Assembly (NCBI GenBank): GCA_964474235.1
Contig: CAYYRP010000010.1
Span: 4,934-68,933, forward strand
Direction: 5' to 3'
DNA from: an uncultured Isosphaeraceae bacterium
GTDB taxonomy: Bacteria > Planctomycetota > Phycisphaerae > Phycisphaerales > SM1A02
DNA: 64,000 nt
Shown in pieces: positions 1-64,000 of this stretch (position 1 is its first letter; each line of letters begins with the position of its first letter). Both the position numbers and the translations under genes were made by a program. The notes beneath the pieces were generated by a model. It searched no databases. It was not told the origin of the DNA and saw only the letters and a program-made list of their open reading frames with translations.

Positions 1-838
1 GCCCGCGCTGCACAAGCAATTCAACTGCTTCGCGTTTTCCCGCAACATACCCGCCAGCCCCACCACCGAGTGCTTTACCAAGTGTTCCTGTAAAAATGTC
101 AATGTCCGCGCCCGCCATACCGTAATGTTCATGTGTACCGCGACCGGTCTCGCCCATCACGCCTGTGCCGTGCGAATCATCTACGACTAAGACTGCGCCG
201 AATTCATTGCACAACTCGCGTATTTTGGGAAGCAAAGCAATGTCCCCTTCCATCGAGAATACGCCGTCAGTTATAACGAAAAGAGAACCTTCATCAGAAC
301 GCTTTTCAGTTGCGGTGACTAATGCATCTCTTAGCGATTTCATATCGCTGTGTTTATAAATACACTTTGATACGCCGCGATGAATCGCAGTTGTCAAACG
401 CATTGAGTCAATGATGCACGCATGATTCAGTTCATCGGAGACAATCACATCTCCGTCTTGGCAAAGGGTTGGGAACGTCGCTTCAGTTGCGTTCCAACAC
501 GAAACAAATGTGTAACTCGCCTCAACGCCGAGAAACGAAGCGATTCGTTCTTCTAGTGCTTCGTGGGGCGCAAACGTACCGCAGATAAAACGCACCGATG
601 AAGTCCCCGCTCCGTACTTGCGAAGCCCTTGAATTCCAGCTTCAACAACATCAGGATGATTCGCTAGACCAAGGTAATTGTTCGAACAAAAACAATCGAC
701 TTCGCCTCGCCCCCGAATAGAAATCCGTGGTCCCATGGGCGATTCAATCATTTGCAATTTTTTAAGCTGGCCAGTTTCTTCAAGGTGTGCAAGAATTGCA
801 GATGAACGATCAATGAACGATGTAGATGTTGTAGTCAT
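1..838 (-). CDS. kbl: glycine C-acetyltransferase / 2-amino-3-ketobutyrate CoA ligase (PLP-dependent); C-terminus runs off the left edge
   Basis: Hand translation of the minus strand from the ATG at 838 gives MTTTSTSFIDRSS...CSNNYLGLANHPDVV...VVDDSHGTGVMGETGRGT...FTGTLGKALGG, which contains the alpha-oxoamine synthase PLP-lysine motif. It is absent from the ORF track because no stop lies in the window. Its start overlaps the tdh stop as ATGA. Confidence 0.85.
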   Translation of the reverse strand, partial: MTTTSTSFIDRSSAILAHLEETGQLKKLQMIESPMGPRISIRGRGEVDCFCSNNYLGLANHPDVVEAGIQGLRKYGAGTSSVRFICGTFAPHEALEERIASFLGVEASYTFVSCWNATEATFPTLCQDGDVIVSDELNHACIIDSMRLTTAIHRGVSKCIYKHSDMKSLRDALVTATEKRSDEGSLFVITDGVFSMEGDIALLPKIRELCNEFGAVLVVDDSHGTGVMGETGRGTHEHYGMAGADIDIFTGTLGKALGGGAGGYVAGKREAVELLVQRG

Positions 839-1902
839 GAGACGCTCTCGTATTGCTTTGTAATGTTTGGAACAAGGTACTCCTCAAACGCTTGTTCAAG
901 TGTATATTTCGGTTTGAATCCCCAGTCGCTTTCAGCAACGCTGCAGTCGAGTGCTTCTGGCCAAGAATCGACAATCGCTTGCCGTCTTTCATCTGGTTCA
1001 AATGCGATTGTAGCTGAAGGGAAATAATGCTTCACCAATTCTGCAACTTCGCCAGCAGACGGGCTAAAGCTTGCGATGTTATAGACAATTTGCGTCAGTT
1101 CATTCCGTGGGGCTGCAGCTAACTTGAGCGTTGCGTTGATTGCTTCAGGCATTGTCATGAATGGAATGCGCGAATCTGCTCGAACAAAACATGTATATGC
1201 TTCACCTCTTGCGGCAGCATGTAACATCTCAGGGACGAAGTCACTTGTGCCACCTGTGGGAATGGTTTCCGCAGAAATCAACCCGGGATACCGAACGCAA
1301 CGGAAATCGACAACACCTCGATTCTTGTCATCTCCTTGCACGCTATCTTGCGCAAGTTGTCGATAGGAATGGGCGTAGTACCGTCCAAGGTGTTCGCAAT
1401 ACAACTTGTTACAGCCATACATCGTTGACGGTTTGCAATGTTCATATTCTGAAACAGCACCTGCTTCTGTTTTCTGCGCGAGGGATCCAAAACCGTACGC
1501 TGCTATCGAGCTTGGAAAGACAACTTTTACTGGCTCGCCATACATTCGACCTTGTTCTGCAGCAATTTGAAGAATGTTTACGGTGCCATTCACATTGACT
1601 TGGTGTGCAACTTCGGGTGCAAGTTCCGCGCGAGTACTCAGCACAGCGGCTAAGTGATAAATTTCTTTCACTTGGTACATCGCAAGAAGGCGATCAAGGG
1701 CATCACGATCGCACACATCTGCAAGATATGTCTCGGCGCACTGCCCTCGCAGTGACAGTTCAATATCTCGAAGATCAGTTGCGACAATGTCAAGGTTTCC
1801 ATCCCCACTAAGAGAAGAAATCAAACCGTGGCCGACTTCTCCGCCAGCACCGGTGATAAATACCGCTGGTTTTCTACGTTCACCTAAATTGCTTTGCTCC
1901 AT
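835..1902 (-). CDS. tdh: L-threonine 3-dehydrogenase, NAD-dependent epimerase/SDR type
   Basis: 355 aa with a Rossmann motif VFITGAGGEVGHGL and an epimerase-like YxxxK region (YGCNKLYCE). It sits directly upstream of and is translationally coupled to kbl, the classic threonine degradation pair. Confidence 0.75.
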   Translation of the reverse strand: MEQSNLGERRKPAVFITGAGGEVGHGLISSLSGDGNLDIVATDLRDIELSLRGQCAETYLADVCDRDALDRLLAMYQVKEIYHLAAVLSTRAELAPEVAHQVNVNGTVNILQIAAEQGRMYGEPVKVVFPSSIAAYGFGSLAQKTEAGAVSEYEHCKPSTMYGCNKLYCEHLGRYYAHSYRQLAQDSVQGDDKNRGVVDFRCVRYPGLISAETIPTGGTSDFVPEMLHAAARGEAYTCFVRADSRIPFMTMPEAINATLKLAAAPRNELTQIVYNIASFSPSAGEVAELVKHYFPSATIAFEPDERRQAIVDSWPEALDCSVAESDWGFKPKYTLEQAFEEYLVPNITKQYESVS

Positions 1903-1929
1903 GTTGCATATTCTAGTATCTTGTACGGG

Positions 1930-2868
1930 ATGTTAGGCGTGCAGAGCAAGAATAGCGACATACAAAAATGGCGAGCGTTTTATCGAAAAAACGCCTCCCC
2001 AGAATTAGCTGAAACCTCGATTACTCCCTGCAAAGTAGTGGATGACTACGGAACAAAGAAATTCCTTCTGAAACTCAATGATGGGCTTGAAACAGAGTCG
2101 GTCATCCTGCCAATCAAGGGATTTAAGAAAACACGCCACACACTTTGCCTCTCATCGCAGGTCGGCTGTGCCATGGGTTGTGCCTTTTGCCAGACTGCCC
2201 AAATGGGATTGCTTCGGGATCTCACAACGGCTGAAATTGTTGCCCAGTGGCACGCGGCGCATCATGCCCTTGGAACCAAAATCGACAACATCGTGTTCAT
2301 GGGAATGGGCGAGCCGCTTGAAAATCTTGATGCAGTGATTCCTGCGATTGAGATACTTGCTGATAACAATGGCCCCGCAATCGCAAGTTCAAAAATCTGC
2401 GTTTCGACTGTCGGCAGAATTGAAGGCATTCAGTTGCTCGCTGCAATGGCACGAACCGACGGATTCAAACGATTATCGCTCGCGTTTTCTGTGAATGCAC
2501 CAAACGACGACGTACGGAAACAAATCATGCCTCTCGCACGTGCTGTTTCGATGGAGCAATTGCGTGATGCAATTTTGATGTATCCACGACACGATTGCGG
2601 TGGCGTACTCGCTGAATATGTTTTGATTCCGGGAGTCAACGACAGCGATGCGCATGCATTGGAAATCTGCGAATATCTCAAGCCCATTGGCTGTGGCTTA
2701 AACGTAATTCCATACAACCCTCGCGACAATAGCCCCTGGCCAGCGCCAACTGAAGAATCAGTTGATCGCTTTGTTGCTACTGCAAAATCAACTGGCCAAT
2801 TTGTTCGCCGCCGCATTACACTCGGCCGCGACGCGATGGCAGCCTGCGGCCAACTCGGTAATCATTGA
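1930..2868 (+). CDS. rlmN: RlmN/Cfr-family radical SAM adenine-C2 methyltransferase
   Basis: Contains the radical SAM motif CLSSQVGCAMGCAFCQT and the conserved C-terminal AACGQL. The ORF-track start at 1894 overlaps the divergent tdh start, so the Met at 1930 (MLGVQSK) is preferred. The start remains uncertain. Confidence 0.8.
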   Translation: MLGVQSKNSDIQKWRAFYRKNASPELAETSITPCKVVDDYGTKKFLLKLNDGLETESVILPIKGFKKTRHTLCLSSQVGCAMGCAFCQTAQMGLLRDLTTAEIVAQWHAAHHALGTKIDNIVFMGMGEPLENLDAVIPAIEILADNNGPAIASSKICVSTVGRIEGIQLLAAMARTDGFKRLSLAFSVNAPNDDVRKQIMPLARAVSMEQLRDAILMYPRHDCGGVLAEYVLIPGVNDSDAHALEICEYLKPIGCGLNVIPYNPRDNSPWPAPTEESVDRFVATAKSTGQFVRRRITLGRDAMAACGQLGNH

Positions 2869-2952
2869 CTCGGGGCAGAGGGTGCAACATCGGGTATTGA
2901 TGTGTGCACATACCGAGACCCGGGGTCAATGATGTCGAGGAACGACCCGCAA

Positions 2953-2994
2953 AAACAACCCGCGGGGTTGTTTATTTCGCGGGGTTGTTTATTT
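2953..2994. repeat. REP hairpin copy (2953..2973) followed by a 17-nt tandem duplication of its right arm (cgcggggttgtttattt x2, 2961..2994)
   Basis: The sequence aaacaacccgcggggttgttt is read directly. It lies between convergent rlmN and the 2989..4449 gene. The TAA stop of the latter (2989..2991) lies inside the duplicated arm. Confidence 0.85.
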
Positions 2995-4449
2995 GGCAGC
3001 GGCGATTTTGAGAAAGTTAGCGAGATATTGTCCACTTTGGTTGTAATCATTGACGACAGCACCATGGAACTGTTCGGAGTAACAAGGGCGAATTGTAGAT
3101 TTGATGGTTTGGATATATGTACTGTGGCCAGTTTCGACGAACTCGGTATATCGAGGGTCTTCTAGAAACAAAGGGCTGATCGCCCAACTGTGAATCTCGA
3201 CTGCACAAAAACCATCAGAAATACCTTCGAAAATTGGATCGGTTTTGTATTCAGGAACGACCTCGACAAGGGCAGGCGTCTCACCTTTCGTAATTCTAAA
3301 CATCGTGTCATCAAACCATCCCATCCAATGCGCAAAACTTTGCCCATAAGCCATTGCATAAAACTCGTTACCCGCGCAGATACCCATCATCGGGATGTCG
3401 TTGACTTCTCGGTACATTTCAAATTCGCCGTAATATTCAAACATGGGCAAATTTTGCCAATCTGCATTATTACCGCTAAAAATGATCGCCATTGGTTTAT
3501 TTGTAAGTGATTCAAGAACTTGCAACGACATCTCGTAATGTGGGACAGTCACTGTTTTATAGCCTTGTGATTCAACAAACGCGGCAAGTTGCGTATAAGT
3601 AAACCCATTCATCTGGTTCCCAATGATCAGGACATAGTCACCTTCTGGAACGTCTGGTGTTTCTGGTTCACCCTGAACGTATGGAATAATACAATTGATC
3701 TGAGCTTGCAATGCATTTTGTTTTGATATGGAAAGACGGTAATAACGCGCGTTGACCGATTCGAAATCTATGATATTACGATACGTGTCATTTCCAACTA
3801 CTTTGGTACCTTGAATATCCACCCACCGCGCACCATCATTACTTGCTTGCCACACAAAATCTGTCAGCCATCCTGAACCAAGCGTAGAATTTCGTATTGA
3901 CAACATCCAGAACCTACTTACTGGAGTTTGCTTTCCCATATCAAACATCACCCAAGGGGTAGTGTGGTGCTTTCCGGGGGGCTCACTGTTCCAATATGTA
4001 ACTTGCCCTTGATCATTCCAATCAATAATATTCTTTGCATCTTGCCCCCCAGAAACTAAGATGTCCGAAACCTCAGCACGAAGATACCCTGAAAATGTCT
4101 GCGAGTTTGCAACATCAACGTAAAACCGTGTTGTGTTCCAATCACTATCGCCGTCATTAGTAACTGTTTTAGCCCGCCAATAATACGTGCCGTCATCAAG
4201 TGCATGTTGAGGTTCCACTTGTTTTTCAGAAATATGTTGATTTTGCTGCGTAATTCCTTCATACCGAAGCATGACTTCTTGAAATGAACGCTCAGTTGAA
4301 AGTTCGTACGTAATTGTGTACTGATCCACACCTTCAGGATTACCAACTGAAAGGATCGGCTGTGTATTCGTGCAAATAACATCTAACTGTGGATTATTGT
4401 TGAAAGTTGGTGGCGAAACTGTGACGAGCAATAACAATGATAAAAACAT
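2989..4449 (-). CDS. secreted multidomain protein: F5/8 type C (discoidin)-like domain plus C-terminal class I glutamine amidotransferase-like domain
   Basis: Hydrophobic N-terminus MFLSLLLLVTVSPP. The central segment WNSEPPGKHHTTPWVMFDMGKQTPVSRFWML...WQASNDGARWVDI...ARYYRL looks discoidin-like. The C-terminal part has a nucleophile-elbow-like MGICAGNEFYAMAYG and a later EQFHGAV (compare the GATase1 QFHPE motif). Confidence 0.5.
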   Translation of the reverse strand: MFLSLLLLVTVSPPTFNNNPQLDVICTNTQPILSVGNPEGVDQYTITYELSTERSFQEVMLRYEGITQQNQHISEKQVEPQHALDDGTYYWRAKTVTNDGDSDWNTTRFYVDVANSQTFSGYLRAEVSDILVSGGQDAKNIIDWNDQGQVTYWNSEPPGKHHTTPWVMFDMGKQTPVSRFWMLSIRNSTLGSGWLTDFVWQASNDGARWVDIQGTKVVGNDTYRNIIDFESVNARYYRLSISKQNALQAQINCIIPYVQGEPETPDVPEGDYVLIIGNQMNGFTYTQLAAFVESQGYKTVTVPHYEMSLQVLESLTNKPMAIIFSGNNADWQNLPMFEYYGEFEMYREVNDIPMMGICAGNEFYAMAYGQSFAHWMGWFDDTMFRITKGETPALVEVVPEYKTDPIFEGISDGFCAVEIHSWAISPLFLEDPRYTEFVETGHSTYIQTIKSTIRPCYSEQFHGAVVNDYNQSGQYLANFLKIAAAK

Positions 4450-4460
4450 TTGTTTACCTT

Positions 4461-4497
4461 ATAAAAAACTGCCTCAAAAAATACTTTGAGGCAGTTT
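4461..4497 (-). terminator. rho-independent terminator after the 4519..6147 gene
   Basis: Perfect 13-bp stem aaactgcctcaaa / tttgaggcagttt (4466..4497) with a 6-nt loop. On the minus strand it is followed by TTTTATAAGG. Confidence 0.7.
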
Positions 4498-4518
4498 AGT
4501 CGAATACATAGTAGATTG

Positions 4519-6147
4519 TTACCGAGGTTGACGCCCACCGCCACCACGGCTTCCAGGGCCTTGGCTGCCCCCTTGATCGCCACCTCTTCCGGGAGGTCCA
4601 CCGCCATTGCGGAAATGTTCTCGAATTGCTTCGCGTTCTGACTCGCTAATTTCACCATCGCCATTTTTATCAAACTGCTGCATAAATGCTTCACGGTCCC
4701 CATCAAAACCACCTCGGCGATTTCCACGGTCACCCCGATCACCACGCCCACGATCTTCGCGGACTTCACGTTTCTTCAAACCACCAAGTTCTTCGATTTG
4801 TTCTTCGGTGAGAAGAAGTCGGAGTTGTTGCAAATAATTTTCTTCTACAGTTTCACGATTTTCTTCAGCTTTACGAATTGGGCTTTCTGGACGATCCGAT
4901 TGTCCACCCGACATTCTCGATCTAAACCTGATCATTCGCTCAAGTTCTTCTTGAGATTCCCAACGTTTTGTCTCAGAAAGGATTTGCTCATTTGCATATT
5001 CCAATTCCGTCAACAACGCGTCGTACAACTCAACTACTGAGATCAAAATTTCAGGATCGATCTCTTCGAGTTCCATAGCACCAAGATATGCTCGCTCAAC
5101 TCGCGTTGTTCTAAAAATTCTGGGATACGCTCGTTCACGTGCAAGATGCGTAAATGCAGACCCTTCTTCAGAAGGCAACGCCATTGCAATTTGCATTACT
5201 GCATCATCATTGATTTGACGTACTGTTTCAGCAAGCCTCGCTTGCTCCTTCATAAGTCCATCGCTCGCATTGTCCGTTGATCTAAAAGATGCCATCAAGG
5301 CACCTTGATTTTCTACGAGATGGTCATCTCGCGCTTGCAGAGCAGAAGTAACATGCACATCCCATTCGTTAATTGCAGGGAGCAAAGCGGAAAGAGTTTC
5401 GTCATCGTAATCTTGTTGTTCTACAAGACCCATCACATCAAGAGTTTCACCGCTCAGTCTACCCTGAGGCAATAATCGATCACGAATCAAGATCCTCTTC
5501 AGTGGCGGCCACAAAAGTAACTGCTCTTCATTCAGAACAGTAACGAGGTCAGTCTCAAATTCAATTCGCATTTGCTTTTTTATACGCAGTTGGTCAGTGA
5601 CGTACAGCGAGAGTTCTTCCATTGCAGTTTGTCGTTCAGGGGATTCCCACTGCGCGGCGCGGGCTTCATTCATCTGCTGCCGAATTTCTTCCATTTCAGC
5701 ATTCAACCGCTCTTGCAATTCTTGCATTCCATCTTCGTCTTGAAGTTGGCGAGCGGAGTCCATCTTTTCTCGAATTTCTCTCATGCGATCGCGAAGCTGT
5801 TGCGATTGTTGACGGGCGGGATCATCCTCACCCCCACGCATGTTGGAAAAAGCCCCTCGCATTCCTTCTTCACTTGCAGTTGAAGCTTCTCTGAAGGATT
5901 CATCATAATCTCGAAGAATTTGTTCAACGATGACAGTTTGTTCTTCGTCAAGATTGAGCGTTTCTTGAAATCGTCTCAAATCACGCAGCATGTAATCGGG
6001 AGATGTGCCACCAGCAGTGATTCTTGACATCATTCCGCCACCTCTTCCTCCACGACCTCCACCCGGTTGAGCGTAAAGTGCTGTGGTGCAAGAAATTATG
6101 GCAATTGAAATAATGAATGTTTTCAGCGGTGATTGTATAAAACGCAT
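4519..6147 (-). CDS. periplasmic coiled, charge-rich protein with LTxxQ-like motifs, a C-terminal EF-hand and Gly/Arg-rich ends
   Basis: The start is moved to the ATG at 6147 (MRFIQSPLKTFIISIAIISCTTALYAQ, a signal peptide), which is preceded by AAGGAG 7 nt upstream. Motifs seen: LNLDEEQ, LNEEQ, LTEEQIEEL, the EF-hand loop DKNGDGEISESE, and GGRGGRGGG / GGGGRQPR tails. Confidence 0.5.
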   Translation of the reverse strand: MRFIQSPLKTFIISIAIISCTTALYAQPGGGRGGRGGGMMSRITAGGTSPDYMLRDLRRFQETLNLDEEQTVIVEQILRDYDESFREASTASEEGMRGAFSNMRGGEDDPARQQSQQLRDRMREIREKMDSARQLQDEDGMQELQERLNAEMEEIRQQMNEARAAQWESPERQTAMEELSLYVTDQLRIKKQMRIEFETDLVTVLNEEQLLLWPPLKRILIRDRLLPQGRLSGETLDVMGLVEQQDYDDETLSALLPAINEWDVHVTSALQARDDHLVENQGALMASFRSTDNASDGLMKEQARLAETVRQINDDAVMQIAMALPSEEGSAFTHLARERAYPRIFRTTRVERAYLGAMELEEIDPEILISVVELYDALLTELEYANEQILSETKRWESQEELERMIRFRSRMSGGQSDRPESPIRKAEENRETVEENYLQQLRLLLTEEQIEELGGLKKREVREDRGRGDRGDRGNRRGGFDGDREAFMQQFDKNGDGEISESEREAIREHFRNGGGPPGRGGDQGGSQGPGSRGGGGRQPR

Positions 6148-6244
6148 ACGTTGCTCCTTTTTTATGTACGCACCCAATATGTAGGGCAGAAGTGTTTAAC
6201 GCATAGTGACATGAAATATATCAATTTTTTTACTTTTTATTCGT

Positions 6245-6625
6245 TTATTTTTGATCAAAAACAGGCAGTGTAGATTCGTAATAGGCTATTGTTGGCGGCG
6301 AATATCCAAGGTTTACCGTAATGAGGTCAACTCGCAAATTACATCTGTGGAAGTTCGCGATCGCTCGCAATTGCCTTGCTGCTCGCAACATACAACGACG
6401 CTTCTGATGACCAACTGTATCCCTTGGGTCTTTTGCTGGATTCTTCGTAGACCGAACCTCTACCAAAGCGAGCGTTTCGCCTTTCGGAGAAACTGCAAGA
6501 ATATCAATTTCGTCTTTGTCTACGCGCAGATTTTTTTCGACGATTCTCCAACCCCGCTTGCGTAGAAATGTACGAGCCAATCGCTCGCCTCGAACTCCCG
6601 TCGATGTACTTCTCCAAAAAAACAC
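6245..6625 (-). CDS. yraN: YraN family (UPF0102) endonuclease-like protein
   Basis: GERLARTFLRKRGWRIVEKNLRVDKDEIDILAV...LALVEVRST matches the UPF0102 pattern, and the size (126 aa) is typical. Confidence 0.8.
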   Translation of the reverse strand: MFFWRSTSTGVRGERLARTFLRKRGWRIVEKNLRVDKDEIDILAVSPKGETLALVEVRSTKNPAKDPRDTVGHQKRRCMLRAARQLRAIANFHRCNLRVDLITVNLGYSPPTIAYYESTLPVFDQK

Positions 6626-6627
6626 AA

Positions 6628-7839
6628 TTAATGCATATACCGTGTTACTGCAACATACAAAATACGCTCAACCATTGCATTAAATTCGTCGTAACTCCCA
6701 TCGGCAAGGATACGATCAAGGAAACGTTTTTCTTCAATCATGCTCTGAATTCCAAACAAACGTTCTCGAAGAAATAATTGCACTTGGGGATCCCAAATTG
6801 ACGCAGTTTGTGGCTCATTCATTTCAACAACAGTGAACCAATACATCGACGAACCAATTTGTATTGGACCAACGACTTCACTTTCTTCTAAGCCAACAAT
6901 GTGCGACTTAATTGAATCTGCAACATCAATACCCTCCAGCCCGGTCGCATCAACTTCAAATGAATCCCACACTCCATCGTTTTCCATTCCTACACTTGTT
7001 GCAACTGTTGCAAAAGAATCACCTCGAGCAAATGAGGACGTGACTACTTCAATATCTTCTTCGCTTGACACATGAATCATTCCAAGTGTAATTTTTCCGG
7101 CAACATTAAGATTCCCTTTGTTCTTCTCCCAATCACGCTTCACATCACGCCATGTCACTTGAATGTGCGGAGAAACTTTTTCACGCAGCAACTGTTCAAT
7201 CAACACCTGCTGCTGCTTATAATCCAAATACTCATCAACAGTCTGCCCTTCTTCATCAAGCAACTGGCGAGTCACCGCACTTTGACTACCTCCCTCAGAT
7301 GATGCCATATCTTCCCGAACTCTTTGCAAATATGCAAACAATCCTTGTTTCTCTTCAACAGTCATTCCCGATTTTGCCTCTGATAACAATAATTCACTCT
7401 TCACAACGGCTTGCATTTGAGAGGCAATGAGTTGCTTCGCTCCATTTTTAAATGCGGTAGTATCGTGTTGGATTTCCTCAGAAAAAATAAGGAGTTGATC
7501 CGCTATTGGCTCAAGAATTTCGTTTGCAAAAATTGGCCGACCATTCACCTGACCAACCAACGATTCAACAACTACAGGCGTCCCCGCTCTCGTTGGCATC
7601 AATACTGATTCTTCAGCAGCAAATGCAAGTTGGTCGTGTTCTATCTCTGCAACTTCTTCAACGACCGCTTCTTCAATAAACAGATCATCTGCTGGCGATT
7701 CAACTTCCCCCGCAACACCAACAAAATCAGCTGGTGTGATCAAACGCCTTGTCTCTTGAACAACTTCTAACTGCCTTGTGCAACCAAGAGAAAAGGTACA
7801 CACGATAAGTATTGCAATCCATAGCTTCATGGGTATCAT
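6628..7839 (-). CDS. SurA/PrsA-like periplasmic chaperone lipoprotein with a degenerate parvulin-like C-terminal domain
   Basis: The real start is taken as the ATG at 7839 (MIPMKLWIAILIVCTFSLGC, a lipobox). The longer ORF-track start at 8103 would overlap the well-supported DUF1844 gene. The C-terminal segment ITLGMIHVSS...GDSFATVATSVGMENDG...YWFTVVE is parvulin-like. Confidence 0.5.
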   Translation of the reverse strand: MIPMKLWIAILIVCTFSLGCTRQLEVVQETRRLITPADFVGVAGEVESPADDLFIEEAVVEEVAEIEHDQLAFAAEESVLMPTRAGTPVVVESLVGQVNGRPIFANEILEPIADQLLIFSEEIQHDTTAFKNGAKQLIASQMQAVVKSELLLSEAKSGMTVEEKQGLFAYLQRVREDMASSEGGSQSAVTRQLLDEEGQTVDEYLDYKQQQVLIEQLLREKVSPHIQVTWRDVKRDWEKNKGNLNVAGKITLGMIHVSSEEDIEVVTSSFARGDSFATVATSVGMENDGVWDSFEVDATGLEGIDVADSIKSHIVGLEESEVVGPIQIGSSMYWFTVVEMNEPQTASIWDPQVQLFLRERLFGIQSMIEEKRFLDRILADGSYDEFNAMVERILYVAVTRYMH

Positions 7840-7913
7840 TGTACCCTCGAATTTGTCTATAATGACAAAATTATGCCTTTTGGCAATACAGATCACAAAT
7901 TTGGAGAGACACA

Positions 7914-8375
7914 ATGACCGAATCCCAAGATACCCCAGACGCAGCACCGAAACTCGAAATCGATTCTGATTGGAAAGCAGAAGCCCAAGCTGAAAAAGAG
8001 AAGCTTGCCCAAGCCGAACAAAAAGTAGAAGAACGAGCTGAAGCAAGAAAAACGCCAGATGCAGACTTTCGAGGTTTACTCGGAGCCCTTGCCTCACAAG
8101 CACTTATGGGCCTCGGCATGCACCAAGACCCCAGCGGCAAAGGTGTCATGGTCGATCTTGAAGGCTCAAAATTCGTCATTGATCTGATCGGTGTCGTCGA
8201 AGAAAAAACCAAGGGCAACCTCTCCGAAGAAGAAGAAACTGAACTGAAACAACTGTACAGTGAATTGCAAAATAGATTTGTACAAATTGCGCAACTTGTT
8301 GCTGCTCAAGGACAGGGCGAAGGTGGTCCCCAAGCATCCCCCGCTGTTCCGGGGATCATCGACCCAACGGCGTAA
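7914..8375 (+). CDS. DUF1844 domain protein
   Basis: DFRGLLGALASQALMGLGMHQDP...IDLIGVVEEKTKGNLSEEEETELKQLYSELQNRF matches my recollection of the DUF1844 signature (..KTKGNL..EE..). GGAGAG lies upstream of the ATG. Confidence 0.75.
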   Translation: MTESQDTPDAAPKLEIDSDWKAEAQAEKEKLAQAEQKVEERAEARKTPDADFRGLLGALASQALMGLGMHQDPSGKGVMVDLEGSKFVIDLIGVVEEKTKGNLSEEEETELKQLYSELQNRFVQIAQLVAAQGQGEGGPQASPAVPGIIDPTA

Positions 8376-9632
8376 CTACAACCACAAGCACGCAAGCCGC
8401 ACCGTGATGATCAACATCGCGGCGATTTGCAATAGAAACAAGACTCTCGGCAATTGCTTCCACCAAATGATCGGTAACAAAAATGCCCACACTATCAGAA
8501 AACGATCAAAGACAAATCCCTGCGTGCATGCATACAAGAGCCAACCTAGCATGAGCGTGTAAAAAGAAATATGCGTCACTGTTTCTTTACGGGAAGTTTG
8601 CTGCATTCCAAGAAGACCAGCCAGCCCGATTCCAGCAAGAACAGCGAGCAAGATAGTCTGAAATTTTGTATCACTTGTTAGCATCTTCACTGCTGTACCA
8701 ACGATCCCCTGAAACCGCTGCGTAGGGTTGTCATAATCAATTGTAGACGGGACAAATAAATCTGGAGTTGCAAACAACACCAGAAGTACACCAACAATTG
8801 CAGCGCCAAAAAGCCACCTGCGATTCGTTTGTTTCTTCCATGCATACACTGCAAATATCCCGACGAACGGAGCGAGCGCGGCAGCTAGATATGAAAGACT
8901 TTCAAGTCTAAAACCAAGCCCATGCAAGTTTTGATACTTTGGGCTCACCAAACCATCCCACCGTATCCACAGCGGAATCCTCGACAATCCCGCAAGTGCG
9001 CCTGCTACCCACCACGGCCAACTTCTCACACCGTCGCGTAAAAGAGCAACAATACAAATTGCACCCACAAGTGCAACGACATGGATACGGCTATGGAGCG
9101 CAATCGCAACAAGAAGCCCAAACAAAATTGGTGAGCACAAATTTCGATGATCTCTCGCATGCAAGTAGACCGCGACGATGAGTAGTTCAATGAGAATAAA
9201 TGAAATTTCTCCCATCACAATCTCGCTGAACACCAACGCATAAGGGAATAGTAACCAGCCGATTGCAACTGCTACATGCCCACCTCTTCGGACACCGCAT
9301 ACAGAAGCGATGTAGGCGAGCACAGCCATACATCCGATACTGCTCGACACACTAACCATACGAAGTGCATTGAGTGATCCACCAAAAAGTTCGCCCAAAA
9401 AAGCATAGGGCCAAATCATCGCTGGCCCTTTTGTTTCTTCAAAATCAATTGCTCTTTGAACGCTCCACCCTTGCTCAATTAAGTCATTGATCGGGACGGT
9501 TATATATTGTTCATCAAATACAAAATCGGATTGCAAAATGCTCGACCCAAACCGAACACAGAGTAGAACAAATGCAACAAACAGAACCGCCCCGACCATC
9601 CACCGCCAATCATGTTTTGTTGAACTATACAT
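8376..9632 (-). CDS. polytopic membrane protein, GT-C fold (ArnT/PMT-like) glycosyltransferase candidate
   Basis: Many predicted TM helices. A DE motif lies in the first extracytoplasmic loop (FVFDEQYITVP), as in GT-C enzymes. The start is uncertain (9632 or 9599). It is convergent with and abuts the DUF1844 stop with a 0-nt gap. Confidence 0.4.
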   Translation of the reverse strand: MYSSTKHDWRWMVGAVLFVAFVLLCVRFGSSILQSDFVFDEQYITVPINDLIEQGWSVQRAIDFEETKGPAMIWPYAFLGELFGGSLNALRMVSVSSSIGCMAVLAYIASVCGVRRGGHVAVAIGWLLFPYALVFSEIVMGEISFILIELLIVAVYLHARDHRNLCSPILFGLLVAIALHSRIHVVALVGAICIVALLRDGVRSWPWWVAGALAGLSRIPLWIRWDGLVSPKYQNLHGLGFRLESLSYLAAALAPFVGIFAVYAWKKQTNRRWLFGAAIVGVLLVLFATPDLFVPSTIDYDNPTQRFQGIVGTAVKMLTSDTKFQTILLAVLAGIGLAGLLGMQQTSRKETVTHISFYTLMLGWLLYACTQGFVFDRFLIVWAFLLPIIWWKQLPRVLFLLQIAAMLIITVRLACLWL

Positions 9633-10485
9633 TTCTTTGACTAAGGATATTGATATACGAATCTGATGGACAACGACGTAACACTTCTTCTGCCGTTGCA
9701 GGTTCAACATCACCAGTTACATCGTCAACAATTGTAAAACCAAAACCAAGTGAACTCAGCCAATCTAAAAGTGAAGCCGCGTCAGCACCTGCACCTTTTA
9801 ACTGCGCTGGTGACAATTCCCAAATTACTTTGATTGATGTATTATTTTGCAACAAGCGTTCCATTCCGTGGAATGCTGCAGACTCTGCGCCCTGCACATC
9901 CATCTTGATCAAATCAACTTGATCGTCGCTGGCGAAAAATTCATCAAGTTTCACACAATTAACTGTGACGCCTTTGCGACTTGCGCTGTGATATATTTGA
10001 TGGTCGCCAGAATTAAAAGTTGACGGGTGCAACTGCACATTTCCTGCAACATGAGAAACAGCAGCGTTGATAAGTTCAAGTTGCAAGTCATTTGCCTCTG
10101 CATTGCGAGACAACATTGCAAAATTTGCCGGATGTGGCTCAAAGGCTACAACACGACCACTGTTCCCAACCCATTTCGCTGCAGGCAAAGCAAAGAGTCC
10201 GACATGCGCGCCGACATCAACGAAGGTCATGCCTTTTTTTAATATCGATTGCATGATGTGTGTTGTGACTGGCTCGTACTCCCCCGTAGATTCCGCCTCA
10301 AGCGTTACGCCAAAGTCTCCACTTGGCAATTCAAACTGGAGTCCACAACGTTCAAGCGTACCTTTTTGCTTGATTTTCAATATTGCAACTGCCATAAAAC
10401 GCAGCGGTGGAAAATGTTCTAGAAGGGGACGAATGAATGGGGCGAGCCGTCTTCGTAAGTTTGAAAATGTACTACTTTTTTGCAT
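9625..10485 (-). CDS. FkbM family SAM-dependent methyltransferase
   Basis: MTFVDVGAHVGLFALPAAKWVGNSGRVVAFEPHPANFAMLSRN is a typical FkbM core. The start at 10485 (MQKSSTF) has AGGAG upstream and avoids overlap with hemW. Confidence 0.75.
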   Translation of the reverse strand: MQKSSTFSNLRRRLAPFIRPLLEHFPPLRFMAVAILKIKQKGTLERCGLQFELPSGDFGVTLEAESTGEYEPVTTHIMQSILKKGMTFVDVGAHVGLFALPAAKWVGNSGRVVAFEPHPANFAMLSRNAEANDLQLELINAAVSHVAGNVQLHPSTFNSGDHQIYHSASRKGVTVNCVKLDEFFASDDQVDLIKMDVQGAESAAFHGMERLLQNNTSIKVIWELSPAQLKGAGADAASLLDWLSSLGFGFTIVDDVTGDVEPATAEEVLRRCPSDSYINILSQRNV

Positions 10486-10513
10486 TGAGCTCCTGCATAC
10501 AGGTATCGACCAC

Positions 10514-11803
10514 CTAGGTTTCATCCATGAGAAGGCCCCCAATAATAGAGTCAGCGATCATGATTCCCTCGCTAGTAAGGCGTAAATTTGTATCCCAAGT
10601 CAGCAATCCGTTTGCCACGTACCCTTCGATAACCTTTCGCCGCCAAAGTCCGTGTTTCACATTCAAGAGTTGCTCTACCTGCTCGTTTGAAATGCCAGCA
10701 CGTAATCTAAGCCCTAGCATGAAGGTTTCACCCGCTTGTCCATTTTCGGAAAGGAGTTCAATATCTTCAACGGGAGGCAAGGTGGTACCTGCAAGGTACT
10801 GCGAAAGCCTCGGCACATTCCGCCATCTACGACCTGTGACATGCCCAGCAGCAGCGGGTCCAAATGGCCACCATGATTCATTATTCCAGTACATCAGATT
10901 GTGTTTGCATCTATGTTTTGGTTTTGCAAAATTGCTGATTTCATAGTGCTCGTACCCTTCTGAAGTCAATATTGACATCGTTTCTTCAAACATATTCGAC
11001 TCTAGTTCTTCGCCAATTTTCTGTATTTCTCCACGTTTTTCACGGACATATAGCGGTGTATTGGGTTCATACGTCAAGGCATAGGAACTGATGTGGTCAG
11101 GTGCTAGATCTATTGTTTGCTGAATGTCATTTCTACATACTCCCATCGATTGATGTGGAATACCGAAGATTAAATCAAGATTTATATTTTCAATTCCTGC
11201 TTTGCGAAGGCACTTCATACTTTTTGCAACACTTTCTGGAGCGTGCCACCGTTCAAGCGTTTTAAGGCAATCAGTGTCAAAACTTTGAGCGCCGATGCTC
11301 GCCCTGTTTACGCCTGCGTCTGCAAGACGCTTCGCAATTTCTGGTGTTACCGTTTCTGGATTTGCTTCGATTGTCCATTCGTACTGATCTGTGAACATAA
11401 AATTCGCTGCGATTGCTTCAAACATGCTCGAGAGTAATGGTCCATGTAATAGTGTCGGAGTCCCGCCGCCTATAAAAATGGTATCGATCGGCTGCGTTAT
11501 GTATGGAGCAACCAAGGAAAACTCGGAAACAAGCCGCTCTACAAACATTTCTTGCTGCCGTTCATCACCAACAATACTGAAAAAATCACAATAATGGCAT
11601 TTATGGAAGCAAAACGGAACGTGCACATACAATCCACAAACGCCAGAAGCGCTTTCAAGCCAAGGAGTTGCGGTCTTATGAGCTGATAATAGAGATGTTT
11701 CTTGTAATGCCCCACTGTTCTTGGTAAACTGGGGAAGGTTTAAGGGGGTATTGGGGTTTCTGGGGTTTCGGGGTTTGTGTGATTCAGAAGGCACAAAGAA
11801 CAT
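10514..11803 (-). CDS. hemW: radical SAM heme chaperone HemW (oxygen-independent coproporphyrinogen oxidase-like)
   Basis: GLYVHVPFCFHKCHYCDFFS is the CxxxCxxC radical SAM motif, and a HemN_C-like tail is present. The start is moved to the ATG at 11803 because the ORF-track extension overlaps the FHA gene on the other strand. Confidence 0.8.
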   Translation of the reverse strand: MFFVPSESHKPRNPRNPNTPLNLPQFTKNSGALQETSLLSAHKTATPWLESASGVCGLYVHVPFCFHKCHYCDFFSIVGDERQQEMFVERLVSEFSLVAPYITQPIDTIFIGGGTPTLLHGPLLSSMFEAIAANFMFTDQYEWTIEANPETVTPEIAKRLADAGVNRASIGAQSFDTDCLKTLERWHAPESVAKSMKCLRKAGIENINLDLIFGIPHQSMGVCRNDIQQTIDLAPDHISSYALTYEPNTPLYVREKRGEIQKIGEELESNMFEETMSILTSEGYEHYEISNFAKPKHRCKHNLMYWNNESWWPFGPAAAGHVTGRRWRNVPRLSQYLAGTTLPPVEDIELLSENGQAGETFMLGLRLRAGISNEQVEQLLNVKHGLWRRKVIEGYVANGLLTWDTNLRLTSEGIMIADSIIGGLLMDET

Positions 11804-11827
11804 TCTAGGGACTTTTGAGAGAAACTT

Positions 11828-12145
11828 ATGGGCATTGAACTCACCATCACGAACCAAGACGGAACAATCCGCTCTTTTGAATTGACGAAGGATCGGACTA
11901 CGATCGGTCGGCGTAGAAACTGCGACCTCCATGTCGCGCTCCCAACTGTTGCCCCTCTTCACTGTGAAATCAAAGTTGTCAATGGTTTGATTCAACTTCT
12001 CAACCGAGACCCAGATGCCCAAACTTTTCACAATGGCAATGCTGTCAATGCGGCTGACCTCATTCATGAGGATGTGGTGCAGATCGGACCAGTGGAATTT
12101 ACGGTTTCCGTCAAAGATGACGAGACGATCATTCGCAGGCATTGA
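11828..12145 (+). CDS. small stand-alone FHA domain protein
   Basis: 105 aa. TIGRRRNCDLHVALPTVAPLHCEI...NGLIQLLNRDPDAQTFHNGNAV...GPVEFTV shows the FHA pattern (G-R ... S/T-xx-H ... N-G). Its stop overlaps the purA ATG as ATGA. Confidence 0.8.
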   Translation: MGIELTITNQDGTIRSFELTKDRTTIGRRRNCDLHVALPTVAPLHCEIKVVNGLIQLLNRDPDAQTFHNGNAVNAADLIHEDVVQIGPVEFTVSVKDDETIIRRH

Positions 12146-13476
12146 CGCCCAATGCTAGAATGGGCACGATGAGTGCACATAAAAATACTGCTATTGTTGG
12201 TCTTCAGTGGGGTGATGAAGGCAAGGGGAAAATCGTAGATTTGCTCACTGCAAAACACGACGTCATTGTTCGCTACAACGGCGGCGCAAACGCTGGGCAC
12301 ACTGTTGTAGTTGGAGATGAACGATACGCACTGCACTTGATCCCATCAGGCATTTTATACAAAGACAAACTCTGTGTCATCGGCAATGGCGTTGTAGTTG
12401 ACCCAGTACAACTAATCAAAGAAATCGATACGCTTCGGGACCGGTCAATTGAAGTTTGGGACAACTTAAAAGTTTCAGATCGATCGCATGTCGTGATGCC
12501 GTATCACAAAGAACATGACGCAGCACTAGAGCGCAAACTTTCGCAAGCAGCTGGCAAAGGCGACCAATCAATTGGCACAACAAAACGCGGAATTGGCCCA
12601 GCGTATGCGGACAAAGTGCATAGAGCAACTGCAATTAGAATGGGAGATTTACTTGACCACGATGTATTGCTTGAAAAGTTGAAAATCACTTGTTCAATTC
12701 GCTGCGCCGAACTGAGTGCACTTGGCGTTGATGCACCCCCGCTTGATCCACTTGCTCTTGCAGAAGAATACGCAGAATACGGCACGCAACTTTCGCCGCA
12801 TATTATTGACACAGTGTATGAATTGCATGACTGCGTTCAAGACGGAAAATCTTTGCTGTTCGAAGGTGCTAATGCTTGTTTGCTTGACATTGACCACGGC
12901 ACGTTCCCTTTTGTTACAAGTTCTAACTGCTCGACACTTGGCATTCATGCTGGTACGGGGCTTCCGGGTAAATACGTCAACCATGTTGTTGGCATTATGA
13001 AGGCGTACTCAACAAGGGTTGGCGCAGGCCCATTTCCGAGTGAAGAGTTAGGCGAAGTGGGCGAACAAATTCGCGATAAAGGGAATGAATACGGCACAAC
13101 GACCGGGCGCCCCCGGAGATGTGGGTGGATCGATCTAGTTGCAGTCAAATACTCAGCGATGATTTGCGGAACAACTTCAATTGCCTGCATGCTCTTAGAT
13201 GTCCTTAGTGGTTTTGATGAGATTAAACTGTGCGTGGGCTATGCATTGCCTGATGGAACTACAAGCGATCGGTTTATTCCCGATGCTCGTAAACTAGCCA
13301 CTGCAAAACCAATTTTTGAAACTATGGCTGGCTGGTCAGAAGAAATTGATGATGTCACTTCGCCAAGTGATCTACCTGCAAACGCGCAGGCGTACCTTGA
13401 TCGCATTTCAGAATACCTTGATCTTCCGATATCAATCGTGAGCGTTGGACCAAAACGATCGCAAACGGTAATATAA
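12142..13476 (+). CDS. purA: adenylosuccinate synthetase
   Basis: Contains the P-loop GLQWGDEGKGKIVD, GGANAGHTV and TTKRGIGPAY. The length is typical. The start could also be the Met at residue 7 or 10. Confidence 0.95.
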   Translation: MTPNARMGTMSAHKNTAIVGLQWGDEGKGKIVDLLTAKHDVIVRYNGGANAGHTVVVGDERYALHLIPSGILYKDKLCVIGNGVVVDPVQLIKEIDTLRDRSIEVWDNLKVSDRSHVVMPYHKEHDAALERKLSQAAGKGDQSIGTTKRGIGPAYADKVHRATAIRMGDLLDHDVLLEKLKITCSIRCAELSALGVDAPPLDPLALAEEYAEYGTQLSPHIIDTVYELHDCVQDGKSLLFEGANACLLDIDHGTFPFVTSSNCSTLGIHAGTGLPGKYVNHVVGIMKAYSTRVGAGPFPSEELGEVGEQIRDKGNEYGTTTGRPRRCGWIDLVAVKYSAMICGTTSIACMLLDVLSGFDEIKLCVGYALPDGTTSDRFIPDARKLATAKPIFETMAGWSEEIDDVTSPSDLPANAQAYLDRISEYLDLPISIVSVGPKRSQTVI

Positions 13477-13478
13477 AA

Positions 13479-13499
13479 AAACAACCCGCGGGGTTGTTT
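13479..13499. repeat. REP hairpin copy, acting as a bidirectional terminator between purA and uppS
   Basis: The sequence aaacaacccgcggggttgttt is present. On the minus strand it reads CAT TAA ACAACCCCGCGGGTTGTTTTTTTAT, so the uppS stop codon sits in the stem and a T-run follows. Confidence 0.85.
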
Positions 13500-14184
13500 A
13501 ATGAATTTTACCAAAGGTTCGTTTCCGGCTTGCGTACTCGGCAATTGCTACATCAAGCGACGCACCATCGAAGCCTGGCCAGCACTGCTCGGTTACGTAT
13601 ATCTCGCTGTATGCAATTTGCCAAAGCAAAAAATTTGAAATACGCATTTCCCCTGCTGTTCGAATGAGCAAATCGGGGTCTGGAACACCCGAAGTAAACA
13701 GACGTTTCTCGAGGTTTTCCTCTGTCACTTCAACAGCATCTTGTACAAGGCGCTCAACCGCGTGAAGCAATTCGTTTCGTCCTGAATAATCGAGAGCAAG
13801 ACCGAGGGTAAGACGATTACAATTTGAAGTCAATGCAATTGCTTCATCTAATGCTTGCATGACTTCTGGGGTGAAACGATCGCGCCGTCCATAATGGCGT
13901 AGAGAAACACCCTTCTCAATTAACTCTGGAACTTCAGAAACTAACTTTTGGACAAGCAATGCCATCAACGCTTCTATTTCTTCTTGTGGTCGTCCCCAGT
14001 TCTCAGTAGAAAAAGAATAGAGCGTCAGATACGCAACACCAAGTTCTCCGCATCGCTCAACAATTTTCTTGACAGAAAGTGCGCCCGCTTCGTGGCCTGT
14101 ACTACGAGGAAGTCCTTTCGCCTCTGCCCAGCGGCCATTGCCGTCCATAATGATTGCAATGTGTTTTGGGAGAGATACTGCCAT
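13498..14184 (-). CDS. uppS: undecaprenyl diphosphate synthase (cis-prenyltransferase)
   Basis: Contains HIAIIMDGNGRWA, the TLYSFSTENW motif and RTAGEMRISNFLLWQ. Confidence 0.95.
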   Translation of the reverse strand: MAVSLPKHIAIIMDGNGRWAEAKGLPRSTGHEAGALSVKKIVERCGELGVAYLTLYSFSTENWGRPQEEIEALMALLVQKLVSEVPELIEKGVSLRHYGRRDRFTPEVMQALDEAIALTSNCNRLTLGLALDYSGRNELLHAVERLVQDAVEVTEENLEKRLFTSGVPDPDLLIRTAGEMRISNFLLWQIAYSEIYVTEQCWPGFDGASLDVAIAEYASRKRTFGKIH

Positions 14185-14201
14185 TCATCGAATGATACAA
14201 G

Positions 14202-14232
14202 AAAGGCGTAGAAGGAGAACTTCTACGCCTTT
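14202..14232 (-). terminator. perfect 13-bp hairpin downstream of the Cys-repeat gene (no clear T-run)
   Basis: The hairpin is aaaggcgtagaag-gagaa-cttctacgccttt. It lies between the stop at 14258 and the uppS start at 14184. Confidence 0.4.
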
Positions 14233-14257
14233 CTCAAAGAACGAATCTATCTTTACA

Positions 14258-15502
14258 TTAGAAGCATGGACCCCAAGCAGCGATGACAATCAAAATATCA
14301 TCAACGTTGACAATACCGTCACCGTTTACATCGCCATCACATCCAGCATGACACTCGATCATTTCACAGTGCGTGTTTGCATGGAATGAACCCGAGACTG
14401 AAAGACAGTCATCTTCCCAAAGCATCAAACATCCACCATTGATACAACACGCGCCTTCAACAGGTTCACCGCCACATGCAACATCTTCGCAGAGTGCTCC
14501 CGCACCTTGCCAATCGCCGCCTTCATTAAAGCAGTGCATTTCAGTGATCATGATGCATCCATTGTCGATGCAACATGCGCCATCTTCTGGCTGCCCGCAA
14601 ATTGAAGGATCGCAATGTGAGCCAACGCCGAAGAATTCGCCACCAACTTTGTTACACATCATTTCAGTGACTTCTTCGCAGTAACCTTCTACGCAGCAAG
14701 CGCCTGTATCGTTTATTGTGCATTCAATTGCATCGCACCCAGTAGGAAACCACATGCCACCTTCGCTGATGCAGTGTTCTTCCGTAAAATCAAAGCACAT
14801 ATCATCTATGCAGCAAGCACCAATTTGGCCGCCAGAACATGGCATGTCTGCACAACTACCACCAAACCATACACCATTATTCATGTAACATTCTTCCATT
14901 CCAGTCATAACACAATCATTGTCAAAACAACATGCGCCAACTGTAATGTCGTCGCATTCCACCGATTCACAATCCATGCCATGGAAGATGCCGCCTTCTT
15001 GCGTACAATGATCCATAGTTAACATGTGGCAATCAGCCCCGATGCAGCATGCACCTTCTCCAGAACCACCACCACACGAGTCAGCGTTACACATAGTATT
15101 CTCGCCTTGCCAATCGCCGCCCTCTAAGATACAGCCTTCTTCTGGGATGTTGTCATAGCATTGCCCTTCAAAACAGCAAGCACCTGCTGCGGGACCAGAA
15201 CAAGTTGTAGTTTCACACGCAGTGTCTTGACCAAGCCAATCGCCGCCCTGAGCTACACAAAGATCTTCTGCCATGACAGCACATTGCCCATTAAAACAAC
15301 ATGCGCCGAAATTATTTCCGCCACATGAGTCAACACATGTTGTACCTGCACCTTGCCAGTCACCCCCGCCTTGAACACAAACATTTTCGGGCATCACTTG
15401 ACATCCTTGTTCAAAACAACAAGCGCCCATTCCATCTTGAGCAGTTGCGAACCCTGTACAACACAGAATCACTGCTGCCATCATCATCTTTACTGCACGC
15501 AT
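14258..15502 (-). CDS. secreted protein with 9 six-Cys GACC repeats and a C-terminal dockerin/EF-hand-like segment
   Basis: Signal peptide MRAVKMMMAAVILCCTGFATAQ. Nine units begin GACCF/I/V (for example GACCFEQGCQVMPENVCVQGGGDWQGAGTTCVDSC). The tail is CDGDVNGDGIVNVDDILIVIAAWGPCF. A strong SD (AAGGAG) precedes the ATG. Confidence 0.8.
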   Translation of the reverse strand: MRAVKMMMAAVILCCTGFATAQDGMGACCFEQGCQVMPENVCVQGGGDWQGAGTTCVDSCGGNNFGACCFNGQCAVMAEDLCVAQGGDWLGQDTACETTTCSGPAAGACCFEGQCYDNIPEEGCILEGGDWQGENTMCNADSCGGGSGEGACCIGADCHMLTMDHCTQEGGIFHGMDCESVECDDITVGACCFDNDCVMTGMEECYMNNGVWFGGSCADMPCSGGQIGACCIDDMCFDFTEEHCISEGGMWFPTGCDAIECTINDTGACCVEGYCEEVTEMMCNKVGGEFFGVGSHCDPSICGQPEDGACCIDNGCIMITEMHCFNEGGDWQGAGALCEDVACGGEPVEGACCINGGCLMLWEDDCLSVSGSFHANTHCEMIECHAGCDGDVNGDGIVNVDDILIVIAAWGPCF

Positions 15503-15623
15503 ATCAATTCTCCTTTTGTGATATTTTAGAACGTAATTTTAAATTTAAATTTAACTAATCATATCTCTAGCTATACGTACACCCTACCCTGCAGTTGCTC
15601 AAATCGCAAACAAAATCGCCCTA

Positions 15624-15677
15624 AAATAAAAAAACTCGCCCCACCAGTCATTTTGCGGATGAGAGTGGCGGGACGAG
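15624..15677 (-). terminator. rho-independent terminator after the giant gene
   Basis: The minus strand reads CTCGTCCCGCC...GGTGGGGCGAG (11 bp including 2 G-T pairs) followed by TTTTTTTATTTT. Confidence 0.55.
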
Positions 15678-15705
15678 CATAAAAACGTACTTTAATGTCG
15701 ATGAT

Positions 15706-18700
15706 CTAGTTCGGCAATTTCTCGAAATACAAGATCTTTGGCTTGTCTTGCGGGGTGTTTACCTCGCTACGATCGACGAGCATGACATAGCGTGAGTCAT
15801 CAATAATGTAGTCGAGATCGGTTGCATCCCAAACACCTGTTGCTGAATTTTTCCTGAACGTACGAATACGCATGTGCACAGTAAACACATCACTTGTAGT
15901 TGTGATCAAATTCGAAATACCCGCTTGTAACATATTTAGTTCTTCAGAGTCGCCACTTACACGATCACCAATTAAAGAATCTTCTTCGTAAATATCTACA
16001 GGAGCACCTTTGTCATCAACAACATTTCGTGAATTCACATCAGTGCTGATCGGCGCACCAACACCATCTGCAATCCAATTAGAATTAGAAGTGCCAAATT
16101 CAGAAAATGGTTCTAAGCCAGCATAATCAATACGCCATGCTGCAGGGCCTCGGATCGCTTGATGATTAGAACTGCTCCAAGGTTCAACAACGAACTCAGG
16201 TTTATACTCCGTTTCCATGGTGTCAAACGGTGATGCAGAGAGCATACCAATTTGCGATGGAGATGCAAACCCACGTGTTTCTTCAAGCATTGAGGCATTA
16301 CCGAGCCCTAAGCGCCACGAACGATCTGAATAATCAGGAGCACCAACAATGCCGGTCCCTACAATTTGATCTGCAAAACCGTTGCCATTTTCTCGCCATT
16401 GAAGGATAGATTCAGGAATAAGTGACCGCGGGTTCACATCTCCTGAAACGGCACCCCCACTATCGGATTGTTGCGTAGCGTGGACAATTTTGTTCATGTG
16501 TGGGAGCGCCCGCATCGCTTCAACTGTCGCTGTGTTAATGTTGATCATTCCCGGCGTAGATTTTCCTGTAAACCCATTCGCGTTATAAAAAGAGAACCAC
16601 TGCGTATCTGATGGTTGCAAATCTCCACCTAACCGACCTGGACCATCGCACACGAACGTATCAAGCACTCTGCCTGCAACTGACAAACGCGGCCATGGGT
16701 ACTCAGCAACACGATACGAACTGATCGAATCATCCCAACCTAGTTGCGTGCCACCTAGCATCATCGGCAATGTCATTTGTTGCGTGTCATTTGGATCAAG
16801 TGTATTCTCAAAATCCTCAACGCCTTGATTAAATCGGAGTCTATTCACGCGTGCATCAACATAGAATTCTGTGCGAGTTTCGTCAATATCTGCAGGACCA
16901 TCGAGATCATCTAAGGAAGAGAATCTAGCAATCCCCGTCAATGGTGCCCACCAATCCCAATCAGGATTTCCGTCACCATCTTCATCATCAGCAAGAAGAT
17001 CACCATCTTTATCAATAATTTTTGGGAACATAAATTCGCTAAATGTGACTTGTGTACCAGTGCTATGAATATCGCCTCCGTCGAGAGGGCCTCGGTTCAA
17101 ACTAAAAGTAACATCCGGTAGTGCTTGGTCAAAAAGTATATCGCTTTCAATCATGTGCCCAAAGAGCCAGCAGTTGAGCACTTCGCCAACCTGCTCAAAG
17201 TCGTCATCTTTTTGCAACATCTGCATCGAGAATGGAAATGCCATATCTCGCTCGGCTTCGCCCTCAACACCATCTCCGACTACGAAACCATCTTCATCAA
17301 GATCAGTATCTTCAAACAATGCTTCGTTTTCACCAATGCCGTCCGCAGCATCTGCATCAAAAGGATCAAATTCAAAATCTAGGAACGCAGGGTTAGCAGC
17401 AAAAGTTCCGTCCTCAGCATATTCGTGAGGTGCCCAAGTGCCATCAGTTGGGTCGTGAATCGCTTCCTTTCGAGATTGTCCATACCATCCCTTATCTGGG
17501 AATAGAGCATTCTCTTGATAGTTCATATCGAAGTACGTTGGTTTTCGATTCCTCAAGCCGCCAGCAATAAGCCCATCATTGATAATCTCGTTGTCTCCAC
17601 GGGGAGACCATGTTTCAACTGTAAACCATGGATCAGGATCATCGGCGACCATATCATCGTCGCCACTGTCTGGATTACCATCGCCGTTCATATCATCAGG
17701 ATCTTCGGGTGTTGCTAACTCCCATTTCCATTCAAACACGGAAGTGTGATCTATATTTGGATCTGTTTCGGCTGTATTCATAACAGGTAGCAGATCCAGT
17801 GATCGTATGTGATCACGAGCTGAGAACACAAATCGTGGATTACGTTCCCAGCTGTCATACGTACCATTGTGCCAACCGTACATGTCGGGTACATCTACGC
17901 CCCACGCTCTTGTAGCGCGATCCCACTGCACAAAGAGAACATCATGTGGATTATCAGGATCAGTTACAAGGATTTCAGTATCGATGAATCCATCATCTGC
18001 ATCATCGTCTTTGTCGACTTTATCCCACTCATCTTCCATATCATCAACGACACGTTTAGTAAAACTATTGAACTCATCCGGTCTGTCTAACCGGTCAATT
18101 AAAACCAGTTGGTCAACATCTGTCTTGTAAAGCGCGACTGCATGTTGCGCTTCATCAGAAAGTGCGTCATACCATTCACGCTGCGTACTCCAATCCCCTT
18201 CAGGAACTTCTGCAATGATAGAACCTGCCGCGCCTGCGGGATGATCAGCAACATCGAGGTCTAAGAAATCCAACCAATCAATTCTAAATTGCGGATTCGC
18301 AATTGGGGCAAATTCTTCTTTTGGAATTGTAATAGTTTCTTCATCTGTCATTGCATACAAGATTAACGTCGCAGGATTTTCTGGCGTTGACGGGTATAAA
18401 AATTGTTGGTTTGTTGAAACCAAGAAACTTAAATCTAGTCTCTGTCCAAAAAACTCAACTGTGTAATCTGAAAGGTCAATGACGCGATCAAACGGATTGG
18501 CGAGTTGCACAACGGCGACAGTTTCTTGCGGACATTCATCTGTGTCAGGAGTGACAAGATAAAACGGCTCACACGTTGTAGAAGTACACACAGTACCGTC
18601 GCCTTGATACGTACCATTGATCAAGCCACACGCGTCACCATCAACAACCATCAAACAACTTCCACTAGAGACGCAACACGAACCAAGTCCACAAGGGGAA

Positions 18701-21700
18701 GGGTCGCAATTCGTTCCATCACCCCAATATTGACCTTGCAAATCATTACAAGAAGTTTCATCAACTTCTTTGCATTGTCCTGTTGGCAAGCAACATGCCC
18801 CCACCTCGATAACACATTGGTTATCGCAATCGCTGCACAATGTGTCATCGCCCCAGTACTGAATGCCACCACTTGCAACACAAAATAGTTCAGTAACTTC
18901 CATACAACTAGAACTATCTAAACAACACGCTCCTACAATGCAATTGGTTGCATCACATAACGAATCATCGCCTTGATAGAATCCTGCAAGTAATAAACAG
19001 GATGGCTCTGTCACTTCGACACACTCCCCTATACCCAAACAGCATGCTCCATCAGGACGACCGGGGACACTCGCTCCGCCAACGCAACAGCAATGCCCAT
19101 CAACACACAGAGTTCCGTCTCCACTGTATTCACCGCCAAGTTCACTGCATGTAAATGGTGATACTTCAGTACATTCAAATGTAATAATGCAACATGCACC
19201 TTTTACACATGGACTTGTATCACACATCACCCCGTCACCTTGATACAGACCGCCAAGATCAACGCACGATGTTTGCGGAACATTCACACACGGTTCATCC
19301 GGAATACAACAAGCGCCTTCTATATTTGGAGTACATGGATCTCCTGCGCAAGTTGTAATGCCGTCCCAAACGCCGAGCATCAAGTCACATTGATCCTGTG
19401 TGATGTCTGCACATTCATCTGTGTTGAAGCAACATCGGCCAAGAATAAGAGGCGCTGGTGCGCACGATGCATTGTCACAATCAACGCCGTCCCCTTCATA
19501 CGAACTGAGGAGATCGTCGCACATAGCAAGTGTCATTTGTTCACACGTTCCATCAAGTAAGCAACACGCACCGACTGTACAAGGGGCAGCGCCACACGTG
19601 GTTCCATCGCCTTGATACGTCCCTGCTTTATCAATACATGCTTCTTCAGTGATTGTGACACAATAATTATCTTGAAGACAACAAGCACTTTCAATAACAT
19701 CAAGACATGGATCGGTACTGCAGAGTGTTCCATCACCTTGATAACTCCCAGCGAGATTGTCACACAAGTTTAATGGTGTCACTTCACACTCACCTGTTGG
19801 CAAACAACACGCGCCCGTATCGCAAATTCCTTCACAGCAACTCGTCGAATCGCCTTGGTATGTTCCTGCAATGAGTGCACATACAGATTGAGGAATTGTC
19901 ACACAACCTTCTAACCCCAGACAGCATGCGCCTTCAAAAACTGCAGGGCAATTTGAGTCAAAGCAAGTTGTATCTGAACCAATAAATGCTCCGCCAAGGT
20001 CCAGACAAGTAGAACTTCTTACAGTTTCGCAGAGTTGCAGATCGCTTATGCAGCAAGCTCCAACTTCTGATGAATCAGGAACATCTCCGCAGGTTCCCTC
20101 TACACAAGAACCACCATCGATTGAACCACCCAAGCTTAAACAAGTGCTAGATAAAATATTTTCACAGTTCCCATCGGGCAAACAACACGCTTGCGTGCTA
20201 CAAGAACCATCTTCACAGCTTGAGCTGATACCACCAAAGATGCCTGCTAAGTCATCGCATATATCTTCTGTAACTTCGTAACAAGCGCTTGCTAGGCAAC
20301 AGGCGCCCTCAAATACATCACAACATGGTTCACCCGAACATTCAGAACCATAGCCTTGGAACGAACCAAGCAAATCAGTTTCACAAATGTGCCGTGTAAT
20401 TTCTTCACAGAACAAAGCCTCATCATCACCAGCAGTAAAACAGCATGCGCCACCGCACTCGATTGCACCACACAAGACGCCATCAAAGTACGAGCCACCT
20501 ATATCATGGCATTCTGAGGAAGCAGTTTGCATATTATCTCCATTTGAATCCACAGTTGATGTCATGTTGATACAACTACCACTCCCAAGGCAACATGCGC
20601 CTGTTATGAGGCATGGAGCCTCTGCACAGAATGTTCCAGAATTGTATTCGCCTTCAAACACAGATTCGCAGTATTCTTCAGTCCACACATCCATACAATC
20701 ACCATTTGGTAAGCAGCAAGATCCAGTTGTACAAGCGATGCTTGCACAGTCCGTTGAGGCACCTAAATAATCACCGCCGAGTGTTACGCACTCTGCTTCA
20801 GAAAATACATCGATACAACTTCCACTTCCAAGGCAACAGGCGCCTGTCGAATTACACACCTCCTCTGTGCAATCTAGCCCGTCACCCCTATACACGCCAC
20901 CATACAACATACATGTTTCTTCGATCAGGGTTACACATGTGCTCGCCGGCAAACAACATGCACCAACCGTAGGATCTGTACATAAACCAACCGAACACGA
21001 AACGCCTTCCGTCCACTGTGTATCTTCCACAGGAACACCAGAAAGTTTTGTAAGTTGCTCACAGTGAACGAGAGAAATTTCAAGACATTCGCCAGTTGCA
21101 ATCAAACAACATGATCCAATGACTGCTGGCGATCCAGTACAGTCTGCACATGTAGTTGCCTCACCTTGATAAACACCTGAGAGCATTGTACAGAAACCTT
21201 CTGTCACTACTTCGCAACGGAATTCGCCAATACAACACGCTCCAATAGCACATGGTGCAGAATCGCAAAGTTCACCGTCCCCTTTGTACTCGCCACCCAT
21301 GTCATAACAGACCAGTGCGTCCACTTCAATACAAAAGCCAATTGGCAAATCAAGCGGATCCGACCCAGTTGGGATCTCAGGGATATGCGTAATACAACAT
21401 GCACCAGATCCACAAGGATCAGTTGAACACAAAACAGACAGCCCCGCAAAAGTACCGCCAACTGTTGCGCATTGCGCAGCCGTTAAATCTTCACATATTC
21501 CCGCAGTTGGCTGACCAGTTGGCGAATTATTTGCAATACAGCAGCCACCCAATGCAGGTGTTACCGCTCCGCCACAGGGGTCGGTGTCACAAAATATATC
21601 GTCACCTGAATATGTTCCACCAAGGGCAGTACAGACTACAAATGTGATATCAACACAATCAGTCCCCACACAACACCCTCCGCGAGGAGTACAAGTAACA

Positions 21701-24700
21701 GTATCGCATGTTGTCCCAGCACCTTGGAACGTACCGTATAGTTGTTCCTCGCACGTGCGTATCGAAACGTCTTCACATCCACCCTTTGGCAAACAACAGG
21801 CGCCAAAACATTCGATATCAGAGCAATTTTGACCCGCAAAATATGTACCGTCAAAGTTCAAGCAAGAATCTTCAGAGATATATACACAAGAGCCAGAATT
21901 AAGCGATGTACCAGCTGCAAGATCATCGTCTGTATCAAGACAACAAGCTCCGAATGCTCCGCCACTCCCGCCGCATGGATCTTCGGCACAAGTTACACCC
22001 AACTGATAGGTGCCACTGAGCTCAAAACAAGTGCTAATAGTTACATTTGTACACTGCCCACTGTCTAGGCAACACGCACCTCCACACGGATCATCAATAC
22101 AAAATCTTCCCAATTGAAACACGCCGCCAAAATCTAGACACGTGGTTTCGCCTGCTTCTCGTATATCAATACAACTTCCACTTAGCAAACAACATGCCCC
22201 TTCTGGAGTACACGGAAGAGAAACACAATCAGAATCTATACCTTTGTATTCACCGCCCATATCTGTACAACTCTCTTCTGAAAGTAATTCACAGCCGAGT
22301 AAATCATCTATATCAAGATCAAAACAGCATGCACCCCCACAAGAAATTTCACAACAGAGTTCACCATCATGATATTCACCACCAAGTGTAATGCAATGTT
22401 CTCTGGCGATTTCAATGCAATTTCCTGCCGGTAGACAACATGCCCAACATGAAACAAGTTCGGGGCAAGTCACATCGACACACAAAGAATCTGCATGGAA
22501 TTCTAAACCGCCAAGGAGCGAGAGGCATGTTTCTTCGGAAACTTCTTCGCAGATGGTTTCAGAATCACAACCCGATAAGCAACATGCGCCAAGTGGTTCT
22601 GGGACTTTTGCTTCATGGACGTGCGCAATGAATGTTTCAAGTATAAATGGCTGCGCTTCGAGCCCGAGCATTTGGACTGAACCACCTGCGTCGTTTGAAA
22701 AATTTGTTCCGATTATTGGTAGAGCATTCTGATCATGATCACGCTGCCTGCCAAGGACAGGAGGAGTCACTGCAGAACTCAAAGGCAAACTAGACCTTGC
22801 AAAGGACCCGTTTGGATTAAATGGCAACAGGGAATGATCTCGCCATGCGTCATCTGTATCTTTGTATGCCATCATATTAGAGGCGAGTCCTGCAGCCATT
22901 AACCTCGTTTGCTGATAGGGATCTTGTAAATCACCATTACTTTGGATGGACGTACCATCCATTTCTCCAGCAACTGTACGACCATATCCATTCCAAACTC
23001 CAGTTTCAGAACCGTCGAACATACTCGTAGTTCCTGATTCTTGAGAATCTGTCATTGCAAGCAATAGTGCCAAAGGGGCTCTTTCAGAAAATGTTAATGT
23101 GCCATCGGCGTAAGATTCCCACCATGGATCTCCAAATGCAAAAGTGCCAAAATATTCTCGCAAATCCACTTTGGTTGTTGCTTGTTCTCTCCACTTGTTT
23201 GCAACATCTAAGAATGCCTCTTGCTCTTGACCAGGAGGCGAATCAGATGCAGCTTGCACGGCTTCGTATACAACCTTGAGCGGGAACATTTGCCCCCAAA
23301 CATTTGTTGGTGCTGCGTAGGAATAGTATGCACTTATGTCTAAGGGATCACCATCATCACCACTTGGCAAATCACCCTCTGAGAGATCTGGGTCAAAGCG
23401 ATTGGCAAACCGATCTTCCCATCGAAGCCATGGTGGAAGCAGATCATTTCTTACACCACTAAACAAAGTCATCTTGCGTCGATTATCGAAAACAAGTTGC
23501 GAATTTGTGAGTTGATCACGCAGCTCACTTGCTTCGTGAGCTTTGGTGTAATCACTGCGAATGAATTGCTGACCTACATCGCCATTGGCATTCACTCTGT
23601 TAATACTATTTTCGAATCGGCTTCCAATAAATTGGTAGTTATTCCCCTCGTTAATTCTGAGTTCTATTTCATCAGAGAGGTTGTAGGGTCTAAATCCACG
23701 TCTCGCGTTGAGTGGATTTCTGCCTACGAGTTGCCAATACCAGCGGCGACCATACAGAGAAGTAATGTTATCCCATGGATCATTCAAATCAGCAAATGGA
23801 TTCGCAGTTGTATCGTAAAAAATATCATTCGAAGTCGAGCCACTGACCTGCGCTCCAACTTCATCAAGGATTGATGCATACTCTTGGTCTTGCCAACGGT
23901 CCGTATCCCAAGCCACGACAACTCTTGGGTCATTGGGGTCATCAAGTTCACCGTATGTGATCCAATCTGGTGCGTTAGCAGGTGTATCAAGAAAGCCTAC
24001 TTTCCAATTTGAATCTGTTTCGCTGTAGACATCGTTTTGTGCAACAAGAGCGATGTCGGCAGGTGTATGACCTCTAGTCCCTTCCCCGCCAAGGGCTACC
24101 ATCGGCTGACTCGTACTTGGCATCCCCTCGCCTCTTTGTGGCATTGATGCAGTAATGCCTGAGCTAGAAACATCAACACGATGAAACCGTGACCCAACGT
24201 TAAAATTTACTTTTCCAGAGTTATCAGTAATAGAAATACCAACAATTTGACGAATGTCCGAGCCTGCTTCATACGGTGACAAGTGCCAAATAGAATCTGT
24301 AAAGCCGTCGCCATCAGAGTCTGTCAGCGTTCGTTCTACCATCCACCGTGGAGTCCCATCTTCGAAGGCATCCATCGGCCGTTCACCCTGTTCATGCTGG
24401 ACCCCGTCATTATCTAGATCACTTAAATTCAAGAAGTTGATTGGTAGTAGTTCACTATTAGATTGTGCATTTACCCAGCCATCTAAACTGTACCAATTGT
24501 ACCAACGAGTCCAAAAGTCACCATTGTTATCTAATACATTGCCATCGCTAATTGGCAAATCAAAACCGAGCCCGACTTCGGCAGGCAGTTGCCCCCCAAC
24601 AGTTGGGCGCCACGAGGGCCACTGCTCAACTGGTACATCGAGATCTGTCATCACGCCATCGCCGCCAATATCTGAAATATTGCGTACAGGTCTCCATGCA

Positions 24701-25317
24701 TTCGTGCTTTGTGAGAGGTTCGTCAAATGACGCCAATGCGTAAAGGTGTCAGGTGTACCATCAACGTCATTCCACTCATCTGGGAGATCCTCAGTGGCAA
24801 CATCCACTCGTAAATCTGCTCGCTGTGGCTCCGTGTCACGCAGCCAACGTGCATCACCAAATGATGGACCACCAAGAGGATTATCAGGTCCGACGTTATC
24901 ATCAAAGAAACCACTGCCATTATCATCAACCCTATTGTAATCGTCTGGTGGATTCGTCCAAGGAATGACTGCGTATGGAGCAAAGTTATATGGATTATTT
25001 GGATCGTGCGTCCAACGAGTCTCACCAATATCTGGCAAACGTCTTCGATTATTTGCACTCCCTTGCGGAGCGCCACCTGTAGGAATTTCAGGTTTGACGA
25101 AAAGCGCAAGGGCAATATCATCTGCGATTGCTTGCCCAATAAACCTTGCACTGTTACTCCTCGCAGCCGCGATACGTTGTGCTTTTGCAGTCACACGCGT
25201 ACCTTGCGTGCGTGTCAAGAACGCTGTTGTGACGAGTACGAGAAGAACCAAAACACCAACAACTAAAATCAAAGCGTTTGCACGGCGAAGCGGATTGTGT
25301 ATTTGTTTCATGTTCAT
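15706..25317 (-). CDS. giant (3203 aa) GspK/PilX-like minor pseudopilin carrying an internal array of about 31 six-Cys repeats and multiple DxDxDG Ca-binding-like loops
   Basis: The start is set to the ATG at 25317 (MNMKQIHNPLRRANALILVVGVLVLLVLVTTAFL), which overlaps the upstream stop as TAATG. The N-terminal hydrophobic helix lacks the G-FTLIE/E5 motif, as in GspK. A C-terminal PGMININTATVEAMRALP motif (about 16528..16548) resembles the T2SSK NxNTA helix-hairpin-helix signature. The gene sits in the position after the J-like gene. Confidence 0.7.
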   Translation of the reverse strand: MNMKQIHNPLRRANALILVVGVLVLLVLVTTAFLTRTQGTRVTAKAQRIAAARSNSARFIGQAIADDIALALFVKPEIPTGGAPQGSANNRRRLPDIGETRWTHDPNNPYNFAPYAVIPWTNPPDDYNRVDDNGSGFFDDNVGPDNPLGGPSFGDARWLRDTEPQRADLRVDVATEDLPDEWNDVDGTPDTFTHWRHLTNLSQSTNAWRPVRNISDIGGDGVMTDLDVPVEQWPSWRPTVGGQLPAEVGLGFDLPISDGNVLDNNGDFWTRWYNWYSLDGWVNAQSNSELLPINFLNLSDLDNDGVQHEQGERPMDAFEDGTPRWMVERTLTDSDGDGFTDSIWHLSPYEAGSDIRQIVGISITDNSGKVNFNVGSRFHRVDVSSSGITASMPQRGEGMPSTSQPMVALGGEGTRGHTPADIALVAQNDVYSETDSNWKVGFLDTPANAPDWITYGELDDPNDPRVVVAWDTDRWQDQEYASILDEVGAQVSGSTSNDIFYDTTANPFADLNDPWDNITSLYGRRWYWQLVGRNPLNARRGFRPYNLSDEIELRINEGNNYQFIGSRFENSINRVNANGDVGQQFIRSDYTKAHEASELRDQLTNSQLVFDNRRKMTLFSGVRNDLLPPWLRWEDRFANRFDPDLSEGDLPSGDDGDPLDISAYYSYAAPTNVWGQMFPLKVVYEAVQAASDSPPGQEQEAFLDVANKWREQATTKVDLREYFGTFAFGDPWWESYADGTLTFSERAPLALLLAMTDSQESGTTSMFDGSETGVWNGYGRTVAGEMDGTSIQSNGDLQDPYQQTRLMAAGLASNMMAYKDTDDAWRDHSLLPFNPNGSFARSSLPLSSAVTPPVLGRQRDHDQNALPIIGTNFSNDAGGSVQMLGLEAQPFILETFIAHVHEAKVPEPLGACCLSGCDSETICEEVSEETCLSLLGGLEFHADSLCVDVTCPELVSCWACCLPAGNCIEIAREHCITLGGEYHDGELCCEISCGGACCFDLDIDDLLGCELLSEESCTDMGGEYKGIDSDCVSLPCTPEGACCLLSGSCIDIREAGETTCLDFGGVFQLGRFCIDDPCGGACCLDSGQCTNVTISTCFELSGTYQLGVTCAEDPCGGSGGAFGACCLDTDDDLAAGTSLNSGSCVYISEDSCLNFDGTYFAGQNCSDIECFGACCLPKGGCEDVSIRTCEEQLYGTFQGAGTTCDTVTCTPRGGCCVGTDCVDITFVVCTALGGTYSGDDIFCDTDPCGGAVTPALGGCCIANNSPTGQPTAGICEDLTAAQCATVGGTFAGLSVLCSTDPCGSGACCITHIPEIPTGSDPLDLPIGFCIEVDALVCYDMGGEYKGDGELCDSAPCAIGACCIGEFRCEVVTEGFCTMLSGVYQGEATTCADCTGSPAVIGSCCLIATGECLEISLVHCEQLTKLSGVPVEDTQWTEGVSCSVGLCTDPTVGACCLPASTCVTLIEETCMLYGGVYRGDGLDCTEEVCNSTGACCLGSGSCIDVFSEAECVTLGGDYLGASTDCASIACTTGSCCLPNGDCMDVWTEEYCESVFEGEYNSGTFCAEAPCLITGACCLGSGSCINMTSTVDSNGDNMQTASSECHDIGGSYFDGVLCGAIECGGACCFTAGDDEALFCEEITRHICETDLLGSFQGYGSECSGEPCCDVFEGACCLASACYEVTEDICDDLAGIFGGISSSCEDGSCSTQACCLPDGNCENILSSTCLSLGGSIDGGSCVEGTCGDVPDSSEVGACCISDLQLCETVRSSTCLDLGGAFIGSDTTCFDSNCPAVFEGACCLGLEGCVTIPQSVCALIAGTYQGDSTSCCEGICDTGACCLPTGECEVTPLNLCDNLAGSYQGDGTLCSTDPCLDVIESACCLQDNYCVTITEEACIDKAGTYQGDGTTCGAAPCTVGACCLLDGTCEQMTLAMCDDLLSSYEGDGVDCDNASCAPAPLILGRCCFNTDECADITQDQCDLMLGVWDGITTCAGDPCTPNIEGACCIPDEPCVNVPQTSCVDLGGLYQGDGVMCDTSPCVKGACCIITFECTEVSPFTCSELGGEYSGDGTLCVDGHCCCVGGASVPGRPDGACCLGIGECVEVTEPSCLLLAGFYQGDDSLCDATNCIVGACCLDSSSCMEVTELFCVASGGIQYWGDDTLCSDCDNQCVIEVGACCLPTGQCKEVDETSCNDLQGQYWGDGTNCDPSPCGLGSCCVSSGSCLMVVDGDACGLINGTYQGDGTVCTSTTCEPFYLVTPDTDECPQETVAVVQLANPFDRVIDLSDYTVEFFGQRLDLSFLVSTNQQFLYPSTPENPATLILYAMTDEETITIPKEEFAPIANPQFRIDWLDFLDLDVADHPAGAAGSIIAEVPEGDWSTQREWYDALSDEAQHAVALYKTDVDQLVLIDRLDRPDEFNSFTKRVVDDMEDEWDKVDKDDDADDGFIDTEILVTDPDNPHDVLFVQWDRATRAWGVDVPDMYGWHNGTYDSWERNPRFVFSARDHIRSLDLLPVMNTAETDPNIDHTSVFEWKWELATPEDPDDMNGDGNPDSGDDDMVADDPDPWFTVETWSPRGDNEIINDGLIAGGLRNRKPTYFDMNYQENALFPDKGWYGQSRKEAIHDPTDGTWAPHEYAEDGTFAANPAFLDFEFDPFDADAADGIGENEALFEDTDLDEDGFVVGDGVEGEAERDMAFPFSMQMLQKDDDFEQVGEVLNCWLFGHMIESDILFDQALPDVTFSLNRGPLDGGDIHSTGTQVTFSEFMFPKIIDKDGDLLADDEDGDGNPDWDWWAPLTGIARFSSLDDLDGPADIDETRTEFYVDARVNRLRFNQGVEDFENTLDPNDTQQMTLPMMLGGTQLGWDDSISSYRVAEYPWPRLSVAGRVLDTFVCDGPGRLGGDLQPSDTQWFSFYNANGFTGKSTPGMININTATVEAMRALPHMNKIVHATQQSDSGGAVSGDVNPRSLIPESILQWRENGNGFADQIVGTGIVGAPDYSDRSWRLGLGNASMLEETRGFASPSQIGMLSASPFDTMETEYKPEFVVEPWSSSNHQAIRGPAAWRIDYAGLEPFSEFGTSNSNWIADGVGAPISTDVNSRNVVDDKGAPVDIYEEDSLIGDRVSGDSEELNMLQAGISNLITTTSDVFTVHMRIRTFRKNSATGVWDATDLDYIIDDSRYVMLVDRSEVNTPQDKPKILYFEKLPN
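18571..22590 (-). repeat. coding tandem array of about 31 diverged units of about 43 aa (CC-x5-C-x7-C-x12-C-x5-C) inside the giant gene
   Basis: Counted by eye in the translation. Units start G-A-C-C-[LFIV], for example GACCLPTGECEVTPLNLCDNLAGSYQGDGTLCSTDPC. The first GACC codons are at 22590 and the last Cys codon is at 18571..18573. Confidence 0.85.
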
Positions 25318-27110
25318 TATTCGCGCTCCGGTATATTGACGACAAATTGATATGTCCACCCAGCACCAAGTCGATTATCTGGATCTTGTAATCGAAGCGT
25401 TACCTTAATAGCCGTTGGTCTTGGGGTGTATCGCCACACGACATTACCTGCCTGATCACCGTTGTCCCACCCACCATCTTCTACTGCTCCATCATCTACA
25501 TTCGGATTCGCAGAATATTCATTCACAAAATCTAAACCATTTTCGAGAAATGGATCTGCGTTGTTATATCCAAAGATCGCCCAATATTCATTCACGCCAT
25601 CATCGTCTATCCCCTCAACAGTGGGAACGGGTGCGAGGGAGGAGCCCTCACCATCCACGAAAGTTCGCTCTATAAACCAAGGGTCAATCGACCACGCTGC
25701 AATGTCTGCAAATTCCGCATCATCGTCTGCAATATCTGTATCGTGGGTTGCAAACGGGTCATCTTGGGTGTGTATCCCATCCCAAGGATTACCTGTCGCT
25801 TGATTATAAAAATCTTGGAGTGTAGAGAACTCAATTGAGTAATCATATTCATCATCTCGTGTGGAACCACCCCACCACGGTTGCTGCCACTGATTTGCAT
25901 AATTAAAGCCAGGAAACCACTGCCCGCTTGTATCAATTGCTTCACCAACACCCTCGTCATACGTCCATTCAACTTGAAACGTGACGCACCCTTGCGCAAT
26001 TGCTGCAACTCGCATCGCCTGATCTGCCCTGTCCAACGTTGGTGGAATTGGTTCTACTCTCGGCCAATACATAAGACTTGCAATCAGTTCTTGTTGATCT
26101 ACATTGTCGGGAACTTGATTCGTGTTTCCTAAAAATGCTCCCTGCCAGACACGATCTTCAGAAGAACTAGACCCTTCTTCCCACTGAAGAACGGATTCGC
26201 GAATATCCGCTAAGTGGGTTGCAGCAGTGTCCACTCTGCTGTGCTGGATTTGAGGAATAGTTTCACCTGCTTCGACACGTGGGTCCCATGGAAATATACT
26301 GCGTGCAGCAAGCGCGCCAGGAGAATAGGTGCCAGACGAAAGGTAAATCGTCTTACTTGTATCTCGTGGAGAATTATCATCATCATCTGCGAGGACAACA
26401 AGTTGCCTGCATAAAATCCAATCGGTTGGGTTTGGCTGCGTGCCCCCTGCAAAACCGCCTTCGCCATCAACGATATCAAATCGTTCAGCTTGACCATCAG
26501 AATAGATTCTTGATTGAAAAGAGACCATTCCCTCGTACCATGGGGTAACCACTTGCTGCGTGCTAGAAGGAAAGAGAACGGGATCCGCCGATTGGTTCGA
26601 CGTAGGCGTGCCATATTCATCCTCAGCAATACCGTCTAATCGAGGAAACTGCAGCCCATGTCCGTAATACACCATCGCAGAACATCCTTGTCCTGCAAAA
26701 TTAGTGCCGCCATTTGTCCCTGGTGAAGCACCATTAAAAACCATTGGGCTCGCGACAGCTTCGGTGAGGAAAATCAATTGGTCACATCGCACAATTGCAG
26801 AAGCATCTTGCGAAGGATCTAAGAGGTCGTATTCACTACGGACGTTATTCGCAACAGCAACACTTCGAATTGCAAAGAACCCTTCTGGAGAAATCTTTGC
26901 AATATCTTCTCGCAATTGTTGTTCGATAGCAATAGCCTGCTGAAGCGTACTCGTTGTAGCGGCACCAATAGCAGCAACCTTGCTCGTCACGCTAAATATT
27001 CTTGAAACTGCAATCATAATTGCTAGTAGTACGACGATTGAAACCATAAGTTCCATTAACGTGAACCCAACTCGTAAACTATTTCTGAACCTTTCAAGAA
27101 CAGTAGACAT
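25317..27110 (-). CDS. prepilin-type N-terminal domain protein, GspJ/PilW-like position (597 aa)
   Basis: N-terminus MSTVLERFRNSLRVG-FTLMELMVSIVVLLAIM (class III signal with E5). It lies between the I-like and K-like genes. Confidence 0.7.
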   Translation of the reverse strand: MSTVLERFRNSLRVGFTLMELMVSIVVLLAIMIAVSRIFSVTSKVAAIGAATTSTLQQAIAIEQQLREDIAKISPEGFFAIRSVAVANNVRSEYDLLDPSQDASAIVRCDQLIFLTEAVASPMVFNGASPGTNGGTNFAGQGCSAMVYYGHGLQFPRLDGIAEDEYGTPTSNQSADPVLFPSSTQQVVTPWYEGMVSFQSRIYSDGQAERFDIVDGEGGFAGGTQPNPTDWILCRQLVVLADDDDNSPRDTSKTIYLSSGTYSPGALAARSIFPWDPRVEAGETIPQIQHSRVDTAATHLADIRESVLQWEEGSSSSEDRVWQGAFLGNTNQVPDNVDQQELIASLMYWPRVEPIPPTLDRADQAMRVAAIAQGCVTFQVEWTYDEGVGEAIDTSGQWFPGFNYANQWQQPWWGGSTRDDEYDYSIEFSTLQDFYNQATGNPWDGIHTQDDPFATHDTDIADDDAEFADIAAWSIDPWFIERTFVDGEGSSLAPVPTVEGIDDDGVNEYWAIFGYNNADPFLENGLDFVNEYSANPNVDDGAVEDGGWDNGDQAGNVVWRYTPRPTAIKVTLRLQDPDNRLGAGWTYQFVVNIPERE

Positions 27111-28336
27111 TAGAGTTCCTCCACCATTGCAAATATAGGGACAATTGTACGATTCAAGGAATCACTTGTTGGCAAATACCAAATATCTGTGACAACACCT
27201 TCTTCTACCATGCCCCCAAAAGAACCTGTTGGGATAACGGGCGGATTTTGCAGTGCGCCTTCCCACCAATTCACATTCGTTGGAGCGGCCACACTTGCAT
27301 CATTTACTGAAGGAGAGACCATCACACTTGCTGGAGCTGAGATGAGTTTCACTTCTTCATCCGAGAGTCTTCTTCGACCTCGCTGTACTCGGTGGATGTG
27401 TCCATTTTGATCCACAATCCACTGGCCCACTGCTTGCCAATGGTTGTTCGGTTCGTTTGGATTGTCTGCATCTGTTCCTGCAAGAACATTCGTTGTTGCA
27501 TCCCATGATCCAGTAGAACTATCAATAAGAGAACGATAAAACGGTAACTGCGGTGTTTGCCAATTCGTAGTGTCTACTATGTATGGTCCTGTTTCATTTG
27601 AATCAACAATTCTATACACGAATATTGCGACAAGAATTCTTTGTTCATACCTGCGGAACATACAGTCCCAATAATATTTACCGCCATCACGAGAAGTAGG
27701 ATCATATCCTTCAAGCGTATTTACTCGTGGATCACCATCCCACATTGGGTATTGACGTTCAGAAGCAGTTATACGGATTACAGGGGGGCGATCGGCAAGC
27801 GGGTTCCCTGAGTCATCGATTTCATTTGGAAATTTTTCTTTGTTATAAGGGATTCCTGGGACGTCAGTTGATGAAGCCCATCGCTCTGCTATATGGTCGG
27901 AATCAGGGTAACCAAAAATGTCTATTGCGCCACGCAATGTCACATCAACTGGGTTTGAAGCATCGCCAAATCCTGAAGGAATAAAAGCAGGACGACGCCA
28001 CATCCAATCGCCACAAATTGTTCTCCAATGATTTGAATTACCACTTGGAGTACCAACATTAAAATCGCATAAATCTGGTGACCAATTAATAGGATCAAAC
28101 ACTTCGCAATATCCGAAATCATCTGGCTTAAGTTTGGAACGAAGCAACGTCATTGCATTGTTTGCAACAATAGGACCAAGAAGATCATCGGCGGCACGTT
28201 GTTGTTGCCGAATCCCCGCAGGCAAGAGTGCCGCGATGCTAATAATTCCAATGCCAAGAATAAAAATGGCGAGCAACAGTTCGATCAAAGAAAAACCTTG
28301 TGGTTTACGGTTAATTATTTTTCTAGGACGAATCAT
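27110..28336 (-). CDS. prepilin-type N-terminal domain protein, GspI/PilV-like (408 aa)
   Basis: N-terminus MIRPRKIINRKPQG-FSLIELLLAIFILGIGIISIAALLP, which resembles PilV/GspI leaders. Its stop shares base 27110 with the ATG of the J-like gene. Confidence 0.7.
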   Translation of the reverse strand: MIRPRKIINRKPQGFSLIELLLAIFILGIGIISIAALLPAGIRQQQRAADDLLGPIVANNAMTLLRSKLKPDDFGYCEVFDPINWSPDLCDFNVGTPSGNSNHWRTICGDWMWRRPAFIPSGFGDASNPVDVTLRGAIDIFGYPDSDHIAERWASSTDVPGIPYNKEKFPNEIDDSGNPLADRPPVIRITASERQYPMWDGDPRVNTLEGYDPTSRDGGKYYWDCMFRRYEQRILVAIFVYRIVDSNETGPYIVDTTNWQTPQLPFYRSLIDSSTGSWDATTNVLAGTDADNPNEPNNHWQAVGQWIVDQNGHIHRVQRGRRRLSDEEVKLISAPASVMVSPSVNDASVAAPTNVNWWEGALQNPPVIPTGSFGGMVEEGVVTDIWYLPTSDSLNRTIVPIFAMVEEL

Positions 28337-29268
28337 TTTTCAGGAACCCCGCTATACCTATTAAATTGAATTCGATCTGTTGTGTTATTTATAAAATCGG
28401 TAAAATGCCAATCACGGTCGTACTTGTCAACAGTACCGTTGCTAGGATTACGTTCCCAATCCGATCGTGCAATATCTGTAAAGTTTGGGTAGTTAGTTCG
28501 AGTAGCGCCCCATTTTTCACGGAAAGCATCATAGTCAAAAATTGAAAGCAAATTAGCTAGCCCAATGTAGGTCTCACTTTCAGGAGCCTCCACATCAAAA
28601 TAGGCTCCACTAGGAAGGTCGTTAACAGGTTGTGTCCAATCAACAAAAATAGGATCAAATTCATCATCGTTTCGTAATGCAAGATCGATAGTTTGAATTC
28701 CATCTCTATCGAAATCAACCCAGATACGATCGCTACCACTTTCAGAGTTACGTACTACTACGCGACCTTCAGGGTTATAAAGAATGCCAACCATTTCGCC
28801 CATCAACGATATATTTTTGACAACTGCATTTGATGGCAAGTACGTACATACCCACCAAATATGATCTGCATTCAATGCAATTCCAGGTGCAGCTACGCCA
28901 ATTCCAATTGGGAGATTTTTTGGTTTCTGCCCATCGATAGGAACAAAGCGGTCGTATGTCCAATCACCAGCGTTCTGCGAATCACCAAACCACTCTGCTA
29001 CCACGCATTCGTAATACTGCTCACTGCCATCACCTGATAACTTAGGTCGAAAAACTGTAATCACATATCGATTGTTTTTTATTGCAAACGCGCGAGCGTT
29101 ATCGAGAGCTGCGATGATCGTGTTCTTCGCAGTTGAAAGTCGCATATTTTTCGCAACTTTGACATACGCCATGGCAGAAAAACCTGCGATTATCGCAATA
29201 ATAATAATCACAACGACTAATTCAACAAGCGTAAAACCACGCTTCAGATTGGACGGCATTCTACTCAA
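28333..29268 (-). CDS. prepilin-type N-terminal domain protein, GspH/FimU-like (311 aa)
   Basis: N-terminus MSRMPSNLKRG-FTLVELVVVIIIIAIIAGF, followed by ...LDNARAFAIKNNRYVITVF as in the GspH family. ATGA overlaps occur at both ends. Confidence 0.7.
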   Translation of the reverse strand: MSRMPSNLKRGFTLVELVVVIIIIAIIAGFSAMAYVKVAKNMRLSTAKNTIIAALDNARAFAIKNNRYVITVFRPKLSGDGSEQYYECVVAEWFGDSQNAGDWTYDRFVPIDGQKPKNLPIGIGVAAPGIALNADHIWWVCTYLPSNAVVKNISLMGEMVGILYNPEGRVVVRNSESGSDRIWVDFDRDGIQTIDLALRNDDEFDPIFVDWTQPVNDLPSGAYFDVEAPESETYIGLANLLSIFDYDAFREKWGATRTNYPNFTDIARSDWERNPSNGTVDKYDRDWHFTDFINNTTDRIQFNRYSGVPEK

Positions 29269-29981
29269 CGCGCATCCTCCACAACAAACGGCTCGTACGA
29301 CGTTACGTTATCCAACGTTGCATTCCATGTGTCATCATCTCTTGAATATGGATTTGCTTGGTACCGATATCCCCACAGACCATCGGGACCCGCAGAGACT
29401 AAATATGAGCGTTTATTCAAACATGAACCAAGCCCATCTTCTGCTTGATCGCGTATGGTTAAATCACCCGATTCGTCTTCCGCAAGGGTGATCAACCCAG
29501 AATCTTCAAAGTCGCCGCAAGGAAAAACTATTCCTATAGGAAAACCCCAAGCATCAACAACGCGAGCACCGTGTTCATCTTCCTCTATCAAGTCAGGGTG
29601 AATCTTTGCAAGTATATTTTTACTTGCTTCAAGTTCTATGAGTAATATCCAAAGCTGTTCTGCACGGTAATCCATTGCTTCGGTCATATCAGATTGATCA
29701 ACACTTGCATTAAAAGATGGAATACCAAGTATGCCATCATTTTCAATGTCGTACGTGCCACCAACTGAACCTACAGATGCGAACGTCATTGATCGACCCA
29801 TTTCTGTTTCCCATTCAGAAATAGCTGTGTCAAGAAGAGTAATAGCATCTTTGGTTTTTCTTATCTCGCTGCCACGAAGCACTTTGTTAGAAATACCAAG
29901 CGTCAACCCTGCAAGTAACACAATGATTGCAATCACAATCATCATTTCGATCAAAGTAAAACCGCGCGTTTCTTTTGTCAT
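29265..29981 (-). CDS. prepilin-type N-terminal domain protein, second GspG-like pseudopilin (238 aa)
   Basis: N-terminus MTKETRG-FTLIEMMIVIAIIVLLAGL, then ...KTKDAITLLDTAISEWE. Confidence 0.75.
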   Translation of the reverse strand: MTKETRGFTLIEMMIVIAIIVLLAGLTLGISNKVLRGSEIRKTKDAITLLDTAISEWETEMGRSMTFASVGSVGGTYDIENDGILGIPSFNASVDQSDMTEAMDYRAEQLWILLIELEASKNILAKIHPDLIEEDEHGARVVDAWGFPIGIVFPCGDFEDSGLITLAEDESGDLTIRDQAEDGLGSCLNKRSYLVSAGPDGLWGYRYQANPYSRDDDTWNATLDNVTSYEPFVVEDAR

Positions 29982-31135
29982 GGACCAATCTCCACTATGT
30001 TGTCAGCGTTAAATTCATCAGTTGCGTCATCACTATCATTTCCAGGCAAACCAAAAACGTCCGCCCGTATTCGAGTATTTAATTGCTTATCTGCGCCTGC
30101 GGAGAAAAAAGCAATGTTTCCTGTTTGCAATTCAAGTGTTGTAGAAGGGTCTCCATTCCCATACGCTTCGTTGTAATCACCAAAACTTGCATTTACTGGG
30201 CTACTTGGCAAATTGAAAGGACGTAAGACAATGTAGTCGCTGAGTGTTGGGCGCGCAAAATCAGAGCCGGGAGGATAGATTCGTGAAATGCCTGATTCAA
30301 TTTCTCGGTCAACTTCGTCCGTTTGAGGGAATTGATTTTTAAATGGATAGACTTGCCGATAGTAGCGGATAGGTGATCCCCATGAGTCTACAAGCACCAT
30401 CGGATTTTCTTGGTTATCCGTCGAATAATCAGGATCCCCCGGATAGTGCACAATCGGCTGACCTGTTAGTGGATCAAGTGTAGCATCGGGTGCTCCATCA
30501 CCATCCCTGTCAGGGCCAAGGACAATTCTTCCAAGCATTTGTTCATTTTTTACTTCAATATAAGGTCCGTAAGTTTTACCACCAGCAGCAATTGCGTACC
30601 CACGATCTTCGAAATCCCATGTTCCTCGATCGCAACCCCAATCTGGAAATGCACAACGATCTGTCGCGCCCCAAACACCGTCCATCGCGGGATGACGAAT
30701 ACCGAGTGCTGGTGATTCGTCTCTGTTTTGAATGGGACCACCGAGAACTCGATATGAACCGTAGCCATCCTCATCACGCCCGCCGTAGCCAAGCAAGTAT
30801 TCAGCGGGTGAAGTAATAGAATACCAATGCTGCGCAGTTCCTCGGTAACTCGATTGCTCGTTGCCCTGCATGCCAATTGGAGGATAATTAGGAAAGTTCG
30901 CGAGCCCACGGCTGTCATTCAAAATTGGCGGGTAATAGCCAATATCATTTTTAAAGGCAGTCATTCCTTGCGCCATTGCTGTCATGCGGGATCGTGTTTC
31001 TGCTCGCTTAGCTGCCGTTCTTGCAGCACTAGTTGCGACAACGAGCACAGCAACCAAGATCACGATGATCACAATGACCATTAACATCTCGATGAGTGTA
31101 AAAGCAGAAAGCAAATTGGATCGACGTTGATGCAC
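29978..31135 (-). CDS. GspG-like major pseudopilin candidate with a long C-terminal extension (385 aa)
   Basis: N-terminus MHQRRSNLLSA-FTLIEMLMVIVIIVILVAVLV...AKRAETRSRMTAMAQGMTAFKNDIGYYPP follows the GspG pattern (..A..L..Y..D.G.YP). Position -1 is Ala rather than Gly. It is the first gene after the platform gene. Confidence 0.7.
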   Translation of the reverse strand: MHQRRSNLLSAFTLIEMLMVIVIIVILVAVLVVATSAARTAAKRAETRSRMTAMAQGMTAFKNDIGYYPPILNDSRGLANFPNYPPIGMQGNEQSSYRGTAQHWYSITSPAEYLLGYGGRDEDGYGSYRVLGGPIQNRDESPALGIRHPAMDGVWGATDRCAFPDWGCDRGTWDFEDRGYAIAAGGKTYGPYIEVKNEQMLGRIVLGPDRDGDGAPDATLDPLTGQPIVHYPGDPDYSTDNQENPMVLVDSWGSPIRYYRQVYPFKNQFPQTDEVDREIESGISRIYPPGSDFARPTLSDYIVLRPFNLPSSPVNASFGDYNEAYGNGDPSTTLELQTGNIAFFSAGADKQLNTRIRADVFGLPGNDSDDATDEFNADNIVEIGP

Positions 31136-31142
31136 TGTTTGT

Positions 31143-32438
31143 CTAATCCTGTGATACCGATTCGATCATCTTCACAAGTGGCATAAAGAGTGCGAGAACG
31201 ATGGTACCGACAATGCCACCAAGGACAACAACCAATGCAGGTTCAAGCAAACTCAACATGGCTGTAACGGCAACATCAACTTCTTCATCGTAGTTGTCAG
31301 CAATTTTAATCAACATGACATCGAGATCGCCAGTCTCCTCGCCAACTTCGATCATATTGACGACGATTGAGTCACACACCTTCGCTTCACGCAAAGGGTC
31401 GGCGACTGTTTCACCTTCACGGATTGAGTCATGCACATCAGTAAGCGCTTTTTCATACACATAATTGCCCGAAGTATCTCTTGTAATCAGCACCGCTTCA
31501 AGAATAGGAACACCTGCCGCAACAAGCGTGCCAAGGGTTCTAGTAAATCTCGCTACAGATGTTTTCATGACGAGTGGACCGATGACTGGAACTTTCATTC
31601 GAATAATGTCAGTAGCAGCTCGACCCGGACCAGTTCTGCGGATTAACTTTAAGAAGAAGAAAATTAAGAACGGAGAAGTCACGATCCAAATAAATCCAGG
31701 AATAGCCTGCGTCCCTTCTTTTGGTGTTCCCGCTACCCACAAACTTGTTTCGATTAGCCAAAGGGTCAATCCAGGCAATTCAACTTCAAAGTCATTAAAA
31801 ATATCTTCAAACTTTGGGATAACAAAATACATAATGCCAGTCACAATCAACACTGCTACAACGATGACACAAATCGGATAGATCATTGCGCCTTTAATTC
31901 TTGCCTTCAACCGTTCTGCTTTTTCCATAAAATTTGCAAGACGTTGCAAAATGACATCGAGCACGCCGCCGATTTCACCAGCAGCAACCATCTTTGAGTA
32001 GAGACGGTCGAACGCCTTGGGGTGCTTACTCATCGAATCTGAAAGGCTACTGCCTGATTCAACATCTTCAACAACTTCTAATAGGATAGATTTTAGTTTA
32101 CCCGGTTTTTGCTGTTGTTCAAGAATTTGCAACGATCGCAAAAGAGGAAGACCAGCATCTTGAAGCGTAGAAAGTTGTCTTGTAAATTGGCATAAGTTTT
32201 TTGTTTTTACCTTCCCAAAAGAAATCGACATTCCTTTTTTCTTCTTGTCTTTTTTCGCTTTCTTTTCTTTTTTTTCACCACCACCACTACCACCACCGAC
32301 CGAATCTTCTCGAACAGAAGTGGGAAAGAAGCCTTGCTGCCGAATTGAAGAAATTGCTTCGTCACTCGAACCGGCTTCGATGCGGCCTTTTTCTGTTTTT
32401 CCCGCTGCGTTCAGCGCTTCATAGACATACGTAGGCAT
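31143..32438 (-). CDS. type II secretion / type IV pilus platform protein (GspF/PilC family)
   Basis: 431 aa with two T2SSF-type repeats and three TM segments (MIYPICVIVVAVLIV, FIWIVTSPFLIFFFL, VVVLGGIVGTIVLALFMP). It carries a Gly/Lys-rich insert GGGSGGGEKKEKKAKKDKKKKG near the N-terminus. Confidence 0.9.
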   Translation of the reverse strand: MPTYVYEALNAAGKTEKGRIEAGSSDEAISSIRQQGFFPTSVREDSVGGGSGGGEKKEKKAKKDKKKKGMSISFGKVKTKNLCQFTRQLSTLQDAGLPLLRSLQILEQQQKPGKLKSILLEVVEDVESGSSLSDSMSKHPKAFDRLYSKMVAAGEIGGVLDVILQRLANFMEKAERLKARIKGAMIYPICVIVVAVLIVTGIMYFVIPKFEDIFNDFEVELPGLTLWLIETSLWVAGTPKEGTQAIPGFIWIVTSPFLIFFFLKLIRRTGPGRAATDIIRMKVPVIGPLVMKTSVARFTRTLGTLVAAGVPILEAVLITRDTSGNYVYEKALTDVHDSIREGETVADPLREAKVCDSIVVNMIEVGEETGDLDVMLIKIADNYDEEVDVAVTAMLSLLEPALVVVLGGIVGTIVLALFMPLVKMIESVSQD

Positions 32439-32456
32439 GTGTCAGGCTCCAATTCA

Positions 32457-34262
32457 TTAATCATTTGAAATGGTTTCGCGAACCACTTCGTCAATAGTTG
32501 TTTGTCCGTCAAAAATAGAGAGCATCCCGCACTCTCGAAGGGATCGCATACCACGTTTTTGCGCTTCAACGCGGATCACGGCAGTAGACGCTTGAGAAAG
32601 GATCAATTCACGGAGTGAATCGTCAAACTCCATGATCTCAAATAATGCCAAACGTCCACTGTATCCACTGTTGTTGCACGAGTCACACCCTTTGCCTCGA
32701 AAGAAAGTACGCCCAGCAACATCTTCACGATGCAATTGCAATTCAAGCAATTCTTCATCACTTGGTTCGTATTCTTCCTTACATTTCGTGCAAATTCTTC
32801 GCACGAGGCGCTGCGCAACAATTGCTTCTACTGTTGCAGTGATCAAAAAGCTTTCAACACCTAAATCAACGAGGCGAAGAATTGTAGAGGGTGCATCATT
32901 TGTGTGGACTGTTGTAAAAACTAAGTGACCAGTCAATGAAGCTTGGACAGCAATCTGCGCTGTTTCAAGGTCACGAATTTCACCAACGAGAATCACGTCG
33001 GGGTCTTGACGCAAGAATGAACGAAGCAATTTTGCAAAGGTTAATTTTTGATCGGTATTCACTTGGCATTGAATCAACCCATCAATATCATATTCAACAG
33101 GATCTTCTGCGGTAAGAATTTTTGTCTCTGGATCGTTGAGTTCATTCAGTGCAGAGTACAGCGTAGTAGTTTTACCTGAACCTGTAGGACCTGTCACAAC
33201 AACAATGCCATTAGGGCGCTTAATAACATCAGCCATTTTGTCGTAATCTGCTGCACGCAAACCAATCTTGTCCATACTTAATTGAACGTTCGATCTGTCA
33301 AGCACACGCATTACGACTGATTCACCAAACATCGTGGGAAGCACTGAAACCCGAAGGTCAACTGGCGAGGCTGCGACTGTTAACTCAATACGACCATCTT
33401 GCGGAAGCCTGCGTTCTGCAATGTCTAGATTTGCCATAATCTTAATACGCGAAACAATTGGCATTGCTAAGTGCATTGGTGGTGGAACCATTTCATAGAG
33501 CACACCATCAATTCGGTATCGCATTTTGAACTCTTCTTCGAATGGTTCAAAATGAATATCAGATGCTTTATCTTTAATTGCCTGCAAAAGAACAAGGTTG
33601 AGCAAGCGAACAATTTTATTATCACCCGCTGCTGATGAAAGATCGTCAAGGTCTACTGAGTCACCGCGTCCGCCAAAACGAGAGAGGTCATCAGATTCGG
33701 CAAGTTGATTCATCATGTCGGACATGGAAGGACCGCCAGAGGAATACTTTGCCTTGACCACTTCATCAACTTGCTCGGGCAATGCAACGACAGCATTCAC
33801 TTTGAAGCCCATCAATAAACGAAGGTCATCTACTGCTCGAAAGTTATCTGGTGTCTTGAGCGCAATGGTGATTGTTTTTGTTTTCTCGTCGTAGGCAACG
33901 GGTGCAATCCCATAGGTTGTCGCTGTCTCCATTGGCAGGGCTTCAACTGCAGAGTCTGGAATTGAATCAACTTCCAAACTAAGAAATCGTAGTCCCGCCT
34001 GACCAGCGAGGGCTTGAAGGACATCATGTTCAGTAATGAGTCCCATCTCTATCATGATTTCACCAATTTTTCGGCGGTCGCCTTTCTTACGGGCAACTTT
34101 CTGAACTTGAAGTGCTTCATGAACCTTTTCACGATTAAGTTTTCTTAATTTGGTCAATACACGACCGAAGCGACGACCCTTTAATTGCGAAGGATCAACG
34201 GTCTTTGCTGTTGTAGAACCACTTCTACTTGATGATGCTTTTTTTACTCGGTCCTGTGCCAT
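32457..34262 (-). CDS. GspE/PilB-type assembly ATPase (second copy) with an MshEN-like N-terminal domain
   Basis: Walker A GPTGSGKTTTLYSAL, a Walker B/Asp box, the His box LTGHLVFTTVHTND and a tetracysteine CTKCK...CDSCNNSGYSGR. The N-terminal GSPII_E_N-like segment is RFGRVLTKL...KIGEIMIEMGLITEHDVLQALAGQ. Confidence 0.9.
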   Translation of the reverse strand: MAQDRVKKASSSRSGSTTAKTVDPSQLKGRRFGRVLTKLRKLNREKVHEALQVQKVARKKGDRRKIGEIMIEMGLITEHDVLQALAGQAGLRFLSLEVDSIPDSAVEALPMETATTYGIAPVAYDEKTKTITIALKTPDNFRAVDDLRLLMGFKVNAVVALPEQVDEVVKAKYSSGGPSMSDMMNQLAESDDLSRFGGRGDSVDLDDLSSAAGDNKIVRLLNLVLLQAIKDKASDIHFEPFEEEFKMRYRIDGVLYEMVPPPMHLAMPIVSRIKIMANLDIAERRLPQDGRIELTVAASPVDLRVSVLPTMFGESVVMRVLDRSNVQLSMDKIGLRAADYDKMADVIKRPNGIVVVTGPTGSGKTTTLYSALNELNDPETKILTAEDPVEYDIDGLIQCQVNTDQKLTFAKLLRSFLRQDPDVILVGEIRDLETAQIAVQASLTGHLVFTTVHTNDAPSTILRLVDLGVESFLITATVEAIVAQRLVRRICTKCKEEYEPSDEELLELQLHREDVAGRTFFRGKGCDSCNNSGYSGRLALFEIMEFDDSLRELILSQASTAVIRVEAQKRGMRSLRECGMLSIFDGQTTIDEVVRETISND

Positions 34263-34320
34263 TGTTTTCTTACTCCGTAGACACCCATTGCGTTCGGGTA
34301 CCTGCCACTACACTTTTATG

Positions 34321-34349
34321 ATCATTGGATGTTAAACATCCTTTGACAA
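34321..34349 (-). promoter_or_regulatory. candidate internal sigma70-like promoter in the 170-nt pilT-gspE gap
   Basis: The minus strand reads TTGTCA-N17-AATGAT. A weak hairpin (AGTACA..TGTACT) plus a T-run lies just after the pilT stop. This is sequence pattern only. Confidence 0.25.
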
Positions 34350-34432
34350 CTGCAATAGGAGTGCTTTTTACATTTGCCACCTAGATTATTCACTTAACCT
34401 CTCGAAAAATCAAGTACAAAGTTGTCCTGTAC

Positions 34433-35536
34433 TTACCCTTCATCTAACTCACTCCTGCCCACTGTACCACCAGTGCTATGAACCTTTTGGGTTAAGGAGT
34501 TGGAATCTCTGCCCTTATCAATCATTTCCTCGGCTCCAATCATGCCTCGTTCATACAACGACCAAAGGTGATCGTCGAGGAGTTGCATGCCAAATTTTCG
34601 CCCAGTTTGAATAGCGGAGTCAATCCGGAACGTCTTATTTTCACGAATAAGGTTCGCGACAGCTGGCGTAACGACAAGGAATTCGTAGGCAGCAACACGG
34701 CCAGATTTATCAATTCTTCGTAGAAGTACCTGCGAGAGAACTGAAATGAGGGAGGTAGAAAGTTGCACCCGAACTTGTTCTTGCTGGTTCGTTGGAAAGG
34801 CATCAACAATCCGGTTGATTGTGCCCGCAGCACCAGTTGTATGCAAAGTCGCAAACACCAAGTGACCGGTTTCAGCCGCTTGAATTGCAGCTTCAATTGT
34901 TTCCAAGTCTCGCATTTCCCCAACGAGAATGACATCGGGGTCAGCACGCAATACACGACGAAGCGCTTCCGAGAAACTTGGAACATCGTTGCCAACTTCA
35001 CGCTGATTCACAATCGATTTTTTGTGGTAGTGATAATATTCAATCGGATCTTCTGCAGTTACAATGTGACGCTCAAGATTGGCATTGACATAATCGATCA
35101 TCGTCGCAAGCGATGTCGTCTTTCCCGATCCAGTCGGCCCCGTCACAATAAACAAACCCCGAGGTCTACGGATCAATTCTTTCAAAATTTTCGGCAAACC
35201 AATCTGTTCAAATGTCAGCAATTCATTTGGAATCAAACGCAATACAAGGGTAATGTCACCACGCTGGCGAAAAATCGCGACCCGAAAACGTGCTTGCGTT
35301 CCAAACGCAAAACCAAAGTCACAACTTCCCTCTTCCTGTAATTCTTGCTGTGCTTTTTCGGGCGTAATTTGCTTCATCAAAGCAACACAGTCATCACCGT
35401 CGAGCACTTTTGTGTCAAGGTTTTTTAAGCCGCCATGCAAGCGTAATGTAGGTTTTCGACCAACAGTTAAGTGAAGGTCTGAAGCCCCTGTACGAACAAC
35501 TGTGTCGAGCAATCTATCTATTTGAATCGTTGACAT
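34433..35536 (-). CDS. pilT: type IV pilus retraction ATPase PilT
   Basis: 367 aa with ASDLHLTVGRKPTLRLHG, GPTGSGKTTSLATMIDYVN, ETGHLVFATLHT and the PilT-specific AVANLIRENK region. Confidence 0.9.
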   Translation of the reverse strand: MSTIQIDRLLDTVVRTGASDLHLTVGRKPTLRLHGGLKNLDTKVLDGDDCVALMKQITPEKAQQELQEEGSCDFGFAFGTQARFRVAIFRQRGDITLVLRLIPNELLTFEQIGLPKILKELIRRPRGLFIVTGPTGSGKTTSLATMIDYVNANLERHIVTAEDPIEYYHYHKKSIVNQREVGNDVPSFSEALRRVLRADPDVILVGEMRDLETIEAAIQAAETGHLVFATLHTTGAAGTINRIVDAFPTNQQEQVRVQLSTSLISVLSQVLLRRIDKSGRVAAYEFLVVTPAVANLIRENKTFRIDSAIQTGRKFGMQLLDDHLWSLYERGMIGAEEMIDKGRDSNSLTQKVHSTGGTVGRSELDEG

Positions 35537-35556
35537 ATATGTAGGTTCCGTCCGTA

Positions 35557-37296
35557 TTAAATATCCACATTACCTTCAAGAAGCGCCTCTGCCTGTGCAA
35601 ATTTAGCAATTTCTTCAGGTGTTGTATCACCTCTGAGCACTTTAATTTTCCCGTCCTCAACAAGCGTAGTCATGCCACCACGAACTGCAGCAGCACGAAG
35701 TTGGCCTAGCGGGGCTCGGTTGAATGCAAGTTCTCGCGTTTCATTGTTCATCACCATCATTTCAAAAATCGCTTTTCGACCTTTGTATCCACGGTTATTA
35801 CAAACGCTGCAACCAACTGGTTTGCAAATTTCTGCATTTGCTGCTTCTTCTGGTGAAATATCAAGAAGTTTGAGGAATTTTTTATCCGGCGACTTATCTA
35901 TCTTTTTGCATTTTGAGCAAAGGATTCTCGTGAGACGTTGCGCCATAATTGCTTGAATTGAACTTGCAACAAGGTATGGTTTCACACCCATGTCAATCAA
36001 ACGCGTGATCGCAGAGGGTGCGTCATTGGTGTGCAATGTTGAGAAAACCAAGTGCCCAGTCAACGCGGCTTGAATTGCAATGTCAGCTACTTCACGGTCA
36101 CGTATTTCACCTACAAGAATAATGTTTGGTGCTTGTCGCAACATCGCCCGAAGAATAGCGGTGAAGGTTAAGCCAATCGAATCACGGATTTGACACTGGT
36201 TGATACCAGCAAAACTATATTCAACTGGATCTTCTGCAGTAATAATTTTGCGTTCGGGCGTGTTTAATACATCCAATGCAGAATACAACGTTGTCGTCTT
36301 ACCTGAGCCAGTTGGTCCTGTCACAAGGAGAATACCGTTGGGTCTACGGATCAATTTATTAAAACGATCAAGATTTGCTTGCTCAAAACCAAGATTTTTC
36401 AAACCGATTCGAACAGAGTCGGGACGCAAAATCCGCAACACAATCGACTCGCCATGATACGCAGGACATGCACTCACACGAAAGTCAATTTGATCGCCAT
36501 CGATGCCCATCTTAATACGACCATCTTGCGGGATACGTTTTTCCGCAATGTTTACACCAGCCATCAATTTTAATCTTGCCAAAATTGCTGATTGCATTCG
36601 CTTTGGCAAGTTATCGCGAACATGACAAACACCGTCAATGCGATATCGTAAGACAACACGATCTTCCATTGGCTCAACATGGATATCAGAGGTATTATTC
36701 CGAACCGCTTCGGTAATCATTCGAGTCACAAGTTTGACAATGGGTGCTTGGTCACCGTCAACATCAATTGAAGCGTCAACGGATGTATCAACACTTCTAT
36801 CAACTGTCACGTCAACAGAATCTGTAACGAGAGAAGTGTCGGTAAACATTGATTCAGAACCACCCAAATCACCAGAAATAAACGCTTGAATTGCAGATTT
36901 TGTTGAGAGTGCTGGTTCAATTTCACAGTTAAGTCTAAACCGCAACAAGTCGAGCAATTCCAAATTAAGTGGATCGTGAATGATTAACTTTAATTTACCG
37001 CCCTCTTTGCTCAGTGGCAAAATCGCATGTTTTTGGATGACATCATTTGGAATGAGTTCCATATCAGGCGTTGGACATCCTTCACTCCCATCAAGGGGAA
37101 TAAAATCCATGCCGAATTGTTCAGCGAGTGCCTTGATGACAGCCTGTTCGTTACAGGCACCTTGTTCAATCAACACTTCACCAACTCGCTTCGCTGTGCC
37201 TTCTGCTGCCTTCAATGCCTCGCGGAATTGATCCTTTGTCACAACTTTTTGTGAGACAAGGATCTCACCTAATTTTTTTCTTCGTTTTCGTGCCAT
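35557..37296 (-). CDS. GspE/PilB-type assembly ATPase (first copy) with tandem MshEN-type motifs
   Basis: GPTGSGKTTTLYSAL, LTGHLVFSTLHTNDA and CSKCKK...CSVCNNRGYKGR. The N-terminus is KLGEILVSQKVVTKDQFREALKAA-EGTAK-RVGEVLIEQGACNEQAVIKALAEQ. Confidence 0.9.
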   Translation of the reverse strand: MARKRRKKLGEILVSQKVVTKDQFREALKAAEGTAKRVGEVLIEQGACNEQAVIKALAEQFGMDFIPLDGSEGCPTPDMELIPNDVIQKHAILPLSKEGGKLKLIIHDPLNLELLDLLRFRLNCEIEPALSTKSAIQAFISGDLGGSESMFTDTSLVTDSVDVTVDRSVDTSVDASIDVDGDQAPIVKLVTRMITEAVRNNTSDIHVEPMEDRVVLRYRIDGVCHVRDNLPKRMQSAILARLKLMAGVNIAEKRIPQDGRIKMGIDGDQIDFRVSACPAYHGESIVLRILRPDSVRIGLKNLGFEQANLDRFNKLIRRPNGILLVTGPTGSGKTTTLYSALDVLNTPERKIITAEDPVEYSFAGINQCQIRDSIGLTFTAILRAMLRQAPNIILVGEIRDREVADIAIQAALTGHLVFSTLHTNDAPSAITRLIDMGVKPYLVASSIQAIMAQRLTRILCSKCKKIDKSPDKKFLKLLDISPEEAANAEICKPVGCSVCNNRGYKGRKAIFEMMVMNNETRELAFNRAPLGQLRAAAVRGGMTTLVEDGKIKVLRGDTTPEEIAKFAQAEALLEGNVDI

Positions 37297-37345
37297 AAAA
37301 CCTTTTTAGATATGAACGGAGTTTTCACGCCGCTTACAAGGTAGT

Positions 37346-38026
37346 ATGATCGCCATTCACGCCTACCGCAAGGCTCTCATCCCAATGTCAACAACTATTC
37401 TTATCACTGCAGGAGCCACAAGGGAGCAAATCGACCCCGTCAGGTTTCTCGGAAACCGCTCTTCTGGGCATCTTGGATGCCAACTTGCCCTCGCTTCGGC
37501 AATTGCTGGATTTCAAACCACTCTTCTTTTAGGATCAGGCAGTCAAAGACCCACTTGCCATCCTCGGCTTCAAACACACACTTTTATTTCCACGCGTGAT
37601 CTTGAAGCGCTCATCCATCAACACTGGCCGAGCCACAAATATCTCATTATGGCGGCTGCAGTTGCAGACTTCACACCAATAGGCGGACCGAGCCAAGAAA
37701 AAATCCACCGTAAAGCAGAAATGACGCTCGAGTTTGTCCCAACACAAGATCTTGTTGCGGGCGCTGCGAACAATGCAAGGGACGATCAAAAAATTATTGC
37801 CTTTGCTCTCGGTGATCCCAAAACACTAGAGCAGGTCGCCAAACAAAAATTAGAACGCAAAGGCGTCGATGCAATTGTTTCAAATCCACTACAAACGATG
37901 GGCGCACCAACTATTTCAGCTGCGGTGTATTGCAAAGACGGCAGAACATTTTCACCGCCTACGCACTGCACAAAATCTGCATTCGGCATTTGGCTTATTG
38001 AAAACATAAAGGAAATCAGTCAATGA
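37346..38026 (+). CDS. coaB: phosphopantothenate-cysteine ligase (stand-alone CoaB domain)
   Basis: ILITAGATREQIDPVRFLGNRSSGHLGCQLALA matches the CoaB half of Dfp. There is no CoaC flavoprotein half. The start may be the Met at 37385. Confidence 0.75.
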   Translation: MIAIHAYRKALIPMSTTILITAGATREQIDPVRFLGNRSSGHLGCQLALASAIAGFQTTLLLGSGSQRPTCHPRLQTHTFISTRDLEALIHQHWPSHKYLIMAAAVADFTPIGGPSQEKIHRKAEMTLEFVPTQDLVAGAANNARDDQKIIAFALGDPKTLEQVAKQKLERKGVDAIVSNPLQTMGAPTISAAVYCKDGRTFSPPTHCTKSAFGIWLIENIKEISQ

Positions 38027-39138
38027 TCGCGCCCTTACTCATAACAGTATTTTGTCTGCCACCTGTGTTCACACCAGAACAACGCACACTGATTGAATCA
38101 ATGGCGAACCCTGCGATTGAACCTGATCCAACAAACGCGTATGAACAAAATGAACAAGCAGCGAAGATTGGGCAACAGATCTTTTTTGATCCACAGTTTT
38201 CATCAAACGGTGAAGTTTCGTGTGCAACTTGCCATAAACCTGAATTATATTTTACCGATGGTAAAGCGGTTTCCACAGGAATTTCCGCAGTTACGCGGAA
38301 TACACCTACAGTACTGAACGCCGCCCATCAACGCTGGTTTTTTTGGGATGGGCGGACAGACACATTGTGGGGGCAACCAATTCAAACATTTGAACATCCT
38401 GCAGAGATGGGTGCTGATCGAAATGACATTGCAAATAAAATGACAACCGACCCTGTCTACGCAACACTCTGGAAAGAAGTCTTTGGTGACACAAAAAATG
38501 TGTCTGTTGATGCTACCGCAGCAAATGTAGCAAAAAGCCTTGCTGCATACCAAACAAAATTAGTAGCGCTCAATTCACCTTTTGATCGGTTTGCACTCGG
38601 CGAGCAAGATGCAATGAGTGAATCTGCGCAGCGCGGTTTGCAATTTTTTATTGGCGAAGGCGGATGTTTACGATGTCATTTTGGACCGTGGTTCACCGAT
38701 GGCGCCTTCCATACAGTTGGAGTAGGACCACTTGACGGCGGCGCGTTGCGCGATGCAGGTAGATTTGACGCAATCGAAAAATTACAAACAGCAAAGTTTA
38801 CTGCTGGAAGTGAACAAAGCGACGACAGGCTTGGTACACGCGCAGTTATTTCTAAACACATCGCTCGCCGCCGTGAAGATTGGGGCGCGTTTCGAACACC
38901 AAGTTTACGCAACGTAGCTAAGACCCCTCCGTACATGCATGCTGGGCAACTTCCTTCCCTCGAAGATGTCGTTGAACATTACTCCACTCTTGATAATTTC
39001 GTAACTGCTGACCACCACCGAGAAACAATCCTCGTCCCGCTAGAACTCGACACGCAGGGCAAAGCCGACCTCATTGCGTTCCTCAAATCCCTCACAGGAA
39101 CACTCCCCCCAGATCACCTCCTTGCCCCAATAAACTAA
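38023..39138 (+). CDS. di-heme cytochrome c peroxidase (CCP/MauG family)
   Basis: Two CxxCH motifs (CATCHKPELYFTDG and CLRCHFGPWFTDG) and a conserved PSLRNVAKTPPYMHAG. Its start overlaps the coaB stop as ATGA. Confidence 0.85.
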   Translation: MIAPLLITVFCLPPVFTPEQRTLIESMANPAIEPDPTNAYEQNEQAAKIGQQIFFDPQFSSNGEVSCATCHKPELYFTDGKAVSTGISAVTRNTPTVLNAAHQRWFFWDGRTDTLWGQPIQTFEHPAEMGADRNDIANKMTTDPVYATLWKEVFGDTKNVSVDATAANVAKSLAAYQTKLVALNSPFDRFALGEQDAMSESAQRGLQFFIGEGGCLRCHFGPWFTDGAFHTVGVGPLDGGALRDAGRFDAIEKLQTAKFTAGSEQSDDRLGTRAVISKHIARRREDWGAFRTPSLRNVAKTPPYMHAGQLPSLEDVVEHYSTLDNFVTADHHRETILVPLELDTQGKADLIAFLKSLTGTLPPDHLLAPIN

Positions 39139-39151
39139 CCGCGGTTAGTTT
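39132..39151. terminator. perfect 20-nt palindrome (REP-related), probably a bidirectional terminator
   Basis: aaactaaccgcggttagttt is followed by ttttt. It lies between the convergent peroxidase stop (39138) and the lipoprotein stop (39153). Confidence 0.6.
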
Positions 39152-39152
39152 T

Positions 39153-39530
39153 TTAGGGTTTCAAATACAATGGAACCTGTGCTCGCTCGATAATATCGCT
39201 CTCGTAGCGAATATCGAAGTAAATTTCCCAATCTCCGGGCATATGAAGCAACATCCCAGTCGTGAGAAATGATCCATCAGGCTGTTTTGTAGTTTTTGGA
39301 TCGGTCATCATGCCATGCCCATGTGCGGGCATTGCTGCGTCGACACGCAAAGAATCAACTTTGTCTTCACCATCCACCCAAGTAGTGATCTCAAACACTT
39401 CGTTGAGCGGCATCTCGTTCGGCGTTGGGGTAAAGGACACTGCCCAATGTTGCGCATTACTCGTAACTTGATGTTTCGCCGTTGCACAGCCAGTAAGTAA
39501 GGGGAGTATTAAGAGACTATTTTTTATCAT
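39153..39530 (-). CDS. YtkA/FixH-like lipoprotein with a His/Met-rich motif
   Basis: The start at 39530 gives MIKNSLLILPLLTGC (lipobox). AAMPAHGHGMMTDPKTTKQPDGSFLTTGMLLHMPGDWEIYFDI resembles YtkA-like domains. Confidence 0.45.
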   Translation of the reverse strand: MIKNSLLILPLLTGCATAKHQVTSNAQHWAVSFTPTPNEMPLNEVFEITTWVDGEDKVDSLRVDAAMPAHGHGMMTDPKTTKQPDGSFLTTGMLLHMPGDWEIYFDIRYESDIIERAQVPLYLKP

Positions 39531-40890
39531 TTTTGTTTGTCCAAAATCTACCCCGACCAAAAGTTACGAGCCACGTACCATCTTGTGCATACATTTGCGC
39601 CCGATGGTTCCCCCAATCCACGACAACGATTTTTTTATCCTCTAATACAGTGATGCCCGCAGGCTTATTCATTTGATGTGGATCAAATCCTTTTTCACCA
39701 AACGTAAGGAGCAATTTACCATCGGGCGAAAAACGCTTGATATGCGACGCCCCAATATCAGAAACAAGAATGTTTCCGTTTTCTTCAATCGCAATACCTT
39801 GCGGTTCAACGAAACCAGTGATTGTTGCCAATATTTCAAAATCTTCTGTCGACAACAATTGAACAGATTCGGCAACACGATCAACTGCCCACATTGTCTT
39901 TCCATCAGCTGCTACAGCAATATCTGTTGCACTTGGCATCACCTTGTCACGATCAAATGGGCCAACAAAACACTGGTTACTAACAGATTGCTGAAACTTC
40001 ACCATTCCCGGAATCGCACGCATGTTACTTTCTCGATCATGTTCAAATGTAAATGTCTTCAAACTACCATTCCCAATCGCTTTCACAACTCCATCGCCAA
40101 TCCACAATCCATCTATCCAATTGAATTGATGCGGAGCATCTCCCTCTCCTCCAAAACGAGTGAGTTGAATTGGAACTTCCAAACCCGTGCGAAACAAATA
40201 AATGTCACCGAGTTCAGGTTCTGCAATAACAATGAGATCACCATACGAATCGATATGCTTTCCAAAGTGCGCAATGTTTGTTATTGGCGGCGGTGCTTGT
40301 AGTTCACCTTCACCGAGTTTAAAAATTTGAATACGCCCCTCAAATCCTTCGCAAACAATGATTCGTTTCCCATCACGAGTGAGCGAAACAGAATCTGGAT
40401 AATGCAATTTTCCTTTTCCTTCGTGGGGCAACACCGCATGGGTCCCCCATTTTCCAATCCATTTTCCTGTTTCATCAAAATGGTGAATTGCATGCCCAAG
40501 TCGATCAGGAACAATCCAACCAAAATCTGTTTTCGCACCAACTCCTGGGGTTCTCAATTCGACACCAGACCAAGCAGGGAATAGCGTTGGAACAGAATCA
40601 ACGACGAGTTCACCATCGACAACAGAAAGATGCATCGGCGCATCATGCGCACCTTCCAAAAGCCCAACTCGATTACCTTCGCTGTCAAGAAGGATGACTT
40701 GGTCAGCCATCCGATCCGCGACCGCGAACCCACCCGTTGGCAATTCGATCGCATGTACAGGTTCAAGAAAACCGTCTATTTGTTGGACAAACCTGCCGAG
40801 TGGTGCGGCAAGTGTAATAAGTAATAAAGGGGAGATGATCATCACAACACTGTACACGACAGAGCGGGTATTCTGTGCCCCCTTATTCAT
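39517..40890 (-). CDS. NHL-repeat beta-propeller protein (exported)
   Basis: Repeated blades with P.GIAV../..V.D..N.R.Q.F patterns, for example PAGITVLEDKKIVVVDWGNHRAQMY and PQGIAIEENGNILVSDIGASHIKRF. The N-terminus has a TM/signal segment. Confidence 0.7.
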   Translation of the reverse strand: MNKGAQNTRSVVYSVVMIISPLLLITLAAPLGRFVQQIDGFLEPVHAIELPTGGFAVADRMADQVILLDSEGNRVGLLEGAHDAPMHLSVVDGELVVDSVPTLFPAWSGVELRTPGVGAKTDFGWIVPDRLGHAIHHFDETGKWIGKWGTHAVLPHEGKGKLHYPDSVSLTRDGKRIIVCEGFEGRIQIFKLGEGELQAPPPITNIAHFGKHIDSYGDLIVIAEPELGDIYLFRTGLEVPIQLTRFGGEGDAPHQFNWIDGLWIGDGVVKAIGNGSLKTFTFEHDRESNMRAIPGMVKFQQSVSNQCFVGPFDRDKVMPSATDIAVAADGKTMWAVDRVAESVQLLSTEDFEILATITGFVEPQGIAIEENGNILVSDIGASHIKRFSPDGKLLLTFGEKGFDPHQMNKPAGITVLEDKKIVVVDWGNHRAQMYAQDGTWLVTFGRGRFWTNKNDKK

Positions 40891-40891
40891 T

Positions 40892-42349
40892 ATGCAACAA
40901 AATCAGTACAAAAAATCAAAAGCCCCGATTGCCATATTTACGCTCATCATTGCACTCGGCATTGCTGGCTGGCTCGGATGGTTCCTCGCAGGACATCATG
41001 ATGGACATGCCGCTCACCATGAACAGCACATGCCTCACCTTTGGTACGTTGGCATTCTTCCATTTGTCGCGATCCTTGGTGCAGTCGCCGTATTCCCACT
41101 TCTTAACTTTACAAGACACTGGTGGGAATACAACATCAATCGCTTTTTTATTGCGATGTGTTGCTCTGCAGCGACAATTGGATACATGATCTTCACTTCG
41201 GGCGGCGAGTCAATTGGTCCGATGCTTGATCACTCAATCATGAAAGATTTTATCCCTTTCATTGTGTTACTTTTTAGTTTGTATGTCATCAGTGGTGGAA
41301 TTTATCTCAGCGGCGACCTGGCAGCATCTCCAAAAGTAAACACAACGTTCCTTGCAATCGGCGCAGGAATAGCAAGTTTTATTGGAACAACTGGCGCGAG
41401 CATGTTATTGATTCGCCCACTTCTTAAAACAAACTCTCAACGCAAATACAAAGTGCACACAATAGTAGTCTTTATTTTCTTGGTGAGTAATATTGGGGGT
41501 ACGTTGCTACCGATTGGTGACCCCCCATTATTCCTTGGTTATTTACGCGGCGTTCCGTTTATGTGGACACTTGGGCTGTGGCCAATGTGGGCGACTGCTT
41601 GCGGAATTTTACTCGTCGTGTATTTCGTTTGGGATTCAATGTTGTACAGAAAAGAATCTTCGAAAGATCACAAGCTCGACGAATCAAAACATCAGCCTCT
41701 CCGGCTCCAAGGCGGCATCAACTTTCTTTGGATCGGGGGTATCGTTGCGACTGCGGCACTCGTTGATAGCGCCAAACCATTCGTAGGTACCGACTGGGTC
41801 CCGTTCCCGTGTTGCCGTGAACTCATCATGTTGTTTTTCGTCGTGCTTTCACTTAAAACAACAGCAGAAGCAATACACAAAGCAAACAACTTTACATACG
41901 CAGCGATTCTTGAAGTTGCAGCATTATTTTCTGGAATTTTCATCGCAATGCAAGTACCACTCGCTGTTCTTGAAGCTAGCGGAAAAACAATCACCGCTAC
42001 TATGAATCAACCGTGGCATTTCTTTTGGTCAACGGGAACTTTATCAAGTTTTCTTGATAACGCGCCGACGTACGTTGTGTTCTTTAAACTTTCGCAATCA
42101 CTTCCAGAGGGTGAAATGCTAGCAGTAAACAACGGGAGTGTTCCTGTTCTGTTGCTGATCGCAGTTAGTCTTGGCTCTGTATTTATGGGTGCTATGACGT
42201 ACATTGGCAATGGACCGAACTTTATGGTGAAAGCTATTGCTGAACAGGAAGGCGTCGAAATGCCATCTTTCTTTGGATTTATGTTCAAATACAGCATTCC
42301 TGTACTGGTTCCAATTTTTCTTTTAATTACGATTTTCTTCCTACTCTAA
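40892..42349 (+). CDS. ArsB/NhaD-superfamily ion transporter (putative sodium:proton antiporter or CitMHS-like permease)
   Basis: About 485 aa and highly hydrophobic, with 10 or more TM segments. The start is set to the ATG at 40892 (MQQNQYKKSKAPIAIFTLII) because the ORF-track extension overlaps the NHL gene. Confidence 0.5.
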   Translation: MQQNQYKKSKAPIAIFTLIIALGIAGWLGWFLAGHHDGHAAHHEQHMPHLWYVGILPFVAILGAVAVFPLLNFTRHWWEYNINRFFIAMCCSAATIGYMIFTSGGESIGPMLDHSIMKDFIPFIVLLFSLYVISGGIYLSGDLAASPKVNTTFLAIGAGIASFIGTTGASMLLIRPLLKTNSQRKYKVHTIVVFIFLVSNIGGTLLPIGDPPLFLGYLRGVPFMWTLGLWPMWATACGILLVVYFVWDSMLYRKESSKDHKLDESKHQPLRLQGGINFLWIGGIVATAALVDSAKPFVGTDWVPFPCCRELIMLFFVVLSLKTTAEAIHKANNFTYAAILEVAALFSGIFIAMQVPLAVLEASGKTITATMNQPWHFFWSTGTLSSFLDNAPTYVVFFKLSQSLPEGEMLAVNNGSVPVLLLIAVSLGSVFMGAMTYIGNGPNFMVKAIAEQEGVEMPSFFGFMFKYSIPVLVPIFLLITIFFLL

Positions 42350-42361
42350 GGAGGCCCTGCA

Positions 42362-43189
42362 ATGATCAAACGAATTCTAGTCGCACTCAGTGGAACACCA
42401 TGCACGCAATCTGCAATTGCACATGGTGTCGAACTTGCAAAAGTACATGATGCAGAACTCTCTGGTGTTACAGTGATCGACCCTGATCGGTTGCACGATG
42501 TTGGACCCATTCCAATCGGCGGCGCAGCAGCAGCGCACGAACTTGGCGAGCATCGAATGCGATTGGCAACAGAACATATCGAAGAGGCGATCGGGCAATT
42601 TGAAAAAGCGTGCGGTGAAGCTGGTGTATCGAATCGAGTGCTCAAAGAATCCGGAGACAGTGCCCAGCGTTTACTTGCTGATTGGCGCTATCACGATCTC
42701 ACTGTGATTGGTTTACGAGGTTTGTTTGAATACGGCGTGTTGCACGATCATGGGCACCTTGTCCTTGATGTCATTGGCGCTGGGCTCCGTCCACTGCTTG
42801 CAGTCAGCGAAGTACACCGACCAATTCATTCTGCGATGATTGCCTACGAAGGATCTGCTCTTTCTGCTAGAGCGATGAAAGCGTTTTGCATGCTTGGCAT
42901 TTGGAAACCGATGCCAGTGACTGTCGCGTGTTTTAAAGGTCAAGATGGCGATCCTGAAGAATTACTCAGAGACGCCGCTTCCTATCTCGACGCTCATACA
43001 TTTGCTGCAACGAAGAAACGAGTTGAAGAGAAGCCTCGGAATGCAATTCTTGACACAATGGAATCATGCGACGCAGACTTGTTGGTGATGGGGGCAGCAA
43101 AACGAACTCGAATAGGCCGCAAAATGCTCGGAGATACAGCAAGGTTCGCGTTAGAAAATTCAACACAGCCAATTTTCCTGCATCACTAG
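42362..43189 (+). CDS. tandem universal stress protein (UspA) domain protein
   Basis: Two Usp halves (MIKRILVALSG... and ...ADLLVMGAAKRTRIGRKMLGDTARFALENSTQPIFLHH). Confidence 0.8.
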   Translation: MIKRILVALSGTPCTQSAIAHGVELAKVHDAELSGVTVIDPDRLHDVGPIPIGGAAAAHELGEHRMRLATEHIEEAIGQFEKACGEAGVSNRVLKESGDSAQRLLADWRYHDLTVIGLRGLFEYGVLHDHGHLVLDVIGAGLRPLLAVSEVHRPIHSAMIAYEGSALSARAMKAFCMLGIWKPMPVTVACFKGQDGDPEELLRDAASYLDAHTFAATKKRVEEKPRNAILDTMESCDADLLVMGAAKRTRIGRKMLGDTARFALENSTQPIFLHH

Positions 43190-43204
43190 CGGTACAATTC
43201 TATT

Positions 43205-43399
43205 GTGATTACTATGAATGGGAAAAAAATTGAATTTGACACTGTTTTGTTGAGCGACTTACTCGTGCAGATGGAGTTATCTAATCAATTGTGTGCTGTG
43301 GAAGTAAACAAAAAACTCGTGCCTCATAAAGAAAGAGATTCGTACAAACTGCAAGACGGTGACGAGGTTGAAATAGTCACACTTGTAGGCGGAGGATAA
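43205..43399 (+). CDS. thiS: sulfur carrier protein ThiS
   Basis: 64 aa ending in ...[14 protein letters not shown] (C-terminal GG). It lies immediately upstream of thiG. Confidence 0.85.
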
Positions 43400-43403
43400 A
43401 GAG

Positions 43404-44249
43404 ATGACAACAATAACAACCAATGCTATACCACCCCTGCAACTTCAAGATGTCACTTTGACAAGTAGGCTCGTTGTTGGAACAGGAAAATATTCTGATT
43501 ACGAAACAATGCAAGCAGCACTTGATGCGAGCGGGTGCTCAGCTGTTACTGTTGCTGTTCGCAGGGAACGACTTGTTGACAGCGAAGGTCGCTCAATTTT
43601 AGATTTCATCGATTGTGACAAGTACACAATTCTTCCAAATACGGCTGGTTGTTTTACTGCAGAAGATGCTATACGGGTCGCAAGACTTGGAAGAGATATT
43701 CTCGAACAACTACAAAATGCAGGCAGCAGTTGGGTAAAACTTGAAGTACTCGGCGACAAAACAACATTATTGCCTGATCCTGTTGGCACATTAGAAGCGT
43801 GCAAAGAATTGGTTGCCGATGGTTTTTCGGTAATGTGCTATTCAAGCGATGATCCGATTATGGCAACTCGTATACGTGATGCTGGCGCTACTTGCGTCAT
43901 GCCTGCGGGAAGCCCAATTGGAACAGGTCGCGGGGTTGCGAATCCTTGCGCGATTCAGTTATGTATTGATTTGCTCAAAAAACCAGAACATGGGGGCGAT
44001 CCGAATTACCCCGTTATTGTTGACGCTGGCGTTGGCACGCCAAGCGATGTGACAGTTGCAATGGAACTCGGTGCTGATGGCGTCTTGCTCAATACTGGTA
44101 TTGCCCTTGCAACTGACCCTGTCCAAATGGCAACTGCGATGAAACTTGCCTGCGATGCCGGGTACCACGGGTACCGCGCTGGCCGTATTCCAAGGAAACT
44201 CCACGCAACGGCTTCATCCCCATGGGACGGCACCATCGCCGGCGAGTAA
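43404..44249 (+). CDS. thiG: thiazole synthase
   Basis: LVVGTGKY...ILPNTAGC...WVKLEVLGD...[13 protein letters not shown]...[13 protein letters not shown] is the characteristic ThiG pattern. Confidence 0.95.
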
Positions 44250-44252
44250 TAG

Positions 44253-44310
44253 AAACAACCCCGCGGGTCGTTTATTTGTCGAGTAATAGAAACAACCCCG
44301 CGGGTTGTTT
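44253..44310. repeat. REP doublet (37-nt period), left flank of the RAYT gene
   Basis: The copies are aaacaaccccgcgggtcgttt and aaacaaccccgcgggttgttt. The 37-nt unit cgagtaatagaaacaaccccgcgggt(c/t)gtttattt is repeated and includes the last thiG codons and stop. Confidence 0.9.
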
Positions 44311-44312
44311 AT

Positions 44313-45062
44313 TTACAGTAAGGGTTGCTGGCCATCTGCAACGAGAACTTGAGGAATCGTCTTTGGCCTTCCAGGTTTTCTTGCCGTATGCTCTAATCCA
44401 TGCTCCTGTATCATCAAATCAATCCAATTGTCATCTCCAAAAGGTGCTCCCCGAGCAAGAGATATCTTCAATTTTTGCCGATCTTTGCGTGACATTTTCA
44501 TTTTTCGAAATAGCAAATCCGACAAGTCTCGGTGGTGCGGCTCCGGTCCCTCGTGTAGTTTGATATCAGATGAATAAGATTTATATTTTGCCCTTCGCGA
44601 TGATCCCCAACGCCATTGCCAAGGCTCCTGCACCAGGTTCGCTTTCACAGGATTCATAGAAAGATAATTGCGCAATTTATATAAATGCGGACCGGGGCTT
44701 ACAATAAACGCTTTAAATCTATCCTGATAGAGGGAACCCTCCCCGACTGTGCTAGTCGCTTCTCTCCAATTTTTAGCATGCGTATTACATAACCAACCCA
44801 TAAATTCAGAAAGTTTGGTTTTGTACTCGGGCCATGCGAGTAGATGAAAATGGTTTGGCATGAGAACCCATTCTAGAATTCTTAGATCAAATTTAGCAAT
44901 CGCTTGACCTAATAAATTTCTAAATTCAGAATAATCTTGTTCAGAAGTAAACAAAATTTGCCTATCTACGCGCCTGTTCAAAGCATGCACTACATGACCT
45001 GTAAAATCTGGACGTTTTTTTGTCATGCACGTCATTATTCCAAGGTTTTTGGCAACTCCCAA
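44313..45062 (-). CDS. REP-associated tyrosine transposase (RAYT; IS200/IS605 TnpA-like Y1 HUH enzyme)
   Basis: HUH motif in LMPNHFHLLAWP and a catalytic Tyr motif in LRNYLSMNPVKANLV. The N-terminal segment is HVVHALNRRVDRQILFTSEQDYSEF. It is flanked by REPs. The start is uncertain (M1, M10 or M13). Confidence 0.85.
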   Translation of the reverse strand: MGVAKNLGIMTCMTKKRPDFTGHVVHALNRRVDRQILFTSEQDYSEFRNLLGQAIAKFDLRILEWVLMPNHFHLLAWPEYKTKLSEFMGWLCNTHAKNWREATSTVGEGSLYQDRFKAFIVSPGPHLYKLRNYLSMNPVKANLVQEPWQWRWGSSRRAKYKSYSSDIKLHEGPEPHHRDLSDLLFRKMKMSRKDRQKLKISLARGAPFGDDNWIDLMIQEHGLEHTARKPGRPKTIPQVLVADGQQPLL

Positions 45063-45100
45063 ATAAACTGCCTTTTTTCTTGAAAATAAATAATATATTT

Positions 45101-45158
45101 AAACGACCCGCGGGGTTGTTTCTCAATTTTGACCATTAAACGACCCGCGGGGTTGTTT
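45101..45158. repeat. REP doublet (37-nt period), right flank of the RAYT gene
   Basis: Two copies of aaacgacccgcggggttgttt. The second is embedded in a 16-bp extended hairpin gaccattaaacgaccc-gcg-gggttgtttaatggtc (45131..45165) and contains the stop codon of the 45157..46527 gene. Confidence 0.9.
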
Positions 45159-46527
45159 AATGGTCGACGCGTAGGCCAAGGAGTGGGGAAACTTCAGCGA
45201 CACGGGCGGCAACGTTTTCTGGAGTTGCGGCTTCGAGGTTAAGCCGAAGGAGTGGCTCGGTATTTGACGCTCGCACATTGCACCACCAACCGCCGCAATC
45301 AACAGTCACGCCGTCGAGTCGATCAACGATTGCATCTGGAAATGCAGCAACAAGCATCGACATTGCTGCATCTTTGTCGTCAGCCTCAAAATTGATCTCA
45401 CCACTTTGTGCAAGTTGTTGGTGTGGCGTAATTTGTTCACTCATTGAGAGATCACTATTTGCAAGTGCAGTCACGACTGCTGCAAACGCCATCGCGCCGC
45501 TGTCTGCATAAAAATTGTCTCGGAAATAAAAATGACCTGAGAGCTCGCCACCAAATGGTGCATCATGTTCTGCCATTGCTTGTTTCATAAACACATGACC
45601 AACGCGGCTTCGAACCGAAGAACCGCCCGCTGCTTCGATTGCTTTTGCAACTGCATGGCTAGAACGAAGGTCATACACAATTGATCCGGATTCCTCATTT
45701 TCTAAAAACTTCGGCGCAAGCCAAGCAGTGATTAAATCACATCCAACAATATTGCCTCTCTCATCAACAACCATACATCTGTCAGCATCACCATCAAAAC
45801 AAATACCTAGATGGCAATCATGTTCTTTCACAGCGTCAATTGTCTGCTGCAAGTTAGCATCAACAAGTGGATTTGGTTCATGAACAAATGTACCTTTGTC
45901 ATTTTCAAAGTTGATTTCAACCAGTTCAAGCCCTTTGACATCGCTGAATAACCTCGGAACCATCGTTCCAGCCATGCCATTTGATGCGTCTACTGCTGCA
46001 CGAATAGTTATCTCGCCACTCTGTATTTTAGGATCAAGATACGTGAACACATGCTCTCTGTATGCATCCCACAAATCAATTGATTTTTCTGTCCCGCTGA
46101 CAACAGCAATTGTTGGGTGATCAGTATCCTCTGCCATCTTTTGAATCTTTTCTAAACCAGTGCCCATACCAACTGGTTTTGCTTTTGCTCTGCAAATTTT
46201 AAACCCGTTGTATTGCGAAGGATTATGTGATGCAGTTGTTTGAATCCCACCAATCGCGTCCAAATGATTTACCGCAAAAGCAATAAAAGGCGTATCAACT
46301 AAACCTACATCAATTACATCGCAACCTACTTCGAGCAATCCATCTTTTAATGCTGCTACAAGTGATGGGCTGCTCAATCGCATGTCGTGCCCAACAACCA
46401 TCGTCTTGGGACCATCTGCTTCTGCGAGCATGAGTCTACCTGTTGCCAAACCAATTTTTCGTGCCGTTTTCTCGCAAAGCGGATCTGGATACACCGCGCG
46501 AACGTCATAAGCTTTAAATACTGTCAT
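45157..46527 (-). CDS. phosphomannomutase/phosphoglucomutase
   Basis: Active-site GIQTTASHNPSQYNGFK, the metal loop FDGDADRC, and alpha-D-phosphohexomutase length (456 aa). Confidence 0.9.
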   Translation of the reverse strand: MTVFKAYDVRAVYPDPLCEKTARKIGLATGRLMLAEADGPKTMVVGHDMRLSSPSLVAALKDGLLEVGCDVIDVGLVDTPFIAFAVNHLDAIGGIQTTASHNPSQYNGFKICRAKAKPVGMGTGLEKIQKMAEDTDHPTIAVVSGTEKSIDLWDAYREHVFTYLDPKIQSGEITIRAAVDASNGMAGTMVPRLFSDVKGLELVEINFENDKGTFVHEPNPLVDANLQQTIDAVKEHDCHLGICFDGDADRCMVVDERGNIVGCDLITAWLAPKFLENEESGSIVYDLRSSHAVAKAIEAAGGSSVRSRVGHVFMKQAMAEHDAPFGGELSGHFYFRDNFYADSGAMAFAAVVTALANSDLSMSEQITPHQQLAQSGEINFEADDKDAAMSMLVAAFPDAIVDRLDGVTVDCGGWWCNVRASNTEPLLRLNLEAATPENVAARVAEVSPLLGLRVDH

Positions 46528-46539
46528 GCTGACATTCTA

Positions 46540-48552
46540 CTAGAAGCAATCCTCGGCTGCTAAATCAACAACCTCAACGCCTTCAGGTAGCGAGGCAAGA
46601 AAAGCACCACCGTAAAACTTCCGAACAACCCTCGAATCCAAAATTGAAACATCACCACGATCATTGCTACTGCGAATGAGTCTGCCAATTCCTTGACGAA
46701 AACGAATGATCGCCCTTGGTAACTGGTCATCCATAAAAGGATTCCCACCACCCTCTTTTATAATTTCTTGCCGAGCTTCTACAATTGGTCGATCAGGCAC
46801 TTCAAAAGGAAGGCGCGTAATAATTACATTTCGCAAATTTTCTCCGCGAATATCCACACCTTGCCAAAAGCTTGCCGTCCCGAAAAGAACAGAGTTTTCA
46901 TTCGAACGAAATTGTTCTAGCAAAACAGTCCTGGTCACAGAGGAACCATGCTCCAACAACGTCATTCCCTTGCCTTCAATTTCATAGCATGTTAACTGCG
47001 CTACTTCATTGAGTAATTTATAACTCGTAAACAAAACAAAGGCGCCACCGTTTGTTCTCCCTACAAGATCAACAATTCGATCTGCAAGTTTCTGTGTGTA
47101 TTCAATACTTGACGGTTCAGGCATTGTCGTATCAACCCACGCACGCATTTGCCGTGCGAAATCAAATGGACTGCCAAGGCGTAACTCATCGACATCATCA
47201 CAACCAAGGCGGGACTTCATCAGTGAAAAATCACCACCTCCAGTCGCGAGCGTTGCAGAAGTTAACACGACCGACGCGGGTGCATCAAACAAATGTTCTT
47301 TCAGGACCGGCGCAATATCAACCGCCATTGCTCGAAGCGATGACCTCGGCGGCCTGCCCTTGGAAGCATGCATTGGAACGCCTTCGACTGCATAGACGCA
47401 ACCAGAAATTTCTTGGTTGACCAACAACGCACAACTTTTTCCCATATCCAATGCTCTTTGCCCATAGCCACCCGCTTCGGCTGCCTCTGCGTCACTTGTG
47501 AGTGATTCTCGCAGCAAAACAAGGTGTTTTCCTAATTCGATCATTGGAATTGAAAGCGTATTTTCGACAACACCGGGAGAGGAAACACGACCGTTCCGAG
47601 GGGCTTTTTCCTTAGCCCACAAAACTAGCGAATCAAAAAATTCATTCGAAGCAAACTCGCAACGCGTGACACACTCGATGCATTGAGAAACCAATTCAGG
47701 ATCCGCACCATCACGTTGCAGGGATTGCAAAAAACCAGCCGACTTTGCTTTGCGTGAAGATGAAAGCAGCGACCGAAGAAAATACTCCACTCTTGCTTCT
47801 GAAATCGAAGCACCAAAGTGATCGGAAGCAACATCTTCAATTGAATGCGCCTCATCCAAAATGACATGGTCATAACTTGGCAAAAAACCACGGTCGATCA
47901 TTCGAAGTGCCAAATCAGAAAAAAACAAAGCATGATTGCAAATAAGTAAATTCCCACGCTCCATTTCTCGGCGTGCTTCTTGATAAAAACATGTTTCGTG
48001 TTTCGGACACTTTCGCCCAAGACAATTCCCCGCATCACTTCTTGCCAAATCCCAAACATCGCCCCGTGGCAACGTTGGCATAGTTGCTTTAGATCCATCT
48101 GTTGTCACTTTTGACCACTTCACTAGTTGGTCTAAGGATTTGATTGCATTTGCATCACTCAACAGAGATGACGCTCTCTGTTTTGCACGTTCCAACCTTC
48201 GGAGTGAAACGTAATTTGCTCTACCCTTCACAAGAACCGGCGAAAATCCACCGCCAAACGCCTTGTGCAATGTTGGCGCATCACTATGCATCAATTGTTC
48301 CTGCAACGTAATTGTGTTCGTAGCGATGACAACTTTCTCTCCATATTCACGAATTCTTCGTATCGCAGGAACAAGATATCCAAATGATTTTCCAACACCT
48401 GTCCCTGCTTCAACGAGCAACGTTCGCTTCGTTTCTAAAGCATGCGCAACAGCAGATGCCATCTCCACCTGTTGCGAACGAGGCTCCCAGCCAGTCAAGC
48501 ACTGGCTCAGAGGGCCGTCCACAGTAAACATCGGATCGATTGTAACTGTCAC
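46540..48552 (-). CDS. dinG: DinG/XPD-family ATP-dependent DNA helicase (Fe-S type)
   Basis: Walker A EAGTGVGKSFGYL, the DEAH box VILDEAHSIED and a Cys cluster CLGRKCPKHETCFYQEA. The C-terminal helicase motifs include FGTASFWQGVD. Confidence 0.85.
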   Translation of the reverse strand: MTVTIDPMFTVDGPLSQCLTGWEPRSQQVEMASAVAHALETKRTLLVEAGTGVGKSFGYLVPAIRRIREYGEKVVIATNTITLQEQLMHSDAPTLHKAFGGGFSPVLVKGRANYVSLRRLERAKQRASSLLSDANAIKSLDQLVKWSKVTTDGSKATMPTLPRGDVWDLARSDAGNCLGRKCPKHETCFYQEARREMERGNLLICNHALFFSDLALRMIDRGFLPSYDHVILDEAHSIEDVASDHFGASISEARVEYFLRSLLSSSRKAKSAGFLQSLQRDGADPELVSQCIECVTRCEFASNEFFDSLVLWAKEKAPRNGRVSSPGVVENTLSIPMIELGKHLVLLRESLTSDAEAAEAGGYGQRALDMGKSCALLVNQEISGCVYAVEGVPMHASKGRPPRSSLRAMAVDIAPVLKEHLFDAPASVVLTSATLATGGGDFSLMKSRLGCDDVDELRLGSPFDFARQMRAWVDTTMPEPSSIEYTQKLADRIVDLVGRTNGGAFVLFTSYKLLNEVAQLTCYEIEGKGMTLLEHGSSVTRTVLLEQFRSNENSVLFGTASFWQGVDIRGENLRNVIITRLPFEVPDRPIVEARQEIIKEGGGNPFMDDQLPRAIIRFRQGIGRLIRSSNDRGDVSILDSRVVRKFYGGAFLASLPEGVEVVDLAAEDCF

Positions 48553-49280
48553 TTCTTTTGTTTTCCGCCGATTGGATCACGCTTAGGTTCACCCGGAACT
48601 CTTGGATATTTTTGCGGCGTGTGTTCTTTTTTTCGAATAATGACAACAGTTCCAGTTGTCGATCGATCCATAGATTCCACTTCACAATGTAAAATATGCA
48701 ACGCTTTCCGCGCTTGTTCAATTTCTTCCTGTGCTTTTTCGCCTTTTATTGCAATCACGATTCCATCAACTTTTGCCATCGGCACAGTCAATTCCAATAA
48801 AACTTGCAACGGACCCACAGCGCGTGCGATCACGGCATCTGCTGCATCACGAAAACCACCATTCTTCGTGCCTACATCTTCAGCACGAGCGTTTGCAATC
48901 GTCACATTATCTAATTCTAAAACTTCCACGACATGCCTGAGAAAGTCCGCTTTTTTTCCGGTCGCTTCAACCAATACAAATGTTGTTTCTGGCATTGTGA
49001 TTGCAAGTGGGATACCTGGCAACCCGCCGCCGCTTCCGACATCAATCACGTGTTTCGCTTCTTCCTTTGCAAGAACAGGTAGCAACGACAAACTGTCAAG
49101 AATATGTCGGCTCCAACCATCTACAGGTTCTTTGATCGCTGTCAAATTAAACATGCGATTTGTTTCTAACAACAAATCTAAGTATTGACCAAGTTTGGTC
49201 ATATCGCCATCGTCAAATGCAATTCCTAGAACTGCGGTTTGTCGATAAAATTCTTCGGGGATACATTCAACTGCATGCAT
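48549..49280 (-). CDS. rsmG: 16S rRNA (guanine527-N7)-methyltransferase
   Basis: HILDSL..., the SAM motif VIDVGSGGGLPGIPLAI, and a GidB-like size. Confidence 0.85.
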   Translation of the reverse strand: MHAVECIPEEFYRQTAVLGIAFDDGDMTKLGQYLDLLLETNRMFNLTAIKEPVDGWSRHILDSLSLLPVLAKEEAKHVIDVGSGGGLPGIPLAITMPETTFVLVEATGKKADFLRHVVEVLELDNVTIANARAEDVGTKNGGFRDAADAVIARAVGPLQVLLELTVPMAKVDGIVIAIKGEKAQEEIEQARKALHILHCEVESMDRSTTGTVVIIRKKEHTPQKYPRVPGEPKRDPIGGKQKK

Positions 49281-50452
49281 TATTCATACGCTCCATCTGT
49301 AAAAGTAAATCCTTCTCGGGTCATAAGTGGGTCGCGACGCATCGCGATACCGAACAGGATACCCGCCATGAGCCAAGCCACCACCAAACTTGAACCGCCT
49401 GCGCTCATAAAAGGGAGCGTCAAGCCGGTAATTGGAGCCAGCCCGAGTGTCATCGCGGTATTGATCACCATTTGAGAGAGCAACATTGCAGTCAATCCCA
49501 CTGCAACAAGCCTTGGAAATGGATCGCGGCATCCAATTGATGCGATGATTCCACCGATGCCCAGAATTGCATACAAAGACCACACAACAATTGCTCCTCG
49601 AAGCCCCCACCGCAAAACAATCACTGCAAAAATCATATCGTTATGTTCTTCGGGCAAGTGATTTGCTGCAAGAAGTTCCTTTGCATCTGCTTCGCCAACG
49701 CCCCACATTTCTCCAGCGCCAATCAGTGTCATCGCCCGCGCGCCTTGGTATCCAATATTTTGTTCGTATCTGTCATCACCTTGGATTTGCGCAATAAGTG
49801 CACTGATTCTATCTTTCTGATGCGGCTTCAATATCGGGTACATCAACGCAGATGTAGTAATTCCAAGCAATGCAATAATGACAAGATGTTTATATCTTGC
49901 CCCAGCAGCAATAAGCATCGCGAGCATTGCGGGCAAAAATAACATCGCTGTTCCAAGATCTGGTTCAATCAAAATAAGAAATGCCGAAGGAACAACAACA
50001 CAAAGTGCAACAAGAAGACCGCCAAACTTTCGATAGTGTTGTTTGAAACGAAGGTGTGAAGCGAGCGCAAGGACAAACGCAATTTTTACTAACTCAGATG
50101 GTTGAAAATCCATCAGTCCAAGATTGATCCACCTTCTTGCGCCATTTCGAGAGTGCACAATAAAATCTGGCACACCCGGAATGAGCAAGAAAATTAAAAG
50201 GAACAACCCGAAACCAAGCAGCCACCAACTTGCCTGCCGAAGCCGCCTTATTGGGATCGTTGCAACCGCAATTCCAACTCCAATTCCTAAACAACCAAGC
50301 ACGATTTGGCGCATCGCAGTGCTTGGACGAGTCGTGTCAATTGTTATGACTCCAATGACTGTGAGCGCGAGTGCAGCTGCGACAACGAGCCAACCTGCAT
50401 GGACAAAACGAATTGAAGACAGGTTTAATTTTTTCGCACCAAAACGGCTCAT
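49280..50452 (-). CDS. rodA: peptidoglycan glycosyltransferase RodA (SEDS family)
   Basis: FtsW/RodA/SpoVE pattern: QPSELVKIAFVLALA, EEHNDMIFAV and the C-terminal GLTLPFMSAGGSSLV. It is coupled to mrdA (ATGA) and to rsmG (TAATG). Confidence 0.9.
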   Translation of the reverse strand: MSRFGAKKLNLSSIRFVHAGWLVVAAALALTVIGVITIDTTRPSTAMRQIVLGCLGIGVGIAVATIPIRRLRQASWWLLGFGLFLLIFLLIPGVPDFIVHSRNGARRWINLGLMDFQPSELVKIAFVLALASHLRFKQHYRKFGGLLVALCVVVPSAFLILIEPDLGTAMLFLPAMLAMLIAAGARYKHLVIIALLGITTSALMYPILKPHQKDRISALIAQIQGDDRYEQNIGYQGARAMTLIGAGEMWGVGEADAKELLAANHLPEEHNDMIFAVIVLRWGLRGAIVVWSLYAILGIGGIIASIGCRDPFPRLVAVGLTAMLLSQMVINTAMTLGLAPITGLTLPFMSAGGSSLVVAWLMAGILFGIAMRRDPLMTREGFTFTDGAYE

Positions 50453-52614
50453 CGAATCTCCCCCAAATACCCTTCGTCTTGCAATGCATGGATCACTTGA
50501 TTTGCAATTGGCCCTGCAACCATACCGCCAGAACCTCCGTTTTCAACAAGCACGGCGACAATCACGCTTGGTTTCGTTTCATCTTGTTGCGATGCCATCA
50601 CTAAAAACCAAGAATGATCTAACCCAGTTATTGGTTCGGCATCAGGCGATTGCTTGTACGGTGGCGCCTCAGCCGTCCCTGTTTTTCCCCAAAGCCGCAC
50701 ACCATGCACATCAAAAACTCGATCTCTATCATTTGCTCCATACCGAATCAGTGCACCAGTTCCGTAATCTTTTGTGAGTGAATCGTGCAAACCAGCCATA
50801 GCGAGATTCACACCAATAGGATTGAGTTGTATATCGACGACCTCTTGCTCACCTGTATGAAGAAGCGTAGGCGACTTCCAAATACCGCGGCGCGCAAGCG
50901 TTGCATACGCAGCTGCTGCGTGCAAAGGCGACCACGTAATGGGTCCCTGTCCAATTGCCATACTAATAGTTTCAAATGCAAGTTCACCACGCTTCTTCCA
51001 ACGTACGATGTCATCTTGTTTCGGCGCATGCCCCTGCGATCCACTGGCAGAAAAATCTGTAAGTTTTGCCGACAACGGTTGTGTCAATCCAAATCTTTGA
51101 TACCAAAGAAGTAAACGATCAAACCCTAATCTTGTTCCAAGTTCATAGAAAAAGATATTGCACGAACGAGCTAGTGCATCAATTGCTGTGAGTTTTCCGT
51201 GTGTTGCGAAGTTGTACCCTTTTCGGTAAATCCAACATCTTGCTGCATTTTTCACGTGCTCAAAATAATGACCAGTACAAGCAATCTCTTCATCTTCTTC
51301 GTACAGATGTTCGGACGATGCTGCTGCAAGAACTAAAGGTTTTACAATCGAACCTGCAGGGTACAACCCATCTGCAGCGCGATTCAACCACGGATACCCA
51401 TCCACATCTTCCTCGTCATGCAACGCTGGTGTCGAAGCCATCGCAAGCACACCACTATTTGCATCAAGGACAACGACTGCTCCCCGAAGAGGCGTTCCAA
51501 TTTCTAACCCCTTGTTCCGGTGCCATGATTGCACCGTCATCAATCCAATTTCAGGCGATAGTATCGCTTCCAACCTTGCTTGCAATGCAATGTCCAAAGT
51601 AAGTTGCACATCACTCCCGCCAGTTGGCGCAGTACGTTCTATTTCATTCCCCGCTCGATCACGAACGACCCGGCCTCGTAAACCACGCAGTTTTTTTTCA
51701 AGTGCCAATTCTAAACCGCGATTTCCTACTTCATCTCCTGTTCGGTACCCGCCAAGATCGTCTCCCTGATGAAACGGGCGGCGTTCCATATCCTCAGCCC
51801 ACACCTTTGAACGAATGTCGCCAAGCAACAGATCTCCCACCCCAGGAAGTGTGATTTTTTCTACTGATGATGAACGAAGAGGTCGAGGCAGGGTAGATCT
51901 CGAGAGAAACACAGTTTGTACTTTTTGTGGGTATTGACGGTTTCTAGCATGTTGTACTTCTATTGCGTCATCAAGTTGCTCGCTCAACCTCGAAAAATCC
52001 ATTGCAATTTCGTCGTCCACTGCAAAAAATACAACATGGGAAGAGCGCTGTTCAGCAATTGGTTGTTGGTCGAATTCTTCAATATCCCCGTAGCGCTTGA
52101 GGTGCTCTTCTTCTTGCCGACGCCAAACAACCTCTGCGGTTTTCTGTACTTTCTTTTGAACTTCTGCAATTCGTTCATCTAATTCGTTGCGCGAAACTTT
52201 TGCAGTTTCTGTTAGCAACTCCCAAAAGTTTTCAAGTTGGGCAAGTTGTTCAGGCAAGTACACATCTGCTACTTGTTGACGATCTTCGGGCGACAATGCT
52301 TTCCATTGCTCTCGCCCAATACGTGCTCGAGCACGTTGTCTAGCCGTCGCCTTGGCTCTATCGCCCGTAATGAGATCCCATGGGACAGCGATATCGTACG
52401 AAGCTTTGTCCTCCGCGAGTACTCGCCCTTTTGCATCAATAATACGACCTCGCCAAGTAGGAAGGTATCTCGTGTAAAAAAGGCGACCTTTCGCCTGCTC
52501 AAGCCGCAGCGAACCTTGAACAACTGTGAGTTGGACCGCCTGATAGGAAAGGAGACCACAAACTCCAATAAAGATGATGGCAAGTGCAATAAGACGACGG
52601 TGAAAGAGCAGCAT
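50449..52614 (-). CDS. mrdA: penicillin-binding protein 2 (elongasome transpeptidase)
   Basis: N-terminal TM segment and a dimerisation domain. The transpeptidase motifs are PAGSIVKP (SxxK), an SxN-like SCN (LARSCNIFF) and GKTGTAE (KTG). It lies upstream of rodA. Confidence 0.9.
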   Translation of the reverse strand: MLLFHRRLIALAIIFIGVCGLLSYQAVQLTVVQGSLRLEQAKGRLFYTRYLPTWRGRIIDAKGRVLAEDKASYDIAVPWDLITGDRAKATARQRARARIGREQWKALSPEDRQQVADVYLPEQLAQLENFWELLTETAKVSRNELDERIAEVQKKVQKTAEVVWRRQEEEHLKRYGDIEEFDQQPIAEQRSSHVVFFAVDDEIAMDFSRLSEQLDDAIEVQHARNRQYPQKVQTVFLSRSTLPRPLRSSSVEKITLPGVGDLLLGDIRSKVWAEDMERRPFHQGDDLGGYRTGDEVGNRGLELALEKKLRGLRGRVVRDRAGNEIERTAPTGGSDVQLTLDIALQARLEAILSPEIGLMTVQSWHRNKGLEIGTPLRGAVVVLDANSGVLAMASTPALHDEEDVDGYPWLNRAADGLYPAGSIVKPLVLAAASSEHLYEEDEEIACTGHYFEHVKNAARCWIYRKGYNFATHGKLTAIDALARSCNIFFYELGTRLGFDRLLLWYQRFGLTQPLSAKLTDFSASGSQGHAPKQDDIVRWKKRGELAFETISMAIGQGPITWSPLHAAAAYATLARRGIWKSPTLLHTGEQEVVDIQLNPIGVNLAMAGLHDSLTKDYGTGALIRYGANDRDRVFDVHGVRLWGKTGTAEAPPYKQSPDAEPITGLDHSWFLVMASQQDETKPSVIVAVLVENGGSGGMVAGPIANQVIHALQDEGYLGEIR

Positions 52615-52664
52615 AGGAGTAGGTATGGAATCCTACTTGCTCATCGCACATTATGGAGATCAAT

Positions 52665-52722
52665 AAACAACCCGCGGGGTTGTTTATTGATCGATAATGA
52701 AAAACAACCCGCGGGGTTGTTT
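52665..52722. repeat. REP doublet (37-nt period) in the divergent mrdA / tRNA-Gln intergenic region
   Basis: aaacaacccgcggggttgttt occurs at 52665..52685 and 52702..52722. The first copy extends to a 16-bp stem gatcaataaacaaccc-gcg-gggttgtttattgatc. Confidence 0.9.
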
Positions 52723-52726
52723 AATT

Positions 52727-52735
52727 TGCTATAAT
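52727..52735 (+). promoter_or_regulatory. extended -10 element (TGCTATAAT)
   Basis: Exact TGnTATAAT match immediately downstream of the REP doublet and upstream of the GC-rich structured segment and tRNA-Gln. Confidence 0.35.
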
Positions 52736-52741
52736 CCCCGT

Positions 52742-52886
52742 CCTTCTCCCCAGAATGGGGCCGTCGGTGACAGATCGGATATCTGGCGCCGCACTGGGCA
52801 TCGTCGCGGCGACAGATGCTCGAGCCTCGGAGAGATTTCGCCGCGGATGTGCCTAGCAACCAGCAAGCACCCTCCGCGATTTTTTA
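52742..52886 (+). ncRNA. candidate structured small RNA or leader, family unassigned
   Basis: The segment is visibly more GC-rich than its surroundings. Hairpins: ggtgacagat-cggat-atctggcgcc (52766..52790); cgcggcga (52805..52812) pairing with tcgccgcg (52838..52845); and a terminal imperfect hairpin gcggatgtgc...gcaccctccgc followed by gatttttt. The only ORF here is spurious and spans a REP and the tRNA. Confidence 0.3.
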
Positions 52887-52967
52887 CGCGTCGATCTAAG
52901 ATTACAGGATCATTGATCGGCAGGAGGACAGCGCTGCGTTGTGCAAAACACTTCGCATCTCAACATT

Positions 52968-53039
52968 TGGCCCGTGGTGTAATCGGTAACACACCTGGTT
53001 TTGATCCAGGCATTCCAAGTTCAAGTCTTGGCGGGCCAG
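52968..53039 (+). tRNA. tRNA-Gln (anticodon UUG)
   Basis: Cloverleaf folded by hand: acceptor TGGCCCG/CGGGCCA, D-stem GTGT/ACAC, anticodon stem CCTGG/CCAGG with loop TTTTGAT, T-stem CCAAG/CTTGG with loop TTCAAGT, and discriminator G. CCA is not encoded. Confidence 0.9.
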
Positions 53040-53081
53040 TTCCCCCGGGTTGGCAATGAGTACAAATACCCAATCAGTGAG

Positions 53082-53858
53082 ATGACAAAAGAAACGAACA
53101 ATCAAACACCTCTCGCAGCAATCATTCTTGCTGCCGGAAAAGGCACGCGCATGGGAAGCGATCTGCCAAAGGTGCTTCACCCCGTCGCACAAAAACCTAT
53201 GGTGCAATGGGTTGTTGATGCTGTAACCGAAGCTGGTGTCAACCGTACTGTTCTCGTTGTCGGACACGGTGCTGACGAAGTGAAAACGCAAATACCAAAT
53301 TGTGAATTTGTGCTACAAGAACCTCAACTTGGTACTGGCCACGCAGTAGACGTATGCAGAGAAACGCTAGCTGATTTCGATGGCGACATTCTTATTCTTG
53401 GCGGCGATGGCCCGCTCATCCGTGCTGAAACCATTGGACAAATGGTAGAAAAACAAAAAGAAACCAATGCCTCTGCAACCCTCGCAACTTCAACTATTCC
53501 TGACCCAACAGGGTACGGGCGAATTGTCCGCGATGACAACGATCGTTTTCTCGCAATCGTTGAGCACAAAAACGCGACCCCAGCGCAATTAGAACTCCAC
53601 GAAGTCTATCCAAGTTATGCAATCTTCAAATCAGCAGCACTTTGGTCATGTCTTGAGAACCTTGAAAAAAATCCTGTAAGTAACGAGTACTACTTAACTG
53701 AGGTGCCAGCAATGATGCTTGCTCGTGGTGAAAAAGTGGAAATCGTCAACGCAGTTCCGCCTGAAGATATTCTTTCGATCAACACACCCCAGCAACTTGC
53801 AGAAGTCGAAGCGATGCTCCATGCTCGCCTTGACAAAACTGTGGAGTCAACATCATGA
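53082..53858 (+). CDS. GlmU-like sugar-1-phosphate nucleotidyltransferase (uridyltransferase domain only, 258 aa)
   Basis: LAAIILAAGKGTRMGSDLPKVLHPVAQKPMVQWVVDA...QEPQLGTGHAV...ILGGDGPLI. The start is moved to the ATG at 53082 because the ORF-track start lies inside the tRNA. No left-handed beta-helix acetyltransferase domain is present. Confidence 0.75.
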   Translation: MTKETNNQTPLAAIILAAGKGTRMGSDLPKVLHPVAQKPMVQWVVDAVTEAGVNRTVLVVGHGADEVKTQIPNCEFVLQEPQLGTGHAVDVCRETLADFDGDILILGGDGPLIRAETIGQMVEKQKETNASATLATSTIPDPTGYGRIVRDDNDRFLAIVEHKNATPAQLELHEVYPSYAIFKSAALWSCLENLEKNPVSNEYYLTEVPAMMLARGEKVEIVNAVPPEDILSINTPQQLAEVEAMLHARLDKTVESTS

Positions 53859-54841
53859 GCCACGATGATCACAAACAAATGAAGATTTTTTCCGCAACAG
53901 GCGGCGCGCATCTTGCTGAAGCAATGTGTAAACATTTGGAACTTCCAATTGCTGCTGCTACTGTCGAACGTTTTCCTGACGGCGAAATTATTGTCAAAAT
54001 TGATGAAGATGTTCGCGGGCGAGATTGCTTCATAGTTCAATCAACATCAATGCCTGTCAACGAAACGCTCATGGAATTGTTGATCTGGATTGACACCCTT
54101 CGAAGAGCTTCTGCTGGGCAAATCACCGCGGTCATCCCATATTTTGGATATGCAAGGCAAGATCGAAAAGACGAAGGCCGCGTCCCAATTACTGCAAAAC
54201 TTGTTGCTAATCTCATCACCGCAGCCGGCGCGAACCGCGTTCTCTGCATGGACCTGCACGCAGCGCAGATTCAGGGCTTCTTTGATATTCCTGTGGATCA
54301 CCTGACAGCAACGAAAGTTTTCTGCGACCACTTCGCAACACAACAAGACATGCAAGGCGACAACATGGTGATCGTTTCTCCTGACGTTGGCAATGTGAAA
54401 GTTGCAAACATGTATGCAGGTTTGCTCGACGCTAAACTCGCAATTATTGATAAGCGACGCGAATCTGGCAGCAAAGTTGTTTCAAAACGTTTGATTGGTA
54501 ACGTCGAAGGCAAAGTCGTCCTGATGGTTGATGACATGATTTCAACTGCCGGCACAATTTGCGAAGCAGCGAAACTTGTCACAGAACATGGTGCAACTAA
54601 AATTATCGCTGCAGCAACACACGGCGTATGCGTCGGCCCTGCTGTTGAGCGCATCAACGATTCACCAATTACAGAAGTTGTCATCACCGATACGATCCTC
54701 CCTGACGAGCGACTCGACGGTCTTGGCGACAAACTACAAGTTCTCACTGTGGCTCGCTATCTAGGCGAAGCTATTCACCGAATTCATCACCATATGTCAA
54801 TTTCCGCGTTGTTTACTCGCGGCGAAGGCCCTAAGAAATAG
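53855..54841 (+). CDS. prs: ribose-phosphate pyrophosphokinase
   Basis: AVIPYFGYARQDRK, DLHAAQIQGFFDIPVDHL and the PRPP loop VLMVDDMISTAGT. Confidence 0.95.
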   Translation: MSHDDHKQMKIFSATGGAHLAEAMCKHLELPIAAATVERFPDGEIIVKIDEDVRGRDCFIVQSTSMPVNETLMELLIWIDTLRRASAGQITAVIPYFGYARQDRKDEGRVPITAKLVANLITAAGANRVLCMDLHAAQIQGFFDIPVDHLTATKVFCDHFATQQDMQGDNMVIVSPDVGNVKVANMYAGLLDAKLAIIDKRRESGSKVVSKRLIGNVEGKVVLMVDDMISTAGTICEAAKLVTEHGATKIIAAATHGVCVGPAVERINDSPITEVVITDTILPDERLDGLGDKLQVLTVARYLGEAIHRIHHHMSISALFTRGEGPKK

Positions 54842-54855
54842 ATAGGAAAGAATTT

Positions 54856-55518
54856 ATGTCCAAAGAAACCCCACAAATTAAAGTAGAGTTGCGAGAAAAG
54901 TTAGGCACACGGTATGCCCAGCGACTTCGCAAGAGCGGACGACTGCCAGCATCCGTGTATGGTTCAGGAAGCGAGCCAGTTTCTGTAAGCATCGATGAAA
55001 AAGAAATCATCACGCATCTTCGCCACGGAAACCACGTCATGGAACTCGACAATGGCGACGGCAGTCCTGCAACAGTTCTCGTGAAAGATCTCCAATTTGG
55101 CTACCTAGGAGACAACCTGATACACGTTGACTTTGCACGTGTAAACCTCACGCAAATTGTTACTGTAAATGCAAAACTCAATATCGTTGGACAACCAACG
55201 CAATCGTCCGCCCCAGGCGCGATGCTTGAAATCATTCGACCTGAAATCGAAATCGAATGCATGGTGAAAGATATTCCCGGAATTATTACTGTTGATCTCT
55301 CAACTGTTGAAGAAATCTTTACAATTGGCGATCTTGTACTTCCAGACGGTGTCAAAGCAACTCTCGACGATGCTCGACACATCGCACACGTTACTATTGT
55401 GCAAGAAGAAACTGAAGATGTTGTTGATGGCGAAGCAACAGATACCGATGCTACAACTCCAGAAGTCATCGGTGGCGATTCAGCTGCTGAAGAATCATCA
55501 GAAGGCGATAGCGAGTAA
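54856..55518 (+). CDS. rplY: 50S ribosomal protein L25 / general stress protein Ctc
   Basis: LREKLGTRYAQRLRKSGRLPASVYG...LVKDLQFGYLGDNLIHVDF, a two-domain Ctc form with an acidic tail. Confidence 0.9.
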   Translation: MSKETPQIKVELREKLGTRYAQRLRKSGRLPASVYGSGSEPVSVSIDEKEIITHLRHGNHVMELDNGDGSPATVLVKDLQFGYLGDNLIHVDFARVNLTQIVTVNAKLNIVGQPTQSSAPGAMLEIIRPEIEIECMVKDIPGIITVDLSTVEEIFTIGDLVLPDGVKATLDDARHIAHVTIVQEETEDVVDGEATDTDATTPEVIGGDSAAEESSEGDSE

Positions 55519-55521
55519 CAG

Positions 55522-56118
55522 ATGAAGCTGATCGTAGGTTTAGGCAATCCCGGTTCTAAGTACAACGGATCCCGACATAATGTCGGGTTCGATGTCGTGG
55601 ATCGCTTAGCTTCAATAATCGCTTGCAGCGAACCTGCACGATCAAAGTTTGATTCCGTCATTGTTGAAACACAACAAAATGGCGAAAAAATATTGTTCAT
55701 GAAACCTCAAACGTTCATGAACCGAAGTGGGCACGCAGTGAAACAAGCACTAACCTTCTTCAAAACTGATCCAGTGGATGCACTTCTCGTCATCGTTGAC
55801 GACATTCATTTACCTTGCGGGTCTCTCCGACTTCGCAACGAGGGATCAGCCGGTGGACACAACGGACTCCATGACATCACGAACCACATTGGAAATGGAA
55901 ACTGGGCTCGCCTTCGCATTGGCGTTGATGAGCCGGGCAACATTCCACAGGCTTCGTATGTTCTTGGTCGCTTTACTCCAGAACAGCAGGAATTCATGGA
56001 ACCTGCAATAGAAACTGCTGTCGCATCATCGATCACGTGGATCGAATCAGGTGCAGAAGCAGCGATGAACCAATTCAATCAAAAGCGGGAAACCGCTCAA
56101 CCAAATGAGGATAAATAA
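55522..56118 (+). CDS. pth: peptidyl-tRNA hydrolase
   Basis: MKLIVGLGNPGSKYNGSRHNVGF...PQTFMNRSG...GGHNGLHDI. Confidence 0.95.
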   Translation: MKLIVGLGNPGSKYNGSRHNVGFDVVDRLASIIACSEPARSKFDSVIVETQQNGEKILFMKPQTFMNRSGHAVKQALTFFKTDPVDALLVIVDDIHLPCGSLRLRNEGSAGGHNGLHDITNHIGNGNWARLRIGVDEPGNIPQASYVLGRFTPEQQEFMEPAIETAVASSITWIESGAEAAMNQFNQKRETAQPNEDK

Positions 56119-56661
56119 ATGAGCAACGAACGAATACGAACTTATGAGGGCATGTTCCTCTTTCCACAATCCGCGACTGCTAACTTGCAAGAAGCTGCAG
56201 ACCACATCAAGGGGATTCTTGATCGATGCGGTGCAACGATCGTTAGTTTCCAAAAGTGGGACGACCGCCGGCTCGCTTACGAAGTACAGGGCAACAAACG
56301 AGGTGTCTACTTCTTGGCATATTTCACAGCGCCAACAACAGCACTTGCTGAAATTGAACGCCGATGCAATCTTTCAGAAGAACTTCTCAGAACAATGGTG
56401 ACTTCGGCTGAACATATTCCATCTGAAATTATCGAAGCGAATGAAGGGCAAGAAGATCTTGCTGCTGAAATTCAACTTCGAAGTGAGAAAAAGAGCGATA
56501 GTGGTTCAAAATCAGCAAGCAAAATATCTAAAAAAAGCGATGAGAAAGCAGCAAAAGCAGAGGCCGCTAAAACTGAAGAGGTTGCCAAAATTGTAGAAGA
56601 AGCACCTGAAGACTCAAAAGAGGCTCCTGAAACTACTGAAGAGGTATCAACAGAAGCATAA
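56119..56661 (+). CDS. rpsF: 30S ribosomal protein S6 with a Lys/Glu/Ala-rich C-terminal extension
   Basis: YEGMFLF...WDDRRLAYEVQGNKRGVYFLAYF. It sits in the rpsF-ssb-rplI context. Confidence 0.9.
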   Translation: MSNERIRTYEGMFLFPQSATANLQEAADHIKGILDRCGATIVSFQKWDDRRLAYEVQGNKRGVYFLAYFTAPTTALAEIERRCNLSEELLRTMVTSAEHIPSEIIEANEGQEDLAAEIQLRSEKKSDSGSKSASKISKKSDEKAAKAEAAKTEEVAKIVEEAPEDSKEAPETTEEVSTEA

Positions 56662-56678
56662 TGCCTTTTGGCGTACTT

Positions 56679-56708
56679 TTGAGATATCACAATTTCTTAT
56701 GGTAGAAT
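56679..56708 (+). promoter_or_regulatory. candidate sigma70 promoter for ssb
   Basis: TTGAGA (56679..56684), an 18-nt spacer, then TGG-TAGAAT (-10 at 56703..56708 with an extended TG). GGAGA lies 7 nt before the ssb ATG. Confidence 0.4.
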
Positions 56709-56739
56709 GACTACGTTCACAAAATAATGGAGAAACAAA

Positions 56740-57141
56740 ATGCCTAGTTACAACAAAGTTTTACTCATGGGTAACCTCACACGAGACCCGCAACTGAAAC
56801 AGACACCAAACAATTTGTCTGTTGCTGAAATCGGCCTTGCGTGCAACCGCAAGTTTAAAAGCAAAGACGGCGAAATGCGAGAAGAAGTGACATTTGTCGA
56901 CTGCGAAGCATGGGGACGTACCGCCGAAACAATGGCAAAATACCTCAGCAAGGGAAAGCCTGTTTTCGTCGAAGGCCGCCTCAAATTAGACCAGTGGCAG
57001 GATAAAGAAGGAAACAACCGATCAAAACTTCGTGTTGTGATCGAAAGTTTCCAATTCATTGACAGTCGTGGTGGTCAGTCATCGACACCACCACAGGCGG
57101 CAGCGACAACAGCGCCCCCATCAGACGACGTCCCTTTCTAA
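56740..57141 (+). CDS. ssb: single-stranded DNA-binding protein
   Basis: MPSYNKVLLMGNLTRDPQLK... forms an OB fold. A Gly/Pro/Gln-rich linker follows, and the acidic tip is DDVPF. Confidence 0.95.
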   Translation: MPSYNKVLLMGNLTRDPQLKQTPNNLSVAEIGLACNRKFKSKDGEMREEVTFVDCEAWGRTAETMAKYLSKGKPVFVEGRLKLDQWQDKEGNNRSKLRVVIESFQFIDSRGGQSSTPPQAAATTAPPSDDVPF

Positions 57142-57230
57142 TATAATAATACCCCGCGGTCCGGCAACCGCTCAACAATCTGGCTGAGGTCGTGCCGGCG
57201 ACTTCTAACTTTCCTTGAAAGGACACCATT

Positions 57231-57836
57231 ATGGCTAGTGCTCGAAGAATCGAACTCCTGCTCAACAGCAATGTAGAAAACCTCGGAATAGTGGGCGACG
57301 TTGTTCGCGTGCGTATGGGTTTTGCTCGTAATTTCCTCATTCCTATGGGGATTGCTGAAATTCCAACACCAGAAAAGATAGAAGCGCTCGCAGCGGAACG
57401 TGAAATTGCGCTTCAAAGGTACGAAGAAAATCAAACGGTGCAAGCTGCATTGATCGAACGTCTCGCAGATGTAGCATTGACACTTACGCGAAGTGCAAAC
57501 GATCAAGGTGGTCTGTATGGTTCCGTTACGCAACGGGATATTTCAGATGCGCTTGCTGAAAATGACTTTGTAGTTCCTACACGTGCGGTTCGATTGCACC
57601 AAGCAATTCGCCGAGTTGGTGAATACAGCGTTACTATTCAGTTCGGCAAAGATCTCCGCACAGATATTGAGATCATCGTGAATCCAGATCGACCACTCGA
57701 AGATCGAGAAGAAATGGAATTTGACGACGAAGGCAACCTCATGATTGTTGAACAATCACCGAGTGCCACAGTTGAAGAAAGCAATCCTGAAACCAAAGAA
57801 GCTCCAGCAGAAGATACTGCCCAAGTCACTTCATAA
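57231..57836 (+). CDS. rplI: 50S ribosomal protein L9 with an acidic C-terminal extension
   Basis: IELLLNSNVENLGIVGDVVRVRMGFARNFLIPMGIA is the L9 N-domain signature. Confidence 0.9.
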   Translation: MASARRIELLLNSNVENLGIVGDVVRVRMGFARNFLIPMGIAEIPTPEKIEALAAEREIALQRYEENQTVQAALIERLADVALTLTRSANDQGGLYGSVTQRDISDALAENDFVVPTRAVRLHQAIRRVGEYSVTIQFGKDLRTDIEIIVNPDRPLEDREEMEFDDEGNLMIVEQSPSATVEESNPETKEAPAEDTAQVTS

Positions 57837-57857
57837 GAATTGTGAACAGACAAACTA

Positions 57858-57887
57858 CAACGGGCTCGCCTTGCGGCGAGCCCGTTG
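57858..57887. terminator. bidirectional rho-independent terminator between rplI and the convergent TSCPD gene
   Basis: Perfect 13-bp stem caacgggctcgcc-ttgc-ggcgagcccgttg. T-rich flanks follow on both strands. Confidence 0.7.
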
Positions 57888-57913
57888 TTAATTTCGGGGA
57901 GGGATCGGCGGCG

Positions 57914-58312
57914 CTAGGCGGCTGATGCCTCACGAGATAAGCAGTTAAATTCCATATCTAAATACTGCGCGACGTAATCCAAAATACTCGTCGCTTGTGG
58001 AATGGATGGGTTTGAAGTAATACCAAGAGGATCAAAACGCATGTTTCTAAAGCGTTCGACAGCATCAGTTAAAGGAAGCCCATATTGAATTGCAAGAGAA
58101 AACGCTCTACAAAATCCTTGGATCAATCCTGAAAGCGTAGAACCTTCCTTGCTCATTTTGATAAAGATTTCACCAGGCGTTCCATCATCAAAAAGCCCTA
58201 TTGTGAGATACCCTTCGTGGCCATTGATCGAAAATTTATGCGTCACAGACTCATGGGTCGGCGGAAGTGCTCTTCGAGGACTTTTTTTTCGATTGTCGAT
58301 CGTAGCAGACAT
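57914..58312 (-). CDS. stand-alone TSCPD-like domain protein (homologous to the C-terminal segment of class II ribonucleotide reductase)
   Basis: GYLTIGLFDDGTPGEIFIKMSKEGSTLSGLIQGFCRAFSLAIQYGLPL...FDPLGITSNPSIPQATSILDYVAQYL. The start is moved to the ATG at 58312 because the ORF-track extension reads through a REP. Confidence 0.6.
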   Translation of the reverse strand: MSATIDNRKKSPRRALPPTHESVTHKFSINGHEGYLTIGLFDDGTPGEIFIKMSKEGSTLSGLIQGFCRAFSLAIQYGLPLTDAVERFRNMRFDPLGITSNPSIPQATSILDYVAQYLDMEFNCLSREASAA

Positions 58313-58363
58313 TGGGTACCGAAATCTATCGGGCAACAACCTTGTAAGACTTGAAAGACAATA

Positions 58364-58384
58364 AAACAACCCGCGGGATTGTTT
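58364..58384. repeat. REP hairpin copy (variant aaacaacccgcgggattgttt) containing the mfd stop codon
   Basis: Read directly. The minus strand gives CGG TAA ACAATCCCGCGGGTTGTTTTATTG. Confidence 0.8.
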
Positions 58385-61300
58385 ACCGAACCAAGGCATT
58401 TCGAAAAAGGAATAATACGGCTTCTGAGTCAAGAACACCAATTGCAGGTCGAACAAACACAGCGATCGCCCCAGAGGATAGCCGTTGCCCTACTACACGA
58501 ACAGTTGCATCAACGATTTTCAAAGCACGTTTGAGTGCTTCTGGATCACGAGTCCGGACAACTACATCACCCTCTTGGACCATGATTGATTCAATATCCA
58601 ATTTTGTTGCGGCAACTCGAAGTTCGTGATACTGGACGAGTAACTTCGCCACATCTGGCAACGGACCGTACGCACTTTCAAGATCGCCAAGCACGCCCTT
58701 GAGCACTTCGAGTTCACGCGCTTCGGCGAGCCTTCGATACAGCGCAAGCCGTCTTGGTTCTGAAGAAACATATACCTTAGGCAAGCGACCAGTAGCACCA
58801 AGGCCGATCATTGCATCTTTAACAAGAGGCGAAACACCATCTCGCAAATCATGTACAGCTTTGTCTAGCAATTGGCAGTACATATCATATCCAACAGCCG
58901 CAATATGTCCCGACTGTTCTGCACCAAGCAAGTTTCCAGCGCCGCGAATTTCTAAATCGCGAATCGCAATTTGGAAGCCTGCTCCAAGCATTGAAAATTG
59001 TTCAATTGCATGCAAACGTTTTCGTGCAACTTTATTCACCAAACGATCTTTCGGTAGCAAAAGTGTGCAATACGCTCGATGCTTATAACGACCAACCCTT
59101 CCTCGTAACTGATGCAAATCAGAAAGTCCAAAACGATCTGCATTTGCAATAAACATTGTGTTTGCATTTGGAATGTCAATGCCAGACTCAATAATTGTTG
59201 TCGAAACAAACACGTCTGCCTCACCCCGTACAAACTGCGCCATTACGTTTTGCAATTGCCTTGCTGGCATTTGCCCGTGTCCTACTATCACACTCGCCTC
59301 AGGAACCATTGCGCGAATTTCATCTGCAACAGCTTCGATGTCATAGACTCGGTTGTGGACGTAATAAGTTTGACCTTCCCTTGCAAGTTCCCTTCGGATG
59401 CCCCTGGCAATAAGATTTTTATCCCAACCAGTTACTTCGGTCACAACAGCCCTTCGATCAACAGGTGCGGTTTGCAGGGAACTGATGTCTCGAATTCCAA
59501 CCAATGCCATATGCAGGGTTCGGGGAATTGGCGTAGCCGTTAATGTCAATACATCCGCTTCAGCTCGCAGTGAGAGCAATCGCTGTTTATGCTCCACACC
59601 AAAGCGCTGTTCTTCATCAACAACAACGAAACCAAGACGCTTAAACAACACATCTTTACTTAAAATCCTATGTGTCCCAATTAAAATATCTATTTCGCCA
59701 ATTGCAAGACGCTCGAGTATTTCTTTTTGCTCCGCTGGAGTATGAAATCGAGTCATCGATTCAACAACAAATGGATAATCAGCGAGTCTTGATCGAAATG
59801 TTTTTTCATGTTGAATTGCAAGAACTGTCGTTGGCACAAGGACAGCAACTTGTCTCCCAGATTCTACCGCTTTAAATGCACCTCGAATTGCAACTTCTGT
59901 TTTCCCAAAACCAACATCACCGCAAACGAGGCGATCCATTGCTCTAGGAGATTCCATGCCTTTCTTCATCACTGCGATTGCATCAATTTGGTCTTCTGTT
60001 TCATCCCACGGAAAACTTGATTCGAATTCCTGCATCCACGTTGTGTCTTTTGGAAATGCAATTCCTGCAGCACTTTCACGAATCGCCTGCACGCGCATCA
60101 ATTCGCTTGCAAGATTGACTACTGCATGTTTCGCTTTATCTTTTTGACCTGACCACTTAGTTCCGCCCAATGTCGAAAATTCAGGCCGACCCTTAAACGC
60201 ACCAACATATTTCTGAACGAGATGTGCGTGAGTAGAAGGAACATGCATCCACTTTCGGCTTGCAAATTCCAAGGCAAGAAACTCGATGTCGCCCTGCCCA
60301 GCAACTTGCTGCAACCCTGAATATTGCGCAATTCCGTGATCTCGATGGACAACTATATCACCAATTTCAAAATGCGAAATTGCTTGGCGCATTGTCTTTG
60401 GCTTACGAGTTCCACGATGTTTCACTTCATATCGATGAAACACTTCATGTGAGGGAACAAGCGCAAGCGCATCTTGCACGATGAAACCCCTGTGCACAAA
60501 CTGCTCAACAATTTCTAACTGCGAAGCATTTGCCAACGCTTCGCCAGTAGATGTCAATTCTTGCATGCGTTGCGTTTCACCTGAAGTACGGCACGCAAGC
60601 ATCACTTGATGGGTTTGCGAGAGCGTGTGCAGTTCAACGAGTGCTCTCGATCCAGACGTATCAAATTTAGGAATCGCACTAACTGGCAAGACTACATCTA
60701 CTGCAACAGCTGGCGAAGCACAAAAACCAACCATGCCGTAAAGTTTTTTTGACAAATTTGATTGGAGATCGTTGTAATGCGCAATTTCTGAAGTGTCTTC
60801 GGCTCTGTCAATGTAACTCTTCGCTTGCCTACCAACTTCTTCAACATCATCGAGCATTGAGATCCAATCCGAGGAGAGGTGATCGATGATCGTCGCACTG
60901 CATGAACCTCTTGTAGTAGCAGTCAATACAACCTCTTCAATCACTCTGTCAGAACCAAGTGAGACAGGATCCACTTCGTGGATCGTATCAATCGTGTCAC
61001 CAAAAAAATCAAGCCGTACAAACTCTCCTGATGCTGTCGCGATATCAACGATTCCACCACGATGAACGAATTGGCCAGATTCTTCAAGCGTTTTTCTTCG
61101 CTCATATCCCGCATCAATAAGCCATTCTTGAAATGTTGAAAGCTCGCAAGTAATTCCCCGCTTCAACAACCTGACCTTGCTTTGAATAGTAGTACTTCTT
61201 GGAGTCATCTGCATCACAGAAGTAATCGGAGCAACAACCACACCTTCAAACGCACCGTTGTTCAATCGTTCCAACAACGACAGCCTTGCAGCAACAAGTT

Positions 61301-61550
61301 CGGTAGCTTCTTCAAATTCAAGTGCCGGAAACAAAACCACAGGTGTTTCCAATCCCCTTAAAGTAGCGCACGCTTCATCTGCGTCTTCACCATGGGCAGT
61401 AATCAATAAAACGTTGCGTTTCTTTGAAGCAATTGAAGCCAATACAACATGCGACGAACCGTGGACAGGACCTGCAGTCATGTTGCCACCACTTGCTATT
61501 TTTTTTGCAAAAGGTTCTAATGAAGTAAAAATGTCACAAGTTGTATTCAC
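58383..61550 (-). CDS. mfd: transcription-repair coupling factor
   Basis: 1055 aa with a UvrB-homology N-terminus, a CarD-like RID (GDIVVHRDHGIAQY), SF2 helicase motifs (VCGDVGFGKTEVA, VVDEEQRFGV, LTATPIPRTL, QLRGRVGR) and a TRCF C-terminal domain. Confidence 0.95.
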   Translation of the reverse strand: MNTTCDIFTSLEPFAKKIASGGNMTAGPVHGSSHVVLASIASKKRNVLLITAHGEDADEACATLRGLETPVVLFPALEFEEATELVAARLSLLERLNNGAFEGVVVAPITSVMQMTPRSTTIQSKVRLLKRGITCELSTFQEWLIDAGYERRKTLEESGQFVHRGGIVDIATASGEFVRLDFFGDTIDTIHEVDPVSLGSDRVIEEVVLTATTRGSCSATIIDHLSSDWISMLDDVEEVGRQAKSYIDRAEDTSEIAHYNDLQSNLSKKLYGMVGFCASPAVAVDVVLPVSAIPKFDTSGSRALVELHTLSQTHQVMLACRTSGETQRMQELTSTGEALANASQLEIVEQFVHRGFIVQDALALVPSHEVFHRYEVKHRGTRKPKTMRQAISHFEIGDIVVHRDHGIAQYSGLQQVAGQGDIEFLALEFASRKWMHVPSTHAHLVQKYVGAFKGRPEFSTLGGTKWSGQKDKAKHAVVNLASELMRVQAIRESAAGIAFPKDTTWMQEFESSFPWDETEDQIDAIAVMKKGMESPRAMDRLVCGDVGFGKTEVAIRGAFKAVESGRQVAVLVPTTVLAIQHEKTFRSRLADYPFVVESMTRFHTPAEQKEILERLAIGEIDILIGTHRILSKDVLFKRLGFVVVDEEQRFGVEHKQRLLSLRAEADVLTLTATPIPRTLHMALVGIRDISSLQTAPVDRRAVVTEVTGWDKNLIARGIRRELAREGQTYYVHNRVYDIEAVADEIRAMVPEASVIVGHGQMPARQLQNVMAQFVRGEADVFVSTTIIESGIDIPNANTMFIANADRFGLSDLHQLRGRVGRYKHRAYCTLLLPKDRLVNKVARKRLHAIEQFSMLGAGFQIAIRDLEIRGAGNLLGAEQSGHIAAVGYDMYCQLLDKAVHDLRDGVSPLVKDAMIGLGATGRLPKVYVSSEPRRLALYRRLAEARELEVLKGVLGDLESAYGPLPDVAKLLVQYHELRVAATKLDIESIMVQEGDVVVRTRDPEALKRALKIVDATVRVVGQRLSSGAIAVFVRPAIGVLDSEAVLFLFRNALVR

Positions 61551-62017
61551 TTGACATCCTCGCTAGATGCAACAGTTCTTCTGCATCTCGCTACTTTTAT
61601 TGGACCAATGCCATGCACTTGTAACAAATCTTCTGGACTCTTCAACCTGTGCGTTTCACGATAGAGAATAATTCTTTCGGCAAGCGAAGAACCGATTCCC
61701 TCAAGCAACATGAGTTCATCTTTTGGTGCGTGCTGAATGTCGACTCTCCATGGAGCATGCAATTCATTTGGCGCTGTTGGGATGCGCTCGAAAACGATCA
61801 TCCACAATGACGCAAATAAAATCAACGTAAAAAGGAATCGAGAACCAATCAGACCTACGCTTCTTCCTTCGGTGGAAGTTGTCTCTCGCCAAGTGGTTGA
61901 CGAAGTTTTCTGCGCATACCGACCAAACGGCTTAAGAGTTGCCTCGGTTTCCCTTGTTTGGAAACCATTGCTGCCGCCTTCAGTTGTGGGTTGTCGTGAT
62001 CGAAAAGATCTGTCCAT
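61547..62017 (-). CDS. ComEA-like helix-hairpin-helix DNA-binding protein
   Basis: TM segment LFTLILFASLWMIVF, then LMLLEGIGSSLAERIILYRETHRLKSPEDLLQVHGIGPIKV (HhH x2). The N-terminal 50 or so codons overlap the upstream gene, so the start is uncertain. ATGA overlap with mfd. Confidence 0.6.
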   Translation of the reverse strand: MDRSFRSRQPTTEGGSNGFQTRETEATLKPFGRYAQKTSSTTWRETTSTEGRSVGLIGSRFLFTLILFASLWMIVFERIPTAPNELHAPWRVDIQHAPKDELMLLEGIGSSLAERIILYRETHRLKSPEDLLQVHGIGPIKVARCRRTVASSEDVK

Positions 62018-63381
62018 ATCACCGACTCTACAAAAGGTTTACTTAAAGCAATGAAAAACATATAGTTCGCCCACTGCTGTTGACTATCTTCAGTCCAAGG
62101 CAATTTCCACCAACCACCTCGTTCGTCTATTATCTCACATGGAACACCCAAACTCGAAATAATAAGCGGTATTTCGAAAAAAACGAATCGGTCTAGCAAA
62201 GAACTATAGTTCATGAGGTCCCTTGTGGCCCTCCCACCGCCTGTACCACCGAGCACTTGCACGCCCAATGCGTCTAAATTGATCCCTTCTTGCTGCAAGC
62301 GGCTCCAGAAAACTTTTACGCTCGCAGCATCAGAGTCAGTTGCTACAAACTCTGAAAAAGGTTCCGAAAATTCAATCATCACCCGCGCATCTCTTCGTGC
62401 TTGTCGAACGACTAGCACTGCTGTGCGTACGAGGTCGACCATACTTGAAACTGAAAGACGGACGTGTGCATTTGTATTAATTCCCGAAGTTACATTCCAA
62501 AAAGAAATCGCACCGCCATACCGCCGAATGACTCGTTCGACAAAGTCATAACAACGATCCTTGAATTCTGAATAATCATGTTCCCATGCACGAACCCATT
62601 GTGGTATTGCATCTTTCTGTGAAAAATCTAGAAGTGGACCGGCAATGATATTTTTGCCTTTGTTATGCGCCCATTTCACCCATTGATCTGTGGCTTCCCA
62701 ATTGAACTTCCCTTGCTCTGGTTCAATTTCATTCCAAGGAATAGGAATTGATACGAGATCCATATCTTTTTCAATTAAATCGCGTAATGGTTTATCAAAT
62801 CGTGAACCATTCACTCGAACGCCAAGTGTTGATGACGATGCGCACTTGGTTGTGTACCGCCGATGCAGAAGTAAAACCGCGTGTGCTAGTGCAAGATGTT
62901 CCGTTGCATCAATTGCATAACGAAGCGCTTTGCGGGCAAGTTCCAACACTTCATTCTCATCAAGAGAGACCAGCGCGGTAGTAAACATTTGTCTAGCCTT
63001 TTCCCACTTGACTGTCGCAGCATGGTCTTCGCTGAGATGAAACATGCTCCACTCTTCACTCTTGTCGAGAAAAAGTTTTATTCGATACCGAGCAAGTTCA
63101 AGTGCAAGAATATAGGGTTCGTCGCGGCTCGGCAAAATTGGTGTTTGAAGCATCAACCGACCCGCCTTGCCTGTGTCATAGAGCAGACAAATAGCGAAAT
63201 TCGTTTGTCCATGGGCGTTTGCCTGAATCACACCATCTTTGACCTCAATTTTGCCGGGCACAATTTGGTTGTCCCGCACGATGATATGGGCATTGATTGC
63301 TTGAGAGGCAACGAGATTTGCTGGACTGGTTTTAAATCGTAGCATGTGACTATTTGTATTGTATGCAACCAAAGCTGTCAT
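61855..63381 (-). CDS. TIM-barrel protein distantly resembling glycoside hydrolase family 10; function unknown
   Basis: IPIPWNEIEPEQGKFNWEATDQWVKWAHNKGKNIIAGPLL...RVIRRYGGAISFWNVTSG resembles the GH10 N.MKW..EP..G.F.F..AD pattern. The start is uncertain (63381 or 63345). The ORF-track start at 63453 would overlap purC. Confidence 0.35.
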   Translation of the reverse strand: MTALVAYNTNSHMLRFKTSPANLVASQAINAHIIVRDNQIVPGKIEVKDGVIQANAHGQTNFAICLLYDTGKAGRLMLQTPILPSRDEPYILALELARYRIKLFLDKSEEWSMFHLSEDHAATVKWEKARQMFTTALVSLDENEVLELARKALRYAIDATEHLALAHAVLLLHRRYTTKCASSSTLGVRVNGSRFDKPLRDLIEKDMDLVSIPIPWNEIEPEQGKFNWEATDQWVKWAHNKGKNIIAGPLLDFSQKDAIPQWVRAWEHDYSEFKDRCYDFVERVIRRYGGAISFWNVTSGINTNAHVRLSVSSMVDLVRTAVLVVRQARRDARVMIEFSEPFSEFVATDSDAASVKVFWSRLQQEGINLDALGVQVLGGTGGGRATRDLMNYSSLLDRFVFFEIPLIISSLGVPCEIIDERGGWWKLPWTEDSQQQWANYMFFIALSKPFVESVIWTDLFDHDNPQLKAAAMVSKQGKPRQLLSRLVGMRRKLRQPLGERQLPPKEEA

Positions 63382-63410
63382 GTCTGAGTACAATCCACAG
63401 TATGAATACA

Positions 63411-64000
63411 ATGAAATCTGCCGTCTACAAAACAGACCTTCCATTCCCCTCAAGAAGACAGGGCAAGGTGCGAGATATCTACCAAATCCCTGCCTTGCAT
63501 GGCGAAGCTGGCAAGGTATTGATCATCGCGAGCGACCGAATCAGCGCATTTGATGTCGTGATGCCTACGCCAGTGCCAAGCAAGGGAAAGGAACTCACGA
63601 AGGTCAGTTGCAAATGGTTCGACTTTATCCAAGGATTGAATTTGATTGAAGATCATCTGATTGGGACAGAACCGTGCGATGTGGAAGGGCTTGACGAGTC
63701 GTTCTATCCTGAATGCGAAGGCAGAATGATGCTCGGGCGAGCATGTGAAGTGATTCCCATCGAGTTCGTCGTTCGAGGGTATCTCGCCGGTAGTGGTTGG
63801 AAGGAATATCAGCAAAACAGTACCGTTTGCGGCATCGAGTTACCAGAAGGTTTGCAATTGTCGAGTACATTACCGGAGCCTATTTTTACACCTGCGACCA
63901 AAGCCGAAGAAGGACACGATGAAAATATCGACTTTGACACTGCTTGCGCTGTTGCTGGACGCGAAGTTATGGAGCGGTTGCGCGATGTTTCGCTCAAAAT
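63411..64000 (+). CDS. purC: phosphoribosylaminoimidazole-succinocarboxamide synthase (SAICAR synthetase); 3' end beyond the window
   Basis: Hand translation from the ATG at 63411 gives MKSAVYKTDLPFPSRRQGKVRDIYQIP...VLIIASDRISAFDVVMPTPVPSKGKELTKVSCKWF...IEFVVRGYLAGSGWKEY...PIFTPATKAEEGHDENI. It is not in the ORF track because there is no stop in the window. Confidence 0.9.
   Translation, partial: MKSAVYKTDLPFPSRRQGKVRDIYQIPALHGEAGKVLIIASDRISAFDVVMPTPVPSKGKELTKVSCKWFDFIQGLNLIEDHLIGTEPCDVEGLDESFYPECEGRMMLGRACEVIPIEFVVRGYLAGSGWKEYQQNSTVCGIELPEGLQLSSTLPEPIFTPATKAEEGHDENIDFDTACAVAGREVMERLRDVSLK

Follow-up and report, generated by a model that had tools for sequence, protein, structure and literature searches.

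A family of tandem six-cysteine repeats, inserted into a GspK-like pilus-operon protein of a Phycisphaerales bacterium, with modest similarity to the iRhom homology domain

One very long reading frame in the 64,000-nt window (the whole stretch of DNA that was analyzed) carries a run of cysteine-rich repeats and lies directly behind a set of pilin-like genes. This raises the question to which family the repeat belongs, and what such an array could do in a protein of this kind. The source lineage is a marine Phycisphaerales bacterium. Three features define the locus:

15706..25317, minus strand: host gene, candidate for a giant minor pseudopilin of the K type (GspK-like), 3203 aa from ATG 25317
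18556..22590, minus strand: array of 31 six-cysteine units, aa 924-2268 of the ORF, defined by parsing, alignment, HMM domains and cysteine counts
14258..15502, minus strand: 414-aa repeat gene with a signal-peptide-like N-terminus, nine units and a dockerin-like half-repeat

The mechanical ORF of the host gene extends further, to GTG 25359 (3217 aa). Parsing of this ORF (15706-25359, minus strand) gave 31 tandem six-cysteine units, and the unit-derived HMM placed 31 domains in P0272, a cluster representative that is 100% identical to the non-repeat parts of the host; the copy number given by the first-pass annotation was thus confirmed at the same place. The array comprises 1345 aa with an average period of 43.4 aa for a unit of about 40 residues. 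It contains 194 of the 198 cysteines of the whole protein, with four elsewhere, in good agreement with the approximately 190 claimed before. Units start with [GS][AGSR]CC in 29 of 31 cases and once each with WACC and QACC, and the canonical form reads G-A-C-C-[LFIV]-x4-C-x7-C-x3-G-G-x-[YFW]-x-G-x-G-[TSV]-x-C-x4-C. Among 3178 units from 273 proteins the commonest cysteine spacing is CC-x5-C-x7-C-x13-C-x4-C (880 units). The spacing originally noted, CC-x5-C-x7-C-x12-C-x5-C, was off by one residue, since the very example given for it counts x13 and x4.

No tandem repeat was found by TRF at the DNA level of the array, and nine gapless units share a mean DNA identity of 50% with a maximum of 59%. 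The array is therefore old and diverged, as had been proposed, and not a product of recent slippage. With the unit profile the cluster holding the host protein was matched at E=2.9e-271. The 414-aa gene and the adjoining end of the large gene recur on 9 contigs from several samples, which, together with profile matches in 8046 protein clusters, argues against chance or an assembly artefact as the source of the array.

The 414-aa protein bears its nine units in aa 26-391 with the spacing CC-x4-C-x7-C-x11/13-C-x4-C. At its C-terminus (aa 390-410) one half-repeat of Dockerin_1 (PF00404), a normally duplicated 22-residue calcium-binding segment, is matched with 15.9 bits and E=0.015, below the cut-off of 22.9 bits; many homologues of the protein have precomputed PF00404 matches. 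The gene is absent from both orthologous loci examined (L085 and L086).

When both repeat proteins were searched with hmmscan, no Pfam-A or NCBIfam model matched the repeat even at E<=1, including EGF-like repeats, TIGR02232 and other curated cysteine-rich repeat families. The unit profile itself retrieved 8046 protein clusters at E<=1e-3 and 995 at E<=1e-30, counted at 50% identity, with 1-36 tandem copies per protein. The carriers are mostly metagenome-assembled genomes (MAGs) of Phycisphaerae/Planctomycetota and Candidatus Eisenbacteria, with a few other uncultured lineages; all 80 retained genome loci are MAGs, mainly of Eisenbacteria, Phycisphaerae, Planctomycetaceae and Isosphaeraceae. 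Pfam and NCBIfam probably lack a model because almost every named carrier comes from a MAG. Where source names are given for homologues, they almost always read 'hypothetical protein'. Most carriers are ordinary secreted proteins, and signal-peptide-like N-termini occur in the 414-aa protein, in single-unit proteins and in multi-domain relatives. Outside the host, usually 2-6 units stand between a head (reprolysin-type protease, beta-helix, lectin or PPC) and a C-terminal tail, dockerin-like or other. This position suggests a role of the repeat as a rigid, protease-resistant spacer or as an interaction module.

An AF2 model of units 22-24 reached a mean pLDDT of 87.3, with matching secondary-structure elements in each of the three units. 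Judging from this model, the unit is probably an autonomous extracellular mini-domain in which a beta-hairpin is followed by a short helix and a strand, and it is probably stapled by three putative disulfides. If all 194 cysteines of the array pair, a single exported protein would contain about 97 disulfides, implying a strong oxidative-folding capacity of these bacteria.

A relative of known structure was sought with both profile and model. The profile of 96 diverse units, run against 177,635 PDB sequences, matched iRhom1/2 at E=2.6e-5, 3.3e-5, 8.1e-4 and 9.2e-4, values that are significant at PDB scale only, and the next match followed at E=1.1. Foldseek with the three-unit model returned only four of 350,542 chains, all of them iRhom1/2 (E=0.047-1.7, probability 0.96-0.14, low TMq of about 0.3). 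PDB entries of iRhom1/2 are 8SNL, 9O58, 9XY4 and 9Q7Y. iRhom1/2 thus appear to be the only detectable relatives of the unit with known structure, and the similarity is modest. It concerns part of the iRhom homology domain (IRHD), a single extracellular, disulfide-stapled domain with 16 conserved cysteines and 8 disulfides (PMC10148629, PMC11248996) that has been termed unique or unprecedented (PMC8233286, PMC11248996). In a 37-residue segment of IRHD six cysteines follow in the order of the unit, and three of the four spacers are identical (x7, x13, x4). Upstream of this segment, another stretch of the domain (ACCVRNDRSGCVQTSEEEC) is matched in part, which fits the published description of two structured regions within IRHD (PMC8233286).

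From these data homology of the unit with IRHD may be inferred, yet convergence on a common cysteine framework, with the bacterial unit invented independently, is a serious possibility, though not the one we would expect. The scores are modest (22-28 bits; Foldseek best E=0.05-0.14), the domain contexts are wholly unlike, and IRHD shares neither the G-A that is conserved ahead of CC nor the G of unit position 27. Loop 1 of the iRhom segment is one residue longer (CC-x6-C); the same variant, however, was seen 65 times among the bacterial units. Both searches also gave iRhoms and essentially nothing else, and several key positions other than cysteine coincide, namely the hydrophobic residue after CC, G two before the third cysteine, G23 in G-x-aromatic (25) and T30. 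To this comes a permutation test with fixed cysteines. For the iRhom segments the scores are 25.5 and 28.0 bits, and with permuted non-cysteine residues 5.7+/-4.7 and 6.4+/-4.0 (z=4.2 and 5.4), so that about 20 bits are lost; none of 2000 permutations matched the real score. The match therefore extends beyond the cysteines.

The assertion that the repeat belongs to no known family accordingly stands for Pfam and NCBIfam and has to be qualified for this specific, modest similarity to part of IRHD. No profile search placed the unit confidently in a characterised family. The iRhom similarity does not amount to such a placement, since it assigns the unit to no curated family with confidence, and two features by which IRHD is defined are lacking. 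The unit was rejected as a full IRHD, having 6 cysteines in about 40 aa and 1-36 tandem copies as against a single 16-cysteine domain. In animals IRHD lies in the TM1-TM2 loop of a rhomboid-like multi-pass core, whereas the unit occurs in bacterial secreted and pilin-like proteins; the host protein has no rhomboid domain, and the other carriers are secreted. In the literature searched, no description of bacterial relatives of IRHD was found. That the structured core of the metazoan domain descends from the bacterial six-cysteine module, or shares an ancestor with it, we regard as unlikely. Fusions to reprolysin/ADAM-type metalloproteases in the bacterial family could mean that a partnership of module and protease predates animals.

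The neighboring genes and the two ends of the host protein have the following features:

25317..31135, minus strand: five consecutive prepilin-type genes, their stops and starts overlapping or abutting
29978-31135, minus strand: prepilin-type gene
29265-29981, minus strand: prepilin-type gene
28333-29268, minus strand: prepilin-type gene
27110-28336, minus strand: prepilin-type gene
25317-27110, minus strand: prepilin-type gene
31143..37296, minus strand: assembly machinery genes
31143-32438, minus strand: GspF/PilC-type platform
32457-34262, minus strand: GspE/PilB-type ATPase with MshEN domain
34433-35536, minus strand: PilT-like ATPase
35557-37296, minus strand: second MshEN-type ATPase
25210..25290, minus strand: N-terminal basic and hydrophobic segment of the host, RRANALILVVGVLVLLVLVTTAFL, Glu absent at +5
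15709..15921, minus strand: conserved C-terminal strand region of the host, ...SDVFTVHMRIRTFRKN...WDATD...DDSRYVMLVDRS..., from conservation, TIGR02600 match and AF2

In all five prepilin-type genes the motif [GA]F[TS]L[IVM]E can be read directly at the N-terminus, and three of them match N_methyl (PF07963). Six pilin-like genes follow GspE and GspF, with that of the host in last place; this bears out the link to pseudopilin N-termini hinted at earlier. Neither a secretin nor a prepilin peptidase gene was found in the window, nor were GspC, GspD, GspL and GspM. The order of the pilus genes is kept in two other loci, L085 and L086, synteny with the window being seen at the loci that encode P0277 and P0276. 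In the alignment with P0277 (1857 aa, 46% identical, 4 cysteines), which runs on through both flanks, only about 25 residues stand in place of the array. Among orthologues and close relatives 0, 19, 25, 30 or 31 units are found at this one fixed site. The array is thus an accessory insertion at a fixed internal site of the host protein.

A single hydrophobic segment of the uncleaved, GspK-like type stands at the N-terminus of the host, and not a classical signal peptide; with this qualification the proposed export of the protein is supported. Compared by eye and unscored, the N-terminal helix RRANALILVVGVLVLLVLVTTAF, without Glu5, is like that of E. coli GspK, QRGVALLIVLMLLALMAALAA.

Since the host resembles the tip-capping minor pseudopilin GspK and is encoded last in a type-IV-filament operon, we propose tip display of the array: the disulfide-stapled extracellular units would be inserted in a GspK-like subunit of the pilus tip and displayed as a stalk or adhesion module, which we consider the probable arrangement. 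The pilus or pseudopilus tip may then present the 31 units as a long disulfide-stabilized stalk or adhesin, and the variable copy number among orthologues may tune reach or valency. Both the localization at the tip and the adhesive or spacer function are deduced from the gene context and the likeness to GspK. As the flanks are contiguous in P0277, the ends of the array may return to one place, so that the stalk need not be a simple linear one.

Somewhat unlikely, in our estimate, is a membrane-anchored surface protein that stands beside the pilin genes by chance and is not a filament subunit, the array then being a cell-surface stalk. Such a protein would be in accordance with the predominance of ordinary secreted proteins among the repeat carriers and with a size of about 3200 aa. 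It would also agree with the profile results, as every match to a GspK-type profile is far under its curated cut-off. In Pfam and NCBIfam no curated pseudopilin/GspK model exceeded its cut-off on the host protein, which gave no match to PF03934 or NF037980, nor did TIGR02600 (Verru_Chthon cassette protein A) give a full-length match above its cut-off of 332 bits; only the last 55 residues of the host match positions 1202-1258 of 1296 of this model, with 13.5 bits and E=0.012. The fold test gave no support either. hhalign against E. coli GspK gave no match (probability 0.2%), and AF2 modelled the C-terminal 380 aa poorly (pLDDT 57), with confidence only in the last 60 residues (best blocks pLDDT 76-89) and with no meaningful Foldseek match.

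Against a chance neighborhood, however, stand the overlap of the host ATG with the stop of the upstream pilin gene (TAATG) and the retention of the gene order in the two further loci. The GspK-like N-terminus RRGNxxxLVxxxLVLLV is conserved across the scaffold family of about 100 homologue clusters, of which those with source names are mostly from Phycisphaerales, Phycisphaerae or Planctomycetota. In addition, sub-threshold matches recur among the 25 insert-less relatives: TIGR02600 matches the C-terminal stretch in 19 of them (best E=1.7e-5), T2SSK (PF03934) matches nine (best E=0.02) and the GspK model NF037980 three (best E=0.003). A GspK-like tip subunit is retained as the more probable host. 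A surface metal store or redox wire, in which the cysteines bind Zn, Fe, Cu or a cluster, would suit the 14% cysteine, the invariant CC pair and the D and E content of about 15% of the array, but is very improbable given the even number of six cysteines per unit, the lack of a conserved His in the unit conservation analysis, contexts that are all exported or extracellular, an AF2 fold that is compact without any ligand, and a sole structural relative, IRHD, stapled by 8 disulfides (PMC11248996).

The repeat thus represents a large domain family of at least 8000 clusters, with up to 36 copies per protein, that has no model in the searched Pfam and NCBIfam. Curation of a model would give an annotation to thousands of surface proteins of Planctomycetota and Eisenbacteria that are now called 'hypothetical'. 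As one site of a pilus-operon protein holds between 0 and 31 modules, or up to 1345 aa, the orthologues form a natural series on the elaboration of a filament-tip subunit. IRHD regulates ADAM17, and for this domain, described without relatives, the family is the first candidate outgroup; if the homology is true, its fold could be studied on the small and tractable bacterial units as a model.

In comparison to known systems, the unit resembles EGF-like repeats, the Myxococcus cysteine-rich repeat TIGR02232 and the disintegrin/ADAM cysteine-rich region as a small, cysteine-dense extracellular tandem module, and also in its use as a spacer beside enzymes including reprolysin-type metalloproteases. 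Distinctive against these curated disulfide-rich repeats are the CC doublet and the 5/7/13/4 spacing. Crystal structures of GspK show a pilin fold with an inserted alpha-domain. Its E. coli N-terminus, QRGVALLIVLMLLALMA, is likewise basic-G-hydrophobic without Glu5, and, as with GspK and TIGR02600 proteins, the gene of the host closes a series of prepilin-type genes that lies downstream of GspE and GspF. With 327 aa, E. coli K-12 GspK has a tenth of the length of the host protein, and to the known GspK and TIGR02600 architectures the host adds a 1345-aa cysteine-rich insertion that is described by no curated model.

Parsing of the translated giant gene yielded 31 tandem six-cysteine units (29 with [GS][AGSR]CC, one with WACC and one with QACC). 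An HMM made from the units likewise found 31 domains in P0272, a cluster representative that is 100% identical to the non-repeat parts of the giant protein. The features of the region are as follows:

Giant open reading frame: window 15706-25359, minus strand, 3217 aa counted from GTG.
Repeat array: aa 924-2268, window 22590-18556, minus strand, 31 units with a mean period of 43.4 aa.
Gene of a 414-aa protein: window 14258-15502, minus strand, signal-peptide-like N-terminus, 9 units and a dockerin-like C-terminal half-repeat.
IS200-like Y1 transposase: window 44313-45062, minus strand, PF01797 (E=2.8e-12), between thiG and the phosphoglucomutase gene.

The giant gene likely starts at the ATG at 25317, giving 3203 aa, since this codon overlaps the upstream stop (TAATG) and the JGI gene caller predicts the same 3203-aa product. 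The array holds 194 of the 198 cysteines; one of the others lies in the 923-aa N-terminal part and three in the 949-aa C-terminal part. The commonest spacing, found in 880 of 3178 units from 273 proteins, is CC-x5-C-x7-C-x13-C-x4-C. No DNA-level tandem repeat was detected by TRF, and the mean identity among nine gapless units is 50% for DNA and 45% for protein. Recent slippage and an assembly artefact are excluded by this divergence and by recurrence across samples. With hmmscan, neither the giant nor the 414-aa protein gave a match to a Cys-rich repeat model in Pfam-A or NCBIfam at E<=1. The first-pass annotation had counted 31 units, regarded the array as old and placed the repeat in no known family, all of which is borne out; its cysteine pattern was one residue off, and its own example fits the spacing given here.

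The distribution of the unit was determined by an exhaustive hmmsearch with the 40-unit profile over 1.84 billion cluster representatives. It matched 8046 proteins at E<=1e-3, of which 3906 also passed E<=1e-10 and 995 passed E<=1e-30, with up to 36 copies per protein, and superseded a word-indexed search with a 42-aa unit alignment, in which few candidates were collected and 6 short proteins were obtained. Where a source gives a name, the unit-bearing proteins are usually called 'hypothetical protein', and the organisms named are Phycisphaerae, Phycisphaerales, Planctomycetota and Candidatus Eisenbacteria. A genome scan confirmed 228 stretches, with hits biased towards consensus-like units by the consensus-like 3-unit query. 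All 80 loci kept are from MAGs and fall into Eisenbacteria, Phycisphaerae, Planctomycetaceae and Isosphaeraceae, with a few in Lentimicrobiaceae, Acidobacteriota and Thermodesulfobacteriota; many unit-bearing paralogues per genome were found in Eisenbacteria. The consensus of 1021 canonical units reads GACC[FL]PDG[ST]CxxxTExxCxxxGGx[YF]QGDGTxCDPNPCPQ. No earlier description of the repeat in a Phycisphaerae/pseudopilin or Eisenbacteria context was found in the literature searched.

Units 22-24 were modelled with AlphaFold2 from an alignment of 83 rows of 3-unit segments (mean pLDDT 87.3). Every modelled unit has the same make-up: a beta-hairpin lies around CC and the third Cys, the fourth Cys is preceded by a short helix, and GG-x-aromatic is in a strand. 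A Foldseek comparison of the model with 350,542 PDB chains returned four chains in total, all of them iRhom1/2 (E=0.047, 0.14, 0.14 and 1.7; probability up to 0.96; TMq ~0.3); among viral predicted structures no match was obtained. The same proteins emerged from PDB sequence-profile searches: the window's own 40 units matched iRhom1/iRhom2 only (E=1.9e-4 to 0.03), and 96 diverse family units matched iRhom1/2 at E=2.6e-5 to 9.2e-4, the next match having E=1.1. The matched region is a 37-residue segment of the iRhom homology domain (IRHD), the extracellular domain of these metazoan proteins. Its spacing, CC-x6-C-x7-C-x13-C-x4-C, occurs as a variant 65 times among the bacterial units, and both have a hydrophobic residue after CC, G before Cys3, G23, an aromatic residue at 25 and T30 in common. 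A second, weaker partial match to the unit (ACCVRNDRSGCVQTSEEEC) lies earlier in the domain, in keeping with a report of two structured regions in the IRHD, which was described as unique among known domains (PMC8233286). Its fold was called unprecedented and stapled by 8 disulfides (PMC11248996). Bacterial relatives of the IRHD are not reported in the literature searched.

As a test of the Cys framework, the two iRhom segments and 2000 Cys-fixed permutations of each were scored against an HMM of 1005 canonical units. The real segments reached 25.5 and 28.0 bits versus 5.7+/-4.7 and 6.4+/-4.0 for the permuted ones, and none of the 2000 permutations scored as high as the real sequence. The similarity is specific, and no earlier report of it was found in the literature searched. 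The scores are modest and significant at PDB scale only; homology of unit and IRHD is slightly favoured on balance, and convergence in its place is possible, if somewhat doubtful.

In typical carriers a head domain (reprolysin-type metalloprotease, beta-helix, L-type lectin or PPC) is followed by 2-6 units and a C-terminal tail. Several Phycisphaerae-type proteins have a dockerin-like tail; in other proteins, some of them labelled Eisenbacteria, it is SWGxIKxx[FY]R or FlgD_ig-like. Single-unit secreted proteins of 60-90 aa also occur in the family. P0002, P0003, P0004 and P0006 (59-80 aa) consist of a signal peptide and exactly one unit, so that the unit can stand alone. In P0249, P0254, P0257 and P0265 a reprolysin/ADAM-type zinc metalloprotease domain is fused to 4 units; the fusions inspected have two dockerin-like segments each, and one such cluster comprises 212 member sequences. 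This fusion deserves attention because the IRHD, the only structural relative of the unit, partners ADAM17. In many repeat proteins (P0019, P0028, P0035, P0071, P0082, P0087, P0091, P0112, P0124, P0127 and others) the last unit is directly followed by a conserved C-terminal tag, ...[ST]SWG[RQKE][IV]K..[FY]R. The organism is named for few of the tagged proteins, among them P0262 (Candidatus Eisenbacteria). The tag has the appearance of a so far unrecognised signal for sorting or anchoring.

Upstream of the giant gene lie five genes on the same strand whose products start with the prepilin motif [GA]F[TS]L[IVM]E, and the stops and starts of these six genes overlap or abut. They are preceded by genes for a GspF-type platform protein, an MshEN-bearing GspE-type ATPase, a PilT-like ATPase and a second MshEN ATPase; in total the filament operon contains six pilin-like genes besides those for the three ATPases and the platform protein. 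Among the window's ORFs of at least 150 aa, Pfam scans revealed neither a secretin (GspD/PilQ) nor a prepilin peptidase; these components must be encoded outside the window. Elsewhere, the window encodes a protein with F5/8 type C (discoidin) and class-I glutamine amidotransferase domains (2989-4449, minus strand) and a GH10-like glycoside hydrolase (61855-63453, minus strand); both would fit a particle- or polysaccharide-associated lifestyle.

The Cys array is confined to the closest clade of scaffold homologues (at least 45% identity), where it always occupies the same site and counts 19, 25, 30 or 31 units. In P0277, a relative of 1857 aa with 46% identity and 4 Cys, the alignment runs through the insertion junction, where about 25 residues stand against 1345 in the giant protein. 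Synteny with the window is complete from the PilT-like gene through uppS and purA at the loci of P0277, which has no array, and P0276, which has 19 units. The 414-aa gene is absent from both loci (L085 and L086), uppS following the giant gene directly; among the loci compared, its place between the giant gene and uppS is particular to the window lineage. Its units have CC-x4-C versus CC-x5-C in the array, hence the gene is no recent copy of an array part. By eye, the flanks QPFILETFIAHV and ETVAVVQLANPFDRVIDLSDY resemble a lamin-tail-like domain (LTD), which would put the array in its first loop. Pfam gave no support for this placement: neither the spliced window sequence nor the natural insert-less segment of P0277 matched LTD, and one of 25 relatives did so at E=0.17. 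Several distant scaffold homologues (P0292, P0295, P0303, P0306, P0310, P0320-P0330) have 2500-2900 aa, with large segments of about 1000-1400 aa that are alignable to neither flank and almost devoid of six-Cys units. The cargo accepted by the scaffold appears to vary between lineages.

A repeat-deleted query retrieved 103 scaffold clusters with proteins of 1300-3200 aa, none of which has a precomputed Pfam domain; those named by a source are mostly Phycisphaerales, Phycisphaerae or Planctomycetota. They have the N-terminus RRGNxxxLVxxxLVLLV in common, and the C-terminus SDVFTVYFRVRSFRQNP.TG.WDATDP..IVDDSRYVMLVDRS is strongly conserved. The giant protein starts with a pilin-like hydrophobic segment without Glu5 (RRANALILVVGVLVLLVLVTTAF), similar to E. 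coli GspK (QRGVALLIVLMLLALMA), which also has no Glu5. Scanning of 25 insert-less relatives with curated pseudopilin models gave sub-threshold matches to TIGR02600 (Verru_Chthon cassette protein A) in 19 (best 1.7e-5), to Pfam T2SSK in nine (best 0.02) and to the NF037980 GspK model in three (best 0.003); in the giant protein itself, the TIGR02600 match is limited to the last 55 residues (E=0.012). The 25-member scaffold alignment gave no match when searched as a profile against PDB sequences, nor did hhalign of the C-terminal 25-row alignment with E. coli K-12 GspK. The AlphaFold2 model of the C-terminal 380 aa from this alignment has a pLDDT of 57 and reaches reasonable confidence in the last 60-80 residues only; Foldseek found no meaningful PDB match for it. 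N-terminus, operon position and weak profile signals suggest that the giant protein works like a K-type tip pseudopilin; its membership in the GspK family is not established. A surface protein unrelated to the filament is an unlikely reading.

In the giant protein, aa 60-920 and 2269-3217 have almost no Cys and are highly acidic, with D at 10-13%. Its non-repeat parts contain DxDGDG-type motifs, e.g. DSDGDGFTDS, and its relatives give weak FG-GAP, TSP3 and EF-hand matches. Taken together, these sequence features suggest calcium binding by the non-repeat parts.

We propose that the unit is a self-contained mini-domain, presumably stapled by disulfides. In a joint-loss analysis for disulfide pairs over 3251 aligned units almost no double losses of Cys columns were seen. 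Metal binding by the cysteines instead of disulfide formation is very improbable. Outside the cell, tandem units would form a rod or interaction surface resistant to proteases and shear; in most family members they lie between a functional head and an anchoring tail. Here, an orthologous filament-operon protein has gained 31 units at a permissive internal site; the copy number differs among close relatives. If the giant protein caps the filament, following the model of GspK in type II secretion, the presumed tip would carry the array as a stalk or a putative adhesin. Since the insertion flanks are contiguous in P0277, the array ends may have to meet again at one place, and an array held in this way would form a loop, not a linear stalk. 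The secreted 9-unit protein, which is lineage-specific and has a dockerin-like motif, may act as a partner or form a surface component of its own.

Overall, the finding of the first-pass annotation is real and its interpretation holds. The six-Cys module is uncurated, ancient and very widespread, and a giant pilus-operon protein of this window has 31 copies of it as an insertion. The module belongs with two kinds already known, disulfide-rich extracellular repeats and elaborated minor pilins.
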